This document shows positions 1-64,000 of a DNA stretch of 64,000 nucleotides, piece by piece; positions within the stretch are counted from its first letter, which is position 1; each line of letters starts with the position of its first letter. The notes beneath the pieces are model-generated. The model had not been told where the DNA came from. It was given only the letters and a program-made list of their open reading frames with translations, and searched no databases. The stretch spans positions 64,001-128,000 of the forward strand of contig CBDDBZ010000031.1 in NCBI GenBank assembly GCA_965225945.1, read 5' to 3'. The DNA comes from Alphaproteobacteria bacterium (GTDB taxonomy: Bacteria; Pseudomonadota; Alphaproteobacteria; GCA-2731375). A program made the position numbers and the translations under genes.

Positions 1-466
1 GGTCGGCAAGACAGCGGTGGTCGGTGTGAAAGACCGCGATACCAACGAGGTCCGGGCCGAGGTGGTCGATTTCACGGACGGCGAAACCCTCAAGGGCTTC
101 GTCCGGGAACATGTCGAACCCGGCGCGACGGTCTATACAGACGATGCGCGAGCCTACAAGGGGATGCCTGAGTTCAACCATGAAGCCGTCAATCACTCGG
201 TTGCCGAATATGTCAGGGGGCAGGCGCACACCAACGGAATCGAGTCCTTCTGGGCCATGCTCAAGCGGGCGCATGACGGCACGTTCCACAAGATGAGCCC
301 GAAGCACCTGCAACGCTACGTCTCCGAATTTGCCGGCAAGCACAACATCAGGGACTCCGGAACGCTTGCGCAGATGCGGGACACGGTGGCCGGGCTTGTC
401 GGACGCAATCTCCTCTACCGCAACCTGATCGCGGACAATGGGCTTTCGTCCGGGGCGCGGTCGTAG
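1..466 (+). CDS. IS1595-family transposase, C-terminal part (5' end outside window)
   Basis: Motifs VYTDD..AY and HTNGIESFWAMLKRAH.G.FHKMSPKHLQRYV.EF...HN, typical of the ISXO2/IS1595 DDE domain. Confidence 0.9.
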   Translation, partial: VGKTAVVGVKDRDTNEVRAEVVDFTDGETLKGFVREHVEPGATVYTDDARAYKGMPEFNHEAVNHSVAEYVRGQAHTNGIESFWAMLKRAHDGTFHKMSPKHLQRYVSEFAGKHNIRDSGTLAQMRDTVAGLVGRNLLYRNLIADNGLSSGARS

Positions 467-586
467 CGCGTTCCGCAAAAGCGCTTTCGCCAGCTTCTCC
501 GGGGTTGCGCCCGCCAAGTCGCGGGCTGGATCAAGCATTCCAGGTCTCATCTTCCAGGGATTCCCGGCTCCAATACAGCATTGACG

Positions 587-2169
587 GTAACTGCCCAGGT
601 AGGTCTGGGCCTATCAAGCGTCGCGGAGACGAGCGATCAGGGTTTCGGGATTTTCCATGAGCGCGGGAATGATGTTCCAGCCCTGTTTTTTGGCGGTCGA
701 GATGAAGCCGCGGATGGTCGCGAAGTCGTTCGCCCCTTGTTCGGATCGGAAGGCGCCGGAGATTTTCTGCTTGAGCTTCGCCATGCGCACGTCCTGCTCG
801 GCCTGATTGTTGGTGAAGGGCACGGCGAGGTTGGCGAGGAAGCGTAGCGCGTCTTCCTTGCGCGCCTGAAGACGTAGGAGAAGGTTGTGGCCGGTACGGC
901 GCGGCTTGCGTCCACGGCGCTTGGCCTGGCCCTCGGCCGGTGCGGGGCCGAGCGGGGGCTGGGCCTCGTGAAAGCGGATGCCCTCGGCCGTGATGGCGTC
1001 CCACCATCGTCGGAAGCCTTCGACGAGGCTCGGTTGCAGCGCCACGCCCCGCTCCCGGGCGAGGTTTGCCGCGTGGCAGGCACGGCGGAGCAGCCTTTGC
1101 ATCTTGCGCGCCCAGCCTTCCTTCTCGATCTCGATCAGGGCTTGCAACTCTCGAAGGTGATGGGCGTTGCACAGCGCATGGTCCACGCCTTGCATCGTGA
1201 AGTACGGCTTCCAGTGGTCGTGCACGACGATGCCGGCGACGCCATCGAGCAGGCTGCCGCGCCCGGCCGAGACCCGGTAGAAGGTCAGCCCGGCACTCGA
1301 GGCGACGTGCAGCCATTGGGTCCGCCCGCCGACCCGCAAGCCGGTCTCGTCCATGTGCTTGACCGGCGCCGATTTCACCAAGTCGCGGATCACCTCGACG
1401 ACGCCTTCGAAGCGCCGGGCGCGGCTTCGGCCCATCCGCGCGACGGTCGCCGGAACCAGGGCGACGGCGAACAGATCCGCCATCAACTCGGCCAGACGAT
1501 CTTCGGGCAAGAGCTGGTAGTGCGACAGGTAGACCACCATGGCCCCGATCCGCGCGCCATACCGCACCGGGCCGGTGACGCCAGCGGGAAAGGCGGCCCT
1601 GGTTTGCCTGCCACATCGCCCGCAACGGCAACGATGCGCCCGATGCTCCATGACCACCAGGGGCCGGGGCTCGGGCAGATCGAAAACCTGGCGGGCGCCA
1701 TGGCCGGTGGACATCTCCGGCGTCAATCCCGAACCACAGTTCGGGCAGGTCTCGGGATAATGATCGGTAATCGCGTCGGGTTCGGCGACTTGGCGCAGGG
1801 TCTCGCCCTCGTGGCCCTTCTGCCCGCCCGGCTTGCGGCCCGACTTCTCGCGCAGGCTCCCGGTGCGCCGCCGCTTCTGCTTCCCCGCCGGCGGCTTGCT
1901 CAGTCCATCGCTGGACGGCGGCTTGCCGCTGTTGGTGCTGTTCAGGCCGAGCCGGCGCTCGAGTTCGTCGAGCCGTGCCGCCAGAGACAGCACCAAATCG
2001 ATCAGTTCGTCTTTCGACAAGAGGGCAAGGGCTTCATGATTCATTGGATTCTTGAATCGCATCACCCCCTGCTTGTCAATCAAAACCTAGGCATTCAGTC
2101 CATCAAACCTACAAAAACTGCCCGTCCGTCCTATCCAGCCGCTCGGCCATCGGCTACCTGGGCAGTTAC
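587..2169 (-). mobile_element. IS66-family element, single-ORF (ISBst12-like) type
   Basis: Perfect 16-bp IR GTAACTGCCCAGGTAG; 8-bp TSD CATTGACG at 579-586 and 2170-2177. Confidence 0.95.
614..2044 (-). CDS. IS66-family transposase
   Basis: LNSTNSGKPPSSD, GGQKGH.G, CxxC zinc finger, DETG, HALCNAHHLREL, FTNNQAE.D.RMAKLKQKISG. Confidence 0.95.
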   Translation of the reverse strand: MNHEALALLSKDELIDLVLSLAARLDELERRLGLNSTNSGKPPSSDGLSKPPAGKQKRRRTGSLREKSGRKPGGQKGHEGETLRQVAEPDAITDHYPETCPNCGSGLTPEMSTGHGARQVFDLPEPRPLVVMEHRAHRCRCGRCGRQTRAAFPAGVTGPVRYGARIGAMVVYLSHYQLLPEDRLAELMADLFAVALVPATVARMGRSRARRFEGVVEVIRDLVKSAPVKHMDETGLRVGGRTQWLHVASSAGLTFYRVSAGRGSLLDGVAGIVVHDHWKPYFTMQGVDHALCNAHHLRELQALIEIEKEGWARKMQRLLRRACHAANLARERGVALQPSLVEGFRRWWDAITAEGIRFHEAQPPLGPAPAEGQAKRRGRKPRRTGHNLLLRLQARKEDALRFLANLAVPFTNNQAEQDVRMAKLKQKISGAFRSEQGANDFATIRGFISTAKKQGWNIIPALMENPETLIARLRDA

Positions 2170-2448
2170 CATTGACGGAAGACAGTTCGTCGTGAGCTTC
2201 TTTGAGGCCAACTACCGCGCGGCGGAGATCATCGCAATGCAGGGTAATGATCTCGCCTCTAGGCAGCTCGAAATCGAGCTCTCGTACGGACTGACGGACA
2301 TCGGATGGGTTCTCCGACAAGGCACGCCCAAGGCGCTCTATGGCGCGGCCAGCATTCTTTAGCTTCTGTTCGAGAATCTGAATATCGCGGCGGAGTTCGT
2401 CTCGGCGCCTGATGTTTTCCAGCACCGCTTCCGCGCGTTCCTCGTCTG

Positions 2449-2901
2449 TCATCTTCTCATTCCTTTGACCTTGTCGCCCAGATCTTTGGCGTCCTGGTAA
2501 CGCTTGTCCCGCGCGTTCGCCATCATTAGCCGCTCGTAGTCAACCCAAGCCTCATCGTCGGCCTTGGGATGGGGAGCACCAAGGCCTATGTGGCCGAGAC
2601 GGCGCAGGAGCCGTAGCCTCCGAGTGTGCGGATGATCCGGAGACGACGATGTGAACTCCTCCATCGCGGCCAAGAACTCACGATCCCGTCTCCGAAGATT
2701 ACGCCAATCAAGTGACTTGCTTAGCAGCCACAAAAATATAAGTGTGCCGCCGATGGTAAACGCCACGGTTGAAGGCGTGCCGCTCATGAAGCTGAGCCAG
2801 TCGCCCCAAGTGCGGGAGTCATTCAAGGCGCCGGGAATGCCCAGCGCAGAAGAAATCGCCCCGATCACAGGGAACCACCTGTTGCCGAAGAATTTGAACA
2901 T
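2449..2901 (-). CDS. Hypothetical membrane protein (two N-terminal hydrophobic segments)
   Basis: 150-aa ORF coupled to the downstream ORF by ATGA; promoter-like sequence directly upstream. Confidence 0.6.
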   Translation of the reverse strand: MFKFFGNRWFPVIGAISSALGIPGALNDSRTWGDWLSFMSGTPSTVAFTIGGTLIFLWLLSKSLDWRNLRRRDREFLAAMEEFTSSSPDHPHTRRLRLLRRLGHIGLGAPHPKADDEAWVDYERLMMANARDKRYQDAKDLGDKVKGMRR

Positions 2902-2907
2902 CCCCGA

Positions 2908-2936
2908 ATAGTCGGGAGTCCGCCCGCCACTGTCAA
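2908..2936 (-). promoter_or_regulatory. Sigma70-like promoter TTGACA-N17-GACTAT, 6 nt before the ATG at 2901
   Basis: Perfect -35 at 2931-2936, 17-nt spacer, weak -10. Confidence 0.4.
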
Positions 2937-3306
2937 GTGGGCTTTATAATTCCCATTGATTGCAGTGATGCTCGAGTGTCAATAGGTCCCCGGCTCATCA
3001 CTTTCCATTAGCGAAACTGGGGACGTATACAGTTTCCTCGACGCTATCATCCCTTGGAAAGCGCGGAAAACCGGGACGTCAGCCCCGGTCTTGCCTCGCA
3101 CCCCAAATCACGAGCGAAGCGTGGCGAACCAGGGCGGCGCGCCCCGTGCTTCAACGATAAGCGCACGCCACCGACACCGCCTGGAGTGCCACGCTCGTTT
3201 CCCTCGCAGGCCATGACGCCGTCATCGCGACGGGCGAGGAAAGCTCGGCGGTTCAGTCGGCTCGGCCGGCACTATAAAATCCACGAAGCCGGCCCGCACT
3301 CCCGGC

Positions 3307-4917
3307 TCAGGCGCCGCCGATGCGGTCGCGGCGGATGCGGATGCCGGCGGCCTCGCGGTCCCAGGTGTCCGCCGTCACGCCTTCGTCGCGCAAGAGATGC
3401 TTCTGGACCTTGTTGGTTAGCGTCTTGGGCAAATCCTCGACCACGCGGAGGTAGCGCGGGATCATGAAGTGCGCCATGCGGGGCCGCAGAAATTCCAGCA
3501 ATTCGACCGGGTCCAGGGTGGCGCCCTGGACCAGCGAGACCACCGCCATCACCTCGTCCTCGCCAATTTCGCTCGGCACCGGGATCACGTCGGCCTCGCG
3601 CACCGCGGCATGCGCCGCCAGCTCGATCTCGACCTCGAGGCTGGAGATGTTCTCGCCTCGGCGGCGGATCGAGTCCTTGATCCGGTCGACGAAGAAGAAG
3701 TTGCCGGCTTCGTCCCGCGTGCCCGCGTCACCGGTATGGAACCAGCCGTTGCGCCACGCGCTCGCCGTCGCCTCCGGGCTCTTGTAATAGCCGTGGTTCA
3801 TCGCCCAGGGGGCCTCCGTGCGGAGGCAAAATTCGCCCACGGCGCCCGCCCGGACCTCGCAATCGTTTTGGTCCAGCAGCCGCACCTCGACGCCGGGCCT
3901 CGCCCGCCCGCAGCTGCCCGCAATCGTCGGATTGGGCTCGGAGGCGATCGGCGTCGAGATCTCGGTCATGTTGTAGAGGGTCAGGACGTCGATGCCGAAG
4001 CGCTGGGCGAAGGCGTGGATGTCGTTCACCAGCGGCACCATGTGGACCAGCCGGAGCGGATGGTCGCGGTCGTCGTCGCCCGGCGCGCGGGCCTCGAGGA
4101 AGTTCGCCATCACGCCGAGCAGGAAGACCATGGTCGTCCCGGTCTCGCGGACGGTCGGCCAGAAGCGTTCGGTGTCGAACGCCACCACCATCGAAATCGA
4201 GGCGTGGTGCACCAGCATGGCGTAGATCAGCGCGGTGCCGCCGATGTGGAAGATCGGCAGGTTGATCATGTAGCGGTCGTCGGGGCGGATGTAGTCCCAG
4301 GTGCCGGGCCCGAACATCGAATAGTGATGGAAGTAGGAGCTGAGCACACCCTTCGACGGCCCGGTGGTGCCGGAAGTGTAGAGGATGCCCTGGAGGTCCC
4401 AGGGCTCGATCTCGCGGGCCAGCGGCGCCAGCTCCAGGCCCGCGCCGTCGAGCGCGTCGGCCCCCAGCAGCTCCAGGCCGGCCACCGTTTCCGCCTCGCC
4501 CGCCAGGACGACGCAGCGCTTCAGCGCGGCCAGCTCGACCGCGGCCAGGCGGTCCACCAAGTCGGCGTGGGCCAGCATCAGCTCGGCGTCGGAATTCTCG
4601 ATCACATGGGCCAGCAATTGGCCTCGGTAGCCGGTGTTGATCGGCACCATGACGGCGCCCATGTAGTTGAGCGCGAAGAAGCAGACCAGCGCCTCCGGCC
4701 CGTTCGGCAGCCAGATCAGCACATGATCGCCTTGTCGAACCGCGAGCCGTTGCAGCGCCGCCGCCCGGACCCGGACGCGGGCCCGGATCTCGGCGTAGCT
4801 CCAGCTCTCGCCGCCGTCGAAGACGACGAAGATCTTGTCCGGCGTCTCCGCCGCCGTCCGGTCCAGCAGATAGCGCAGCACGCAGCGCTCGCGCGGCGCC
4901 AGTCGCGGATCGCTCAC
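3307..4917 (-). CDS. ATP-dependent acyl-CoA ligase (CaiC-like)
   Basis: YTSGTTGPSKG, YNMTE, WFHTGD, DRIKDSIRRRGENISS. Confidence 0.9.
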   Translation of the reverse strand: MSDPRLAPRERCVLRYLLDRTAAETPDKIFVVFDGGESWSYAEIRARVRVRAAALQRLAVRQGDHVLIWLPNGPEALVCFFALNYMGAVMVPINTGYRGQLLAHVIENSDAELMLAHADLVDRLAAVELAALKRCVVLAGEAETVAGLELLGADALDGAGLELAPLAREIEPWDLQGILYTSGTTGPSKGVLSSYFHHYSMFGPGTWDYIRPDDRYMINLPIFHIGGTALIYAMLVHHASISMVVAFDTERFWPTVRETGTTMVFLLGVMANFLEARAPGDDDRDHPLRLVHMVPLVNDIHAFAQRFGIDVLTLYNMTEISTPIASEPNPTIAGSCGRARPGVEVRLLDQNDCEVRAGAVGEFCLRTEAPWAMNHGYYKSPEATASAWRNGWFHTGDAGTRDEAGNFFFVDRIKDSIRRRGENISSLEVEIELAAHAAVREADVIPVPSEIGEDEVMAVVSLVQGATLDPVELLEFLRPRMAHFMIPRYLRVVEDLPKTLTNKVQKHLLRDEGVTADTWDREAAGIRIRRDRIGGA

Positions 4918-5090
4918 CCCTTCATCCTCCCGTTCCGCTGGCCCATTCCCCCGGACGCGGCGCGGCGATTATCGCGGCCGGCGGGCCCCTGTCAAAGCCG
5001 GAGCGCTCGCGCGCGAGACCATGGCGGTTTGTCCGCGACCCCTCGGGGGGCCTATGATCCGGCCCGCATCGAATCAGCAAGGGGGGCACC

Positions 5091-5891
5091 ATGGAGCCGG
5101 GCAAGAGACTGATCGACAAGGTCGCGATCGTCACCGGCGGGGCCTCCGGCATCGGCGCGGAGACGGCGCGCCAGTTCGCCCGCCACGGCGCCGCCGTGGT
5201 GCTGGCCGACGTCGACACCACGCTGGGCGAGCAGGTGGCCGAGGAGATCCTGGCGGCCGGCGGCGGCGCCGACTTCCGGAGCCTCGAGGTGACGGACGAG
5301 GCAGGGTGGGCGGGGCTGGTGGAGGAGACGGAGGCGCTCCACGGCAAGCTCGACATCCTCGCCAACATCGCCGGCATCTCCGGTCGCGATCCGAGCCAGA
5401 ACGTCCAGACCACCCAGACCGCCGGGCCGCTGCTGGAGGCGCAGTCGCTCGAACAGTGGAACAAGGTGATGGCGATCAACGCGACCGGGGTTTATCTCGG
5501 CACGCGCGCAGGCATCCCGGCGATGCGCCGCGCCGGCGGCGGCTCGATCATCAACATCTCCTCGATCTGCGGCATCGTCGGCTCCTTCGCCAACGCCGCC
5601 TATCACGCGAGCAAGGGCGCGGTCCGGATCTTCTCCAAGGCGGCGGCGATCCAATACGCGGCGGAGAACATCCGGGTGAATTCGGTGCACCCGGGCTTCG
5701 TCGACACGCCGATGACGGCGCCCGGCCATGCCAACCCGGAGGTGGCAGCCAAGCGGATGGAGGCCACGCCGATGGGCCGCTTCGGCACGCCGCACGACAT
5801 CGCCATGGGCTGCCTGTACCTGGCCTCGGACGAGTCCGCCTGGATGACCGGCGCCGAGCTGGTGATCGACGGCGGCATGACGGCCAATTGA
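5091..5891 (+). CDS. SDR family oxidoreductase
   Basis: TGGASGIG, YHASK, VNSVHPG. Confidence 0.92.
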   Translation: MEPGKRLIDKVAIVTGGASGIGAETARQFARHGAAVVLADVDTTLGEQVAEEILAAGGGADFRSLEVTDEAGWAGLVEETEALHGKLDILANIAGISGRDPSQNVQTTQTAGPLLEAQSLEQWNKVMAINATGVYLGTRAGIPAMRRAGGGSIINISSICGIVGSFANAAYHASKGAVRIFSKAAAIQYAAENIRVNSVHPGFVDTPMTAPGHANPEVAAKRMEATPMGRFGTPHDIAMGCLYLASDESAWMTGAELVIDGGMTAN

Positions 5892-5918
5892 CGACGAATG
5901 AGGCGACAAAGACGGCAC

Positions 5919-6380
5919 ATGAGCCCGGATGCCCGGCCCGACGATCGCTTCGATGACCGCAACATCTCCTGGGCCCCGTTCCGGGGCATCGTTGGCCTCC
6001 ATTACCACCTGTTGGAGGTGGACGAGGGGCGCCAGCAGGTCGAAATGCTGATCAAGTTCGCCGCGCACGCACGCTCGATCGCGCACCGCCACGCGGGCCC
6101 GAGCCGCACCCTGGTGCTCGAGGGCGAGCAGCGGATCTACGAACCGGGCGCCGGCGAGACGCCGCGCGAGACGCGCGCCGCCGGCGCCTTCGCCGTATTC
6201 AACGGCGACGAGACCCACGCCGAGGGCGCGGGGCCAGGGCGCACGATCATCCTGCTCTCGATGCAGGCGATCGACGGCCGCGTATGGGATCTGCTGGACG
6301 ACGATCTGAACGTCACCCGCCATGTCACCCTTGCCGACTTTCGCCGGGGGATGGAGAAGCAGCGCGCCCGTGCGGCCTGA
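5919..6380 (+). CDS. Cupin-like (ChrR-type) protein
   Basis: HRH...E and later H motif; host-like codon use; follows the SDR gene. Confidence 0.6.
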   Translation: MSPDARPDDRFDDRNISWAPFRGIVGLHYHLLEVDEGRQQVEMLIKFAAHARSIAHRHAGPSRTLVLEGEQRIYEPGAGETPRETRAAGAFAVFNGDETHAEGAGPGRTIILLSMQAIDGRVWDLLDDDLNVTRHVTLADFRRGMEKQRARAA

Positions 6381-6463
6381 GGCCAGCCAGCCTGCTTGAC
6401 GCGGGGCAGGTTTGAATCCATTTTAAAGCCGATTCAACGAAATTTCGTCGAATAGGCCTTGAA

Positions 6464-7645
6464 ATGCTGAGAAAATTCACCGTCGAGAACTTCCACTCCA
6501 TTCGCGAGCCGCAGACGCTCGACCTGACGATCGGCCGCAAGGCGCGTGACCCGGACGGCCGCTTCGTCGAGTCGATCCCCGACTCCGGCATCCGCCTGCC
6601 CAAGGTCGCGCTCGTCTTCGGTGCGAATGCGTCGGGCAAGACGAACCTGCTGCAGGCGCTCGATTTCGTCTTGAGGTTCATTGCCGAAAGTGCGTCGTGG
6701 TCGACGGACCAGCCCTTTCCGTTCGTCCAGTTTGCAACGAGCCAGGCGTTGGGATCGGCCACGCGGTTTAGGCTCGAATTCGACGCCGTTGATCTCGTCG
6801 GCACCGGAACGGCGATTTACGAATACGAGGTGGAACTCACGCAGCAGCCCCGTCGTGTTTGTTGGGAGCGGCTCAGATTCAGACCGGAGAGGCGGGCACG
6901 GAAGCTCTTCGAGCGAGTCGGTGGTAAAATTCAGACGAGCAAGGAGTTCGATGTTCCGAAGCGGGATCCGGTCCGATTGCGGCTTCTCGAGCACGCGAGT
7001 GTCATTTCGATCTTGGCGCAGTTCGCGCATCCTCTCTCGAAAGCGATCGCGGCCCATGTTCGGAACGCCGGAGGTAATTTAGTTTTCAGGGGCCGTTTCA
7101 AACTGACGCCCAACGACGCATCGATCTACTATGCCAAGAACTCCAAGGCCCTCACCGGTATCGGCGAGTTCGCGCTACGATCCGACTTAGGAATCAACGA
7201 AGTCCGACTCGTGCAGAATGGGCAAGCGTTGGAACCCATCTTCGTCCACAACGGTCTCGACGAGCCGCTGGGGTACGAGCTCGAGTCACGAGGTACCCAG
7301 GCGATCTATCGCCTCTATCCGATTTTACATGAAGCCTTGAGCACTGGCTCGTTGATGCTTTACGACGAGCTGGACAATGATATTCATCCGAACCTGTTGC
7401 CGGAGATTCTGCGATTGTTCCACGACGCGGAGACGAATCCCGGCAACGCCCAATTGATCGCGAGTTGCCATGACGCCTCGGCACTGGAGTACCTGATGAA
7501 GGAGCAAGTGTACTTTACCGAGAAGGACTCCAAAGGTCGGACCGAGATATTCGGACTCAATGAATTCCTGGGCGTCCGCCGCGACGATAATTTTTACGCA
7601 AAGTACACTGACGGCGCCTACGGCGGCGTCCCCATCCTGGGCTGA
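6464..7645 (+). CDS. AAA/ABC-type ATPase, RloA/AbiLi-like
   Basis: Walker A GANASGKTN, ES.GT signature, Walker B LYDELDNDIHP, QLIASCHD, C-terminal Y..G.YGGVP. Confidence 0.88.
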   Translation: MLRKFTVENFHSIREPQTLDLTIGRKARDPDGRFVESIPDSGIRLPKVALVFGANASGKTNLLQALDFVLRFIAESASWSTDQPFPFVQFATSQALGSATRFRLEFDAVDLVGTGTAIYEYEVELTQQPRRVCWERLRFRPERRARKLFERVGGKIQTSKEFDVPKRDPVRLRLLEHASVISILAQFAHPLSKAIAAHVRNAGGNLVFRGRFKLTPNDASIYYAKNSKALTGIGEFALRSDLGINEVRLVQNGQALEPIFVHNGLDEPLGYELESRGTQAIYRLYPILHEALSTGSLMLYDELDNDIHPNLLPEILRLFHDAETNPGNAQLIASCHDASALEYLMKEQVYFTEKDSKGRTEIFGLNEFLGVRRDDNFYAKYTDGAYGGVPILG

Positions 7646-7652
7646 GGCTTTC

Positions 7653-8216
7653 ATGGCCGGGCCCCGCCACGCGAAGCCCGAGCGCCGAGTCGTACTCCTT
7701 GGATGTGAAGGGCGAAGCGAGGAAGGCTACGGCCTTTGGATGAACCAAGTCGCTCGTCGGCGCGACATGGCGATTACTATTCGGCCGGTGTTTCTCGGCG
7801 GCGGCGATCCCCTGGCCATCGTCGAGGCCTTCGAGCACGAGATTGCCGCTCGCCGTCGTCGGGGCCGTCGCTACGCTCATCACGTACTGTTCGTCGACGG
7901 TGACCGACTTGGCGAAGCGCCCGCGCGTGACGATGCGATCCCCGCCATCGTCCGGAGGGCCAAGATGGTACTCATCTGGCAGTCTCCCGGCCACGAAGCG
8001 TTCCTGCTCCGCCATTTTGAATGCCACCAGCATGACCGCCCGACCATGACTGTGGTGGCGGAGCGCCGCCTGGAGCGTCTGTGGCCCGCCTATCGAAAGG
8101 GCATGAATGCCGCCGGCTATGGCGCCGTCCTAACCGCAGAGCACTTCGACCGCGTCCGTCTCGTCGAGCCCGAGTTCGACGCCTTCCTCGACCGCATCGG
8201 CTGGCCGCGCGAATAG
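7653..8216 (+). CDS. RloB-like protein
   Basis: LLGCEG.SE..Y, VDGD, SPGHEAFLLRHFE motifs; directly downstream of the RloA-like ATPase. Confidence 0.78.
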   Translation: MAGPRHAKPERRVVLLGCEGRSEEGYGLWMNQVARRRDMAITIRPVFLGGGDPLAIVEAFEHEIAARRRRGRRYAHHVLFVDGDRLGEAPARDDAIPAIVRRAKMVLIWQSPGHEAFLLRHFECHQHDRPTMTVVAERRLERLWPAYRKGMNAAGYGAVLTAEHFDRVRLVEPEFDAFLDRIGWPRE

Positions 8217-8297
8217 CGCCCGCCCTCTCCGCTTGCTTGCGGGCGCGGAAAGGCCATATTGGGCCCGACACGGGCGCAAATCCGGAGTATCCGAGCC

Positions 8298-9320
8298 ATG
8301 GCCTACAAGCTCGCCGTCGTCGGCGCCACGGGCGTCGTCGGGCAGGAGATGTTGTCGATCCTGGCCGAGCGGAGCTTCCCCGTCGCGGAACTGGTGGCGC
8401 TCGCCAGGCGCCGCTCGCTCGGCCGCGAGGTCTCCTTCGGCGATCGCACGGTGAAATGCCGGGACCTGGCGCAATTCGATTTCACCGGCACCGATATCGC
8501 CCTCTTCGCCGCCGGTGGCGAGGCGGCCGCGGAGTTCGCGCCCCTGGCCGCGGCCCAGGGCGCGGTGGTGATCGACAATTCGTCGTACTTCCGGATGGAT
8601 CCCGACGTACCGCTGATCGTGCCGGAGGTAAATTCGGACGCCATCGCCGGCTATGGGGCGCGCAACATCGTCGCCAACCCCAACTGCTCCACCGCGCAGC
8701 TCGTCGTCGCCTTGGCGCCGCTGCACCAGCACGCGCGGATCACCAGAGTCGTCGTCGCCACCTACCAGTCGGTCTCCGGCGCCGGGCGCGAGGCGATGGA
8801 CGAACTCTTCACCCAGACCAAGGGGATCTACGTCAACGACACGGCCACGCCCGCCAGCTTCACCAAGCAGATCGCCTTCAACGTCATCCCCCACATCGAC
8901 GACTTCATGGACGACGGCCAGACCCGGGAAGAGTGGAAGCTGGTGGCGGAGACCAAGAAGATCCTCGACCCGGCGATAAAGCTGCATGCGACCTGCGTCC
9001 GGGTGCCGGTCTTCGTCGGCCATTCGGAAGCGGTGACGATCGAGTTCGAGCAGCCGATCGACGACGACGAGGCCCGCGAGATCCTGCGCGAGGCGCCGGG
9101 CTGCATGGTCGTGGACCAGCGCCAGGACGGCGGCTACGTGACGCCGATCGACTGCGTCGGCGATTTCGCCACCTATATCAGCCGGCTCCGCGTCGATCCC
9201 ACGGTCGAGAACGGGCTCTCGATGTGGGTGGTCTCCGACAATTTGCGCAAGGGCGCGGCCTTGAACGCGGTGCAGATCGCCGAGCTGCTGGCCGCCCGCC
9301 ACCTGAAGAAGGCGGCGTGA
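8298..9320 (+). CDS. asd: Aspartate-semialdehyde dehydrogenase
   Basis: VVGATGVVG, IDNSSYFRM, ANPNCST, DNLRKGAALNAVQIAE. Confidence 0.97.
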   Translation: MAYKLAVVGATGVVGQEMLSILAERSFPVAELVALARRRSLGREVSFGDRTVKCRDLAQFDFTGTDIALFAAGGEAAAEFAPLAAAQGAVVIDNSSYFRMDPDVPLIVPEVNSDAIAGYGARNIVANPNCSTAQLVVALAPLHQHARITRVVVATYQSVSGAGREAMDELFTQTKGIYVNDTATPASFTKQIAFNVIPHIDDFMDDGQTREEWKLVAETKKILDPAIKLHATCVRVPVFVGHSEAVTIEFEQPIDDDEAREILREAPGCMVVDQRQDGGYVTPIDCVGDFATYISRLRVDPTVENGLSMWVVSDNLRKGAALNAVQIAELLAARHLKKAA

Positions 9321-9332
9321 GCGCAGGCCGGG

Positions 9333-9471
9333 CTAGAGCAGCATCCGTCAGAAGGAAATCGCTTTCAGCGATCCAACTGGCGGATAAAGCTGCTCTATCA
9401 CCATGAAGAATAGAGCAATTTTATCCGAACGGATTGAACCGCACCGGTTCAATCCGTTCGGATATTGCTCT
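9333..9471. repeat. Double-hairpin palindromic element (CTAGAGC...GCTCT type MITE/RIME-like)
   Basis: Two adjacent long inverted repeats: TAGAGCAG..TCCG.CAG/CTG.CGGA..CTGCTCTA and TATCCGAACGGATTGAACCG/CGGTTCAATCCGTTCGGATA; AT-rich. Confidence 0.75.
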
Positions 9472-10179
9472 GGCCGAGCGGCGCGCGCGCTCCCCCTGCT
9501 GGCGCTGCTCGCGGGGCTGATCCCGGCCTCCGCCGACGCCGACACGGCGCGCGGCCTCCAGGCCTTCGAGGCCGGCAACTACGTAATCGCGCGGGAGGAG
9601 TTCGAGAAATCGGCGGCCGAGGGCGACGGCGCGGCGGAATATTCCCTCGGCGTCATGCAGGCCCGAGGCCTCGCCGGCTTCGAGAAGGACATGGTCAGCG
9701 CGGCGGCGTGGTTCACCTTGGCCGACGAACATGGTTTCGCGCAGGCGAGCCATGCGCTCGGCCGGATCCACCATGGCGGCGGCCTGGGAACGCGCGACGT
9801 GCCCGAGGCGATTCGGTGGTTCGAGCGCGCCTCGATCGGCGGCCATATCGAAGCGGATTTGGCGCTCGCCTCGATCTTCTATCGCGGCGACGGCGTGGCG
9901 CAGGATTTCGCGCGCAGCGCCAAGCACATCCGGCGCGCCGCCGAGGCCGGCGTCTCCACCGCGCAGCTCCACTTGGGCTACATCCTCACCCAAGGCCACG
10001 GCGTCGAGCGCTCGGCGGCGGAGGCCTATTTCTGGCTCTCCGTGGCGATGCAGAACGGCCTGAGCGAGGCCGCCGGGATGATGGCCGAGATCGACAAGGC
10101 GGAGCTCTCGACGGCGCGCCGCCTGGAGATCGAGACCAAGGCCAACGACTTCGAGCCCAAGCTGCCGGAAACCAAATAG
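9403..10179 (+). CDS. Sel1-like repeat exported protein
   Basis: Repeated A.Y.LG..Y..G.G...D...A..WF..A; hydrophobic signal-like segment. Confidence 0.88.
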   Translation: MKNRAILSERIEPHRFNPFGYCSGRAARALPLLALLAGLIPASADADTARGLQAFEAGNYVIAREEFEKSAAEGDGAAEYSLGVMQARGLAGFEKDMVSAAAWFTLADEHGFAQASHALGRIHHGGGLGTRDVPEAIRWFERASIGGHIEADLALASIFYRGDGVAQDFARSAKHIRRAAEAGVSTAQLHLGYILTQGHGVERSAAEAYFWLSVAMQNGLSEAAGMMAEIDKAELSTARRLEIETKANDFEPKLPETK

Positions 10180-10398
10180 GCTCCGGTGCGAGCCGGAACA
10201 TCGCCGCCGGCGCATGGCGGCGAAGTGCCGCGATCCAGGCGGCGTCGGGCCCGTGCACGATCGCCGACGCGCGAAACGCGACCCCGGATCGATGCGCCGC
10301 CTCGCGGGGGCTCCCACCACGGTCGTCGCAATACGCCGAATTGCGGTTCCCCGGGAGAAGCCGCCAATCCAGAATCTGGGTCTAATATTAGAAATAAT

Positions 10399-10662
10399 TG
10401 AACAGCCCAGGTAGCTGATTTCGATGAGGCTGCGGATTGGGTCTCTGGGGGCAGATTTTGTGGCTTTGGGGCGCTGACGGCCTAGATTTCGTTTGACAGA
10501 GGGTGGTTGGTCGATTCTAAGGATTCGATGGATAGGGATGTTCTTGCCTTTTTGTCGAAAGACGAGCTGATCGATGTGGTGCTGGCCCAAGGGTCGCGGC
10601 TCGCCGAGTTCGAACTCCGGCTTGGTGAACTCGAGCGCCGGCTTGGCCTGAACAGCACGAAC
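10399..10662 (+). pseudogene. 5' remnant of a second IS66 element, cut by IS21
   Basis: AACAGCCCAGGTAG end and MDRDVLAFLSKDELID..RRLGLNSTN match the left end of the IS at 587-2169. Confidence 0.85.
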
Positions 10663-10865
10663 TGTCAATCGGCGTTGAACATTGACCCCCTATCGGCGTG
10701 CAATGTTGACCCCTTTGGGGATGCACGGCGGAGGTCGTACAGGTAGTCCATAGGAGGGGCCCGCGCGCGGGCCGACGCGCCCACCACGCGGCTGGCGGCG
10801 GACCGCGCGTGGGAGGTTCCTGTGGGCCCACCTGGGCGACCGGGCGGCAGGTGGATCGGTTGCCT

Positions 10866-11594
10866 TTAGGACCGATTCTTGAAGCGCCAGGAGTCGTTTC
10901 CGGTCTCGATGATCTCGCAGTGGTGCGTCAGACGATCGAGGAGCGCGGTGGTCATCTTGGCGTCGCCGAAGACGGACGGCCATTCGCCGAAGGTCAGGTT
11001 GGTGGTGACGATGATCGAGGTGCGCTCGTAGAGCCGGCTGACGAGGTGGAACAGCAGCTGGCCTCCGGTTTGGGCGAAGGGCAGGTAGCCGAGCTCGTCG
11101 AGGATGACGAGGTCGCGCCGGGCCAGCTGATCGGCGAGCCGGCCCTGGCGGCCGGCGCGGGCTTCGGCCTCGAGCCGGTTGACCAGGTCGACGACGTTGA
11201 AGAAGCGGCCCCGGGCGCCATCGCGGATGCAGGCCCGCGCGATGGCGACGGCGAGATGGCTCTTGCCGGTGCCGGTGCCGCCGATCAGCACGGCGTTGCG
11301 CTGGTTGGCCAGGAAGCCGCCGACCGCCAACTCGCGGACCAGCGGCTCGTTGACCGGGGTGTCGGTGAAGTCGAAGTCGGCCAGCTCCTTGGCCAGCGGC
11401 AGCTTGGCGCCACTCATCTGGTACTTGATGGATCGCGCCTGCTTGTCGGCGATCTCGGCCTTCAACAGCTCGCCGATGATTCGCTGCATCGGATGCTGGC
11501 GCTTGAGGCCGTCGGCGAGCACCTCGTCGAACGCGTCGCGCATGCCGGCGAGCTTGAGTGCGGCCATCATCTCCAGGACCTCATGGCGCTCCAT
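10866..11594 (-). CDS. istB: IS21 helper ATPase
   Basis: [32 protein letters not shown]. Confidence 0.95.
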
Positions 11595-13092
11595 GGCCGA
11601 CCCCCCTCAAGCGGTCGTAGCGGGTGCAATCGGCCACCGGCTCAAAGCGAAGACGCAGGTTCGCGGGCGTCGGGATCGGCGCCGTCTCGGACGGCTGGCG
11701 CCGACGATTGAGGATGTTGAGCACGACGTCGGCGCTGCACACGCCGCCAGCGAGCGCCTCGGCACAGGCGGCCTCCACCGCCGCCAGCCCATCCGCCAGC
11801 ACGGCGGTGAGGATCTCGACCATCTGCCTGTCGCCGTCGTCGTGGCCGGCGAGCCGGACGCGCACGCGACCCAGGGCGCCGGGCAGCGCCCAGTCCTTGA
11901 ACGGCGCGCCGTTACGAAGCGCACCGGGCTTCCTCGCCAGCACGGGCACGTAGTGCCACGGGTCATAGACGGTCTGGTCGCGGCCGAAGCGCCGGGCATG
12001 CTCGGCGACGATCTCGCCGTCCTGGCGGATGACGATGCGATCGGCGTAGGCATGGACCTCGACCGGACGGCCGACGGCGCGCGCCGCCACGCTGTACTTG
12101 TTGCTGTCGAAGCGCACCAGGCAGGTCTTCGACACCGACGCCGGGACCGCGTGGAAGCCGTCGAACGGCCCGCGATAGCCGACCAGGGACGGACGCTCGT
12201 CCTCGAACACCTGCCAGACAGTCCTGTCCTTGAACACCGGGTGGGGATGACGCCGGGCGTAGGCGACGCACTGGTCCAAGAGCCAGGCGTTGAGCTCGTC
12301 GTAGGTCTTGAAGCGCAGCCGCGGGGTGAAGAACCGACCGCGGATGATCCCGACCTGGTTCTCGACCTGCCCCTTCTCCCATCCCGCTCCCGGCGTGCAT
12401 GCTGTCGGTTCGACCAGGTAGTGGCCACACATCTGCACGAAGCGCCGGTTGAACGCGCGCTCCTTGCCGATGAGGACGGTCTGCACCGCCGTCTTCATGT
12501 TGTCGTAGATGCCTCGCCGGCAGGCACCCTGGAACAGCCGGAATGCCCGGTCGTGGGCGTCGAACACCATCTCCTGGCTCTCGCGCGGATAAGCGCGGAC
12601 GAAGAACATTCGGCTGTGGCACAGCCGGACGTGCGCGACCTTGACCTTGGTCGTCACCCCCGCCAGCACCACGTACTCGTGGCTCCAGTCGAACTGATAG
12701 GCCTCGCCCGGCGAGAACACCAACGGCACATAGGTCTGCGCCGTCGATGCCGAACGGCGCCACCGCCACGCCTTGGCGTAGCGCCGCACCGCGTCGTAGC
12801 CGCCGCCATAGCCCAGACCCTCGAGGGCTTCGGAGATCCGTAGCAGCGTCAGCCGCTCCCGCTTCGACTTGGTCTCGTTGGCCTCCAGCATCCGCTCCAG
12901 CTCGGCCGTCCACGGCCCCAGCTTCGGCATCGGCTGGACCCGCCGGTCGTAGGTGAACGCCGTCGCCTGCGAACGGATCACCTTGCGCACCGTGTTGCCC
13001 GAGACCTTCACGTCCCGCACGATCTCCTTGATCGGCTTCCCCTTGACGAAATACTCCCGCCGGATCCGCGCTATCGTCTCCACGACCAACAT
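11581..13092 (-). CDS. istA: IS21 transposase
   Basis: [26 protein letters not shown]. Confidence 0.95.
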
Positions 13093-13207
13093 CCCCCACC
13101 ACCTCGTCCGCCCAAAAACGAGGTGACTTGGACTAGCCAGGCTCAGGGGGTCAAATTTGGACGCCGATCACCCCTCAACAGGGGTCAACTTTGCACGCCG
13201 TTCCACA

Positions 13208-13888
13208 GCTCTCGACTCTGCCCGGCCCGCAGCCGCTCGGCGATGCCGTCGACGAAGAGGTAGGCGATCTCGAACTCGCTAAGGTCGCGCTTGGCGAAGC
13301 CGAGGTAGTCCGCCCAGAGCCGCTCCCCCATCTCCGAGACCGCCGTGCGCGACAGCAGCAAGCGCCCACTTTCTTCCCTGAAGGCATCTTCGATGTCGCG
13401 CACCGAGAGACCGCGCGCCAGCATCTCCACGGCTAAATCCTCCAGGCCCTCGGAATGACCCTTCAGCTGCGCTCGCAGATCCGAACGGAACGGTTCGTCC
13501 GTCCCGGCGACCTGCGGCGCCGCATACCTGATCCGCCCCTCGGCCGTCTTCAGATGACCTTCGCGCGAACCGTTCCGGTAACCTCGGCCAGGCTCGGAAC
13601 CGTGCTCGTAATAGTCCCGGCCCAGGGCGTCGCGCACCTCGGCCTCCAAGCCTTCCTCGATGATCAACCGCGTCGCCAACCGCACCAATTCACTCTTCGC
13701 GTCGACCACGCGGGCGCGCCCTTCGATCAGGTCGTTCTAGGCTTCACGCGTGCGCTCGCTTCCGGGTAGTCTCTTCGTCATGGAGGTGCCTCCTGTGCTG
13801 GGCTGGCGCGCAGCCATGCCCGGGTGGGAATCGACACCTCGAAGGATGCACCTCCTACCAAATTCCCAGCAAGTCTAGGACTTCACCC
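13208..13888 (-). pseudogene. Truncated IS256-family element (left end plus 5' transposase with an internal TAG)
   Basis: GYRNG.R...LKT.EG and ARGLSVRDIE..YLFVDG motifs; ATG at 13781, stop near 13738, cut at the IS21 end; IR-like GGGTGAAGTCC at ~13888. Confidence 0.85.
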
Positions 13889-13953
13889 CAGCGGCCATGG
13901 ATCGTCTGATTTCACTAGCTTCGGACAATCTTCCTCTTCGCGGGTGCGAAGGA

Positions 13954-14068
13954 TGTTCCCGCCTCGGTAGGCGCTCACAAACAGTCGTATGAGACCAGGC
14001 TCAAAATCTATTCAAAACAACGACTTGAGAAGTCTTTCGCCGACTGGCGTGTTCTAAGTTCGCGAGTG
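13954..14068 (+). repeat. Cassette-boundary repeat R1
   Basis: TGTTCCCGCCTCGGTAGGCGCTCACAAAC..CAAAATCTATTCAAAACAACGACTTG..GCGAGTG, collinear with R2-R4. Confidence 0.8.
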
Positions 14069-14169
14069 TGAGTTGAGCGGTCGAAAGCCGCTATGGACGA
14101 CAGTCAGGGCTGACCGGGATGAAGCAGGCGGAAGAGTTTTGATCATCTGGGAACAATCGAGAGGCTCGC

Positions 14170-14481
14170 ATGGCACTTTATCTGAACGAGGTATGGATGA
14201 AGGATCCCAGCCCTGAGACCTTTCGTGAATTCATCGAGGTGTTTGGATCGCTTCGTGGCCAAGCCGATACCCTTGGACTGACTTCGGAGATCTTTCAACT
14301 CGTCGCGGGGCCTTGGATGTCGATCGAAGAGGCAAAGGTCATCTTTGTTTTCGACGCGCCCGACGTGCGGGCAACGCTTCCTGCATTCGGTGCATTGATG
14401 GCGAAGGGGCTGCTGAAGAAACGACGCCTGACGCCGATGGTCGATTGGAGCGAAGCGGCGGAGTTCGTCAACGGGCTGTGA
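14170..14481 (+). CDS. Small hypothetical protein (possibly DUF3303/GYD-like ferredoxin fold)
   Basis: 103-aa ORF with GAGG RBS; ends about 20 nt before R2. Confidence 0.7.
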   Translation: MALYLNEVWMKDPSPETFREFIEVFGSLRGQADTLGLTSEIFQLVAGPWMSIEEAKVIFVFDAPDVRATLPAFGALMAKGLLKKRRLTPMVDWSEAAEFVNGL

Positions 14482-14502
14482 ACGCCGGGCCTTTTTAGAC
14501 CA

Positions 14503-14618
14503 TCTTCTCGCCTAAGTAGGCGCTCAAAAACGGTGGTCTACGTGAAGTCACAAAACCCCTTTCAAAACATAGGCTCATCCACAGAGGAAACAAATCGGAT
14601 ATACTCTTGAGCCGAGTG
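14503..14618 (+). repeat. Cassette-boundary repeat R2
   Basis: TTCTCGCCTAAGTAGGCGCTCAAAAACGGTGGTCTACGTGAAGTCACAAAACCCCTTTCAAAACATAGGCTCA..TATACT..CGAGTG. Confidence 0.88.
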
Positions 14619-14712
14619 GCCGAAGTTCGGCCTCCCGGATGACTAAGGTCGCCGGTGGCCGGCACCTGGTTCGTCGTGGCATGGCCCATTTTCTCCGCTG
14701 CGGCGAGGCTAT

Positions 14713-16518
14713 CTAGCGTTTCGACAGCTTGGCGAGGGTTGCGAGGAGATCGGCCCGTTCGTCGGTTCCCAGTCGATCTAGGTCAAGGCTGGCCAAACGA
14801 TCCTTTATCGACGAAAGCTCATCGTCCCCTCGTTGTCCGTCATCGACCACTTCGCTTGGATCGAATGCGACCTCAAAGGTCTCGATTTCCCCGGCAATGC
14901 CCTTAAGTTCCACTGGTTCGCGCGATCTCAATTCGAAACCATCGTTGATGAGGACCCGAGTGGCTTTCGATATAAGAATGGCATTCGGCTCACACGCTTC
15001 CTGTAACCTTGCAGCGATGTTCACTGGCGTGCCAATGATCGTGTAGTCGAGGCGGTCATAACTTCCAAAGTTCCCTACAGTACAATAGCCGCTGTTGATG
15101 CCGACGCGAATCTCTAGAGGCTCCATCAAACCAAACTTGGTAAATTCTGGTTGAAGCGACGCCATACGGCGCTGCATCTCTACAGCCATATTCACGCACC
15201 GACTGGCATCCTCTTCGTTGCCTAGAGTCTCGGGATCGCCGAAGAATGCCATGATGGCATCTCCAATAAACTTATCGATCGTAGCGCCGTGGGCTCTGGC
15301 AATCTCGGTCATGGCCGAGAAGTAGGCGTTGAGGATGGCCGAAAGGGCCTCAGGTTCCAGTCGTTCCGTTTTCGGCGTGAAGTTTCGCATGTCCGAGAAG
15401 AAAATCGTCAGGTGTTTGCGCTCCGACCGGATCTCGGCATCGAATTCGCCATCAAATATCGATTTATATACCTGCTGGGGCAAATACCGGGCCAGCTTGG
15501 TCGAGACCTCCTCTACCAGTCTCTTCTGCACAGCCAGTTCTTGGTTGGTGGTTTTCAATTCCCGTGTCCGCTCGACGATTCGCTGCTCCAGGTTGCGGTT
15601 TGTGGTTGCAACGCCGGTGATGTAGTCGTTGAGCTGCCATATGGCACTGTTTTCCTGTCCAGCTGATTGCGGCAGCGCCGGTTCCCTGTCGTCCAGTGAG
15701 GTGATGCCGTGGTTCATCAGCGGATGGTAGATGTCCGCCACCTGACCGTGATAAGCCCGCGCATGTGCTAAGCAATAGACGTAGCTGGCGCCGCAATGCT
15801 CTGCCGGCACCAAGCCTTCGTAGCCAGGTCCATCGTATCCCGGATTATGGACGAACTTATCCATGAATTCTTCCTGGCTCATGCCCCACAGGCTCGGAAA
15901 GCGAGACCTGTTGTTGCGCACCAAGGGCGTGTCGACGATGCCCGGCACGAAGCCGAAGGCACTAACGCCGCTGTCATCCCCGAGCTCGCCGGCCAGCGAC
16001 AGTACCATCGACTTTTGACCAGCCATGGCCGAGGCCAAGTAGGCGCCGTGCGTCAGCGCCTCCATCGCCACGGTGTTGGCGATGACACCAAATCCATTCT
16101 CCCGCATGCGCGGCAGGACGGCCTGAATCAGAAATGCCGACGCTCTGACGGTAGTCTGCAACAGTTCGTCCCACTCCTCGACCGAGATATCTTGGAAGAA
16201 CCCAACGCGCAGCTTTGCGGCGTTGTTGACCAAAATGTCCACTTGACCATGTTCCTTGAGGATTTTGTGTTGGAACTGATCCAGTGCGTGCAAGTCGCAC
16301 AAGTCAACCTGTTCGAAGACCGCGCTTCGTGAATTGCCGCGAATGTTCGCGGCGACCTCCGCTCCCGTCTCAAGGATATCGACGAGAACGACATGCGCAC
16401 CCAAATGGGCCAAGCCGCGCGCCACTTGCTCGCCGACGCCACTCGCAGCGCCCGTCACGACGGCAACGCGACTTCGGAATGTATCTGGCTCCAAGCCCAG
16501 CCGGCCGAGCAATTCCAT
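14713..16518 (-). CDS. SDR-domain / class III adenylate cyclase fusion protein
   Basis: N-terminal TGAASGVG and LVNNAA; S-helix-like LEQRIVERTREL; cyclase motifs FFSDMRNFT, IDKFIGDAIMAFFG, DYTIIGTPVNIAARL. Confidence 0.88.
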   Translation of the reverse strand: MELLGRLGLEPDTFRSRVAVVTGAASGVGEQVARGLAHLGAHVVLVDILETGAEVAANIRGNSRSAVFEQVDLCDLHALDQFQHKILKEHGQVDILVNNAAKLRVGFFQDISVEEWDELLQTTVRASAFLIQAVLPRMRENGFGVIANTVAMEALTHGAYLASAMAGQKSMVLSLAGELGDDSGVSAFGFVPGIVDTPLVRNNRSRFPSLWGMSQEEFMDKFVHNPGYDGPGYEGLVPAEHCGASYVYCLAHARAYHGQVADIYHPLMNHGITSLDDREPALPQSAGQENSAIWQLNDYITGVATTNRNLEQRIVERTRELKTTNQELAVQKRLVEEVSTKLARYLPQQVYKSIFDGEFDAEIRSERKHLTIFFSDMRNFTPKTERLEPEALSAILNAYFSAMTEIARAHGATIDKFIGDAIMAFFGDPETLGNEEDASRCVNMAVEMQRRMASLQPEFTKFGLMEPLEIRVGINSGYCTVGNFGSYDRLDYTIIGTPVNIAARLQEACEPNAILISKATRVLINDGFELRSREPVELKGIAGEIETFEVAFDPSEVVDDGQRGDDELSSIKDRLASLDLDRLGTDERADLLATLAKLSKR

Positions 16519-16747
16519 ATGACCCTCCTGACCACGGAAGTTAATCTAGTCGCGCCGACTGGGCGATAGGTCTCGAACTGGATATACCACGACTCGCCCC
16601 CTCCGCCTCGGTTCGTCGGCTTCCACCAGATTCGGGCATCTCGCATCGTGCCAAGTTTCGAATATATTCCCGCCTCAGTAGGCGCTCACAAACGGTGGTT
16701 TCCGTTGATTGAGCAACCTGATGTGTGGAAATTCGGAACGCCGTTGA

Positions 16748-17959
16748 TCAGTCATCCTCTGCTTTCCAAGTGATGTAGGGTTTTTCGGTGGTTTCCCATT
16801 TCTCGTCGATTTCGACGAGGATGGCGGTGACCAGACGTTCGAGCGAGGCCTCGTTGGGAAAGACCCTGACCTTTACGGTGCGGCGCTTGATCTCCTGCTG
16901 GATGGATCGCTCCATGGGGTTCGAGGTTCGCATGCGCTTTTGGTGGCGCTCGGGCAGGGCGAAGACGGCGAGGCCCTCGGGGATCGCCGTCTCCAGCCAA
17001 TCGGCGAGCTTGGGGGCGCTGTCGCGGTAGGCCGCCACCAGATGGCCCAGCTCGGCCTCGGCGGCCTTGCCGTCGGCGGCGTTCCAGACCCGGCGCAGCT
17101 CCTTGCCGATGGCCTTTCGGATGGCGAGGTTGGGGGCGTGATGGATGGCGTTTTGAGCCAGATGGTACTGACAGCGCTGCCAGACGGCGCCGCCGAGGAC
17201 GGCCTTGCGCGCGGCGCCGAGGCCTGGATGATCATCGGAAACGATATAGGCGACACCGCGCATGCCACCGGCAACCAGGGTCTCCAGGAAGGCGCGCCAG
17301 TGCACTTCGGCCTCGGAGAGCGCACAGGAAACACCGAGCACCCGGCGGCGCTGGTCGGGGCCGATGCCGATCACCGAGAGCACGGCGGCGTCGCGCACCA
17401 CGCCACCCTCTCGGACTTTCTCATAGCGCGCGTCGAGGAGCAGGTAGCGGATCTCGCCCAGCGGCCGGTTGCGCCAGGCATCCAGCTCCCCATCCAAGAG
17501 CTTGGCGGCGCGGCTGACCTGGCTCGACGACAGGCTCTCCAGGCCGAACTCGCGCATCACCGCCTCGGCGTCACGGGTGGAGACGCCTTTGATATACATC
17601 TCCGCCACGGCCAGCATGACAGCGCGGCAGGAGCGCCGTCCGCGCTCCAGGGCTTGGGGGTAAAAAGGCGCCTCATGACCGGCGGTCTTGGGAACCTCGA
17701 GCCTCACCGTACCGGCCGGGGTGTCGATCTTCTTGGGTCTGGTGCCGTTGGCGTATCCCCGCCGCTCGGGCGTGCGCTCATAGTGGCCGGCGCCCAAGAA
17801 CCTCTCCCGCTCGATCCGCATGGCGAGATTGAAAAGGCCGGCGAAGACCGTCGCCATGTTCTCGCTACCGCCTTCGATCAATTGTTCCACCAAAGCCTCG
17901 ACAGCGCTATCCTGGTCTTTCCGCATACTGGTTCTCCATGTTTGTTTGGACGCTTTCAT
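16748..17959 (-). CDS. IS256-family transposase
   Basis: YLLLDARYEKVR, IVSDDH.GL, WQRCQYH, RTSNPMER. Confidence 0.95.
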   Translation of the reverse strand: MKASKQTWRTSMRKDQDSAVEALVEQLIEGGSENMATVFAGLFNLAMRIERERFLGAGHYERTPERRGYANGTRPKKIDTPAGTVRLEVPKTAGHEAPFYPQALERGRRSCRAVMLAVAEMYIKGVSTRDAEAVMREFGLESLSSSQVSRAAKLLDGELDAWRNRPLGEIRYLLLDARYEKVREGGVVRDAAVLSVIGIGPDQRRRVLGVSCALSEAEVHWRAFLETLVAGGMRGVAYIVSDDHPGLGAARKAVLGGAVWQRCQYHLAQNAIHHAPNLAIRKAIGKELRRVWNAADGKAAEAELGHLVAAYRDSAPKLADWLETAIPEGLAVFALPERHQKRMRTSNPMERSIQQEIKRRTVKVRVFPNEASLERLVTAILVEIDEKWETTEKPYITWKAEDD

Positions 17960-18019
17960 GGATAACCAAAATGACGGATCGCCCCGCGCCGGGGTATACC
18001 CCGGCGCGGGGCGAAGCCA

Positions 18020-19470
18020 GGGGATGTCCCGGGCTCTGTTGAAAAGCTGAAGTAGGCGTCGTCCGCCTGGAGCCGCTAGGCTCTGGGTGCTGATTCCATC
18101 AAGGAGAACGACGCCATGACCAAGACTACACGCAACGACCGTTCCTCGGAACCATCCTGTCGGCTCTTGCCATCGATGCCGGAGGCCTTCGACGATCTGC
18201 GCATGAGCGTCGATCGCTTCTGCCTTTTGGCGGGCCTCGAGTCTTTGAACGAGATGATGTCGGCGGACGCGGAAGCCTTGTGCGGTTCGCGCCACGCCCG
18301 CTCGGGCGAGCGCAAGGGCCATCGATGGGGCACGACCCGGAGCGAGATCGCCTACCACGGCGGCAAAGTGAAGGTCGAGCGCCCTCGGGTGCGGGACTTC
18401 GCGGGTCGGGAGATGAGCCTGCCGAGTTGGGAGCTGCTGTCGGAACCCGAACTCTTGCAAGCCTGGGCGATGAATCTGATGGTGATCAACGTCTCGACCC
18501 GCAAGTATGCCCGCGCGGTGCGCCTGCCGGACGATGCGGGCGGCGATCTGCCGGCGGCATCGGGTGACGCAACCTCGAAGTCGGCGGTCTCGCGCCGTTT
18601 CGTGGCGTTGACGCGAAGCAAGCTGAAGGCCTGGCTGGCGAGCCCGCTCGACGATCTCGATCTCGTGGTGCTCCAGATCGACGGGCTCCATGTCGGCGAT
18701 CACCTGATGGTGGCGGCGATCGGCATCGACACCGGCGGCGCGAAGCACGTGCTGGGCCTGGCCGAGGGCGCGACGGAGAACGCGGCCACGGTGCAAGCCA
18801 TGCTCGACAACCTGATCGAGCGCGGTCTCGATCCCGAACGGCCTCGGCTCTACATCGTCGACGGCGCCAAGGCGCTCTCGAAGGCGATCCGGCGGACCTT
18901 CGGGCGGGCGGCGGCCCTCCAGCGCTGCCAGGTGCACAAGGGGCGCAACATCACGGACCGGCTGGACGAGAGCCTCCATGCCGGCGTCAGGAAGGTCTTG
19001 CGGCAGGCCTGGCAGCAGGACGACGCGGCCAAGGCCGAACGGCTCTTGCGCAACCTCGCCCGCCGTCTGGAGCATGACGCACCCGGCGTCTCGGGCTCGA
19101 TCCTGGAGGGCCTGGACGAGATCCTGACCGTGATCCGGCTCGGCCTCCCGCCGCAACTTCGACACTCGCTGGCTTGCACCAACGCCATCGAGAACGCGAT
19201 CGGCACCGTCCGGACGGTGCAGCGGAACGTCAAGCGCTGGCGCAACGCCGAGATGGCGCTGCGTTGGACCGCCGCCGGCCTCTTGGAGGCGCAAAAGACC
19301 TTCCGCCGCCTCAAGGCCTACCGCCAGCTCCCCGTCCTTGACGCCGCCCTGCGGGAGGCGGTGAGAAAGGCCGGAGCAAAGTCCGTCATTGAAGACATCG
19401 AGGTGGCCGCGTAGCCTCTCGATCAGACGATGCCTATCTCGCACTTTTCAACATTGGGCGGGACATCGCC
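18020..19470 (+). mobile_element. Different IS256-family element nested in the leader of copy A
   Basis: IR GGGATGTCCCG..TGTTGAAAAG / CTTTTCAACA..CGGGACATCGCC; 8-bp TSD CGAAGCCA. Confidence 0.93.
18116..19414 (+). CDS. IS256-family transposase
   Basis: LQIDG, IVDGAKAL, QRCQVHK.RN, CTNAIEN. Confidence 0.93.
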   Translation: MTKTTRNDRSSEPSCRLLPSMPEAFDDLRMSVDRFCLLAGLESLNEMMSADAEALCGSRHARSGERKGHRWGTTRSEIAYHGGKVKVERPRVRDFAGREMSLPSWELLSEPELLQAWAMNLMVINVSTRKYARAVRLPDDAGGDLPAASGDATSKSAVSRRFVALTRSKLKAWLASPLDDLDLVVLQIDGLHVGDHLMVAAIGIDTGGAKHVLGLAEGATENAATVQAMLDNLIERGLDPERPRLYIVDGAKALSKAIRRTFGRAAALQRCQVHKGRNITDRLDESLHAGVRKVLRQAWQQDDAAKAERLLRNLARRLEHDAPGVSGSILEGLDEILTVIRLGLPPQLRHSLACTNAIENAIGTVRTVQRNVKRWRNAEMALRWTAAGLLEAQKTFRRLKAYRQLPVLDAALREAVRKAGAKSVIEDIEVAA

Positions 19471-19729
19471 CGAAGCCAAATTTCCAGACCTCACGCTACA
19501 CAAGCTTTCCGTTAATTCACAAAACCCTATTCAAAACATGGGCTTATCGGCGCAATATCCGAAGGGGTATACTTCCCTGGCGAGTGGTGGCATTCAGGTT
19601 TCTGGGCAACGCTCACCCCGTGATCTTCTGTGCATGCTTCCACACGCCGTCGCCGCGCCCACCAGTGGTGTTGAGCCGGTGCGAGATTTTCCTCGTCGAT
19701 ATTGATCCTTATCCGTCCATCGTCGACCA

Positions 19730-20764
19730 TTGGGCGATTCGGCTGAGCGGTTCGCCTGGCCGCTCGACCTGGGGATGCCCCATGCAACGACGAAACGAGC
19801 CATGCCGGCAGCGGAAAAAACGATACGTTTGACGACGACACAGATGGCCTGTCTTGACGCCTTGGAGGAAGGCCTCCAAACCAAGACCAAGATCGCGCTC
19901 CATGTCGGGCAAAATCTGAGAAACGTCGCCGCCGCCCTGGAAATCCTTCGTGATGCCGGGCTGGTCGAGCACCGCGACGGCAACATCTGGCGACCGCTCG
20001 GGCGGAACCGTCACCGCGCGATCGATGTCGTTCCCGCCCCGAAGCGTCGTGGTCCTGGCCGCCCACCGGGAAGATCTGCCTCGGATACGGCGAATCGCAT
20101 GCTCGCCGCTCTTGAGCGGCCTCGCCACGGCCGGGCGTTGACGAAGCACCTCGGCGTCGCGCGGCAACGTGTGCATCAACTCATCGTTCAGTTGCACGCC
20201 GAGGGGCTCGTACGGATCGGCGATCCGGAAACGCCGATGCACATCATCGCCAGAAGTGAGGACGCCTCGATTCTGCTGACCCGTGACGAGGAACGCATTC
20301 TCTCCGCAGTTCCGGAGCGAACCTCCGCGACCGCGCCCCGGTTGAGCGTCGCCACGAGAGTGCCCCACGACCGCCTGCTCGCCATGATATCGGCACTCCA
20401 AGCCAAGGGTATGCTGGAGCAGGTCGAAACCAATCGAGGGCAGGCGTCGTACCAATTGACGGCCGAGGGTCGAGATCATTTCCAACGTGATACGACCAAA
20501 CCCATGGCCACGCCGCTACCGCTACCGGTCAGATCGCAACGAGTCTTCGATGTGCTTGGCTATATCTCCGAGCTGGGCGAGGCGCGGATCGTGGAAATCG
20601 GGCACGCCTTCGGGATCTCGCAACAAATCATAAATGGCCTGATGCAGTCTCTGAAGAGCAGGGGATTGGTCGAAAAAAAAGAAGGCGATCGGTACGCCCC
20701 ATATGTGTTGACCGACGATGGAAAAGCTACCTTGGAAGGGCTGGTGCGCAATCATTCACGTTGA
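19730..20764 (+). CDS. Multi-winged-helix (MarR-like repeats) DNA-binding protein; start uncertain (19730/19775/19802)
   Basis: About four repeats of helix..L...GLV...Y.LT..G (LRDAGLVE, LHAEGLVR, LQAKGMLE..YQLTAEG, LKSRGLVE..YVLTDDG). Confidence 0.72.
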   Translation: MGDSAERFAWPLDLGMPHATTKRAMPAAEKTIRLTTTQMACLDALEEGLQTKTKIALHVGQNLRNVAAALEILRDAGLVEHRDGNIWRPLGRNRHRAIDVVPAPKRRGPGRPPGRSASDTANRMLAALERPRHGRALTKHLGVARQRVHQLIVQLHAEGLVRIGDPETPMHIIARSEDASILLTRDEERILSAVPERTSATAPRLSVATRVPHDRLLAMISALQAKGMLEQVETNRGQASYQLTAEGRDHFQRDTTKPMATPLPLPVRSQRVFDVLGYISELGEARIVEIGHAFGISQQIINGLMQSLKSRGLVEKKEGDRYAPYVLTDDGKATLEGLVRNHSR

Positions 20765-20995
20765 ACCGCAGCCGCAACGGCATCTCGTTGCCGACGAATT
20801 TGTGGACCGTCAAGGCATAGAAGCGCTCACCCAGGTAGGCTATGGTTTCCGCCGTATTTCCCAACTTCGCCGCGCCGGTGGAAATGGTGGATTCGGGGGT
20901 GAGGATAGGAGGCGACCAAGGGCGGATGCTCGACCCGCCGCTTCCCGCCGACGGCATAAATTCCAGGCATCACTCCTCAACGCACCGTGTTGAGA

Positions 20996-21111
20996 TGTTC
21001 CCGCTCTGGTAGGTTCACAGAAACGGTGGTCTACGTGAATTCACAAAACCCTATTTAAATCAGTTGGTTATCCCCAGGCAGGCCAGATGGAGTATACTCC
21101 TGCCGCGAGTG
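20996..21111 (+). repeat. Cassette-boundary repeat R4
   Basis: TGTTCCCGCTCTGGTAGGTTCACAGAAACGGTGGTCTACGTGAATTCACAAAACCCTATTTAAATCAGTTGGTTA..GTATACT..GCGAGTG. Confidence 0.88.
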
Positions 21112-21317
21112 ACGGAGTTTCGGCTTTCAGGGTGACTCCGGTCATGGGGGCCGTCGCCCGGTTCGTCCGGGTATGACCCATTTAAGACATCGAGTACGAT
21201 GTGTGAAGCGGGCGTATCAAGCGGATAGACAGTCGTCGTCGAAGCGCTGTTCCAGCGGCTCTGACAAATTAAAATCGACCAATATCCCCCGCCCCCGATC
21301 ATGCGGTCGGATTATCG

Positions 21318-22574
21318 TTATTGCTTGTACGGGTAGACGATGGCGCCTGATTTCACGCTCTCCGGATAGAGCACGATGCGCTTGCCGGCGTGCTTGAACT
21401 GTTCCAAGTCGTTGGGCGCGACGTCGCGGAACTGAACCAGCAAGGTCCGCGTCTTCGCCCACTCGCCGTTCTTGCCGAAAGTAACGGGACCGACCACCGT
21501 TTCGAAGGTCGTGGCGTGGATGTATTCGGCGATCGCCTTCTGATCGAGGCTGCCGACCGCGTTCACCGCCTGACCGAGAACCTGCAGGTAGGCATAGGCG
21601 AAGGGCGGCAGGTAATGCCCCAGGGGATCGACCTTCTTGCCCTTGGCGGCGGCCTGGTACTTCTTCAGAAAGGCCTCGACGCCCTCGAAATCGAGGGTCG
21701 GCTCGGGCACCCAGAAATCATAGTTGACGATGTTGTTCAGCATCGGGCCCAGGTTCTTCTGGATTGCCGCGAACTGCAGGCCGACCATGCCGCCGCCGAA
21801 CATCTTGGCCTCGAGGCCGAGTTCGTTCGCCGCCTTGACCAGGCCGACCGAGCCATGCGGATAGGAGCCCATGAAGACGAGATCGGCGCCCGAGGCCTTG
21901 ATCGCCCGGATCACCGGCGTCAGGTCGCTGGAGCCGAACGGGAAGGTCTTGTCGTAGACGATCTCCAGGCCGACTTTTTCGGCATTGATGCGAGCGCCCG
22001 AAACGACGTTGCGGGCGAACTCCGCGTCCTCGGCCAGCAGCGCGATGCTCTTCGGCTTCGGACTCTGCGCCATGGCCAGCGCGAAGAATCCCCGGGTCGA
22101 GTCCACTTTGGGCACCGGGCCCGCCGGTAGGATCTGGAAATAGCGGTCGTAGTCGAAGCGGTCGTTGACGGCGAGCCCGAACAGCGCCATGAAAACCAGC
22201 CCCTTGCGCATGACGATGGGCATGGCCGGCGAGATCACGTTGGTGCCGTAGCTGGAGACCACCAGATCCACCTTGTCGACGTTGAGAAGCTTGCTGTAGA
22301 TGCCGGGCACCTTGGACGGCGTGGTGGCGTCGTCGTAGTAGACGAACTCGACCTGCCGGGCGAGCAGGCCGCCCTGCTTGTTGACGTCCTCGCGCCAGAT
22401 TTCCATGGCGATCAAGGCCGCCTTTCCGGCGCCCGCGAGCGCCCCGGTGAGCGCCATGGAGAAGCCGATCTTGAGCGGCTCCGCCCCCCGCGCCACGACC
22501 GGGGCCAAAAGCAGGGCGGCGACCAGCGTCCCGCCGAGCGTCATCATCCGGCGCGTGGTCGTGAAATTCTCCAA
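21318..22574 (-). CDS. Branched-chain amino acid ABC transporter substrate-binding protein (orphan)
   Basis: Signal peptide, LKIGFSMALTG.LA, VYYDD, LivJ-type architecture. Confidence 0.9.
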   Translation of the reverse strand: MENFTTTRRMMTLGGTLVAALLLAPVVARGAEPLKIGFSMALTGALAGAGKAALIAMEIWREDVNKQGGLLARQVEFVYYDDATTPSKVPGIYSKLLNVDKVDLVVSSYGTNVISPAMPIVMRKGLVFMALFGLAVNDRFDYDRYFQILPAGPVPKVDSTRGFFALAMAQSPKPKSIALLAEDAEFARNVVSGARINAEKVGLEIVYDKTFPFGSSDLTPVIRAIKASGADLVFMGSYPHGSVGLVKAANELGLEAKMFGGGMVGLQFAAIQKNLGPMLNNIVNYDFWVPEPTLDFEGVEAFLKKYQAAAKGKKVDPLGHYLPPFAYAYLQVLGQAVNAVGSLDQKAIAEYIHATTFETVVGPVTFGKNGEWAKTRTLLVQFRDVAPNDLEQFKHAGKRIVLYPESVKSGAIVYPYKQ

Positions 22575-22743
22575 AATCGACTACCACCCCCGTTGCTCGA
22601 TCGGGCCGGTGCCCAAATAGCGCTCCCGGGCTGGTGGCGATGGTAGCACGAAGCGGGCCAGCGGCCGCATGAAGTCGCCTGGAATATAGACCAGGGCGTG
22701 ACGTTGGAGCCGGCGGCGCGCGCTGGCCGAGGGACAAAACAGC

Positions 22744-22779
22744 CGGGAGCGGGGGAGGCTTGCGCCTCCCCCGCTCCCG
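22744..22779. terminator. Strong GC hairpin, probable terminator
   Basis: CGGGAGCGGGGGAGGC-TTGC-GCCTCCCCCGCTCCCG just after the stop of the minus-strand gene at 22811. Confidence 0.6.
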
Positions 22780-22810
22780 CTCGGATACACCGCTCTCCTC
22801 CGCGGCACCT

Positions 22811-23130
22811 CTATCCGCACCGCTGGAAACAGTAGAGATGAGCCAGGTTGTCGCAGGTTGGCGACCCACTCTTACCTATCCATACCTGCGTCAGCGCGAA
22901 AGCCGAGCCACGCAACCCGTCAGAGGCCGCGGTTCCGTCCGTCCAGTCGTTGCACGCGTTCCCAAAATAGGTGCCGGGGGTCAGGCCAAGACCATTCGCG
23001 CCGATTGTACCGGTCCAGACCTCGTCCGTCCCAGCGAAGCCGAAGCCGAATTCGTCCCGATCGATGGAATCGAAGAGCAGCGTGGCACCGAACAGCCCGG
23101 CCTTGTCATCCGCCAACGGTACGCCATCGG
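22811..23130 (-). pseudogene. C-terminal fragment of a DUF1554/endostatin-like Cys-rich secreted protein
   Basis: VWTG....NACNDWT..G..W...C....HLYCFQ; no 5' end. Confidence 0.65.
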
Positions 23131-23154
23131 AGCGAATATATCCGTCTAGATTCT

Positions 23155-23558
23155 CGGGCAGGCCGGAGGAATCGATCGCCGCGATGGATAATGCGCTCAG
23201 GCTCAGCCCGCATGACCCCTACCATTGGATTTTCCTGACGATACGGGCGGGGGCCCTCGCGATTGCGAAGCGCCATGACGAGGCCCTGGCGAGCGCCAAT
23301 GAGGCGGTGCGGCATCCCGGCGCCAAGCTGACGGCCGTCGTGATACAAGCGGGATGTCTGGCACTCGTCGGGCAACCCCAGGAAGCGCGCGCGGCATTGG
23401 ACAGGGCGCGCCAGTTCAAGCCGGACCTCTCGGCGGACTATCTCAAAATAATCTGGCCCATGAAGAACCCGCACGAATTCGACTATATTATCGACGGCCT
23501 CCGCGACCTCGGCCTGCCGGAGGGCGACGACGTTCGCGACGGGGCCTGCTCAGCATAG
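23155..23558 (+). pseudogene. C-terminal TPR fragment, paralogue of 30683-31031
   Basis: GRPEESI.AMDNALRLSPHDPYHWIFLT.RAGALAIAKRH... nearly identical to the regulator C-terminus. Confidence 0.88.
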
Positions 23559-24548
23559 GACCAGCCCGCCGCTGCCCAAGCCCTTGCTCCGCCCCCTGTA
23601 CGATTGTTTCACAGGGAGCTTAACAGGCCGGATTTGACGGATGCCAAGCCGCTACTTGACGAACTCTCTTGGGCCCGTTTCTGATGCGGTGGACGGCTCC
23701 CGCCTCCGGCATCATAACACGTAACATTGCGGTTGCTGTTGACGGATCGCCAATGGAGAGTGGCCCATATTTTAGTTAATATGAATGTCAAGTCTTGACC
23801 CAAATGAGACCTCGTGGAGGGTTACACGACCATTGACCGGGAGACAAATGGTGGCGTTCGATGATTGCGCAAGGCCGGTCTTGGCCCAAGGTCTGGGTGC
23901 GGCGGTCTTCGCTGGCGTTGGCGCGGAAATAGCCGGGGGAAGCTATGTGCCTCCACCCGGCTATCGGCCGGCGGCGGGACCGGTCAGGAGGCAGCCTGGA
24001 GCCCGCCCCCGCGCCGACCGTCGATGGTCTCCGCTCAGCCCCGCGCCGCCTGGGCGACCTGGGTGAGCAGGGCGTTGATCGTGGCTTGCAGATCGCAATC
24101 GCGGATCCAGTCGTTTTTGTCCGCGGCGTCGGCGTCGGCACAGCCGTTGAACTTGCCCAAGAGGCCGTTGCCGGTGAGCAGGCTGACCGCGTCGTAATCG
24201 CCGGCTTCAAGGCGCTGTAACACCTTGCCGAGCTTATAGGTCAACCGCTTGACCTTCTTCGGGTTGGTGAACAAAGCCACATCCGCGTTGGCGATCAGAT
24301 CGATGGCCTCGATCAGCGGCGCGGTGATGGCATCGGTGTCGGAGAGTACGGCTTCGATGGTGACCATTGCCGGCGCGCTGGCGAGGTTGCCGTCAAAGAC
24401 CACCAAGCTGGCCTGATAGCTGCCGGGCTGGTCGGGGACGAAGCTGGGGCTCGCCGCGCCAGGGTGGTCGAGGGACGAGACACTGGCCTCGGGCACGGTG
24501 CCGAGGGTCCAGTTGTAGCTCAAGTCATCGCCATTGGCGTCACTGCTG

Positions 24549-25888
24549 GATTGAGCAACCTGATGTGTGGAAATTCGGAACGCCGTTGATCAGTCATCCT
24601 CTGCTTTCCAAGTGATGTAGGGTTTTTCGGTGGTTTCCCATTTCTCGTCGATTTCGACGAGGATGGCGGTGACCAGACGTTCGAGCGAGGCCTCGTTGGG
24701 AAAGACCCTGACCTTTACGGTGCGGCGCTTGATCTCCTGCTGGATGGATCGCTCCATGGGGTTCGAGGTTCGCATGCGCTTTTGGTGGCGCTCGGGCAGG
24801 GCGAAGACGGCGAGGCCCTCGGGGATCGCCGTCTCCAGCCAATCGGCGAGCTTGGGGGCGCTGTCGCGGTAGGCCGCCACCAGATGGCCCAGCTCGGCCT
24901 CGGCGGCCTTGCCGTCGGCGGCATTCCAGACCCGGCGCAGCTCCTTGCCGATGGCCTTTCGGATGGCGAGGTTGGGGGCGTGATGGATGGCGTTTTGAGC
25001 CAGATGGTACTGACAGCGCTGCCAGACGGCGCCGCCGAGGACGGCCTTGCGCGCGGCGCCGAGGCCTGGATGATCATCGGAAACGATATAGGCGACACCG
25101 CGCATGCCACCGGCAACCAGGGTCTCCAGGAAGGCGCGCCAGTGCACTTCGGCCTCGGAGAGCGCACAGGAAACACCGAGCACCCGGCGGCGCTGGTCGG
25201 GGCCGATGCCGATCACCGAGAGCACGGCGGCGTCGCGCACCACGCCACCCTCTCGGACTTTCTCATAGCGCGCGTCGAGGAGCAGGTAGCGGATCTCGCC
25301 CAGCGGCCGGTTGCGCCAGGCATCCAGCTCCCCATCCAAGAGCTTGGCGGCGCGGCTGACCTGGCTCGACGACAGGCTCTCCAGGCCGAACTCGCGCATC
25401 ACCGCCTCGGCGTCACGGGTGGAGACGCCTTTGATATACATCTCCGCCACGGCCAGCATGACAGCGCGGCAGGAGCGCCGTCCGCGCTCCAGGGCTTGGG
25501 GGTAAAAAGGCGCCTCATGACCGGCGGTCTTGGGAACCTCGAGCCTCACCGTACCGGCCGGGGTGTCGATCTTCTTGGGTCTGGTGCCGTTGGCGTATCC
25601 CCGCCGCTCGGGCGTGCGCTCATAGTGGCCGGCGCCCAAGAACCTCTCCCGCTCGATCCGCATGGCGAGATTGAAAAGGCCGGCGAAGACCGTCGCCATG
25701 TTCTCGCTACCGCCTTCGATCAATTGTTCCACCAAAGCCTCGACAGCGCTATCCTGGTCTTTCCGCATACTGGTTCTCCATGTTTGTTTGGACGCTTTCA
25801 TGGATAACCAAAATGACGGATCGCCCCGCGCCGGGGTATACCCCGGCGCGGGGCGAAGCCAAATTTCCAGACCTCACGCTACACAAGC
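24549..25888 (-). mobile_element. IS256-family element copy B
   Basis: Same sequence as copy A; TSD CACTGCTG (right copy carries a 4-bp GCGC insertion). Confidence 0.95.
24590..25801 (-). CDS. IS256-family transposase
   Basis: Identical protein to 16748-17959. Confidence 0.95.
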   Translation of the reverse strand: MKASKQTWRTSMRKDQDSAVEALVEQLIEGGSENMATVFAGLFNLAMRIERERFLGAGHYERTPERRGYANGTRPKKIDTPAGTVRLEVPKTAGHEAPFYPQALERGRRSCRAVMLAVAEMYIKGVSTRDAEAVMREFGLESLSSSQVSRAAKLLDGELDAWRNRPLGEIRYLLLDARYEKVREGGVVRDAAVLSVIGIGPDQRRRVLGVSCALSEAEVHWRAFLETLVAGGMRGVAYIVSDDHPGLGAARKAVLGGAVWQRCQYHLAQNAIHHAPNLAIRKAIGKELRRVWNAADGKAAEAELGHLVAAYRDSAPKLADWLETAIPEGLAVFALPERHQKRMRTSNPMERSIQQEIKRRTVKVRVFPNEASLERLVTAILVEIDEKWETTEKPYITWKAEDD

Positions 25889-28800
25889 CACTGCGCGCTG
25901 GCGGAGCCGTCGAGGGTAACCGTCTTGCCGACCGTCACCACCAATTTGTCCGCCGTCGCGTCGGCCACCGGCGCCAGGTTGAGGGTGCTGACCGTGACGG
26001 TGTCCAACTCACTGGCGCCGCCCAGGGCGTCAAAGACCTGCAGAGTGATGACATAATCACCGTAGGCGTCGATGGTGATGCTGGGCGTTGCCGAGCCGTT
26101 ATCGACCAGGGTGGCGGTGCTGCCGTCCGGTTGTTGGCTCAGCGACCAGGCGTAGGTGATGGCGTCGCCGTCATCATCGTAGCTTCCCGCGCCGTCCAGG
26201 TTCACCAGTTCGCCGAGGGAGGTGGCTTGATGGTCGGCGCCGGCATCGGCCACCGGGGCGGTGTTGTTGGTCGAGATGACAACCTCGTTCGGCGCGCTGG
26301 CATTGCCGGTGTCGGTGTCGGTGACCACCAGCGCGACGCGGTAGTCGCCGGCCACATCGGCGATAAAGGTCGGGTTGGCCGCCACCGGGTTGTCCAGAAC
26401 CGCCTGGCTACCGTCGGGCTTCGACGTAAAGCTCCAGTCATAGATCAGGATCGGGTCGGCATTGCCGGTGGTCGAGCCGCTGCCCATCAACATGACCACT
26501 TCGCCCTGGTGCACGGTCTGGTCGTCGCCGGCGTTGGCGATCGGGGCGTCGATGATCTCGATCGTGACGGTCGCCGGTTTGCTGGTTTTTTCGGTGTTGT
26601 CGGTCAGCACGTAGGTAAAGCTGTCGCCGCCGTGGAAATCGGAGTTTGGCGTGTAGGTGACGACGCCATCCACCAGTGACACCGTGGCCTGGCCGGAAGC
26701 CGGGTTGCTCAATTCGAGGGTCAGGTTCTCATTTGCGGTATCGAAGTCGAAATCATTGGCCAGCAGATCGGCGACGGGAATTTGTAGCGCCGCGCCGAGC
26801 AACCGCCGCACCACGTCATTCGTGGCCACGGGGCGTTGATTTGGCAGCCCGGCATTGTAGTGGGCTGTAACGTCTTCTTGTGTAAGAATACGGTCATACG
26901 CGGCAATGAGATACACGCTGCCGCCGAACGGCGTTGGTGGTTCACCATCGCTATGCGTAACCCGGCCAAATCGTGCCACACTGAGAGGATGCGACACCTT
27001 CAGCGGAATATCTTCCGGCCGTACAAACTTGCCAAAATCAGTAGAACTGAAAAATCGTTGACCATCGATAAATACCTCATAAAAGGTTTCAACCCCGATG
27101 TTGAAGACAACATGATGAAGCTTCTTTACGGGAAAGCCTGTCACCTCTAGGTCTGTGAATATATGATTACGACAGCCGGTCTCCGTCGTCCATGTGTGTT
27201 GAAGATTAAAGCTTTGCCGACCCGTAAACAGCCCATCAAATTGCCCACATAAATAGATGTTCGCGACACTGAAATAGGCTACCGGGCCTTCGGTAAAATC
27301 GGGTTCGAAGTCATTGACGATCCACATCTCGATCGACCATGCGGTCAGACCGTTATACAGCAGCCGATGCGTTCCAACATCGCCCCGCAGCGCCTCCGTT
27401 TCGGCGTTGGCCGTGATTTGCATGCCGGTGGAGCTTTCGTACCACCGGACGGCGGCCGGGTTCATTCTGAGATCGTAATCGGCGCTGAAAGCGTCGGCGG
27501 CGACTGGTCCCACCCCTGATTCGAAGGTGTACAAGTTGATCAGGCCATTTGTCTTTCGGGTCTCAAAGGAGCCGTCCCCGTGCATGTGTTGGCGCACCTG
27601 ACACGGGTCCGAGGGGTCATCGCAGTTGGTTGACGACGATTTATCATGTGTGGCCAATGCCGGCCCGGCCAAGAACGAAACCATCACCGCGGTAGTGAGA
27701 AATTTTACGGTCTTGATAAACATAGCTGCCCCCTGCTTTCACGATTGCCGGGGTGGAGGATTCCGCCTCGACGTCGGATGACAGGATGGCGGGCAGGCGT
27801 TAAATCAGCCGAAGCTCGGGCGTTATCCAAACGTGAAAAATGGACCCGAGGCGTGAAAAATGGGGCTCGGGTCGAAGCGCCGACGGCAGCCGGCGGGGGC
27901 CGTCCGAAGTCGAGGCCCGGGGAATTTTCACTTTGTCGCTAATGTTCAGGTTATCGGGCATGATGTCGCCCATGGCTCGAACAACACTGACACTGCTCGG
28001 CGGCTTCCGCCTGTCGATCGATGGTGAAGCGGTCGCCCTGCCGACCCGCAAGGCCGAGGCGTTGCTGGCCTTTCTGGCGCTCAGGCCGGATGAGCGCCAC
28101 GGGCGCGACACAGCTGGCGGCGCTCCTCTGGGTCCAGCAGACCGACGCGCAGGCCCGGCTCAACCTGCGCCAATGCCTCGCCAGCCTGCGCAAGGCCATG
28201 GGCGCCGCCGCGGCAACGGTCATCGATGCGGACCAGGCAAGCATCATGTTGCGCGGGGACGCGATCGACGTCGATGTCGGTACGCTCGGGCAATTGGCGA
28301 AGGGGCGGGCGACGCCAGCGCTGGCCGAGGCGGCCGGGTGCTGCAAGGGCGAACTCCTGGCGGGTCTCAATCTGCGCGAAGAAGGCTTCGAGGACTGGCT
28401 GAGCCTGGAACGGCGGACGGCGCGCAGGCTGCAGGCCGACGTGCTGCGGCGCCTTGCCGAAGACCGGCTCGCGGACGGTGACGGCGAGGCAGCGGCAGCG
28501 GCGGCGGAACAGCTGGCGCGTCTGGAGCCGCTCGACGAGCAAGCCCAGCGCTTGACCATGCGCGCCCTTGCCGCGGCCGGGCGGCGCAGCGCCGCGCTGA
28601 CCCACTATCAGGCTTCCAAGGCGCTGCTGGAGCGCGAGCTCGGCGTCCAGCCGGAGGCCGAGACGACGGCGCTTCTGGAGGCGATCAAGGCCGCCGAGGA
28701 CGGTGGCGGGGCCGTGCCCCAAGCCCTTGCCGAGGCCACGCCGGCCGCACCCCTAAATTCACCTGAGACGCCGCCAGACCGGCCGGCGATCGCGGTGCTG

Positions 28801-29035
28801 CCCTTCACCAACATGAGCGGCGATCCCGAGCAGGAATATTTCGCCGATGGTATCGTCGAGGATCTCATCACCGCCTTGTCGAGGTATCGCTGGTTTCCCG
28901 TGGTCGCGCGAAACTCCACCTTCACTTATAAGGGCCGCGCCGTCGATGTCGCCGAAGTCGGCCGCGAACTTGGGGCCCGCTACGTGGTCGAGGGCAGTGT
29001 GCGCAAGGGCGGGGATCAGGTCCGCATCACGGTAC

Positions 29036-30113
29036 CGTCCCTATCTGGTTAAAGCAGGATGGGCTCCGAATGTTCTTGATATGTTCTCCATAGAGGTGTA
29101 GGCTGATCGCATCGGCTGGAGCTTTTGGAGGACTATTCGATGAGCGGGATATTGGAGTTCCTCGAACGCCATGGATCGGAGGCGGACTGCATCGAGGCGC
29201 TGGCTCGGCTGCGCTGGCCGCAAGGCTACGTCTGCGCGCGTTGCGGCGAGAGGCGGAACTACCAATTGAAGACGCGGCCGCGGGTCTTCGAATGCGCCGG
29301 TTGCGGCCATCAGGAATCGGTGACCGCGGGCACGGTCTTCCACCGCACCCGCACACCGTTGCGCAAATGGTTCCTGGCGGCGTGGTGGATGGGGCGCGAC
29401 AAGCGCGGGGTCTCGGCGCTGTTTCTGTCGCGAGAGTTGAGCCTGCGCTACGACACCGCCTGGCTGATGGCCCACAAGCTGCGCCATGCCCTGACGGAGC
29501 GCCCGGAGTTCCCGCTGGAGGGCTTGGTCGAGGTCGACGAGAGCTATTACGGCGGGCGGGGCAAGCCGGAGAGCCGGGGGCGCGGGCTTTCCAACCCGAA
29601 CAAGAGCCTGTTGGTGATGGCGGTCAAGAAGTGGCCGGTCGGGTCGGGCAAGGGCATCAAGGGGAGCGGCTTCGCCGCCGGCGCCGCGCGGCTCGCCATC
29701 CTGCCCGAGGCCACCGCCCGTGAGTTGGGCGACTTCGTGCGCGCCTCGGTGAAGCCGGGAAGCCGCCTCGACAGCGACGCTTTCAAGAGTTACGCCAAGC
29801 TTGGCGATACTTATCGCCACCAGCCCGTCGTTCAAGGCCAAGGCAAGAACGCCGAGCAGCTCATGCCGGTCGTCCATGTCCTGTTTTCCAACGTGAAGAC
29901 GTGGCTCAACGGAACCTACCACGGGGTGAGCGCCAAGCATTTGCCGCGCTACGTCCGGGAATGGAACTACCGCTTCAACCGGCGCAAACGCATCTTCGAC
30001 CTTGCCGATTTCGTGTTGCACCGCGCCATGACCCGACCGACCATCACCTAAAGGGAACTGGTCGACGGTATACAATCGCAGGGAGCGCTGCCTGCCTTAA
30101 CCGGATAGGGACG
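29036..30113 (+). mobile_element. IS1595-family element
   Basis: 22-bp IR CGTCCCTATC(T/C)GGTTAA(A/G)GCAG; 8-bp TSD CACGGTAC. Confidence 0.95.
29140..30051 (+). CDS. IS1595-family transposase (possibly clipped by a late TAA)
   Basis: RWP.G..C..CG zinc ribbon, VEVDE.Y.GG, HGVS.KHL.RY..E..YRFNRR. Confidence 0.93.
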   Translation: MSGILEFLERHGSEADCIEALARLRWPQGYVCARCGERRNYQLKTRPRVFECAGCGHQESVTAGTVFHRTRTPLRKWFLAAWWMGRDKRGVSALFLSRELSLRYDTAWLMAHKLRHALTERPEFPLEGLVEVDESYYGGRGKPESRGRGLSNPNKSLLVMAVKKWPVGSGKGIKGSGFAAGAARLAILPEATARELGDFVRASVKPGSRLDSDAFKSYAKLGDTYRHQPVVQGQGKNAEQLMPVVHVLFSNVKTWLNGTYHGVSAKHLPRYVREWNYRFNRRKRIFDLADFVLHRAMTRPTIT

Positions 30114-31031
30114 CACGGTACAGTTGATCGACGCGGAGAGCGCCAACCACATCTGGGCGGAGCGCCATGATCGCCCGCTGGACGCCATTTTCGCGGTCCA
30201 GGACGAGATCACCGAAGCCATTGTCGCGGCCATCGAGCCCGAGCTCGCCCGCACCGAACGCGCGCGGGCCAAACGCAAGCCGCCCGATCTCTTGGATGCC
30301 TGGGATTGCTATCACCGGGGCCTCTGGCATCTTTATCAGTTCACAAAGGAAAGCAATATCAGGGCGCAACAGCTGATGCGCCAGGCGATGGAGATGGATC
30401 CCGGCTTCGCGCTTGCCTCCGCTGGGCTGGCGGACGCGCTGTACATGGGCGTGATGCACGGCTATTCGGAGGCGCCCGAACAATCCACGAGCGATGCCTT
30501 TGAAGCGGCACGGCGGGGTCTTACCCTCGACGACAAGCACGCCGGCGCACATTTTTCCCTGGGCCGGATCTACAACCTCAAGCGCGAGCACGACGCCGCC
30601 ATCGCCGAGTTGCAGACGGCGGTTGCCTTGAATCCCAGTTTCGCCGACGCCTATTACGGACTGAGTATGTCGCTGCTCTACGCGGGCAGGCCGGAGGAAT
30701 CGATCGTCGCCATGGATAATGCGCTGAGGCTCAGCCCGCATGATCCCTACCATTGGATTTTCCTGACGCTACGGGCGGGGGCCCTCGCGATTGCGAAGCG
30801 TCATGGGGAGGCCGTGGAGAACGCCAATGAGGCGGCGCGCCATCCGGGCGCCAAGTTGACAGCCTTCGCGGTGCAAGCGGGATGTCTGGCTCTCGTTGGG
30901 CGCCCAGGGGAAGCGCGCGCGGCATTGGACAGGGCGCGCCAATTCAAGCCGAACCTCTCGGCGGACTATCTCAGAATAATCTGGCCCTTCAAGAACCCAC
31001 GCGATTTCGACTATTTCATCGACGGCCTCCG

Positions 31032-32364
31032 TGTGGCTCCTCAGAACCCCATCTGCCGCAGAAATCATAGCGTTTCCGGCCACTGCCGACTACCGTCGTC
31101 GGCATGCAAGCGACCATCATGATTCTCTCCACCACGCTGCGCGAGACCTTCCTCAGCCGCGCGTCGCTACACCTGCAAAACCTCGCCCTCCGCCAGCAGG
31201 TGGCAATCCTGAAGCGGGAAAGGCGACGGCCGCGGCTCCAGACGCTCGGCCGCTTGTTCTGGGTCATCCTTTCCCGCCTTTGGCCGCGCTGGCGCGAGGT
31301 GCTGGTGATCGTAAGGCCGGAAACCGTCTTCGGCTGGCACCGCAGGGGATTTCGTGCATTCTGGACCTGGAAATCCAGGCGCGGCAAACCAGGACGGCCT
31401 CCGGTGCCCAAGGATGTCCGCGAACTCATCCGTCGAATGTGTCGGGAGAACCCCTTGTGGGGCGCTCCTCGCATCCACGGCGAACTCATGAAGCTGGGAA
31501 TCGAGGCATCGGAGGCGACGGTATCGAGGTACATGGTGCGGCATCGGAAGCCACCGTCGCAGACGTGGCGGACGTTCCTCGACAACCACGTCGGCTGCCT
31601 CGTCTCGGCCGATTTCTTTGTGGTGCCGACGGCCACGTTCGCCGTTCTGTTCGTCTTCATCGTGCTACGCCACGAACGGCGGCGCATCGAGCACGTCGGT
31701 GTTACAGCACACCCGACCACGGCGTGGGTGGCGCAGCAGATCCGCGAGGTTTTTCCGTGGGACACGGCACCACGGTATATCATGCGTGATCGGGACGGGG
31801 CGTACGGTCAGGAGTTTCGGGAGCGGTTGAAGGCGATGGGCATCGAGGAGGTTGTGACGGCGCCGCGAAGCCCATGGCAAAATCCGTTCGTCGAAAGGGC
31901 AATCGGCTCGATCAGGCGAGATTGTCTGGACCACGTCATTGTTCTCAACGAGCGCCATCTCCGACAGATTCTTTGTTCCTACCTCGCCTACTACCACGGG
32001 TCTCGCACGCACTTGGCGCTTGGGAAGGATACGCCCGATGGACGGCCCGTCCAGTCGGCCGACAGCGGAAAGGGGGTTGCGTTTCCTCGAGTTGGAGGAC
32101 TTCATCACCGGTACGAGCGCCTCGCGGCCTAAGGACCGACAACGGCATTTGCCCCAGGAGGTGCTGCTAGAAGCGAGCGGCCCGTTTCCGCTGCGCCGAC
32201 ACCGTTGAGAAAAAGAACACAGCGCCAACATTCAGCTTGTGCATATCGGTCGATGCGACCGTTGCAATCTTTCCGCCGGGTCCAACGACCGACACTGTCG
32301 CCCGGGTCGTTCGTCTCGGACCCCCCCCCCCCCCGCGCTGCAGAATAGGTTTTGAGGAACGACA
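31032..32364 (+). mobile_element. IS481/IS3-like element with integrase-core transposase
   Basis: IR TGTGGCTCCTCAGAACC / GGTTTTGAGGAACGACA; no TSD. Confidence 0.8.
31104..32132 (+). CDS. Integrase-core (rve) transposase
   Basis: ENPLWGAPRIHGEL, ADFF, RDRD, SPWQNPFVER.IGS.RR.CLD. Confidence 0.92.
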   Translation: MQATIMILSTTLRETFLSRASLHLQNLALRQQVAILKRERRRPRLQTLGRLFWVILSRLWPRWREVLVIVRPETVFGWHRRGFRAFWTWKSRRGKPGRPPVPKDVRELIRRMCRENPLWGAPRIHGELMKLGIEASEATVSRYMVRHRKPPSQTWRTFLDNHVGCLVSADFFVVPTATFAVLFVFIVLRHERRRIEHVGVTAHPTTAWVAQQIREVFPWDTAPRYIMRDRDGAYGQEFRERLKAMGIEEVVTAPRSPWQNPFVERAIGSIRRDCLDHVIVLNERHLRQILCSYLAYYHGSRTHLALGKDTPDGRPVQSADSGKGVAFPRVGGLHHRYERLAA

Positions 32365-32429
32365 GGCCCGTGGCTGCCATCGGTTTCCTGGAGGCGCTTG
32401 CGGCGGCATGGCGACCTTCAGACACATTA

Positions 32430-33599
32430 TACCAATCGGCCTTGAGGGAGACTCACTTTGAGGATTCCCATGGTGGATGATTTCTGACTCAATTCCGGTG
32501 ATTCGGAGTTGAGGAGGTTCACCATGGGAGCGGCGATCGGGTTACGAGAGGATTTCGATGCGGCGGAGCTGCGTCGCTTGGCGAAGCTTGCCAAGGATGC
32601 CGGCCAGAGCCGCCGGCTCTTGGCTCTCGCGGTGATCTATGACGGTGGGCGGCGGACGGATGCGGCACGGACCGGCCACGTGGGGCTTCAGGTGATCCGA
32701 GATTGGGTGTTGCATTTCAACGCCGAGGGCCCGGACGGCTTGATCGATCGCAAGGCGCCCGGTGCGGTGGCGAAGCTCGACGATGCACAACGCCAGGCGC
32801 TGGGGGCACGCGTCGATGCGGGGCCGAACCCGGCGGTCGACGGCGTGGTGCGCTGGCGGCTGAAGGATCTGGCGGGCTGGATCCGGGATATGTTCGCGAT
32901 CTCGCTCGACGAGACCACGGTGAGCCGGGAATTGAAGGCGATGGGCTTCACGAAGATGACGGCGCGTCCGCGCCACCATGCCCAGGAGGAGGGCGTCATC
33001 GAGGATTTTAAAAAAATTCCCCGAGCTGGTGGCGCAAGCTCGCCGGCGCCTGCCCGACGGCACCGAGATAGAAATCTGGTGGCAGGACGAAGCCCGTGTC
33101 GGCCAGAAGAACAAGATCACTCGGCGCTGGGCGCGGCGCGGAACCCGGCCCCGCGCACCGCATGACCAGCGCACCAAATCAGCCTATATCTTCGGCGCCA
33201 TCTGTCCCGAACGCGGCGTCGGCGCCGCCCTCGTGCTCCCCCACTGCGACACCCAGGCCATGCAGCTGCATCTGGAGGAGATCTCCTCCCGGGTAGGCGC
33301 GCGCGCGCATGCCCTCCTGCTCCTCGATCAGGCGGGTTGGCACACCACGGACAAGCTGAAGATCCCCGCCAACGTTACCCTCCTGCCCCTGCCACCACGC
33401 TCGCCGGAGCTCAATCCGACCGAAAACATCTGGCAGTTCATGCGCGACAACTGGCTGTCCAACTTGGTCTTCCAATCCGACGAGCAGATCATCACCTCCT
33501 GCTGCGAAGCCTGGAACAAGCTCATCGATCAACCATGGAACATCACGTCCATCGGGCGGCGTAAATGGGCGCATGAGTTCTGATTAATGTCGATTGGTA
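32430..33599 (+). mobile_element. IS630-family element, two-ORF frameshift type
   Basis: IR TACCAATCG/CGATTGGTA, TTA on both flanks; HTH ORF from 32524 and DDE ORF (WQDEAR, LLLDQAGWH, SPELNP.ENIW) to 33583, joined at TTTTAAAAAAA. Confidence 0.9.
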
Positions 33600-33746
33600 T
33601 TAGGTCATAGTTCTCTCACATCGGCTCGAACGGTCACGGGCTACGGAGCTGCCTCATGAGAAGCTTCAAGCGGCACCTCCAATCCGCCGACACTGATGTC
33701 GGCTCCCATCGATATGGGCCGCGACGAAGCCTCCTGCAAGCTCACT

Positions 33747-33784
33747 CATCTATATCACATAAAGGACGTTATGTGATATAGATG
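33747..33784. promoter_or_regulatory. Putative tyrosine-recombinase site: perfect 16-bp arms, 6-bp spacer
   Basis: CATCTATATCACATAA-AGGACG-TTATGTGATATAGATG directly upstream of the recombinase. Confidence 0.8.
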
Positions 33785-33792
33785 GCGCACCG

Positions 33793-34797
33793 ATGGTCGG
33801 AGCGGGGGAGGGGAGCATGGAAGTGCTCGGGACGAGCGGAGGGAGCCTGGTCGCGGGCGGCGGGAGCGTCGTCGTCCCGGCGATCGTCGCCGAGGCCGGC
33901 GAGGGGCCGGCGCGGCGCTTCCTGGAGTTCTTCGCCGCCAACATCCGCAATCCCAACACCCGGGCAGCCTACCGGCGGGCGATCGGCGACTTCCTCGCCT
34001 GGTGCGAGGGTTTCGAGCTGCGCCTCGGCGAGATCCAGCCGCTCCACGTCGCCGCCTATGTCGAGGAACTGACGCAGCGTTACCGCGCGCCCACCGTGAA
34101 ACAACGCCTCGCCGCCATCCGCATGCTGTTCGACTGGCTGGTGATCGGCCAGGTGCCGCCCGCCAACCCGGCCTCGGCCGTGCGCGGACCGCGCCACTCG
34201 GTCACACGAGGAAAAACCCCGGTGCTCTCGGCCGAGGAAGCGCGGACGCTGCTGAATTCGATCCCGCTCCAGACCATCGCCGGCTTGCGCGATCGGGCGC
34301 TGATCGGGGTGCTGATCTACAGTTTCGCGCGGATCGGCGCCGCCCTGGCGCTCCGGGTCGAGGACTACTACCCCCAAGACAAGCGCTGGTGGCTCCGCCT
34401 CCACGAGAAAGGCAGCAAACAGCACGAAATGCCGGCGCATCACAATCTGGAAGCCTATCTCGACGCCTATATCCAGGCGACGGGGATCGTCGGGGATCCC
34501 AAGGGGCCGCTGTTCCGGACGCTCTCACGCGGGAAGGGAAGGCCGCTCAGCGACAATCCGCTGCCGCGCGAGAACGCCTACGCCATGATCAAGCGCCGCG
34601 CCCGGGCTGCCGGGATCGCGACGCCGATCGGCTGCCATACGTTTAGGGCGACGGGGATCACCGCCTATCTGGAGGGCGGCGGCACCCTGGAGAACGCCCA
34701 AGTCATGGCCGCGCACGCCTCGACGCGGACGACGCAGCTATATGACCGGCGGCGGGATCAAATCACGCTCGATGAGGTCGAGCGGATCGGGATTTAG
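33793..34797 (+). CDS. Tyrosine recombinase/integrase
   Basis: IRNPNTR.AY N-terminus; catalytic R (ARIG), K (EKG), HTFR, H (AAH), Y (LYD). Confidence 0.93.
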   Translation: MVGAGEGSMEVLGTSGGSLVAGGGSVVVPAIVAEAGEGPARRFLEFFAANIRNPNTRAAYRRAIGDFLAWCEGFELRLGEIQPLHVAAYVEELTQRYRAPTVKQRLAAIRMLFDWLVIGQVPPANPASAVRGPRHSVTRGKTPVLSAEEARTLLNSIPLQTIAGLRDRALIGVLIYSFARIGAALALRVEDYYPQDKRWWLRLHEKGSKQHEMPAHHNLEAYLDAYIQATGIVGDPKGPLFRTLSRGKGRPLSDNPLPRENAYAMIKRRARAAGIATPIGCHTFRATGITAYLEGGGTLENAQVMAAHASTRTTQLYDRRRDQITLDEVERIGI

Positions 34798-35126
34798 ACG
34801 AGAACCGCCTTCGTGGGAAGCCCGCTGACGGGCGAAAAGGACCCTCCGAAGGTATGCGCCCGGAAGAGACCGAGATCCGCTGACGGCCGTCTAAGCCCGG
34901 TATAGGGGGTGTCCCTCCGCCGTCAGCAAAAGGTGGTTTCTTGCTCCCCCTTCCCGGCTTCGCCGAATACCGCCGAGTTTGGCTGGGCAAAACGCCCCGC
35001 CGAAACGCTCGGCGTCTCGAGCCCGGTGCGATCCGCCGAGCGAAGCCGGGCCGCAAGCTTTCTCGCAGCGGTCACCAGCGCCAAGCGCGAGACGCCAGCG
35101 GAGCTGCCGGAGCCCTCAAGCGTGAG

Positions 35127-37973
<2,847 letters not shown>

Positions 37974-38125
37974 GGCAGGTGTCTTTCGGCGTGGTCGGCC
38001 CGCGCGCCGAGTGCACTATAGTGGTTCGCCCGCGGCCTGCGTAGGCATGCTCCCTCGCCCCCAGGCGGTCGGAAGGGGCGCGGGGCGGCACGGGAAATCA
38101 CCCGCTGGGGCGTTTGGTGTAGGAC

Positions 38126-39073
38126 ATGACCGATCACGGATCGAAGAAAGTGGTGTTTGCCGCGCTCGCCGGCAACTCGCTGATCGCCGTCACCAAGTTC
38201 GCGGCGGCGAGCTATACCGGCTCTTCTGCGATGCTGAGCGAGGCGGTCCACTCCCTGGTCGACACCGGCAACCAGGCGCTGCTGCTTTACGGCATGCGCC
38301 GCGCCGCCCGTCCGGCCGACAGCCGCCATCCCTTCGGCTACGGCATGGAGCTCTATTTCTGGACCTTCGTCGTCGCCATCCTGATCTTCTCGGTCGGCGC
38401 CGGCGTCTCGATTTACGAGGGCGTGAGCAAGCTGGCGGCGCCGACGGCGGTGACCAACGTCGTCGTCAACTTCGTGGTGCTGGGCCTGGCCATGGTATTC
38501 GAGGCCGGCGCCTGGTGGATCGCCTTCAAGGAATTCCGTGCCGTCAAGGGGCCGATCGGCTACCTGGCGGCGATCCGCGAGACCAAGGACCCGACCGTGG
38601 TGACAGTGCTGTTCGAGGACACCGCGGCGATGTTGGGTCTGCTCGTCGCCTTCGTCGCCATCGCGCTGGGCCATTGGCTCGGCCTGCCCGAGATCGACGC
38701 CGCCGCCTCCATCGTCATCGGCCTGATCCTGGGGGTGACCGCGGCGCTCTTGGCCTACGAGTGCAAGGGCCTGCTGATCGGCGAGTCGGCCACGTCGGCG
38801 ACGCTTTCCGAGATCGAGGGCGCGATCGGCGAACAGAAGGCAATTCTGAACGTCAACGAAATGCTGACCATGCATCTCGGCCCCCGGGACGTCCTGGTCA
38901 ACCTCAGCCTCGATTTCGAGGACGGGATTTCGGCCGAAGAGGTGGAGCGCGTGGTCTCCGAGCTCGAGGCGCGGATCAAGCAACGCGCGCCCGAAGTCAC
39001 GCGGGTCTCCGTCGAGGCACAGAGCTGGCTCGGCCACCTCCGGGCACACGGAGCGGGTCCCTCGGAGGCATAG
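38126..39073 (+). CDS. Cation diffusion facilitator transporter
   Basis: GSSAMLSEAVHSLVD, HPFGYG, EDTAA. Confidence 0.92.
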   Translation: MTDHGSKKVVFAALAGNSLIAVTKFAAASYTGSSAMLSEAVHSLVDTGNQALLLYGMRRAARPADSRHPFGYGMELYFWTFVVAILIFSVGAGVSIYEGVSKLAAPTAVTNVVVNFVVLGLAMVFEAGAWWIAFKEFRAVKGPIGYLAAIRETKDPTVVTVLFEDTAAMLGLLVAFVAIALGHWLGLPEIDAAASIVIGLILGVTAALLAYECKGLLIGESATSATLSEIEGAIGEQKAILNVNEMLTMHLGPRDVLVNLSLDFEDGISAEEVERVVSELEARIKQRAPEVTRVSVEAQSWLGHLRAHGAGPSEA

Positions 39074-39154
39074 CGAAGGGGTGGGCGGAGGGAGGACGAT
39101 TGGGGCTGGCGCGCGGCGCGACGATCGCCCACATTTAGGACCGATGGATCGAGC

Positions 39155-39958
39155 ATGCGACGCGCGTGGGACATATTTCGAGGGATTGGGCGCCGCCTCC
39201 GCTGGCCGGTGGCGGTTTTCGTCGTCTGTTTTTTGCTGCCGACGGCTCTCGCCCTCGGCGGCCGCCTGATCGGCGAGGCGCGTGGCATGAACTGGTGGGA
39301 AGCGCGCAACGACACCACGCATCAGGCGCCGGATCCGGCGAGGACGCCCGAGGCGGTGGTCGAGGTCTATACCGCCCGCGCCTTCGGCTGGCGCGGCGCC
39401 TTCGCCGTCCACACCTGGATCGCGGTGAAGCCGGAAGGCGCCGAGCATTACACCCGCTACGAGGTGATCGGCTGGTGGGTCTATCGCGGCCTTTCGGCGG
39501 TGGCGATCCGCCCGGGTATTCCCGATGCTCACTGGTTCGGAGCCAAGCCTTGGAAACTGTTCAGCCGGCGGGGCCGGGCGGCGGCGGCGCTGATCGAGGA
39601 GATCGATGCCGCCGCGCGGCGCTACCCCTATAGCGACAGCTACCGCGTCTGGCCCGGGCCCAATTCCAACACCTTCACCGCCTTTGTCGCCCGCGAGGTG
39701 CCGGGGCTCCGCCTCGAACTACCGGCGCTCGCCGTCGGCAAGGACTATCTGCCGGAGGGCCGGGTGATCGACAAGGCGCCGAGCGGCACCGGCTATCAGC
39801 TCTCGCTCGGCGGCGTCGTCGGGCTGACGATCGCCATGGAGGAGGGCTTCGAGATCAATCTGCTGGGTCTCACCTTCGGCCTCGACGCGACGCCGCCGGC
39901 GCTCAAACTGCCCGGAATAGGCCGCCTCGGCATGCCCCGGACCGATGAGGCCAAATGA
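39155..39958 (+). CDS. DUF3750-like protein
   Basis: AVHTWI, RYEVIGW, YRVWPGPNSNTF, GKDY. Confidence 0.8.
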   Translation: MRRAWDIFRGIGRRLRWPVAVFVVCFLLPTALALGGRLIGEARGMNWWEARNDTTHQAPDPARTPEAVVEVYTARAFGWRGAFAVHTWIAVKPEGAEHYTRYEVIGWWVYRGLSAVAIRPGIPDAHWFGAKPWKLFSRRGRAAAALIEEIDAAARRYPYSDSYRVWPGPNSNTFTAFVAREVPGLRLELPALAVGKDYLPEGRVIDKAPSGTGYQLSLGGVVGLTIAMEEGFEINLLGLTFGLDATPPALKLPGIGRLGMPRTDEAK

Positions 39959-40000
39959 GGCCCGATGAGGCCCGCTGAGGCCCGATGAGGCCCGCTGAGG
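39941..40000 (+). repeat. 10-bp tandem repeat x6, CCCG(A/C)TGAGG
   Basis: Directly visible; overlaps the stop of the upstream gene. Confidence 0.9.
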
Positions 40001-40017
40001 CGGCGTGGGCCTGTCGA

Positions 40018-40186
40018 GCGCTTGCCGACGCGGCGCTCGCCGACGGGCTCGCCGTCGACTACTATTTCGAGGTCTTCAACAGCATCGACGATCTCCTCGA
40101 CGGGATGGACCCGGCCAAGCCCAAGGCCGGCCCGCCCTTGCCCCGGCTCGACGACAAGGTCGGCATCGCCAAGGTGCTGACAGCCG
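40018..40186 (+). pseudogene. Degenerate partial duplicate of the PA14 gene region (45361-45696)
   Basis: ALADGLAVDYYFEVFNSID..KPKAGPPLPRLD.KVG.AKVLTA shared by both copies. Confidence 0.9.
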
Positions 40187-40270
40187 CCGACAGGGGCAAA
40201 AGAGCCGGCAACTTCCGCGGCGACACTTGGTGCAAGCCTAACGGTCACTACCGTCTGGTATCATGCATGG

Positions 40271-41681
40271 TTAGACACTGAAGTACATTTCATACTCCAG
40301 CGGATGCGTCGTGGTCTCGTCAGCGTGTAGTTCCTCGCGCTTGAGATGGAGATAGCCGTCGATCATGTCGTCGGTGAACACGTTGCCCCTCTTCAAGAAG
40401 TCCCGGTCCGCCGAAAGCGCCCGGCATGCTTCACGCAGACTTCTGCAGACGGTCGGCAGATCTTGGATCTCTTCGCCCGACATCTCGTACAGGTTTTGCT
40501 CCATGGGTTCGCCGGGATCGATCCGGTTTTCAATCCCGTCGATGCCCGCCATCAACATCGCCGCGAACGCCAGGTAAGGATTGGCGGATGGGTCGGGAAA
40601 GCGAACCTCCACGCGTTTACCGTTGGGAGTCGTGACGTGCGGGATACGGCAAGCCGCGGAACGAATTTCGCGAGGCGTAGCAAAGAAACACCGGTGCCTC
40701 ATAGCCCGGAACCAACCGTTTATAGCTGTTCGTCGTGGCATTGGTGAAAGCGTTGAGCGCCCGGGCGTGTTTGACTATTCCACCGATATAGTGGAGCGCC
40801 GTTTCCGATAGCCCATCATAGCCGTCACCGGCAAAGACCGGATTTCCGTCCTTCCATATCGACTGGTGTGTATGCATGCCAGAGCCGTTGTCATACATCA
40901 CGGGCTTGGGCATGAAAGTCGCGGTCTTGCCGAAGGATTGGGCGACGTTGTGGATGGCATACTTGAACTTCTGAATGGTATCGGCGCAGCGTACCAAGGT
41001 ATCTAAGCGCAACCCGAGCTCGTGCTGGCTCGGCGCCACCTCGTGGTGGTGTTTCTCGACTTTGACACCCATCTTAATCAGCACTTCGAGCATTTCAGCA
41101 CGTATCGCGCCGCCGTGATCGACCGGCGCGACCGGGAAGTAACCGCCCTTCGCCCTCGGTCTATGGCCGAGATTACCGTCCGGGTATTCCCGACCCGAGT
41201 TGTAAGGACCCTCCACAGAGTCGATTTCATAAAACGAGGTCTTCTGCTCGACCGAGAAGCGGACACTATCAAACATGAAGAATTCTGGTTCGGGACCAAA
41301 GTAGGCGGTATCGCCAATGCCGCTCTCGGACAGGTAGAACTCAGCCCGTTTGGCGACCCCACGAGGGCCTCGGCCGTAGTGCTCGCCTGTGCGTGGTTCC
41401 TTGACATCGCAGATCAGCATCAATGTCGCCGTTTCCGAGAATGGATCCATGAACGCAGTCTCGGGACGTGGACTCAACAACATGTCGGATTCACTGATGT
41501 CCTTCCAGCCGACAATGGACGAGCCGTCGAACATGACGCCGTCGGCGAAAAGTTCGGCGTCCACTGCGCTCGAGTGATAGGTCAGGTGATGCCACTTGCC
41601 TCGTGGATCAGTGAAGCAGAAATCCACGTTTTTGATATTCGTTTCGTCGATGAGTTTGAGAATTGATTCAACGTCAGACAT
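40271..41681 (-). pseudogene. glnA: Type I glutamine synthetase, frameshifted near 40665
   Basis: MFDGSSI.GW, HHHEVA, FMPKP..DNGSGMH, NSYKRLVPGYEAP; one extra T in AAT(T)CGTTCC breaks RNRSA; RVEVRFPD in the second frame. Confidence 0.9.
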
Positions 41682-41792
41682 CTTAGATCCTCCCATCTGC
41701 GTATCCATAACTCGTTCATCCCTATCACCATGTCTCGAATTGGAGAGTAAGTGTATATGCGATGCTGCGATCCAAGCGCAATTCTTATCAAA

Positions 41793-42137
41793 CTATAAGG
41801 AGGCGACTTCCATATCAGTCTTTCCACTACGTATTTGCACGCTATGATCCAAATTCAAGACAAAGACGCGGCCATCACCAATTTCACCCGTCGAAGCAGC
41901 GTCACGCAGCGTGCTCACGGCTTCGCCCGCGAGTTCCGACGATACGGCGAATTCGATCTTGGTCTTGGGCATGAAACCGACATCGTATTCGGCGCCACGA
42001 TAGAATTCTCGGCGCTCCTCGTGCGCGCCATACCGTCGTGCTTCCGTCACCAGCAACGCTTCCACCCCATGCGAGGCCAGAGCGCCGCGAACGTCTTCCA
42101 GCTTGTGAGATTGAATGATCGCAATGATGTATTTCAT
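41793..42137 (-). CDS. P-II family nitrogen regulator (divergent)
   Basis: YRGAEY, PK, TGEIGDGR.F; 114 aa. Confidence 0.92.
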   Translation of the reverse strand: MKYIIAIIQSHKLEDVRGALASHGVEALLVTEARRYGAHEERREFYRGAEYDVGFMPKTKIEFAVSSELAGEAVSTLRDAASTGEIGDGRVFVLNLDHSVQIRSGKTDMEVASL

Positions 42138-42181
42138 CCGACTACCCCCTGCCCTGCTTCGCCCGAGCCCGAGATCGGGCC

Positions 42182-43561
42182 TTAGATTTCGTAACCGCGC
42201 TCACCATGCAGAGGCACGTCGAGCCCTTCCAACTCCACGCGTTCCTCTACCCGCAGGCCCATCGTGAGGTCGAGTACCTTCAGGATGACGAATGAGGCGA
42301 CGCCGCAATAAACCACGGTGACGATGATGCCCAAGGCCTGTGGCCAGAGTTGGGCGACGTTGCCTTCGATGACGCCGGGCGTGCCGCCGATCGCCTCGAC
42401 GGCAAACACCCCGGTGAGCAACGCGCCGACGATGCCGCCGATACCATGTACGCCGAAGGCGTCGAGGGAATCATCGTACTTCCCCCAGCCCTTCAGCGCG
42501 ACCGCGCCCCAATAGCACGCCGCGCCGGCGCAGATGCCGATGATCAGCGCGCCCATCGGGCCGACAAAGCCCGAGGCCGGCGTTATGGCGACCAAGCCGC
42601 CGACGGCGCCGGAGATGAGGCCGAGACCGCTCACTTGCCGGCGCATGAGCAATTCCACCAAGGCCCAGCTCAGAGCGGCGGCGGCGGCGGCGATTTGCGT
42701 GACCAGAAGCGCCATGCCGGCCGCGCCGTCGGCGGCGAGCGCGGAGCCGGCGTTGAAGCCGAACCAACCGACCCAAAGCAGGGAAGCACCGACGAAGCTC
42801 AGGACCAAGCTGTGCGGCGCCAAATATTCCTTGCCATAGCCCAATCGCGGCCCCACGACGATGGCGGCCACCAGTCCGGCGACGCCGGCATTGATGTGCA
42901 CCACCGTCCCGCCTGCAAAGTCGAGAACGCCAAAATCGCCGAGGAAGCCGCCACCCCAGACCCAATGGCAGATGGGCGCGTAGACGAGGATGAGCCAGGC
43001 CACGGTGAACACCATCAAGGCCGAGAACTTCATCCGATCGGCGAAAGCACCGCAGATCAGGGCCGGCGTGATGATGGCGAAGGTCATCTGAAAGGCCACG
43101 AAGACGCTTTCCGGGATCGTGCCGCTCAGGCTGTCCGTCCCCAAACCGTTCAGGAAGAGCCGATCCAGCCCCCCGATCACGGCATTGCCTTCACTGAAGG
43201 CGAGGCTGTAGCCGGCGATGACCCAGACGATAGTCGCGAGACAGCAAATTGCGAAACTCTGGACGACCATCGCCAGTGCGTTCTTGCGGCGCACCATGCC
43301 TCCGTAAAAGAGCAAGAGCCCCGGGATGGTCATCATCAGGACCAGAGCCGTCGCCACGAGCATCCATGCGGTATCCGCGCCGTTCAGCTTCGCGGTCGTC
43401 TCGTCGGCCAGCGCCGGCTCCGTGGACAACGCCAGCGCCGCCAAGGCAGCCCCAAACCCGATCGCCGGACGAGATCTCCAAGTCGCGGTGGTGGCGAAAC
43501 GCCGGGCCCATGACCAACGGCATCCCTTCGAGTTCATCAATCCGGGACGCGGTCTAGACAT
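42182..43561 (-). CDS. amtB: Ammonium transporter
   Basis: DTAWML, DFAGGTVVH, LWVGWFGFNAGS, DDSLDAFGVHG; both pore histidines present. Confidence 0.95.
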   Translation of the reverse strand: MSRPRPGLMNSKGCRWSWARRFATTATWRSRPAIGFGAALAALALSTEPALADETTAKLNGADTAWMLVATALVLMMTIPGLLLFYGGMVRRKNALAMVVQSFAICCLATIVWVIAGYSLAFSEGNAVIGGLDRLFLNGLGTDSLSGTIPESVFVAFQMTFAIITPALICGAFADRMKFSALMVFTVAWLILVYAPICHWVWGGGFLGDFGVLDFAGGTVVHINAGVAGLVAAIVVGPRLGYGKEYLAPHSLVLSFVGASLLWVGWFGFNAGSALAADGAAGMALLVTQIAAAAAALSWALVELLMRRQVSGLGLISGAVGGLVAITPASGFVGPMGALIIGICAGAACYWGAVALKGWGKYDDSLDAFGVHGIGGIVGALLTGVFAVEAIGGTPGVIEGNVAQLWPQALGIIVTVVYCGVASFVILKVLDLTMGLRVEERVELEGLDVPLHGERGYEI

Positions 43562-43971
43562 TTCATCCCCCCCGAGAACACCTCTAAGTCACGCGGAATC
43601 GCATTGGAAACAAGTGTAGATTCGAAACTGACAAACCTCGATTGTTTAAAGGTCGCGATCTCGTCCCGTCATCATTTCGATGCAATCCATCGTTTGTGCC
43701 CCTTTGGTATGTCGACGGCGCCACTGCATGACGAGAGAGGTCGGGACGGAGCTGGGAGTCTAGCTGGAAGATCGCCTTGAGTCTTTACTTTGGATTCTCT
43801 TGAAATTCGAGGCGTTCAGGTGATGATGGGCCCGATCGGCGTCCTTATGGACAGAAGGCAAGACCCCGCCCGCACGGAGCTGCCTCAAGGGATGGACGGC
43901 GATGCGGTAAAGCTCCTTGGGTGAGGACATCGACACCAACGACCCCGAGCGGGCGATTGACCTTCCACGTC

Positions 43972-45096
43972 CTAGTGTCCCGATTCCGAAGTTCGCATGA
44001 TTTTCGCCTGCTGTTCAGCGGTTTCGATTGTTCGGAGGCAGAACCGCTGGATGGCGGCGAGGATGTCATCGGCGGATTTGGTCCATTTGAAGGGTTTGGG
44101 GTTCTGGTTTGTCGTGTCGATGTAGTCGAGGATGGTGCGCTCCAGCTCCTTGGTGGAGCGATGGACGCCGCGCCTGATCTGTTTGTCGGTCAGCAGCCCG
44201 AACCAGCGCTCGACCTGGTTGAGCCAGGAGGCGCTGGTGGGTGTGAAATGGGCCTGCCAGCGCGGCCGTTTGGCGAACCAGTCGCGGATCGCCTTGGTCT
44301 TGTGGGTCCCGTAGTTGTCCATGACGATGTGGATGTCGAGATCAGCAGGGACGTTCGCCTCGACGAGGTCGAGGAATTTGCGGAACTCTCGGGCCCGATG
44401 GCGCGGGAAACATTTGCCGATGATCTCTCCCGTGGCGATGTCGAGGGCCGCGAAGAGAGAGGTCGTGCCGTGGCGCTTGTAGTCGTGGCTGCGCCGCTCC
44501 GCCTGCCCGGGGCGCATCGGCAAGAGGGGCTGGGAACGGTCCAGGGCCTGGATCTGGCTCTTTTCGTCGACACAGAGAACCAGGGCACGATCCGGCGGCG
44601 CCAAATACAGACCGACGATGTCGCGGACCTTCTCCACGAAGAAGGGATCGCTCGACAGCTTGAAGGTCTCCGAGCGATGCGGCTGCAAGCCGAAGGCCCG
44701 CCAAATGCGATGAATGGTCGAGGGCGCGTGGCCGCTCGCCCGCGCCATCGAGCGAAGGCTCCAATGGGTCGCGTCCGGCGGCGTCTCTTCCAGCGTCAGC
44801 CGGACCGCTTCCGCGATGGCGTCATCGCCGATTTGACGCGGCGCGCCGGGGCGGGGTTCGTCGTACAGACCGTCGAGGCCCTCCGCCGCATAGCGGCGAC
44901 GCCACTTGCCCACGGTGTCCGCGCTCGCCTCGAGACGAACGGCGATCTCCTTGTTCTCCAACCCTTCCGCCGCCGCCAAGACGATCCGAGCCCGCCGCGC
45001 AAGCCCCTGCGACGTCTTGCGACGACGAGACAGCGCCTCCAATTCGGCGCGCTCGTCATCGCTCAAAGAGATCGTCACCGCCACTCTCGCCATCAA
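43972..45096 (-). CDS. IS630-family transposase
   Basis: [37 protein letters not shown]. Confidence 0.95.
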
Positions 45097-45155
45097 TCGC
45101 GCCTCCTGAAAACAAATAGAGACATAATCATATCAATTTATCGATCAGGACACTA
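43973..45155 (-). mobile_element. IS630-family element
   Basis: IR TAGTGTCC(C/T)GAT, CTAG at both ends (TA duplication). Confidence 0.93.
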
Positions 45156-45437
45156 GGCTCCATCGCGGAGTTCGCGCGCGAACCTATCATCGATGGCATC
45201 GGGGACTTTCGCGCCGCCGCTCGCGAACGCGGCCGACGTCCGGCCCTTTCGCCCGAGCGGAAGATCGAAGTCCGCCGCCTGCGCGACAAGGCGGGACGCG
45301 AGATCGCCGAAATCGCCCCTTTTGTTCGAAGTTGAGCGCTGAACCGGCAGGCATCGGCTGGCGCTTGCCGACACGGCGCGCGCTCGCACATAATCCCGCC
45401 TTCGTCGAGGCGATCCGAGGAGAGGGAGGTGGCGTCG

Positions 45438-46016
45438 ATGTTCTCACCGAAGGGCGCGCTTCTCGCCCTGTCGATCGGGCTGCTCGGCGCGCCGGCCGGG
45501 GCGGCATCGATGGCGCCGGTCTCGCCGGCGCCGGCGCCTGCGGCACTCGCCGACGGGCTCGCCGTCGATTATTATTTCGAGGTCTTCAACAGCATCGACA
45601 ATCTCCTCGACTGGATGGACTCGGCCAAGCCCAAGGCCGGCCCGCCCTTGCCCCGGCTCGACTACAAGGTCGGCTTCGCCAAGGTGCTGACAGCCGATTC
45701 GAGCGATTTCGTCGGCGCCCACATCCAGGGGCTGATCCACTTGGCGAGGGCGGGCGAGTATGCCTTCGAGGTCACCTCGAACGACGGGGTCAGAATCGAC
45801 ATCGGCGGCGAGCCCTTCTTCGAGGATCCCGAGGTGCATCCCGACACCACCTCCGATCCGATTGGGCTGAAGATCGAGACGCCGGGTTGGTATGCGCTCG
45901 AGATTCTCTATTTCGAGAAGAAGAACACCTCGACCCTGATCCTGAAATGGCGCCCGCCGGGCGCCGGCGGGTTCGAATTGGTGCCGGCCTCGGCCTTCAA
46001 ACACCCGAAACGATAG
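45438..46016 (+). CDS. PA14-domain exported protein
   Basis: Signal peptide; G.I.....GEY.F...SNDG.R, LEILYFE, L.LKW. Confidence 0.8.
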   Translation: MFSPKGALLALSIGLLGAPAGAASMAPVSPAPAPAALADGLAVDYYFEVFNSIDNLLDWMDSAKPKAGPPLPRLDYKVGFAKVLTADSSDFVGAHIQGLIHLARAGEYAFEVTSNDGVRIDIGGEPFFEDPEVHPDTTSDPIGLKIETPGWYALEILYFEKKNTSTLILKWRPPGAGGFELVPASAFKHPKR

Positions 46017-46043
46017 GCCGTTCCGGAACCCGGGAGAGAATGG

Positions 46044-46364
46044 ATGAACGTGCAGGCGAGCATCGAGAGCAAGCTGATGGCGGGCCTGGCGCCCCGCCAT
46101 CTCGAAGTGGTGAACGAGAGCCACAAACACAGCGTGCCGCCCGGCTCGCAATCCCATTTCAAGGTGGTGATCGTCGCCGACGCCTTCGAGGGCAAGCGCC
46201 TGGTCGGCCGCCATCAATCGGTGAACGCGCTGCTGGCCGAAGAGCTGGAGGGGCCGGTCCACGCGCTCTCGATGGAGACGCTGACGGCGGAGGAATGGAC
46301 GGAGCGCGGCGGCAAGACCATGCAAACCCCCGATTGCCTCGGCGGCGGCAAGGCGGAGCGCTGA
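46044..46364 (+). CDS. bolA: BolA family protein
   Basis: VVNESHKH, SHFKVVIV...F.G...V.RH, VHAL, PDCLGG. Confidence 0.92.
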   Translation: MNVQASIESKLMAGLAPRHLEVVNESHKHSVPPGSQSHFKVVIVADAFEGKRLVGRHQSVNALLAEELEGPVHALSMETLTAEEWTERGGKTMQTPDCLGGGKAER

Positions 46365-46480
46365 ACCCAGGTCTTCTCAATCGGTGATCGGATGCACCCC
46401 CGGGCGGGCGGCCCCGCATTTTCGCGTCCGCGGATAATTCTATAAGATCCGACCCCCTCGGGGAGCGGGGACATGGGGAC

Positions 46481-47353
46481 GTGCATGCGATGACGAAGTT
46501 GGTGCCACCCGAAGCACCGGTGTTGCGGCGGATCGAGCCCGAGGGCCTGAGCCTGCCGGTGGTCTTCGATTCGCCCCACAGCGGCCTGCACCTGCCCGAG
46601 GATTTTCGCCCCGCGCAGCCGGCGATGATGATCCGGCTCGCCGCCGACAGCTATGTCGACGAACTCTTCGCCGGCGCGCCGGCGCACGGCGCCATGCTGA
46701 TCGCGGCCGAGTTCTCCCGCGTCTACATAGACCCCAACCGCGACGAGACGGACGTCGACCTGAAGCTGATCGAGGGTGATTGGACCGGGCCCCATATGGC
46801 GAGCTCGAAGCAGCGTTACGGCAAGGCGCTGATCTGGCGTTCGCTCGGTGAGGACATGCCGATGTACGACCGCCCGCTCTCGGCCGCCGAGGTGCGCCAT
46901 CGCATCGAGCACTATTGGCGGCCCTATCACGACGCGGTGGAGGGCGCGCTCGACGCGGCGCACGCGAGCAGTGGCGCGGTCTGGCACGTCAACTGCCACT
47001 CCATGGCCTCCTACGCCGGTTCGTCCCACCCCGATGCCGGCAAGCGGCGCCCCGACGTGACGGTGAGCGATCGCGACGGCACCAGCGCCGGCGCGGAGTT
47101 CGTCGAGTGCGTGGTCGGCGCCTTGCGCGCCATGGGCTACGAGGTGCGCATCAACGACCCCTACAAGGGGATGGCCTTGATCGAGCGCTACAGCGATCCC
47201 GCAAGGAAGCGCCACAGCCTGCAGATCGAGCTCCGTCGAGGGCTCTATCTGGACGAGCGGAATCGGCGGAAATCGGACGGCTTCGATCCCCTGAAGGCGG
47301 ATCTCGACCGGCTCTGCGGCGAGATCGCGGCCTTCGCCAGGATCTACCTTTGA
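46481..47353 (+). CDS. N-formylglutamate amidohydrolase
   Basis: DSPHSG, YIDPNR, WRPYH, NCHSM, NDPYKG, LQIE. Confidence 0.92.
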   Translation: MHAMTKLVPPEAPVLRRIEPEGLSLPVVFDSPHSGLHLPEDFRPAQPAMMIRLAADSYVDELFAGAPAHGAMLIAAEFSRVYIDPNRDETDVDLKLIEGDWTGPHMASSKQRYGKALIWRSLGEDMPMYDRPLSAAEVRHRIEHYWRPYHDAVEGALDAAHASSGAVWHVNCHSMASYAGSSHPDAGKRRPDVTVSDRDGTSAGAEFVECVVGALRAMGYEVRINDPYKGMALIERYSDPARKRHSLQIELRRGLYLDERNRRKSDGFDPLKADLDRLCGEIAAFARIYL

Positions 47354-47462
47354 GCGACGGCGCCGCGCGGGACGGCCCGGGGACAGCCCCAAGGGCGATC
47401 AGCATGAGGGCGCGGGAAGCCTTTCACGCCTGTGATTTCGCGCCCGAGGCGAGGGAGGAGCC

Positions 47463-48191
47463 ATGGCGACGACGATCGATTTCAGCGGCAGTCATGTGGT
47501 CGTGACCGGCGGCTCCAACGGCATCGGCAACGCCCTGGCACGCGCCTTCCGCGACCACGGCGCGGCGGTGACGGCGACCGGCACAGCTGCGCGCGAGAGC
47601 TACGCGAGCGACCTCGAGGGCATGGACTACCGGGCCCTCGAGCTCGGCGACGACGAGGCGATCGCCGCCTTCGCCGAGGAGATCGAGCGGCTGGACGTGC
47701 TGGTGAATTGCGCCGGCATGGTCGCCTACCGGGGCCAGGAGTTCGAGGTCGACACCTTCCGCCGGGTCATGGACGTCAACCTGACCGCGATCCTACAGCT
47801 CGCCACCCTGCTCCGGCCCAAGCTCGCCGAGCGCTCCGGCGCGATGATCAACGTCACCTCGCTCACCGCCTTCTTCTCCTCGCGCGGCAATCCCGCCTAT
47901 GGCGCCAGCAAGGCGGCGATCGTGCAGTTGACCAAGACCCTGGCGGTGGCCTGGGCGCGCGACGGCATTCGCGTCAACGCCATCGCGCCGGGCTGGGTCA
48001 AGACCAAGATGACCGAGATCTCCTGGAGCAACGAGAAAATCGACGAGGCGATCCTGGCGCGCACGCCGCTCGGCCGTTGGGCCGATCCCGAGGACTTGGC
48101 GGGCCCGGCGCTGTTTTTGGCCTCCGACCTCGCCCGCTACGTCACCGGCGAGACCATCGTGGTCGACGGCGGCTTCAGCCTGGTGATCTGA
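47463..48191 (+). CDS. SDR family oxidoreductase
   Basis: TGGSNGIG, YGASK, VNAIAPG. Confidence 0.92.
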   Translation: MATTIDFSGSHVVVTGGSNGIGNALARAFRDHGAAVTATGTAARESYASDLEGMDYRALELGDDEAIAAFAEEIERLDVLVNCAGMVAYRGQEFEVDTFRRVMDVNLTAILQLATLLRPKLAERSGAMINVTSLTAFFSSRGNPAYGASKAAIVQLTKTLAVAWARDGIRVNAIAPGWVKTKMTEISWSNEKIDEAILARTPLGRWADPEDLAGPALFLASDLARYVTGETIVVDGGFSLVI

Positions 48192-48279
48192 GGGGAGGGG
48201 GCGATCGCAAGCTTGATCGACAGTTTGGAAAAAGCCGGGCTGTCGCTGGCCAGGGCGTGAAGGGAAAACGGGAGGGACG

Positions 48280-49077
48280 ATGATGACGGCCGAGGACGAC
48301 AAGGTCGCGGGCGCGGCGCGCCAGCTCTTCGACGAGCATCGCTCGGGCGCGCGGCTCGACGGCTTGCCGGGCGAACTCTGGCCCGCCGACATGGCGACGG
48401 CTTACGCTATTCAAGACGGCCTGCTGGGCCTCCACGAGGCGGCCGGCGAGGGCGTGATCGCCGGCTGGAAGGTGGCGCTGACGACGCCGGTGATGCAGGC
48501 GATGGTCGGTGTGAACGAGCCTTGCGAGGGCGCGATCCTGGCCCATCGCCGGCACGATTCGCCCGCTCGCCTGGCCGCCGGCGACTTCGTCAACGTCGGC
48601 GTCGAGAGCGAGATCGCCGTCCGTTTGGGCAAGGACTTGGACGGTGGCACGCATGATCGCGAGTCCGTGGCCGGGGCGGTCGCGGCTTGCATGGCGGCGA
48701 TCGAGATCGTCGACGACCGGGGCATCGATTACAGCAAGATCGATGCGCCGCTGCTGATCGCCGACAACGCCTTCAATTTCGGCTGCGTGCTCGGCCCCGA
48801 GGTGATCGCGTGGCGGGACTTGGATCTCGCCCAGCTCCAGGGCCGGATGGCGATCAACGGCGAGGTGGTGGGCGAGGGCCTCGGCGGCGACGTCATGGGC
48901 CATCCGCTGGAGGCGCTGGCTTGGCTCGCCAACAATCTGAACCGCCGCGCCCGCCCGCTGCGCGCCGGCCAGATCATGCTGACCGGCTCCATCGTCGCGA
49001 CCAAATGGTTGAAGGCGGGCGAGCGGATGGAGAGCCAGATCGACAGCCTCGGCGAAGCCCGGCTCGAGCTTTCCTGA
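48280..49077 (+). CDS. 2-keto-4-pentenoate hydratase-like (FAH family)
   Basis: GWKVALT, VESEIA, IEIVDDR, IADN, GHPLEAL.WL. Confidence 0.88.
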   Translation: MMTAEDDKVAGAARQLFDEHRSGARLDGLPGELWPADMATAYAIQDGLLGLHEAAGEGVIAGWKVALTTPVMQAMVGVNEPCEGAILAHRRHDSPARLAAGDFVNVGVESEIAVRLGKDLDGGTHDRESVAGAVAACMAAIEIVDDRGIDYSKIDAPLLIADNAFNFGCVLGPEVIAWRDLDLAQLQGRMAINGEVVGEGLGGDVMGHPLEALAWLANNLNRRARPLRAGQIMLTGSIVATKWLKAGERMESQIDSLGEARLELS

Positions 49078-49256
49078 GCCAAGCGGGCGGGGTCGTGCCC
49101 TGGGCATCGGTCCCGACTTTCCGCTGCTCGCGCGGCTTCGAGGTGACGTGGACACGAGGCAGGCCAGATCATATGTTTTAATCGACAAATCCGAGCGGGG
49201 TTCGACGAGAGCGCCACCGCCGGGTGGGACGTTCGCAACCTGCATGTAGGACTGAA

Positions 49257-49682
49257 ATGCCGATCGAAGGGTCCGAAGAGCGCGATGCCATCAGGGATGC
49301 GGCCTACGCCGACCTGGACTCCCTCGATGAAGAATCCCGCGATGAAGGCTTCGAGCCCTGTTCAGAGCTCGCAAAAGACAATGCGCGCCGGCTTCTCCTG
49401 GCGCTATCTCACGAGGATCGTCCGGCTCCGGCGATCTATCCGACGAGCGACCGGGAAGTCGCGATCATGTTCAATAGGGCTGGTGACGGTAATGCCGTGC
49501 TCATCTTATGCGCGTCGAATGGCGAGGTCGCTTGTTTCGCCTCGATACGCGGTTCCAACCGACGAGCAAGATACGATTCGGCGCGAGGGCTGCCGGACGC
49601 CATCATCGCGCCGCTCTGGATCAATTACAACAACAGAACGAAACTTGGGCCTTGTCCTGATCCGTCGCGCCGATGGTCCTGA
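49257..49682 (+). CDS. Hypothetical protein, lower GC, possibly truncated
   Basis: ORF with AGGA RBS; no recognisable family. Confidence 0.4.
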   Translation: MPIEGSEERDAIRDAAYADLDSLDEESRDEGFEPCSELAKDNARRLLLALSHEDRPAPAIYPTSDREVAIMFNRAGDGNAVLILCASNGEVACFASIRGSNRRARYDSARGLPDAIIAPLWINYNNRTKLGPCPDPSRRWS

Positions 49683-49785
49683 ATTCGACGGATCCGCTCG
49701 ATCAGACCGTGGCCTACCGCGGCCTACCGGCCTGCATCGATTCCTTACGCATCGTCGAGGAGGTGTTGAAGGAGCGCGGCCAGAT

Positions 49786-50091
49786 TTAACCCTCGAGACC
49801 GTGGGCCTTGATCTCGACCTCGACGAAGGCCATCTCGCCGGCGCCGGCGTTGATCACGTCGTGCCGCACCCCCGCCTGGCGGTAATAGGATGCCCCGGCG
49901 CGGAGCTCGGCCACTTGCTCGCCCTCGTCGTCGACGATTCGCAAGCTGCCGTCGAGCGAGGGCACGATGACGTAGTCGTAAGCGTGAACGTGCCAGCCCG
50001 TCGCCTCCCCCGGGCGGAAGCGCCATTCGGTGACCCGGACCCGGTCGTTGTCGATCTGCACGCTCGCCCGTGCCGTGCCGTCTCCGTTCAT
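49786..50091 (-). CDS. Small cupin (BauB-like)
   Basis: TGWHVH..DYV.VP, GVRHDV.N, FVEVE. Confidence 0.85.
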   Translation of the reverse strand: MNGDGTARASVQIDNDRVRVTEWRFRPGEATGWHVHAYDYVIVPSLDGSLRIVDDEGEQVAELRAGASYYRQAGVRHDVINAGAGEMAFVEVEIKAHGLEG

Positions 50092-50236
50092 CCTCGCCTC
50101 CCGTCAGGGCCACCGATGAGGCCAATCAGATCATCGATTTCCTCCGGCGGGAAGCCCGTGCGATACAAAGCGCCCTCGCGGTCGCCCACCAGGTTGTTTG
50201 GGACAAGGTACCGCCGGCCGAGCTGGGAGGACGCGG

Positions 50237-51880
50237 ATGAACGGTGGTGAGTTGGTGGCGGAGACGCTGATCGCGCACGGCATCGACACGTTCTTCACCG
50301 TGCCCGGCGAGAGCTTCCTGACCGTGCTGGAGGCCTTGCGGCGCCACCAGAACAGCGTCCGCCTGGTCACCACCCGGCACGAGAGCGGCGCCAGCTTCGC
50401 GGCCGACGCCTACGCCAAGATCTCGGGCCGGCCGGCCGTGGTCATGGTCAGCCGTGGGCCCGGCGCCACCAACGCGGCGATCGGCGTGCACACGGCCAAG
50501 CAGGATTCGACGCCGATGCTGCTGTTCATGGGCCAGGTCACCTCCGCCTCCTTGGGGCGCGAGGCGTTTCAGGAGATCGACCCCGCCAGCACTTTCGCCT
50601 CGCTGGCCAAGGGCGTGTTCGAGCCCACCCGGCCGGAGGACATCGGCCAGGCGGTGGCCGACGCCCTCGCCTTGGCGAGGGACGGGCGGCCCGGGCCGGT
50701 GGTGGTGGCGGTTCCGAAGGACCTGGGCGAGGCCGAGGTCGGCCGGACGCCGGTACCCCGGCCGTCGCCCCCGGCCGGGCCCGTCGCGCCCGAGGCCAGC
50801 GCGGTCACGGCTGCCGCCCGCCTCCTGGCCGCGGCCGAGCGGCCGTTGATCGTGGCGGGCGAGGCGATCCTCTTCGCCGAGGCGCGCGACGCGCTGGTGC
50901 GCCTGGCCGAGGCCAGCGGGGCGCCGGTAATCGCCGCCTACCGCCGCCAGGACGCCTTCCCGAACGACCACGAGGCCTATATCGGCCATCTGGAGATCAA
51001 CCGGGTAGCCTACCAGCGTCGGGCGCTCGAGCGGGCCGACGTGGTGCTGGCCGCCGGCAGCCGGCTCGACGGTATCACGGGCGAGGATTTCGCCTGGCCG
51101 GCGCCGACGCAGAGCCTGATCCACCTCTATCCCGATGGCGAAGTGCTGAAGCGCTTCGACTCCGCCGTCGCCGTCGCCGGCGATCCGAGCGCCGGGCTCG
51201 ACGCCATCGCCCGCGCTCAGCCCGCGCCGAGCCCGGACCGCCTCGAATGGCGCGACGGGCTCAGGCGCGGCTATCTCGGCGACAACGATCCGGGAAACGC
51301 AGCCAACCACGGCGCGGTCAACCTCGCCCTTGTCGTGCGCGAGGTGGCGGCGCGGCTCGACGAGGACGCGGTGGTGCTGACCGACGGCGGCAGTTTCGCC
51401 CGCTGGGTGCACCGCTATCACCGCTTCACGCGCCCGCGCACTCAGGCGGGCCCGATTGCCGGCGCCATGGGCTACGCGGTGCCGGGTGCCGTGGGCGCGG
51501 CGCTGGCCCGGCCGGGTGCGCGGATCGTCGCCTATGTCGGCGACGGCGGCTTCATGATGACGGGCCAGGAGTTGGCGACGGCGCTGGAGCAAGGCCTCGA
51601 TCTCAAGGTCATCGTCTGCGACAACAGCGCCCACGGCTCGATCCTGCAGGGCCAGCTCAAGCGCTTCGGCGCGGAGGGGATCTACGGCACCCGCCTCGCC
51701 AGTCCTGATTTCGCCGGCCTCGCCCGAGCTTACGGCGCGCCGGCCTGGCGGGTCGAGACGACGGAGGAATTCGCGGCAGCCTTCGAGGCGGCGCTGGCCC
51801 ACATCGGCCCGGCGCTCTTGCACCTGATCACCGACGAGCGCGACATCCACCCCTTCGGCGAGGAGCGCGAGGCGGTCTAG
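50237..51880 (+). CDS. Thiamine pyrophosphate-dependent enzyme (acetolactate synthase-like)
   Basis: VPGES, RHESGA, GPGATN, GDGGFMM..QEL. Confidence 0.92.
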   Translation: MNGGELVAETLIAHGIDTFFTVPGESFLTVLEALRRHQNSVRLVTTRHESGASFAADAYAKISGRPAVVMVSRGPGATNAAIGVHTAKQDSTPMLLFMGQVTSASLGREAFQEIDPASTFASLAKGVFEPTRPEDIGQAVADALALARDGRPGPVVVAVPKDLGEAEVGRTPVPRPSPPAGPVAPEASAVTAAARLLAAAERPLIVAGEAILFAEARDALVRLAEASGAPVIAAYRRQDAFPNDHEAYIGHLEINRVAYQRRALERADVVLAAGSRLDGITGEDFAWPAPTQSLIHLYPDGEVLKRFDSAVAVAGDPSAGLDAIARAQPAPSPDRLEWRDGLRRGYLGDNDPGNAANHGAVNLALVVREVAARLDEDAVVLTDGGSFARWVHRYHRFTRPRTQAGPIAGAMGYAVPGAVGAALARPGARIVAYVGDGGFMMTGQELATALEQGLDLKVIVCDNSAHGSILQGQLKRFGAEGIYGTRLASPDFAGLARAYGAPAWRVETTEEFAAAFEAALAHIGPALLHLITDERDIHPFGEEREAV

Positions 51881-51904
51881 GCGTCTCGCGCGGGCGAGCC
51901 GTCC

Positions 51905-52273
51905 TCAGGAACTGTCGTCCTCGGGGCGGGCGCGGCTCGGGCGGTAGCCCTTGAGCGCCATGCAATCCTCGAAGACGCGACGGCGGACGCGCAGGTAGTC
52001 GGCCTCCTGCATGCGCTGGAGGCCGGAGACGTCGTGGTTGCGGTAGCTCTGCTCGAGCGCGATGGCACGCCCGTGGAAGCGTTCCTCGCGTCTGAGATCG
52101 GCGTCGTTCATCCGTGCACGTGCATAACGGCCGCACGCGTCGATATCGACCCAACGCGTCTGCTTTTCAGTGCCGGCCTTCTCCCAGCGTTTCGGCTGGT
52201 TGGTACAGGCGGCCAGCGCGAGCGACAGAATCGCGACCGAAACGGCGATCGGAATATGCACGCGGTTCGGCAA
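51905..52273 (-). CDS. Hypothetical lipoprotein
   Basis: GGAGG RBS + TTG start, lipobox LAAC, C-terminal CM..KGY. Confidence 0.7.
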   Translation of the reverse strand: MPNRVHIPIAVSVAILSLALAACTNQPKRWEKAGTEKQTRWVDIDACGRYARARMNDADLRREERFHGRAIALEQSYRNHDVSGLQRMQEADYLRVRRRVFEDCMALKGYRPSRARPEDDSS

Positions 52274-52397
52274 TGGAATACCTCCCTGACCCCAGGGCGA
52301 GCCTAGCGAGTTCGCGCCGCCGGGCGCAAGGCGTTCGGCGGCCCGAGGCGCAAAACATCGGTTGTCAGTTTTCCTCCGCCTCACTAAATTTTCCGCC

Positions 52398-52616
52398 ATG
52401 TCCGAGACCATTCCGTTGCTTCTGCACCAGGCGACGTCGAACCCCGGCCGGGTCGGCGCGAGGCTCGCGGCCAAGGGCTATCGGCTGGAGGTGCGCCGCG
52501 CCGCGCTCGGCGAGGAATTGCCCGAGACGCTGGAGGGCTATGGCGGTATCGTCACCGGGTTGGACGGCTTTCTCGATCGCTGGCTGGCGCCCCCGCTGGC
52601 GGCGGCGGCGGAATAG
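52398..52616 (+). pseudogene. Class I glutamine amidotransferase-like remnant with a large internal deletion
   Basis: N-terminal LHQ..S.PGRVG..L..GEELP.TL joined to C-terminal-like FLDRWL..AAE; catalytic core absent. Confidence 0.65.
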
Positions 52617-52636
52617 CCAGCGGGCGGGCGAGGGGC

Positions 52637-53773
52637 ATGGCGATACGCGATCTCTACGGCGAGGAGCACGAGATCTTTCGAACTTCGGTGCGCCGCTTCG
52701 CGATGCGCGAGATCGCGCCCCACCACGAGGCTTGGGAGAAGGCCGGCGTGGTGCCGCGCGAGGCCTGGCTCGCCGCCGGCGAGGCGGGCCTACTGCTCTG
52801 TTCCGTGCCGGAGGAATATGGCGGTGGCGGTGGCGACTTCCTGCATTCCTGCGTGCTGATCGAGGAGCTGGCGAAGATCGGCGCCACGGGCCCGGGCTTC
52901 CCACTGCACAACGAGATCGTCACCCCCTACATCATGCACTACGCCTCGGAGGAGCAGAAACGCCACTGGCTCCCGAAGATGGCCAAGGGCGAGGCGATCA
53001 GCGCCATTGCGATGAGCGAGCCGGGCGCCGGCAGCGACCTCCAGGCCATCCGGACGACGGCCAGACGCGACGGCAATCATCTGGTGATCGACGGCCAGAA
53101 GACCTTCATCACCAACGGCCAGAGCGCCGATCTGATCGTCGTTTGCGTCAAGACCGACCTTGCCGAGGGCGCCAAGGGGATCAGCCTGGTGCTGGTGGAG
53201 GGGAATCGCGAGGGCTTCGAGCGGGGCCGCAACCTGGAGAAGGTCGGCTACAAGGCGCAGGATACCTCCGAATTGTTCTTCAACGAGGTCCGGGTGCCGA
53301 CGACCAACCTCCTGGGCGAGGAAGGCGAGGGCTTCCGCTACCTGATGGAGCAATTGCCGGGCGAGCGCCTGACCGTCGCCGTCCGCGCTTGCCAGGTGAT
53401 CGAGACGGCGCTGGAACAGACCGTCGAATATACCGCCCATCGCAAGGCCTTCGGCCGCGCCATCCAGGACTTCCAGAACACCCGCTTCACGCTCGCCGAG
53501 GTGAAGACGGAGGCGACGGTCTGCCGCACCTTCGTCGACCACTGTATCCGCCTGCATCTGAGCCAAGCGCTCGACACCCAGCTCGCCTCGATGGCCAAGA
53601 TGTACAGCACGGAGCTCGCTTGCCGCATGCTCGACAAATGCCTGCAACTGCATGGCGGCTACGGCTACATGTGGGAGTTCCCGATCGCGCGGGCCTGGGC
53701 CGACGCCCGGGTCAATCGGATCGCCGGCGGCACGAGCGAGATCATGAAAGAAATCATCGCGCGGGGGCTTTAG
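52637..53773 (+). CDS. Acyl-CoA dehydrogenase
   Basis: IAMSEPGAGSDL, GQKTFITNG, QLHGGYGY, RIAGGTSEIMK. Confidence 0.95.
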   Translation: MAIRDLYGEEHEIFRTSVRRFAMREIAPHHEAWEKAGVVPREAWLAAGEAGLLLCSVPEEYGGGGGDFLHSCVLIEELAKIGATGPGFPLHNEIVTPYIMHYASEEQKRHWLPKMAKGEAISAIAMSEPGAGSDLQAIRTTARRDGNHLVIDGQKTFITNGQSADLIVVCVKTDLAEGAKGISLVLVEGNREGFERGRNLEKVGYKAQDTSELFFNEVRVPTTNLLGEEGEGFRYLMEQLPGERLTVAVRACQVIETALEQTVEYTAHRKAFGRAIQDFQNTRFTLAEVKTEATVCRTFVDHCIRLHLSQALDTQLASMAKMYSTELACRMLDKCLQLHGGYGYMWEFPIARAWADARVNRIAGGTSEIMKEIIARGL

Positions 53774-53776
53774 CCG

Positions 53777-55381
53777 ATGGAAGTCCTTACCCCTACCCCA
53801 ACCCCCGCCGCCGCCCCCTCGCCGCGCACGCTCGCCGACATCACGCGCCATCATGCACGTGAGGCGCCGGACCGGGTGGCGTTGCATTTCGGCGGCCACG
53901 AGACCAGCTACGGCGAGCTCGACCGCCGCGCCAACCGGGTTGCCAACGCGCTGCTGGCGGAGGGTTTGGCGCCGGGCGACCGGGTGGCGCTCTTGGCCAA
54001 GAACAGCGATCGCTTCTTCGATCTGCTCTTTGGCGCCGCCAAGGCCGGCATGGTGCTGACGCCGATCAAACTCCGCCTCAAAGCACCCGAGATCGCCTAT
54101 ATCGTCGCCGACGCCGGCGCCCGGCTGCTGATCGTCGCCGGCGAGTTCGCCGACACCCTCGCCGGCATCGCCGACGAGCTGGCGGCGGTGGAGCGGATCA
54201 TCGTGCTCGACGGCGGACACGAAAGCTGGCCCGCCTTCGTCGACTGGCGGGATTCGGGCGGCGAGGTCGAGCCCCCGAACGCCAGCGGGCCCGACGACGT
54301 GGTGATGCAGATCTACACCGCCGGCACCACCGGCCGGGCGAAGGGCGTGCAGCTCACCAACCGCAACTTCACCGCCCTCTTCGACAACCTCGCGGCCATG
54401 AGCGGGACGGTGATCGCGCCCTGGAGCGATGAGGAGGTGGTGAACGTCGCCTCGCCGCTGTTTCATGTGGCGGGCTGCGTGTGGGCGTTTTACGGCTTGC
54501 TGCAGGGCGCCAAGAACGTGGTCATGGCGGACGTCGACCCACCGGCGATTCTGGCCTCGATCGCCGAGCAGCGAACCACCCGGGCGCTCTTCGTGCCGGC
54601 GGTGATCCGCTTCCTGCTGGAGGCGCCGGGCTGCCGGGAGACGGACTTCTCGACGCTCAAGGAGATCTACTACGGCGCCTCGCCCATTGCGCTCCCGGTG
54701 CTGGAGGAGGCGATCGAGGTCTTCGGCTGCGATTTTCTCCATCTCTACGGGATGACGGAGTTGACCGGCGCCGTCACCTGCCTGGCGCCCGGCGACCACG
54801 ATCCGGCGCTGGGCGCGCGCCTCGCCTCCTGTGGTCAGGCGATGCCGGGCTGCGAAATTCGCGTCCTCGACGCTTCGGGCGGGGAGCTCGGCCCGGGCGA
54901 GATCGGCGAGATCGTCTGCCGCTCGGCTCAGATCATGCTCGGCTATTGGAACCAGCCGGAGGCGACGGCGGAGGCGATCGTCGAGGGTTGGCTGCATACC
55001 GGCGATGCCGGCTATCTGGACGCGGACGGTTATCTCTATATCCACGACCGAGTCAAGGACATGATCATCTCCGGGGCCGAGAACATCTATCCCGCCGAAG
55101 TCGAGAGCGTGCTGATGTCCCACCCCGAGGTCGCCGACGTGGCGGTGATCGGGGTGCCGGACGAGACCTGGGGCGAAACCGTGCTGGCCTGCGTGGTGCC
55201 GGTCCAAGGCGAGACGCCGAGCCTCGAGGATCTCGTCGCCCATGCCCGGGGCTCGCTCGCCGGCTACAAGCTGCCGCGCTCGCTGGACATCCTCAAGGCG
55301 CTGCCGCGCAATCCGGCCGGCAAGGTCCTGAAGCGCGAACTGAGACGTCCGTACTGGGAAGGGCGGGAACGCCAGGTGTGA
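53777..55381 (+). CDS. Long-chain fatty acid-CoA ligase
   Basis: YTAGTTGRAKG, YGMTE, WLHTGD, DRVKDMIISG. Confidence 0.92.
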   Translation: MEVLTPTPTPAAAPSPRTLADITRHHAREAPDRVALHFGGHETSYGELDRRANRVANALLAEGLAPGDRVALLAKNSDRFFDLLFGAAKAGMVLTPIKLRLKAPEIAYIVADAGARLLIVAGEFADTLAGIADELAAVERIIVLDGGHESWPAFVDWRDSGGEVEPPNASGPDDVVMQIYTAGTTGRAKGVQLTNRNFTALFDNLAAMSGTVIAPWSDEEVVNVASPLFHVAGCVWAFYGLLQGAKNVVMADVDPPAILASIAEQRTTRALFVPAVIRFLLEAPGCRETDFSTLKEIYYGASPIALPVLEEAIEVFGCDFLHLYGMTELTGAVTCLAPGDHDPALGARLASCGQAMPGCEIRVLDASGGELGPGEIGEIVCRSAQIMLGYWNQPEATAEAIVEGWLHTGDAGYLDADGYLYIHDRVKDMIISGAENIYPAEVESVLMSHPEVADVAVIGVPDETWGETVLACVVPVQGETPSLEDLVAHARGSLAGYKLPRSLDILKALPRNPAGKVLKRELRRPYWEGRERQV

Positions 55382-55404
55382 ATTCTAACACCCGTTTAAA
55401 AATT

Positions 55405-56429
55405 GGCTCAATTCGTGAATTGTATGCGTCACCTTGTTACGGCGGCGGCGAGGCAGGCTCGGTCATTGGCGCCGGGGGCGAGGCCGACGAGGTGGAACCA
55501 GCTCAGGTAGTTGTCCAGATAGCGGGTGGCGATGCCGCGGCGGGGACGCAGGAAGTCCTTCAACCGGCTGTGGCGGCTGTTCACCGTCTGCACATGCAGA
55601 TCGCCCCGAACCCGTTCCCCCATCGAGCGGTTGAGTGCTTCGTGGCTCACCCCGAGCGCGGCGGCGCACGGTGGGTAGCTCGCGCCGCCGTCGGAGACCA
55701 GCAGGGCGTCCTTCGCGACCACCGGGTCGAGGGCAGCCGTGAGCGCCGCCGCATCGACCCTGGGCAGCACCGCGCTGACCGTCGTTCCGCTCCGGTCCGC
55801 CGCCATGAGAACCGGTACCTGCTCGCGCGAGAGGCCGCGCTTCTTCGCCTTGCCGCCCCGCCGCCGTGCCTTGCGCCCCAGCCCGCGCGCGCCCTTCCGG
55901 CTCTCCAGGACGTAGGTCTCGTCCGCTTCCACGATCCCCTTGAGCACCTCCGAATCGCTCCGCGCCGCCGCCAGAAACCGGTGACGCCAGCGGAACGCCG
56001 TGCTCACCGCCACGTCGCAGCGCGCCGCCGACGCCTTCACCGTCTCCCCCTTCGCCAGCGACGCCCCGAACGACAGCCAGCGTTCCTTGTGGTGCAAGCC
56101 CGACAGCGGCGTACCGGTCAGCGCGTTGAAGGTCCTGCCGCAGCCCTTGCACTGGTAGCGCCGCAGACCCCGCGCCATACCGCGCGAAACCGCCCCTTCG
56201 CTCGCGCAGTGCGGACAGCGCCGGGCCTCGTCCACACCAAGCTCGATCGCGGCCTTCGATGCCTCGCCCTCGCTCCGGCCCGACAGCACCGCGAGCGCCT
56301 CGCGCCGCTGCGCGCGCGTCAGCCCGCGCGCCGCCGAAAGCCACACCTGGAAACCCTTGCCGTCCATAACCCAACCTCCTGACGTTCCAGGCACTCTATC
56401 ACTAATGCATACAATTCACGAATTGAGCC
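55405..56429 (-). mobile_element. IS1595-family element
   Basis: Perfect 23-bp IR GGCTCAATTCGTGAATTGTATGC; 8-bp TSD TAAAAATT. Confidence 0.96.
55429..56394 (-). CDS. IS1595-family transposase
   Basis: CPHC..C..C, VEADETY, HVQTVN..H..LK, GIATRYL.NYL.W. Confidence 0.93.
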   Translation of the reverse strand: MPGTSGGWVMDGKGFQVWLSAARGLTRAQRREALAVLSGRSEGEASKAAIELGVDEARRCPHCASEGAVSRGMARGLRRYQCKGCGRTFNALTGTPLSGLHHKERWLSFGASLAKGETVKASAARCDVAVSTAFRWRHRFLAAARSDSEVLKGIVEADETYVLESRKGARGLGRKARRRGGKAKKRGLSREQVPVLMAADRSGTTVSAVLPRVDAAALTAALDPVVAKDALLVSDGGASYPPCAAALGVSHEALNRSMGERVRGDLHVQTVNSRHSRLKDFLRPRRGIATRYLDNYLSWFHLVGLAPGANDRACLAAAVTR

Positions 56430-56514
56430 TAAAAATTAGACCCGCCGGCCCGCCCATGCGAGATTTGGCGACGATTGCGGCCGCGCGGCGCCCGATCGGT
56501 CGGGAGGATCTCGG

Positions 56515-56760
56515 ATGCACGTCGGCATAAGCGCGTTCTTTCAGAACCGCATCGAGGGCATGAGCGACCGCGAGGTCGACTATGTCGAGCGGACCGACGC
56601 CGGCGGCCTCATCACCATGTTCAGCTATGGCGGCATGCCGCATGACATGGCCAAGGCCAACATGCGCCTCTTCGCCGAGAAGGTGCTTCCCAGGCTCAAG
56701 GCGCGCGATTGTGGCGTCGAGATCGGCGGCGGCGGGGCCCTCCACGTCGCCGCCGAATAG
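56515..56760 (+). pseudogene. LLM-class flavin monooxygenase remnant with an in-frame internal deletion
   Basis: N-terminus MHVG...FFQN..SDREV fused to C-terminus GGMPHD.A..NMRLFAEKVLPRL. Confidence 0.7.
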
Positions 56761-57916
56761 CCTCCCCCGCCGCTGGCTCGCGCTGGCCGTTCTCGGCCTT
56801 TGGCTGGGGCTCGCGCCGACGCCGACATCGGCCCATGTGGCCAATCTCTCGACCTCGCGTCTCGACGTGGCGGCCGGCGGCATCCGCCAGGTCATCGACG
56901 TCCATCGCGTCGACCTGGAGGCGGCTCTCGGGCGCTCCTTCGGCGACGAGGGGACGATCGTCGAGGGCGCGATCGTCGCCGATCCCGAGGCGACACGCGC
57001 TTATCTCCTGGCGAACGCCCGCCTGTTGGATGGCGAGGGCCGCGACTGCGAGGTCGCGCCCGACCCGCCGCGCCACGTCGAGACCCACGTGGTGGCGACC
57101 GCCACCTGGCACTGTCCGGCGGGCGGGCGCCTGCGCTATCGTGTCACCCTGTTCCACGCCACCGATCCGAACGCCCGCCATCTGGTGCTGATCTTCCGGG
57201 GCGAGGGGGAGCCGATCCAGGGTCTATTGAACGTGGGGCAGCCCGAGATCGCGCTCGACGCGCCCGCCGCCTGGCACCAGGTGGCGCGCCGTCACGTCGT
57301 CTTCGGCATCGAGCACATCGCCATCGGCTTCGACCACATCGCCTTCCTCCTGGCGTTGATCCTCTGGGCCCGGCGGTTCTGGCCCTTCGTCGTCGTGGTG
57401 ACGGCCTTCACCCTCGCGCACTCGATCACCCTCGCGCTCGCGGTGCTGGAGGTGGCGAGCCTCCCGGGCGCGGGAATCGAGATCGCAATCGCCGCCACGA
57501 TCGTCTACGCGGCGGCGGAGAATTTGTTCTCCCGGGCGGGCGAGAAGCGCTGGCGCACCGCCGTCGTGCTCGGCCTGCTGCACGGCTTCGGCTTCGCCTC
57601 GGTGTTGCGCGATTTCGGCCTGCCGAGGGACCACCTGGTGCTCGCGCTCGCCGCCTTCAACATCGGGGTCGAGATCGGCCAGATGATCATCGTCGCCGCG
57701 GCCTTCGCCGTGCTCCTTGGGCTCGACCGGGCGCTGGCGCGGGGCGACGCGCCCGCCCGCTCGCCACTGCTGGTGTACACGCTCTCGCTGCCGATTCTCG
57801 CGCTCGGCGTCTATTGGTTGATCGAACGCGCGGTTTCGCCATTATGCCAACCGCCATCAATGGCGGTTGGCATAATGGCGCCGGAGCGAGGGGGGAACGA
57901 GGACATGAAGCCATGA
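56744..57916 (+). CDS. HupE/UreJ family membrane protein (start uncertain)
   Basis: GIEHI..GFDH, TAFTLAHSITL, GLLHGFGFA, FNIGVEIGQ. Confidence 0.85.
   Translation, partial: TSPPNSLPRRWLALAVLGLWLGLAPTPTSAHVANLSTSRLDVAAGGIRQVIDVHRVDLEAALGRSFGDEGTIVEGAIVADPEATRAYLLANARLLDGEGRDCEVAPDPPRHVETHVVATATWHCPAGGRLRYRVTLFHATDPNARHLVLIFRGEGEPIQGLLNVGQPEIALDAPAAWHQVARRHVVFGIEHIAIGFDHIAFLLALILWARRFWPFVVVVTAFTLAHSITLALAVLEVASLPGAGIEIAIAATIVYAAAENLFSRAGEKRWRTAVVLGLLHGFGFASVLRDFGLPRDHLVLALAAFNIGVEIGQMIIVAAAFAVLLGLDRALARGDAPARSPLLVYTLSLPILALGVYWLIERAVSPLCQPPSMAVGIMAPERGGNEDMKP
57837..57880. repeat. Perfect 21-bp inverted repeat
   Basis: CGCCATTATGCCAACCGCCAT-CA-ATGGCGGTTGGCATAATGGCG. Confidence 0.9.
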
Positions 57917-59169
57917 GTTTGTCGGCCATCGACGAATTGCGCGAACCGCTCCACTGGCCAGGCGAGGGCGTGACGCGGATTCCCTACCGGTTGTTCTGCG
58001 ACCCCGAGATTTACGCCCTGGAGCAACGGCGGATCTTTCAGGGGCCGGTCTGGAACTTCCTCTGCCTGGAGATCGATATCGCGGAGCCGGGCGACTACAA
58101 GACCACCCATGTCGGCGAGGTGCCGGTCGTCGTCACGCGCGACGAGAACGGCGAGGTGCACGCGCTGATCAATCGCTGCGCGCACAAGGGCGCGCTGGTT
58201 TGCCTGAAGCAACGCGGCAACGCCAAGATGCTGACCTGCGTCTATCATGCTTGGACCTATGACCTCGGCGGCCGGCTCCAGGGCTTGGCCTTTCGCCGGG
58301 GCCTGAAGGGCAAGGGCGGCATGCCGGAGGATTTCGACCTCCGGCGCCACCGCCTGGAGCCGCTTCGCGTGGAGCTCTTCAGCGGCCTCGTCTTCGCCAC
58401 CTTTTCCGAGGAGACACCGTCGGTCGAAAGCTATCTCGGGCCGGCGATGGCCAAGTTCACCCGCCGCGCCCTGGACCGGCCGCTGCACCGCCTGGGCATG
58501 CACTCTCAGGTGATCCACAACAATTGGAAGCTCTATGCGGAAAATTTGCGCGATTCCTATCACGCGACCCTGCTGCATACCTTTTACACGACCTTCAAGA
58601 TCAACCGCCTGGACATGGATGGCGGCATCATCCTGGCCGACGACAAGTGGCACCACGTCAGCTACGCCAAGCGCGCGACCTTCGAGGAGGCGGCCGAGTA
58701 CCGGGCGGCCGAGGTCCATTCGGACCGCTTCGAGGCGAAACTGGCGGGACCTCGACTGCTCGACGCCTGGGACGAGTTCGACGACGGAATAACCCATTCC
58801 ATCCAGTCGGTGTTCCCCAATCTCGGAATTCACCTCACCTTGAATTCCCTTTGCGTGCGCTATTTCGCGCCGCGTGGCGTCGAGCGCACGGAGCTCTTCT
58901 GGCACTACCTCGGCTGCGACGACGACGACGAGGCGCAAACCCGGATGCGGATCATGCAGGGCAATCTGACCGGCGCGGCGGGGCTCGTTTCCCTGGAAGA
59001 CGGCTGCATCAACGAATTCGTGCAGCGCGGCACGCGCGGCGCCGCCGACCGCGCCGCCTTCATGGAAATGGGCGGGCGGGACGTCGAATCGAGCGACGCC
59101 AGCCGAGCGACGGAGGTCGCCGTTCGCGGGTTCTGGACCGGCTATCGGCGCGTCATGGGGATCAGTTGA
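57913..59169 (+). CDS. Rieske aromatic ring-hydroxylating oxygenase, alpha subunit (salicylate/anthranilate-type)
   Basis: NRCAH..CVYHAW, NWKLYAEN.RD.YH..LLH, SLED. Confidence 0.93.
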   Translation: MSLSAIDELREPLHWPGEGVTRIPYRLFCDPEIYALEQRRIFQGPVWNFLCLEIDIAEPGDYKTTHVGEVPVVVTRDENGEVHALINRCAHKGALVCLKQRGNAKMLTCVYHAWTYDLGGRLQGLAFRRGLKGKGGMPEDFDLRRHRLEPLRVELFSGLVFATFSEETPSVESYLGPAMAKFTRRALDRPLHRLGMHSQVIHNNWKLYAENLRDSYHATLLHTFYTTFKINRLDMDGGIILADDKWHHVSYAKRATFEEAAEYRAAEVHSDRFEAKLAGPRLLDAWDEFDDGITHSIQSVFPNLGIHLTLNSLCVRYFAPRGVERTELFWHYLGCDDDDEAQTRMRIMQGNLTGAAGLVSLEDGCINEFVQRGTRGAADRAAFMEMGGRDVESSDASRATEVAVRGFWTGYRRVMGIS

Positions 59170-59170
59170 G

Positions 59171-59659
59171 ATGGGCGCCGAGGGGGTCCCGGTCGATCCG
59201 GAGACGAGGCGGCGCATCGAGGACTTCTTCACCGATTACGGCCACGGAATCGACGACGGGAAGCTCGAGACCTGGCCGGACTTCTTCACCGAGGACGGCG
59301 TCTACCGGATCACCACGCGGGAGAATTTGGAGGCGGGCCTGCCGCTCGGCATTTTCTATTGCGAGGGCCGCGGCATGATGGCCGATCGCGTCCACGCGCT
59401 CGAGACCGCGAACGTCTTCGAGCCGCACAGCTATTGCCATCTGCTCGGCCGGCCGACGCTGGCGCGCGAGGGCGAGGCGGTGTGCGCGCGGAGCAATTTC
59501 GCCGTCGTCCGCACCATGCAGGACGGCGCCAGCGAGATGTTCGCCGTCGGCAAGTATCTCGACCGGGTCGTGTTCGAGGACGGCGCGCCGCGCTTCGCCG
59601 ATCGCCGCGTCGTGCTGGAAAGCCACCGGATCGATATCCTCCTGGTGTTTCCGCTGTAG
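59171..59659 (+). CDS. Ring-hydroxylating oxygenase, beta subunit
   Basis: WPDFFTED..Y....REN, G.YLD, ILLVFPL. Confidence 0.92.
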   Translation: MGAEGVPVDPETRRRIEDFFTDYGHGIDDGKLETWPDFFTEDGVYRITTRENLEAGLPLGIFYCEGRGMMADRVHALETANVFEPHSYCHLLGRPTLAREGEAVCARSNFAVVRTMQDGASEMFAVGKYLDRVVFEDGAPRFADRRVVLESHRIDILLVFPL

Positions 59660-59683
59660 GCGGGAATTCGCTCGCGCCTCGAC

Positions 59684-59753
59684 CTAGAGCGTGACCCGGA
59701 GTTCCCGTCCCCGGCGCTCGAAGCCAATCCGTTGGTAGCTCGCGAAGTCCATC
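59684..59753 (-). pseudogene. Possible N-terminal stub of an enoyl-CoA hydratase
   Basis: RBS + MDFASYQRIGFERRGRELRVTL, then stop. Confidence 0.45.
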
Positions 59754-59801
59754 TTTTCTCCTTCCCGTCCATCCGACGGCACGATGGCAAAGCCCCTCGC
59801 C

Positions 59802-61007
59802 TCAGCGTCGAAGCGAGAGCGCCAGGTTGAGCGGCAGCATCGCCAGCAGGACGTAGATCGTCGAGCCCCAGGCCAGCACCGTGACCGTCGCGCCCGCGTC
59901 GATCCACCAGCCCATGGTGGCCGGCGCCGCCGCGCTGCCGAGCGACGACAGCACGGCGGCGATCGAGCGAATCGCGCCCAGATGGGCAACGCCGTAAAGC
60001 TCCGCCCACATGGCGTTGATGATGGTGAAGGAAGCCCCGGACCCCGCGCCCAGCAACGCGAGATAGAAAACCGCGCCCGCCTTGTGCTCGACGGTGGCCA
60101 GGATCGCCGCCGAGAGCGCCAGCGGCACCAGATAGGCTCGCGCCAGCCGACGCGCGCTCCAGCGATCGACGAGCGGCCCGAGCAGAATCGCCGTGACCGC
60201 CTTGGCCGCCGCGTAGCCGAGGAAGCAACCGGCAATTAGGGCGAGGCTCCAGCCCCGCGAGTCGGCAAAATGGGCTTGATGGAAAATCAAACCGGTGGAG
60301 ACGTAGGAAGGCGCCAGCAGGGCGGGAGCTATGAGCCAGAAACGGATGTCGTGCAGCATCTCGCGGCGGGTCCACTGTCGCCCGGAATAGCCTCGCCCGG
60401 CCCGTGTCGCCGGCGCGCCCATGGCCGCCGTCTCGGCCTTCAGCAGAAGGTGGATCGTGGGCATGATGACAAGGACGAGGAATCCGGCATAGAGCACCCA
60501 GGTGGCCCGCCAGCCGATCGCCGCCATCAGGGCCACGGCCAGCAGCGGCAATAGGCTCTCGCCCAGCGGCTGGCCGAAGGAGACGATGCCGACGGCCTTG
60601 CCGCGGTTGGCGTCGAAGGTGCGCAAGGTGCCGGTGATCGCGGTGTGCGACATCAACCCCTGACCGCAGAGCCGCAGCAGATAGAAGGCGAGCGCCAGGG
60701 CCCAGACGGCGGGGGTCCATGCCATGGTCATACAGCTCACCACCATGCCGGCGGTGACGGCGAGCGCCAACGGCCTGAGCGCCACCACGTCGATCAGACG
60801 GCCGAACCAGATCATCGTCATGCCGGCGAACAGCGTTGCCACGGAATAGATCGTGCCGACCGCGCCATGGCCGAGGCCGAACTCCGCCCGGACCTCGCCC
60901 ATGTAGAGCGAGATGAAGAAGGTCTGGCCGAAGCTGGCCGAGGCGGCGAGCAGCAGGCCGAAGGTGAGGAAGCGCGCATTCGCCCGGAAGAAGGCGAGGT
61001 AGCTCAT
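59802..61007 (-). CDS. MFS transporter
   Basis: Multiple TM segments; FGQTF, GRLID, LRLCGQG. Confidence 0.9.
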   Translation of the reverse strand: MSYLAFFRANARFLTFGLLLAASASFGQTFFISLYMGEVRAEFGLGHGAVGTIYSVATLFAGMTMIWFGRLIDVVALRPLALAVTAGMVVSCMTMAWTPAVWALALAFYLLRLCGQGLMSHTAITGTLRTFDANRGKAVGIVSFGQPLGESLLPLLAVALMAAIGWRATWVLYAGFLVLVIMPTIHLLLKAETAAMGAPATRAGRGYSGRQWTRREMLHDIRFWLIAPALLAPSYVSTGLIFHQAHFADSRGWSLALIAGCFLGYAAAKAVTAILLGPLVDRWSARRLARAYLVPLALSAAILATVEHKAGAVFYLALLGAGSGASFTIINAMWAELYGVAHLGAIRSIAAVLSSLGSAAAPATMGWWIDAGATVTVLAWGSTIYVLLAMLPLNLALSLRR

Positions 61008-61684
61008 GGCGGCCCGGCTTCATGCCAGGCGAGCGGCGGCGGCAGCTCCTCGGCGGCGTATTCGAGGTGGAGGATGCGGCGGCGCGCGCCGGTCGCGCGA
61101 TCCGAGCGGTGCAGGACCAACGGCCGCATCGCCAGAACGTCACCCGCGCCGGCAACACAGGTCACGCTGCCGCGCTCGGCGATCAACCCCTTGATTTCCG
61201 GTCTGGGGATACGCCCGAGCCGGTGCGTGCCCACCACGATCTGGAGCGCGCCCGAACTCTCGTCGGCATCGTCGAGATGCAGGCGAAGCGCCATCATCCG
61301 CTCCAGCAGCGCGATCGGCGCCAGCACGTGCGGCACCCCGCGTTTTACCGACCAGCCGTGGAAGCCCTCGACCTCCGCCTCGGCGCGGATTGCGATGGCG
61401 AGGTCCTGGTGCCAGCGGATCGCCCAACTGCGCGTCCCTACCTTGTCGAAGAGGGTCGCGCGAACCGGCCGGGCCGCCGGCCGCATCGCCGCCGGCAATA
61501 GCGCCGTCATCCTCGCCGACCCGGCGAGCGCGCGCAGACCGGGCAGTGTCGTCAGGAGATTGCGCAGACCGGGCGTCCGTTCCCCCTGCGCCAAACGGTC
61601 AAGACCGACTCGGAACCGGGCGACCTCGCCAGCCGTGAGCACGCAGGGATGGAGCCGGACGCCGTCCCGCTCCAAATTGGGCAA
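61004..61684 (-). CDS. Phytanoyl-CoA dioxygenase (PhyH) family 2OG-Fe(II) oxygenase
   Basis: WHQD, RLHLDD, GAL, LHRS, RRILHLEY. Confidence 0.85.
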   Translation of the reverse strand: MPNLERDGVRLHPCVLTAGEVARFRVGLDRLAQGERTPGLRNLLTTLPGLRALAGSARMTALLPAAMRPAARPVRATLFDKVGTRSWAIRWHQDLAIAIRAEAEVEGFHGWSVKRGVPHVLAPIALLERMMALRLHLDDADESSGALQIVVGTHRLGRIPRPEIKGLIAERGSVTCVAGAGDVLAMRPLVLHRSDRATGARRRILHLEYAAEELPPPLAWHEAGPP

Positions 61685-61707
61685 GATGCCGTCCGTCCGC
61701 GCCGCGC

Positions 61708-62196
61708 CTAGTCGCCGGCGGCCATCAGCTTGGCAGTCTCGCGGCCGGCGATCATGCGGAGCGGGTTATAAGTGATCACCACCTCGCCCTTCTGGTTCTT
61801 GATCTCGTTGAAGCTGCGCACGATCGCGCGGCCGCCCTTGGATGTCGGGCGGATTTCCACCACCTCGACCTCGACATGGATCGTATCGCCGGCGAAGGTC
61901 GGCCCCTTGACGTCGAGTTCCATGTTGAGGAAGGCGAGCCCCGTGTGCTGCATCGTCGCCTGCACCAGCAGGCCCTCGGCGAAGCAGTAGGCCAGCGCGG
62001 CGGGCGCCACCCGCCCCTTCATCGGTGCGTGTTCGGCGAGATACTCCATGTCGGTGAACAGCACCTCCACCATGCCGGTGCAGCCGATGAAGTTGACGAT
62101 GTCGGTCTCCGTTACCGTGCGGCCGATGGTGCGGAACTTTTGCCCGACCTCGAGATCGTTCCAGAATATGCCCAGCCCGACGTATTCCAACTGCAT
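61708..62196 (-). CDS. MaoC-family dehydratase
   Basis: GRTVTETD, PTFAGDTI. Confidence 0.88.
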   Translation of the reverse strand: MQLEYVGLGIFWNDLEVGQKFRTIGRTVTETDIVNFIGCTGMVEVLFTDMEYLAEHAPMKGRVAPAALAYCFAEGLLVQATMQHTGLAFLNMELDVKGPTFAGDTIHVEVEVVEIRPTSKGGRAIVRSFNEIKNQKGEVVITYNPLRMIAGRETAKLMAAGD

Positions 62197-62199
62197 GGC

Positions 62200-63426
62200 T
62201 CAGTCTCCCGCTTGCCTGAGTGCCTCGGCCTCGTCGTCGATCAGCGCGCCCGAGGCGGCCATCTCACGAAGCGCCGCCTCGTCGTAGCCGAGCTCGCGCA
62301 GCACCTCGCGGCCGTGTTCGCCAAAGCGCGGCGCGTGGCTTCGGATGGCGCCCGGCGACTTGGCGAACCTGACCGGCGAGCGCACCAGGATGGTCTCGCC
62401 CTCGCTCGGATGCAGGTGCTTCTCGAACATGCCGACGGCTTTCAGGTGTTCATCGTCCATCAGGTCCTCGATGTCGATCAGCGGCATCGAGGGAATCCCC
62501 GCCTCCTCGCAGAGCGCGACCCATTCCGCCGTGGTCTTGCTCGGCGTACACTCCGCGATGAAGCCATAGAGATCGTCGACGCTGGCGATGCGGGCGCGGT
62601 AGGTGGCGAAGCGCGGATCCTCCATCAGCTCGAGCCGGCCCACGGCGTCGAAGAAGCCGCGCCACTGCTTGTCGCTGTAGGGCAGGATGCAGACGTGGCC
62701 GTCCTTGGTCGGAAACGGCCGGCGGGCCGGCGTCACCACCCGCTGATAGCCCAGCGTGCCGATCGGCGGCTGGTAGGCGCAGCCGTTCAGATGCTCCACC
62801 ATGTTGAACGAGACCAGGGTCTCCAGCATCGGCACCTCGACGAACTGGCCCTCGCCCGTCCGCTCCTTGTGCAGCAGCGCCATGGCCACCGCCTGGCTCA
62901 AGGTCAGGCCGACGATCTTGTCGGCGATCGCGCTCGGCACGTAGCGGGCCTGGCCGTCCTGGCGCTTGAACAGGCTCGCCAGGCCGGAGGCCGCCTGGAT
63001 CGCGTCGTCATAGGCGGGCTTGGCCTTGTAGGGGCCGTCCTGACCGAAGCCGTAGGCGCCGACATAGACGATGTCGGGCTTGATCGCCGCCACCGCGTCA
63101 TAGTCGAAGCCGAGGCGGGCGATCGCCGCCGGCCGCATGTTGTGGACAAGCACGTCGGCGGTCGGGATCAGGCGGCGGAGCGCCTCCTTCGCCGTGTCCT
63201 GCTTCAGGTCGATCGCGAGGCTGCGCTTGTTGCGGTTGGCGTTCAGAAAGATCCCGCCCATCCCGGCGTTGCGCACGGTGCCCATGTTGCGGGCGATATC
63301 GCCGCCGGGCGGCGCCTCCACCTTGATCACGTCGGCGCCCATGTCGCCCAGGATCTGGGTGCCGTAGGGACCGAGCAGCACGGTGGTGATATCGATGACT
63401 CGAATGCCGTCGAGGGGACCGGGCAC
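62200..63426 (-). CDS. CaiB/BaiF family III CoA transferase
   Basis: LGDMGADVIKVE, NRNKRS, PAYDD.IQA, APRFGEH. Confidence 0.93.
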   Translation of the reverse strand: MPGPLDGIRVIDITTVLLGPYGTQILGDMGADVIKVEAPPGGDIARNMGTVRNAGMGGIFLNANRNKRSLAIDLKQDTAKEALRRLIPTADVLVHNMRPAAIARLGFDYDAVAAIKPDIVYVGAYGFGQDGPYKAKPAYDDAIQAASGLASLFKRQDGQARYVPSAIADKIVGLTLSQAVAMALLHKERTGEGQFVEVPMLETLVSFNMVEHLNGCAYQPPIGTLGYQRVVTPARRPFPTKDGHVCILPYSDKQWRGFFDAVGRLELMEDPRFATYRARIASVDDLYGFIAECTPSKTTAEWVALCEEAGIPSMPLIDIEDLMDDEHLKAVGMFEKHLHPSEGETILVRSPVRFAKSPGAIRSHAPRFGEHGREVLRELGYDEAALREMAASGALIDDEAEALRQAGD

Positions 63427-63450
63427 GTTTTCTCCCTTACGTTCTGGGTC

Positions 63451-64000
63451 TCAGTAGGATCGCGGCAGGTCGAGGACCCGCTCGGCGATGTAATTCAGGA
63501 TCATCTCGCGGCTGACCGGCGCGATGCGGGCGATGAAGATCTCGCGCAGGAAACGCTCGACGTCGAATTCCTTGGCGTAGCCCATGCCGCCGTGGGTCAG
63601 GACGGCGGTCTCGCAGGCGGAGAAGCCGGCCTCGGCGCCGAGATATTTGGCCGCGTTCGCCTCGGCCCCGCATTCCTCGCCGGCATCGTAGAGCGCGGCC
63701 GCCTTGTAAGCGATCAACTCGGCGGCCGCCAGTTCCGTCCAGGACTTGGCGAGGGGATGCTGGATCGCCTGGTTCTGGCCGATCGGGCGGCCGAAGACCT
63801 CGCGCTCGCGGGCGTAAGCCACCGCGCGCTCCAACGCCACCTGGCCAATCCCCACCGCTTCCACAGCCACCAGTACGCGTTCCGGGTTGAGGCCGTGCAG
63901 CAGATAGCGAAAGCCCTTGCCCTCCTCGCCGACCAGGTCCTCGTCCGGGATCGGCAGGCCGTCGATGAAGACCGCGTTGGTGTCCACCGCCATCCGGCCC
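63451..64000 (-). CDS. Acyl-CoA dehydrogenase, C-terminal part
   Basis: R.VFGRPIGQNQ, THGGMGY, LPRSY. Confidence 0.9.
   Translation of the reverse strand, partial: GRMAVDTNAVFIDGLPIPDEDLVGEEGKGFRYLLHGLNPERVLVAVEAVGIGQVALERAVAYAREREVFGRPIGQNQAIQHPLAKSWTELAAAELIAYKAAALYDAGEECGAEANAAKYLGAEAGFSACETAVLTHGGMGYAKEFDVERFLREIFIARIAPVSREMILNYIAERVLDLPRSY

Follow-up and report, generated by a model that had tools for sequence, protein, structure and literature searches.

The attC sites of integrons form imperfect single-strand hairpins (R''-L''...L'-R') with conserved RYYYAAC/GTTRRRY boxes. In the pdif modules of Acinetobacter plasmids, single genes or small sets of genes lie between short sites for XerC/XerD, a housekeeping-type recombinase, and appear to be exchangeable; these are 28-bp Xer sites that occur as inverted pairs and are plasmid-borne. 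Small serine recombinases are familiar as agents of deletion and inversion but are not known to capture cassettes. Those with accessory sites are described as normally deleting rather than integrating (PMC3798978), the Tn3 res site as measuring 114 bp with three dimer sites (PMC2602789), and the gix and hix cores as an A-tract, 2 nt and a 2-bp centre (PMC3985619, Table 1).

We analyzed a window of 64,000 nt from the genome of an alphaproteobacterium (G000) alongside a congener (G002) and other genomes. An earlier note on this DNA had described four collinear repeats of the same orientation between positions 13954 and 21111, and all of them (R1 to R4) were found there on the + strand, with start-to-start distances of 549, 2162 and 4331 nt. 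The copies do lie at the positions assigned to them, but the conserved unit is larger than the 115-116 bp then proposed: it is modular and reaches up to ~300 nt, with a ~95-nt left extension at R1 (IS-cut), R3 and R4 (diverged), and a ~85-nt right tail at R2 and R4. A 22-nt core pattern (up to 3 mismatches) matched the window three times, at R1, R2 and R3, and never in 100 shuffles; R4 is more diverged and is not among these matches. To the right of its site center, R1 represents a divergent subfamily. The features of the region are as follows.

10809..13887, - strand: IS21-family element within an IS256-family remnant; istA 11581-13092, istB 10866-11594, IS256-family remnant 13185-13709
13889..14072, + strand: repeat R1, partial left extension and core; site-I-like element 13976-13993, central GT 13984-13985
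14170..14481, + strand: unit 1 gene, 103 aa, weak sub-threshold match to a GYD domain
14489..14700, + strand: repeat R2, core and ~85-nt tail without left extension; site-I-like element 14525-14542, central GT 14533-14534
14713..16518, - strand: unit 2 gene, 601 aa, fusion of short-chain dehydrogenase (SDR) and class III adenylate/guanylate cyclase domains
16580..16705, + strand: repeat R3, left part, left extension and core up to the site-I-like element 16687-16704, central GT 16695-16696
16706..19500, no strand assigned: IS256-family insertion in R3; transposase 16748-17929 (-), target duplication TTTCCGTT at 16698-16705 and 19501-19508
~18012-19477, no strand assigned: second IS256-family element, nested in the R3 insertion; transposase 18116-19414 (+)
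19509..19590, + strand: repeat R3, right part, two AAAAC half-sites, TATACT and CGAGTG
19790..20764, + strand: unit 3 gene, 324 aa (344 aa from an upstream TTG start), repeated winged-helix (MarR/TrmB-like) domains
20890..21195, + strand: repeat R4, diverged left extension, core and tail; site-I-like element 21018-21035, central GT 21026-21027
45138..45317, + strand: C-terminal remnant of a Gin-like small serine recombinase, residues 103-166, 48% identity, left side cut by an IS630-type element

Insertion sequences are dense in this region and have truncated many of the repeat copies. The IS21-family element and the IS256-family remnant together truncate the left side of the array, and the left extension of R1 is cut at 13888 by the latter; in run X2 the array goes on to the left of 13889, where 1096 additional letters and one more repeat, the fifth, are present. 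At 16705/19509 an IS256-family element interrupts R3, flanked by an 8-bp target duplication, TTTCCGTT. A contig of run X2 leads from 16698 straight to 19506 and so leaves out 2807 nt, with 8 letters shared; because it lacks the IS256-family insertion, R3 is intact in another population and unit 3 measures 1524 nt. The same contig bears out the rejoining of R3 across the IS256 target duplication in the earlier note and its length of about 1524 nt for unit 3. Several "half copies" that had been taken for hybrid sites were rejected as merely IS-cut.

Analysis of open reading frames and domains agreed with the previous description of one gene per unit, the three plausible genes being oriented +, -, +. 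Their lower GC content relative to host genes was likewise confirmed, with values of 0.51-0.60 (14000-16800) and 0.56-0.67 (19600-21200) against 0.65-0.70 in the flanks. No counterpart of the unit 1 gene was found in the two congeners, and within the genus (three genomes) the unit 3 gene was found only in the genome of the window. The unit 2 gene is transcribed away from the left extension of R3 and has a 60% identical paralogue at G000:C35:296116-297897, which has no adjoining repeats.

In many Alphaproteobacteria the gene of a Gin-like small serine recombinase is preceded by a conserved region with which the core of the repeat aligns; this supports the earlier proposal that the repeats are site-specific recombination sites. 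The upstream regions of ~30 homologues of this recombinase (62-74% identity) share common conserved blocks. Inspecting 48 of 80 recombinase loci, we found an 8-2-8 palindrome, CAAAAACG-GT-CGTTTTTG (up to 3 mismatches), at -108 to -118 from the start codon in 20 of the 29 close loci and in none of the 18 distant ones, one of which has a palindrome at -152. This palindrome, hereafter site I, is followed by AAAAC half-sites. Each repeat copy contains a crossover-type element, CA(C/A)AAACG-GT-(G/C)GT(T/C)T, which is an 8-2-8 palindrome in the best-kept forms and is followed by two AAAAC half-sites. Site I and both half-sites align colinearly between the window and other sites (the alignment took in R1, R2, R4, G000 C37a, the A- and B-type sites of G049, G052, G002 and three Rhodobacterales loci).

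Two forms of the site can be told apart. The gene-proximal B form lies ~117 nt upstream of the recombinase start codon; the stretch from its site I to that codon contains four AAAAC/GTTTT half-sites, of which two are direct and the other two inverted. The A form, found in arrays, lacks ~37 nt as well as the recombinase gene, and in the window it has kept only the two direct AAAAC half-sites. Because the accessory half-sites of A-type copies have no inverted partners, these copies can be partial res sites at most. The window copies retain the left half of site I and the GT, the right half being partly degenerate (3 of 5 positions match in the right half-sites of R2 and R4); none of the 12 sites of G002 falls within 2 mismatches of the ideal palindrome. 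In G052 the similarity between the three sites of the array and the one next to the recombinase spans ~150 nt and breaks off right where site I ends, and in G000 the same break in similarity follows site I between the A copies and the C37c, C12 and C35 copies.

Among solved structures the recombinase is closest to Gin (E 1.1e-43), with gamma-delta resolvase next (E 1.5e-29). An intact 180-aa copy is encoded at G002:C5:785143-785685, its B-type site split by an IS. In G000 we found fragments but no intact cognate recombinase: at C37c an N-terminal remnant comes after a B-type site (40% identity in 52 aligned columns that take in upstream DNA), and no recombinase gene abuts the window array, the nearest remnant being that at 45138-45317. 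The earlier statement that no recombinase is adjacent thus holds for the immediate borders but overlooked this remnant, 24 kb downstream within the window. The serine recombinase that was predicted to recur as a neighbor was found beside variant copies in G002 (intact) and at G000 C37 (remnant), and beside arrays or pairs in two unrelated genomes.

Among the 33 genomes of the family that we searched, the repeat occurs only in this genus (16, 12 and 3 matches), and the repeat family is dispersed over at least nine contigs. The copies are clustered. In G000, eight pairs of the 15 sites lie within 12 kb of each other, all eight on the same strand, a number of pairs that none of 20000 random placements reached; the 12 sites of G002 form four such pairs, each again with both members on one strand, a count that was reached by 6 of 20000 random placements. 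One congener and three further genomes likewise have co-oriented arrays around one or two unrelated genes, and in two of these genomes the array adjoins the recombinase; this recurrence fits the earlier expectation of arrays with different cargo.

G052 array: three sites; cargo genes GNAT, SnoaL-like and sulfotransferase
G049: in order, A site, cyclase, B site, recombinase
G050: in order, site, two ORFs, site, recombinase

Res sites of the Tn3/gamma-delta and Sin/beta kinds resemble the window repeats in length, ~115 nt, and in having a crossover palindrome with a 2-bp center, which in the repeats is followed by what may be further recombinase half-sites (PMC2602789; PMC3985619, Table 1). At the sequence level, the imperfect palindrome with its 2-bp center is present here. 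The location just upstream of the recombinase gene, overlapping its likely promoter, is shared with res by the B-type copies and by none of the four window copies, and direct orientation would in both cases imply deletion. Unlike res, the repeats occur as many solo copies and as chromosomal co-oriented arrays around single accessory genes, with no transposase or plasmid backbone seen beside them; the array form lacks part of the accessory region, and the conserved unit is larger, up to 300 nt. With Gin/gix and Hin/hix, too, there are likenesses and differences: the recombinase is most like Gin, the site is close to its gene, and site I has the core layout given in PMC3985619 (A-tract, 2 nt, 2-bp center), whereas the clustered sites are all direct rather than inverted, extra half-sites lie beside the crossover site, and no invertible segment was found.

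With integrons the array shares co-oriented repeats around mostly single, unrelated genes of lower GC content, and the G049 and G050 arrays begin at a distinct recombinase-proximal site with the array placed divergently, comparable to attI beside intI. The differences are that the enzyme is a serine and not an IntI tyrosine recombinase, that the sites do not form folded single-strand hairpins and have no RYYYAAC/GTTRRRY boxes, and that the genes lie in either orientation, some of them seemingly using promoters in the repeats. As in pdif modules, single genes are bracketed by sites, but unlike pdif the sites are ~115 nt long, direct, chromosomal and of serine-recombinase type. The integron analogy for the array is no more than plausible. 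Within the open-access literature searched we found no publication carrying the site sequence and, by keyword, no serine-recombinase cassette arrays.

On sequence grounds, we rather favor the view that the window repeats are res-like, multi-subsite sites of a small serine recombinase clade nearer to Gin than to gamma-delta resolvase, and that the system has decayed here. Directly repeated A sites would bracket single accessory genes of lower GC content; the recombinase would bind and cut the central GT of two co-oriented sites, and the gene between them would be deleted as a circle carrying one site. Arrays may have been built by the reverse reaction or by fusion with other site-bearing DNA. 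In the genome of the window the system would be a fossil, its recombinase copies broken by IS, its right half-sites degenerate and its array fixed. More tentatively, the system could be a serine-recombinase analogue of integrons, present in several alphaproteobacterial lineages, in which the Gin-like gene and its B-type site form the platform, cassettes of one or two genes with an A-type site are captured and lost by exchange at the GT of site I, and the window holds a decayed array of at least four cassettes. If a small serine recombinase does build and edit such arrays, integron-like gene capture would have a second route, mechanistically unrelated to the first. Stacking by this enzyme is something that we only infer, because small serine recombinases with accessory sites normally delete. 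The more modest reading still explains a genus-specific repeat family and marks accessory-gene islands in sponge-associated Alphaproteobacteria. The system would be directly testable, since one intact recombinase (G002:C5) and sites of both kinds are available.

The contigs of four runs contained no joint that removes or reorders a unit, bearing in mind that contigs drop rare variants, and the one bridging contig (run X2, from another population) keeps the unit order 1-2-3. Nor did we find the cargo genes flanked by repeats elsewhere, which the earlier note had named as possible support; they are absent from both congeners. Its proposal that the units were stacked by site-specific recombination therefore gained no evidence of movement. 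Moreover, in each of five Rhodobacterales-type genomes examined the recombinase is accompanied by just one site and by no array, and the ordinary role of the module may therefore be the resolution of dimers or cointegrates. This common arrangement, the crowding and truncation by IS and the lack of cassette polymorphism would also suit separate insertions of a res-bearing transposon, plasmid or island that later decayed, the genes being passengers and never cassettes. We consider this unlikely: it calls for many independent, adjacent insertions in the same orientation, no Tn3-type transposon ends or transposase remnants were seen between the copies, and each unit has just one gene. Local duplication or unequal crossing-over of one repeat, with genes inserted later by unrelated means, would account for copies that are close together and co-oriented, but it is very improbable given that divergence within the array (66-82% identity) is as great as that between the window copies and those at other loci and in G002 (69-82%), and that the family is so widely dispersed.

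Other features of the repeats bear on transcription. R2 has a promoter-like TCCACA / TATACT match at 14578-14605 with a spacing of ~16-17 nt, the genes of units 1 and 3, both on the + strand, come after the right side of R1 and of R3, leftward-reading genes follow intact left extensions at R3, C34a, C34b, C37c and G002 L031, and where the site adjoins the recombinase gene, its corresponding blocks overlap with the promoter region of that gene. A dispersed regulatory or mobile promoter module, with operator half-sites and outward promoters for acquired genes but no present role in recombination, would fit these arrangements. It is nevertheless a doubtful account, for a promoter scan returned 2 sites against 1.6 expected from shuffles, RNA contigs provided no coverage that could be used, and the palindromic site I, the similarity break there and the co-oriented clustering would all be left unexplained. 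The conserved TATACT followed by CGAGTG, with a conserved tail ending in a weak hairpin and T-run in some copies, could also suggest a small RNA gene family made of a promoter and a ~85-nt transcript. This we find hardly credible: no repeat matched Rfam at E up to 1 (10000-25000), only one of the 18 pairs in the consensus fold shows a compensatory change, the covariation term of that fold is -0.79, and many copies lack the tail.

The remaining identities were rejected directly. Six DNA folds (R2, R4 and C34b, both strands) gave z values of -1.11, -0.22, 0.98, 0.94, -0.77 and 0.35 against shuffles and no attC boxes were seen in the repeat sequences, in keeping with the absence of an attC layout noted before. 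Apart from the three cargo genes, the open reading frames between 11000 and 24000 encode IS transposases and a binding protein, with no IntI-type tyrosine recombinase to indicate an IntI/attI array; the sole tyrosine recombinase near any copy (C35) belongs to an inserted IS91-family element. The best local self-versus-reverse-complement scores, 21, 19 and 24 where shuffles averaged 21.7, 20.5 and 21.7, revealed no terminal inverted repeats of a MITE or DDE derivative, and no target duplications were noticed flanking the repeats. An invertase switch was discarded given that the sites paired within 12 kb in G000 and G002 are never inverted, and the one inverted copy, at G002 L161, is explained by an IS. 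Finally, the palindrome at the center of the probable recombination site strongly attracts insertions, with at least three IS families represented.

The four repeats (R1 to R4) lie where the earlier note had placed them, collinear on the + strand, with start-to-start spacings of 549, 2162 and 4331 nt. A 22-nt core pattern allowing up to 3 mismatches matched three times in the window, at R1, R2 and R3, and never in 100 shuffles; R4 is a more diverged copy and was not among these matches. The interruption of R3 by an IS256-family element with target duplication TTTCCGTT was confirmed, and a second IS256-family element sits within that element. A single 5756-nt contig of sequencing run X2 runs from 16698 straight on to 19506 with 8 letters in common, leaving out the 2807 nt between, which indicates that R3 is intact in another population and that unit 3 measures 1524 nt. 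ORF and domain matches support one plausible gene in each of the units between successive repeats, as had been proposed.

Genes of the three units
Unit 1: gene of 103 aa, weak GYD match
14713-16518, - strand: unit 2 gene, 601 aa, SDR-cyclase fusion
19790-20764: unit 3 gene, 324-344 aa, repeated winged-helix domains

The lower GC content ascribed to the cargo held for units 1 and 2 (0.51-0.60, flanks 0.65-0.70) and only partly for unit 3. The unit 3 protein (19790-20764) is confined to its own genome, G000, within the genus; it carries ~4 winged-helix repeats, with TrmB, MarR_2 and several archaeal wHTH families as best Pfam matches. The repeats exist as described, and the conserved unit proved larger than 115 bp and modular, with a left extension of ~95 nt, a core and a tail of ~85 nt whose combinations vary from copy to copy. 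By eye, no mini-ORF of the tail or of the left extension was accepted as coding, given an indel that shifts the frame between subfamilies and the presence of stops. Several copies (window 14578-14590 and 21064-21076, and copies C34b and C33a elsewhere in G000) carry the motif TTATCCACA, which we take to be DnaA-box-like from the consensus, ~18 nt before TATACT; the R3-type subfamily lacks it.

Besides this array-type site (A form) there is a recombinase-proximal B form. In the G000 copies C37c, C12 and C35 the left extension and core are common up to ...CAAACGGT(C/G)GTTTTT and then differ; in C37c they are followed by a small serine recombinase reduced to a short N-terminal stub. The corresponding intact gene, of 180 aa, lies in the congener G002 (G002:C5:785143-785685); its upstream 110 nt are homologous to the B form, with the site broken by an IS1182-like element exactly between ...CAAAAACGG and GGTGGTTTT... 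The encoded protein resembles Gin most (E 1.1e-43), gamma-delta resolvase being a weaker match (E 1.5e-29), and near relatives with 62-74% identity occur in ~30 Rhodobacterales and Hyphomicrobiales genomes. The regions upstream of these relatives align as conserved blocks.

Upstream blocks, in order
CAAAAACG-GT-CGTTTTTG palindrome
~35 variable nt
ACAAAACCC
CCAAAACC-N6-GTTTTGG
GTTTTTGG
Start codon

With up to 3 mismatches, the palindrome lies 108-118 nt upstream of the start in 20/29 close loci and in 0/18 more distant ones, a single one of the latter carrying it at -152; the loci inspected for this were 48 of at least 80. The window repeats, the other A-type copies and the B-type sites of four lineages are colinear over the palindrome and the first two AAAAC half-sites, and the A-type copies are without ~37 nt and without the inverted half-sites of the B form. 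Both res-type sites and Gin-like enzymes are familiar from earlier work. The palindrome, which we call site I (8-2-8, centre GT), has the same layout of A-tract, two bases and 2-bp centre as the gix and hix cores tabulated in PMC3985619 (Table 1), and the repeat core is similar in size to the Tn3 res site, described in PMC2602789 as 114 bp with three dimer sites.

The recurring recombinase neighbour that the earlier note had envisaged was found: a serine recombinase stands beside sites in G002:C5, G049 and G050, and a remnant at C37c. Arrays with different cargo likewise recur.

Arrays in other genomes
G002 (congener): site-gene-site arrangement at three loci
G049 (Hyphomicrobiales MAG): A-type site, one cyclase gene, B-type site, recombinase
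G050 (Roseobacter): recombinase, site, two ORFs, second site in the same orientation
G052 (a different Hyphomicrobiales MAG): three co-oriented sites with a GNAT and a SnoaL-like gene between them, then a sulfotransferase gene

In G052 the three array sites and the recombinase-proximal site are alike over ~150 nt to the palindrome end and divergent directly after it, a break that would be the expected product of exchange there. Only one proximal site was present in 5/5 other recombinase-bearing genomes, which counts against generality. Class III adenylate/guanylate cyclase genes repeatedly adjoin sites, in three genomes (window 14713-16518; G000 C37:306825-307583 and C37:319684-320910; G049 L265:10199-11428).

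We lean towards reading the repeats as res-like sites of this Gin-like recombinase clade. Judging from sequence, the enzyme would bind the sites and cleave at GT; it would delete, now or formerly, the units between direct repeats, and the reverse reaction or a fusion reaction may have built the arrays. Clustering was strong in both repeat-rich genomes: in G000 all 8 site pairs no more than 12 kb apart are on the same strand (8 was attained in 0/20000 random placements), and in G002 all 4 such pairs are (4 was attained in 6/20000). The repeat occurs at ~15 positions in G000, spread over at least 9 contigs, and contig C34 bears a second array. Searched with a covariance model of the core, the 33 genomes of the family gave 16 matches in G000, 12 in G002 and 3 in the congener G001, and none in the 30 genomes from seven other genera. 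A BLAST-type search with the repeat matched 2/41 genomes, and exact-pattern scans of large collections gave 2 chance-like matches among genome contigs and none among metagenome contigs.

The cassette movement proposed in the earlier note was not borne out by the populations sampled. The window stretch is present in runs from 7 studies, sponge metagenomes among them, and the contigs of four runs held no joint deleting or reordering a unit; the bridging X2 contig retains the order 1-2-3. Run X12 leaves 19548-20967 uncovered and the RNA contigs of run X15 are sparse, neither of which weighs for or against movement. Left of 13889 the X2 contig carries 1096 letters absent from the window and then a further complete repeat that resembles R4, with 17 differences, and adds 85 nt similar to the R3 left extension, so the array is at least one unit longer where the IS elements are absent. 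Nor did the same cargo turn up with repeats elsewhere: it was not found in G001 or G002, and the sole relative found for the SDR-cyclase is a 60% paralogue in G000 without repeats. The left-flank protein was matched in the congeners (63-67% identity), the right-flank binding protein had no match there at E <= 1e-50, and no empty site could be defined from congener synteny (G001, G002).

G000 itself holds only fragments of the recombinase, at window 45138-45317, on C29 and C32 and as the C37c stub.

Mapped recombinase remnants
Window 45138-45317: residues 103-166, cut by an IS630-type element
C29: residues 56-178

The IS630-family element interrupting the window remnant spans ~44000-45135 (- strand), and the N-terminal half of the gene behind that remnant did not turn up in G000. 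R2 and R4 have a palindrome whose right half is degenerate, and the G000 array would be frozen today. Insertion sequences have a hot spot at the site centre: the IS256 element of R3 is inserted there, an IS21 element adjoins two half copies, and in G002 an IS1182-like element has inserted four times at the same palindrome position, after ...AAAACGG (L160 ~8250; L159 ~6525; L161 ~7092; C5:780224/785036), which suggests sequence-specific targeting of the recombination site. "Hybrid" half sites were set aside as proof of recombination, most being cut by IS; the remaining evidence is the A/B break at site I. An inversion at G002 L161 was also dismissed, since the inverted half copy terminates in an IS1182-like terminus and is therefore an IS-mediated rearrangement.

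We regard it as unlikely that the repeats are passive relics of repeated insertions by res-bearing elements. A dispersed promoter or operator module is less probable still; it has some anatomical support because the genes tend to point away from the left extension and TATACT, but a promoter scan did not rise above shuffles. Local duplication seems very improbable, and an sRNA family hardly credible: no repeat matched Rfam, and the tail, with compensatory change in 1/18 pairs, has no covarying structure. Single-strand folds were not above shuffles (z -1.11 to +0.98), so the copies are not attC-like, as the earlier note had it. That the res-like sites form a serine-recombinase analogue of the integron is the boldest idea here and a tentative one. 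In the open-access literature searched, no paper carried the site sequence and keyword searches listed none on serine-recombinase cassette arrays; within it, co-oriented chromosomal res-type arrays with single unrelated genes between, and with distinct proximal and array forms, appear to be new.

Mobile-element readings were also discarded. A 14-nt terminal inverted repeat spotted by eye, which would have made the repeat a TIR-MITE, was not above shuffles. Weak nhmmer matches to the model's right end, suggestive of a tRNA-like 3' part, overlap 0/53 ARAGORN genes; they stem from the terminus of a very abundant IS, carried in through copy C34a. G000 is heavily IS-laden, with >80 near-identical copies of this terminus (...CCTTGCCTATCCGGTTATCACCC...; for example C32:60178-60247 and, within C34a, C34:~265470-265537). 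A reverse transcriptase link was rejected, G000 holding only a 21-residue relic (C25:158972-159034); at G002 L159:8336-8448 an RT fragment (...GFDFLGYHFGPEG...) directly adjoins a second, isolated left-extension copy. Beside the C35 copy, a tyrosine recombinase belongs to an IS91-family element that is an unrelated insertion: the four copies of this element share ends unrelated to the repeat, and only one abuts the repeat.

IS91-family copies in G000
C35:322200-325040
C38:~245600-248590
C38:~270290-273130
C26:~9360-12200

Three copies are colinear and the fourth over ~900 nt only; insertions adjoin CAAG or CATA. The element (~2.8 kb) encodes a 303-aa tyrosine recombinase and then a Y2-type transposase that carries a frameshift in the C35 copy, and a second integrase family, 49% identical, has ~17 copies in G000.
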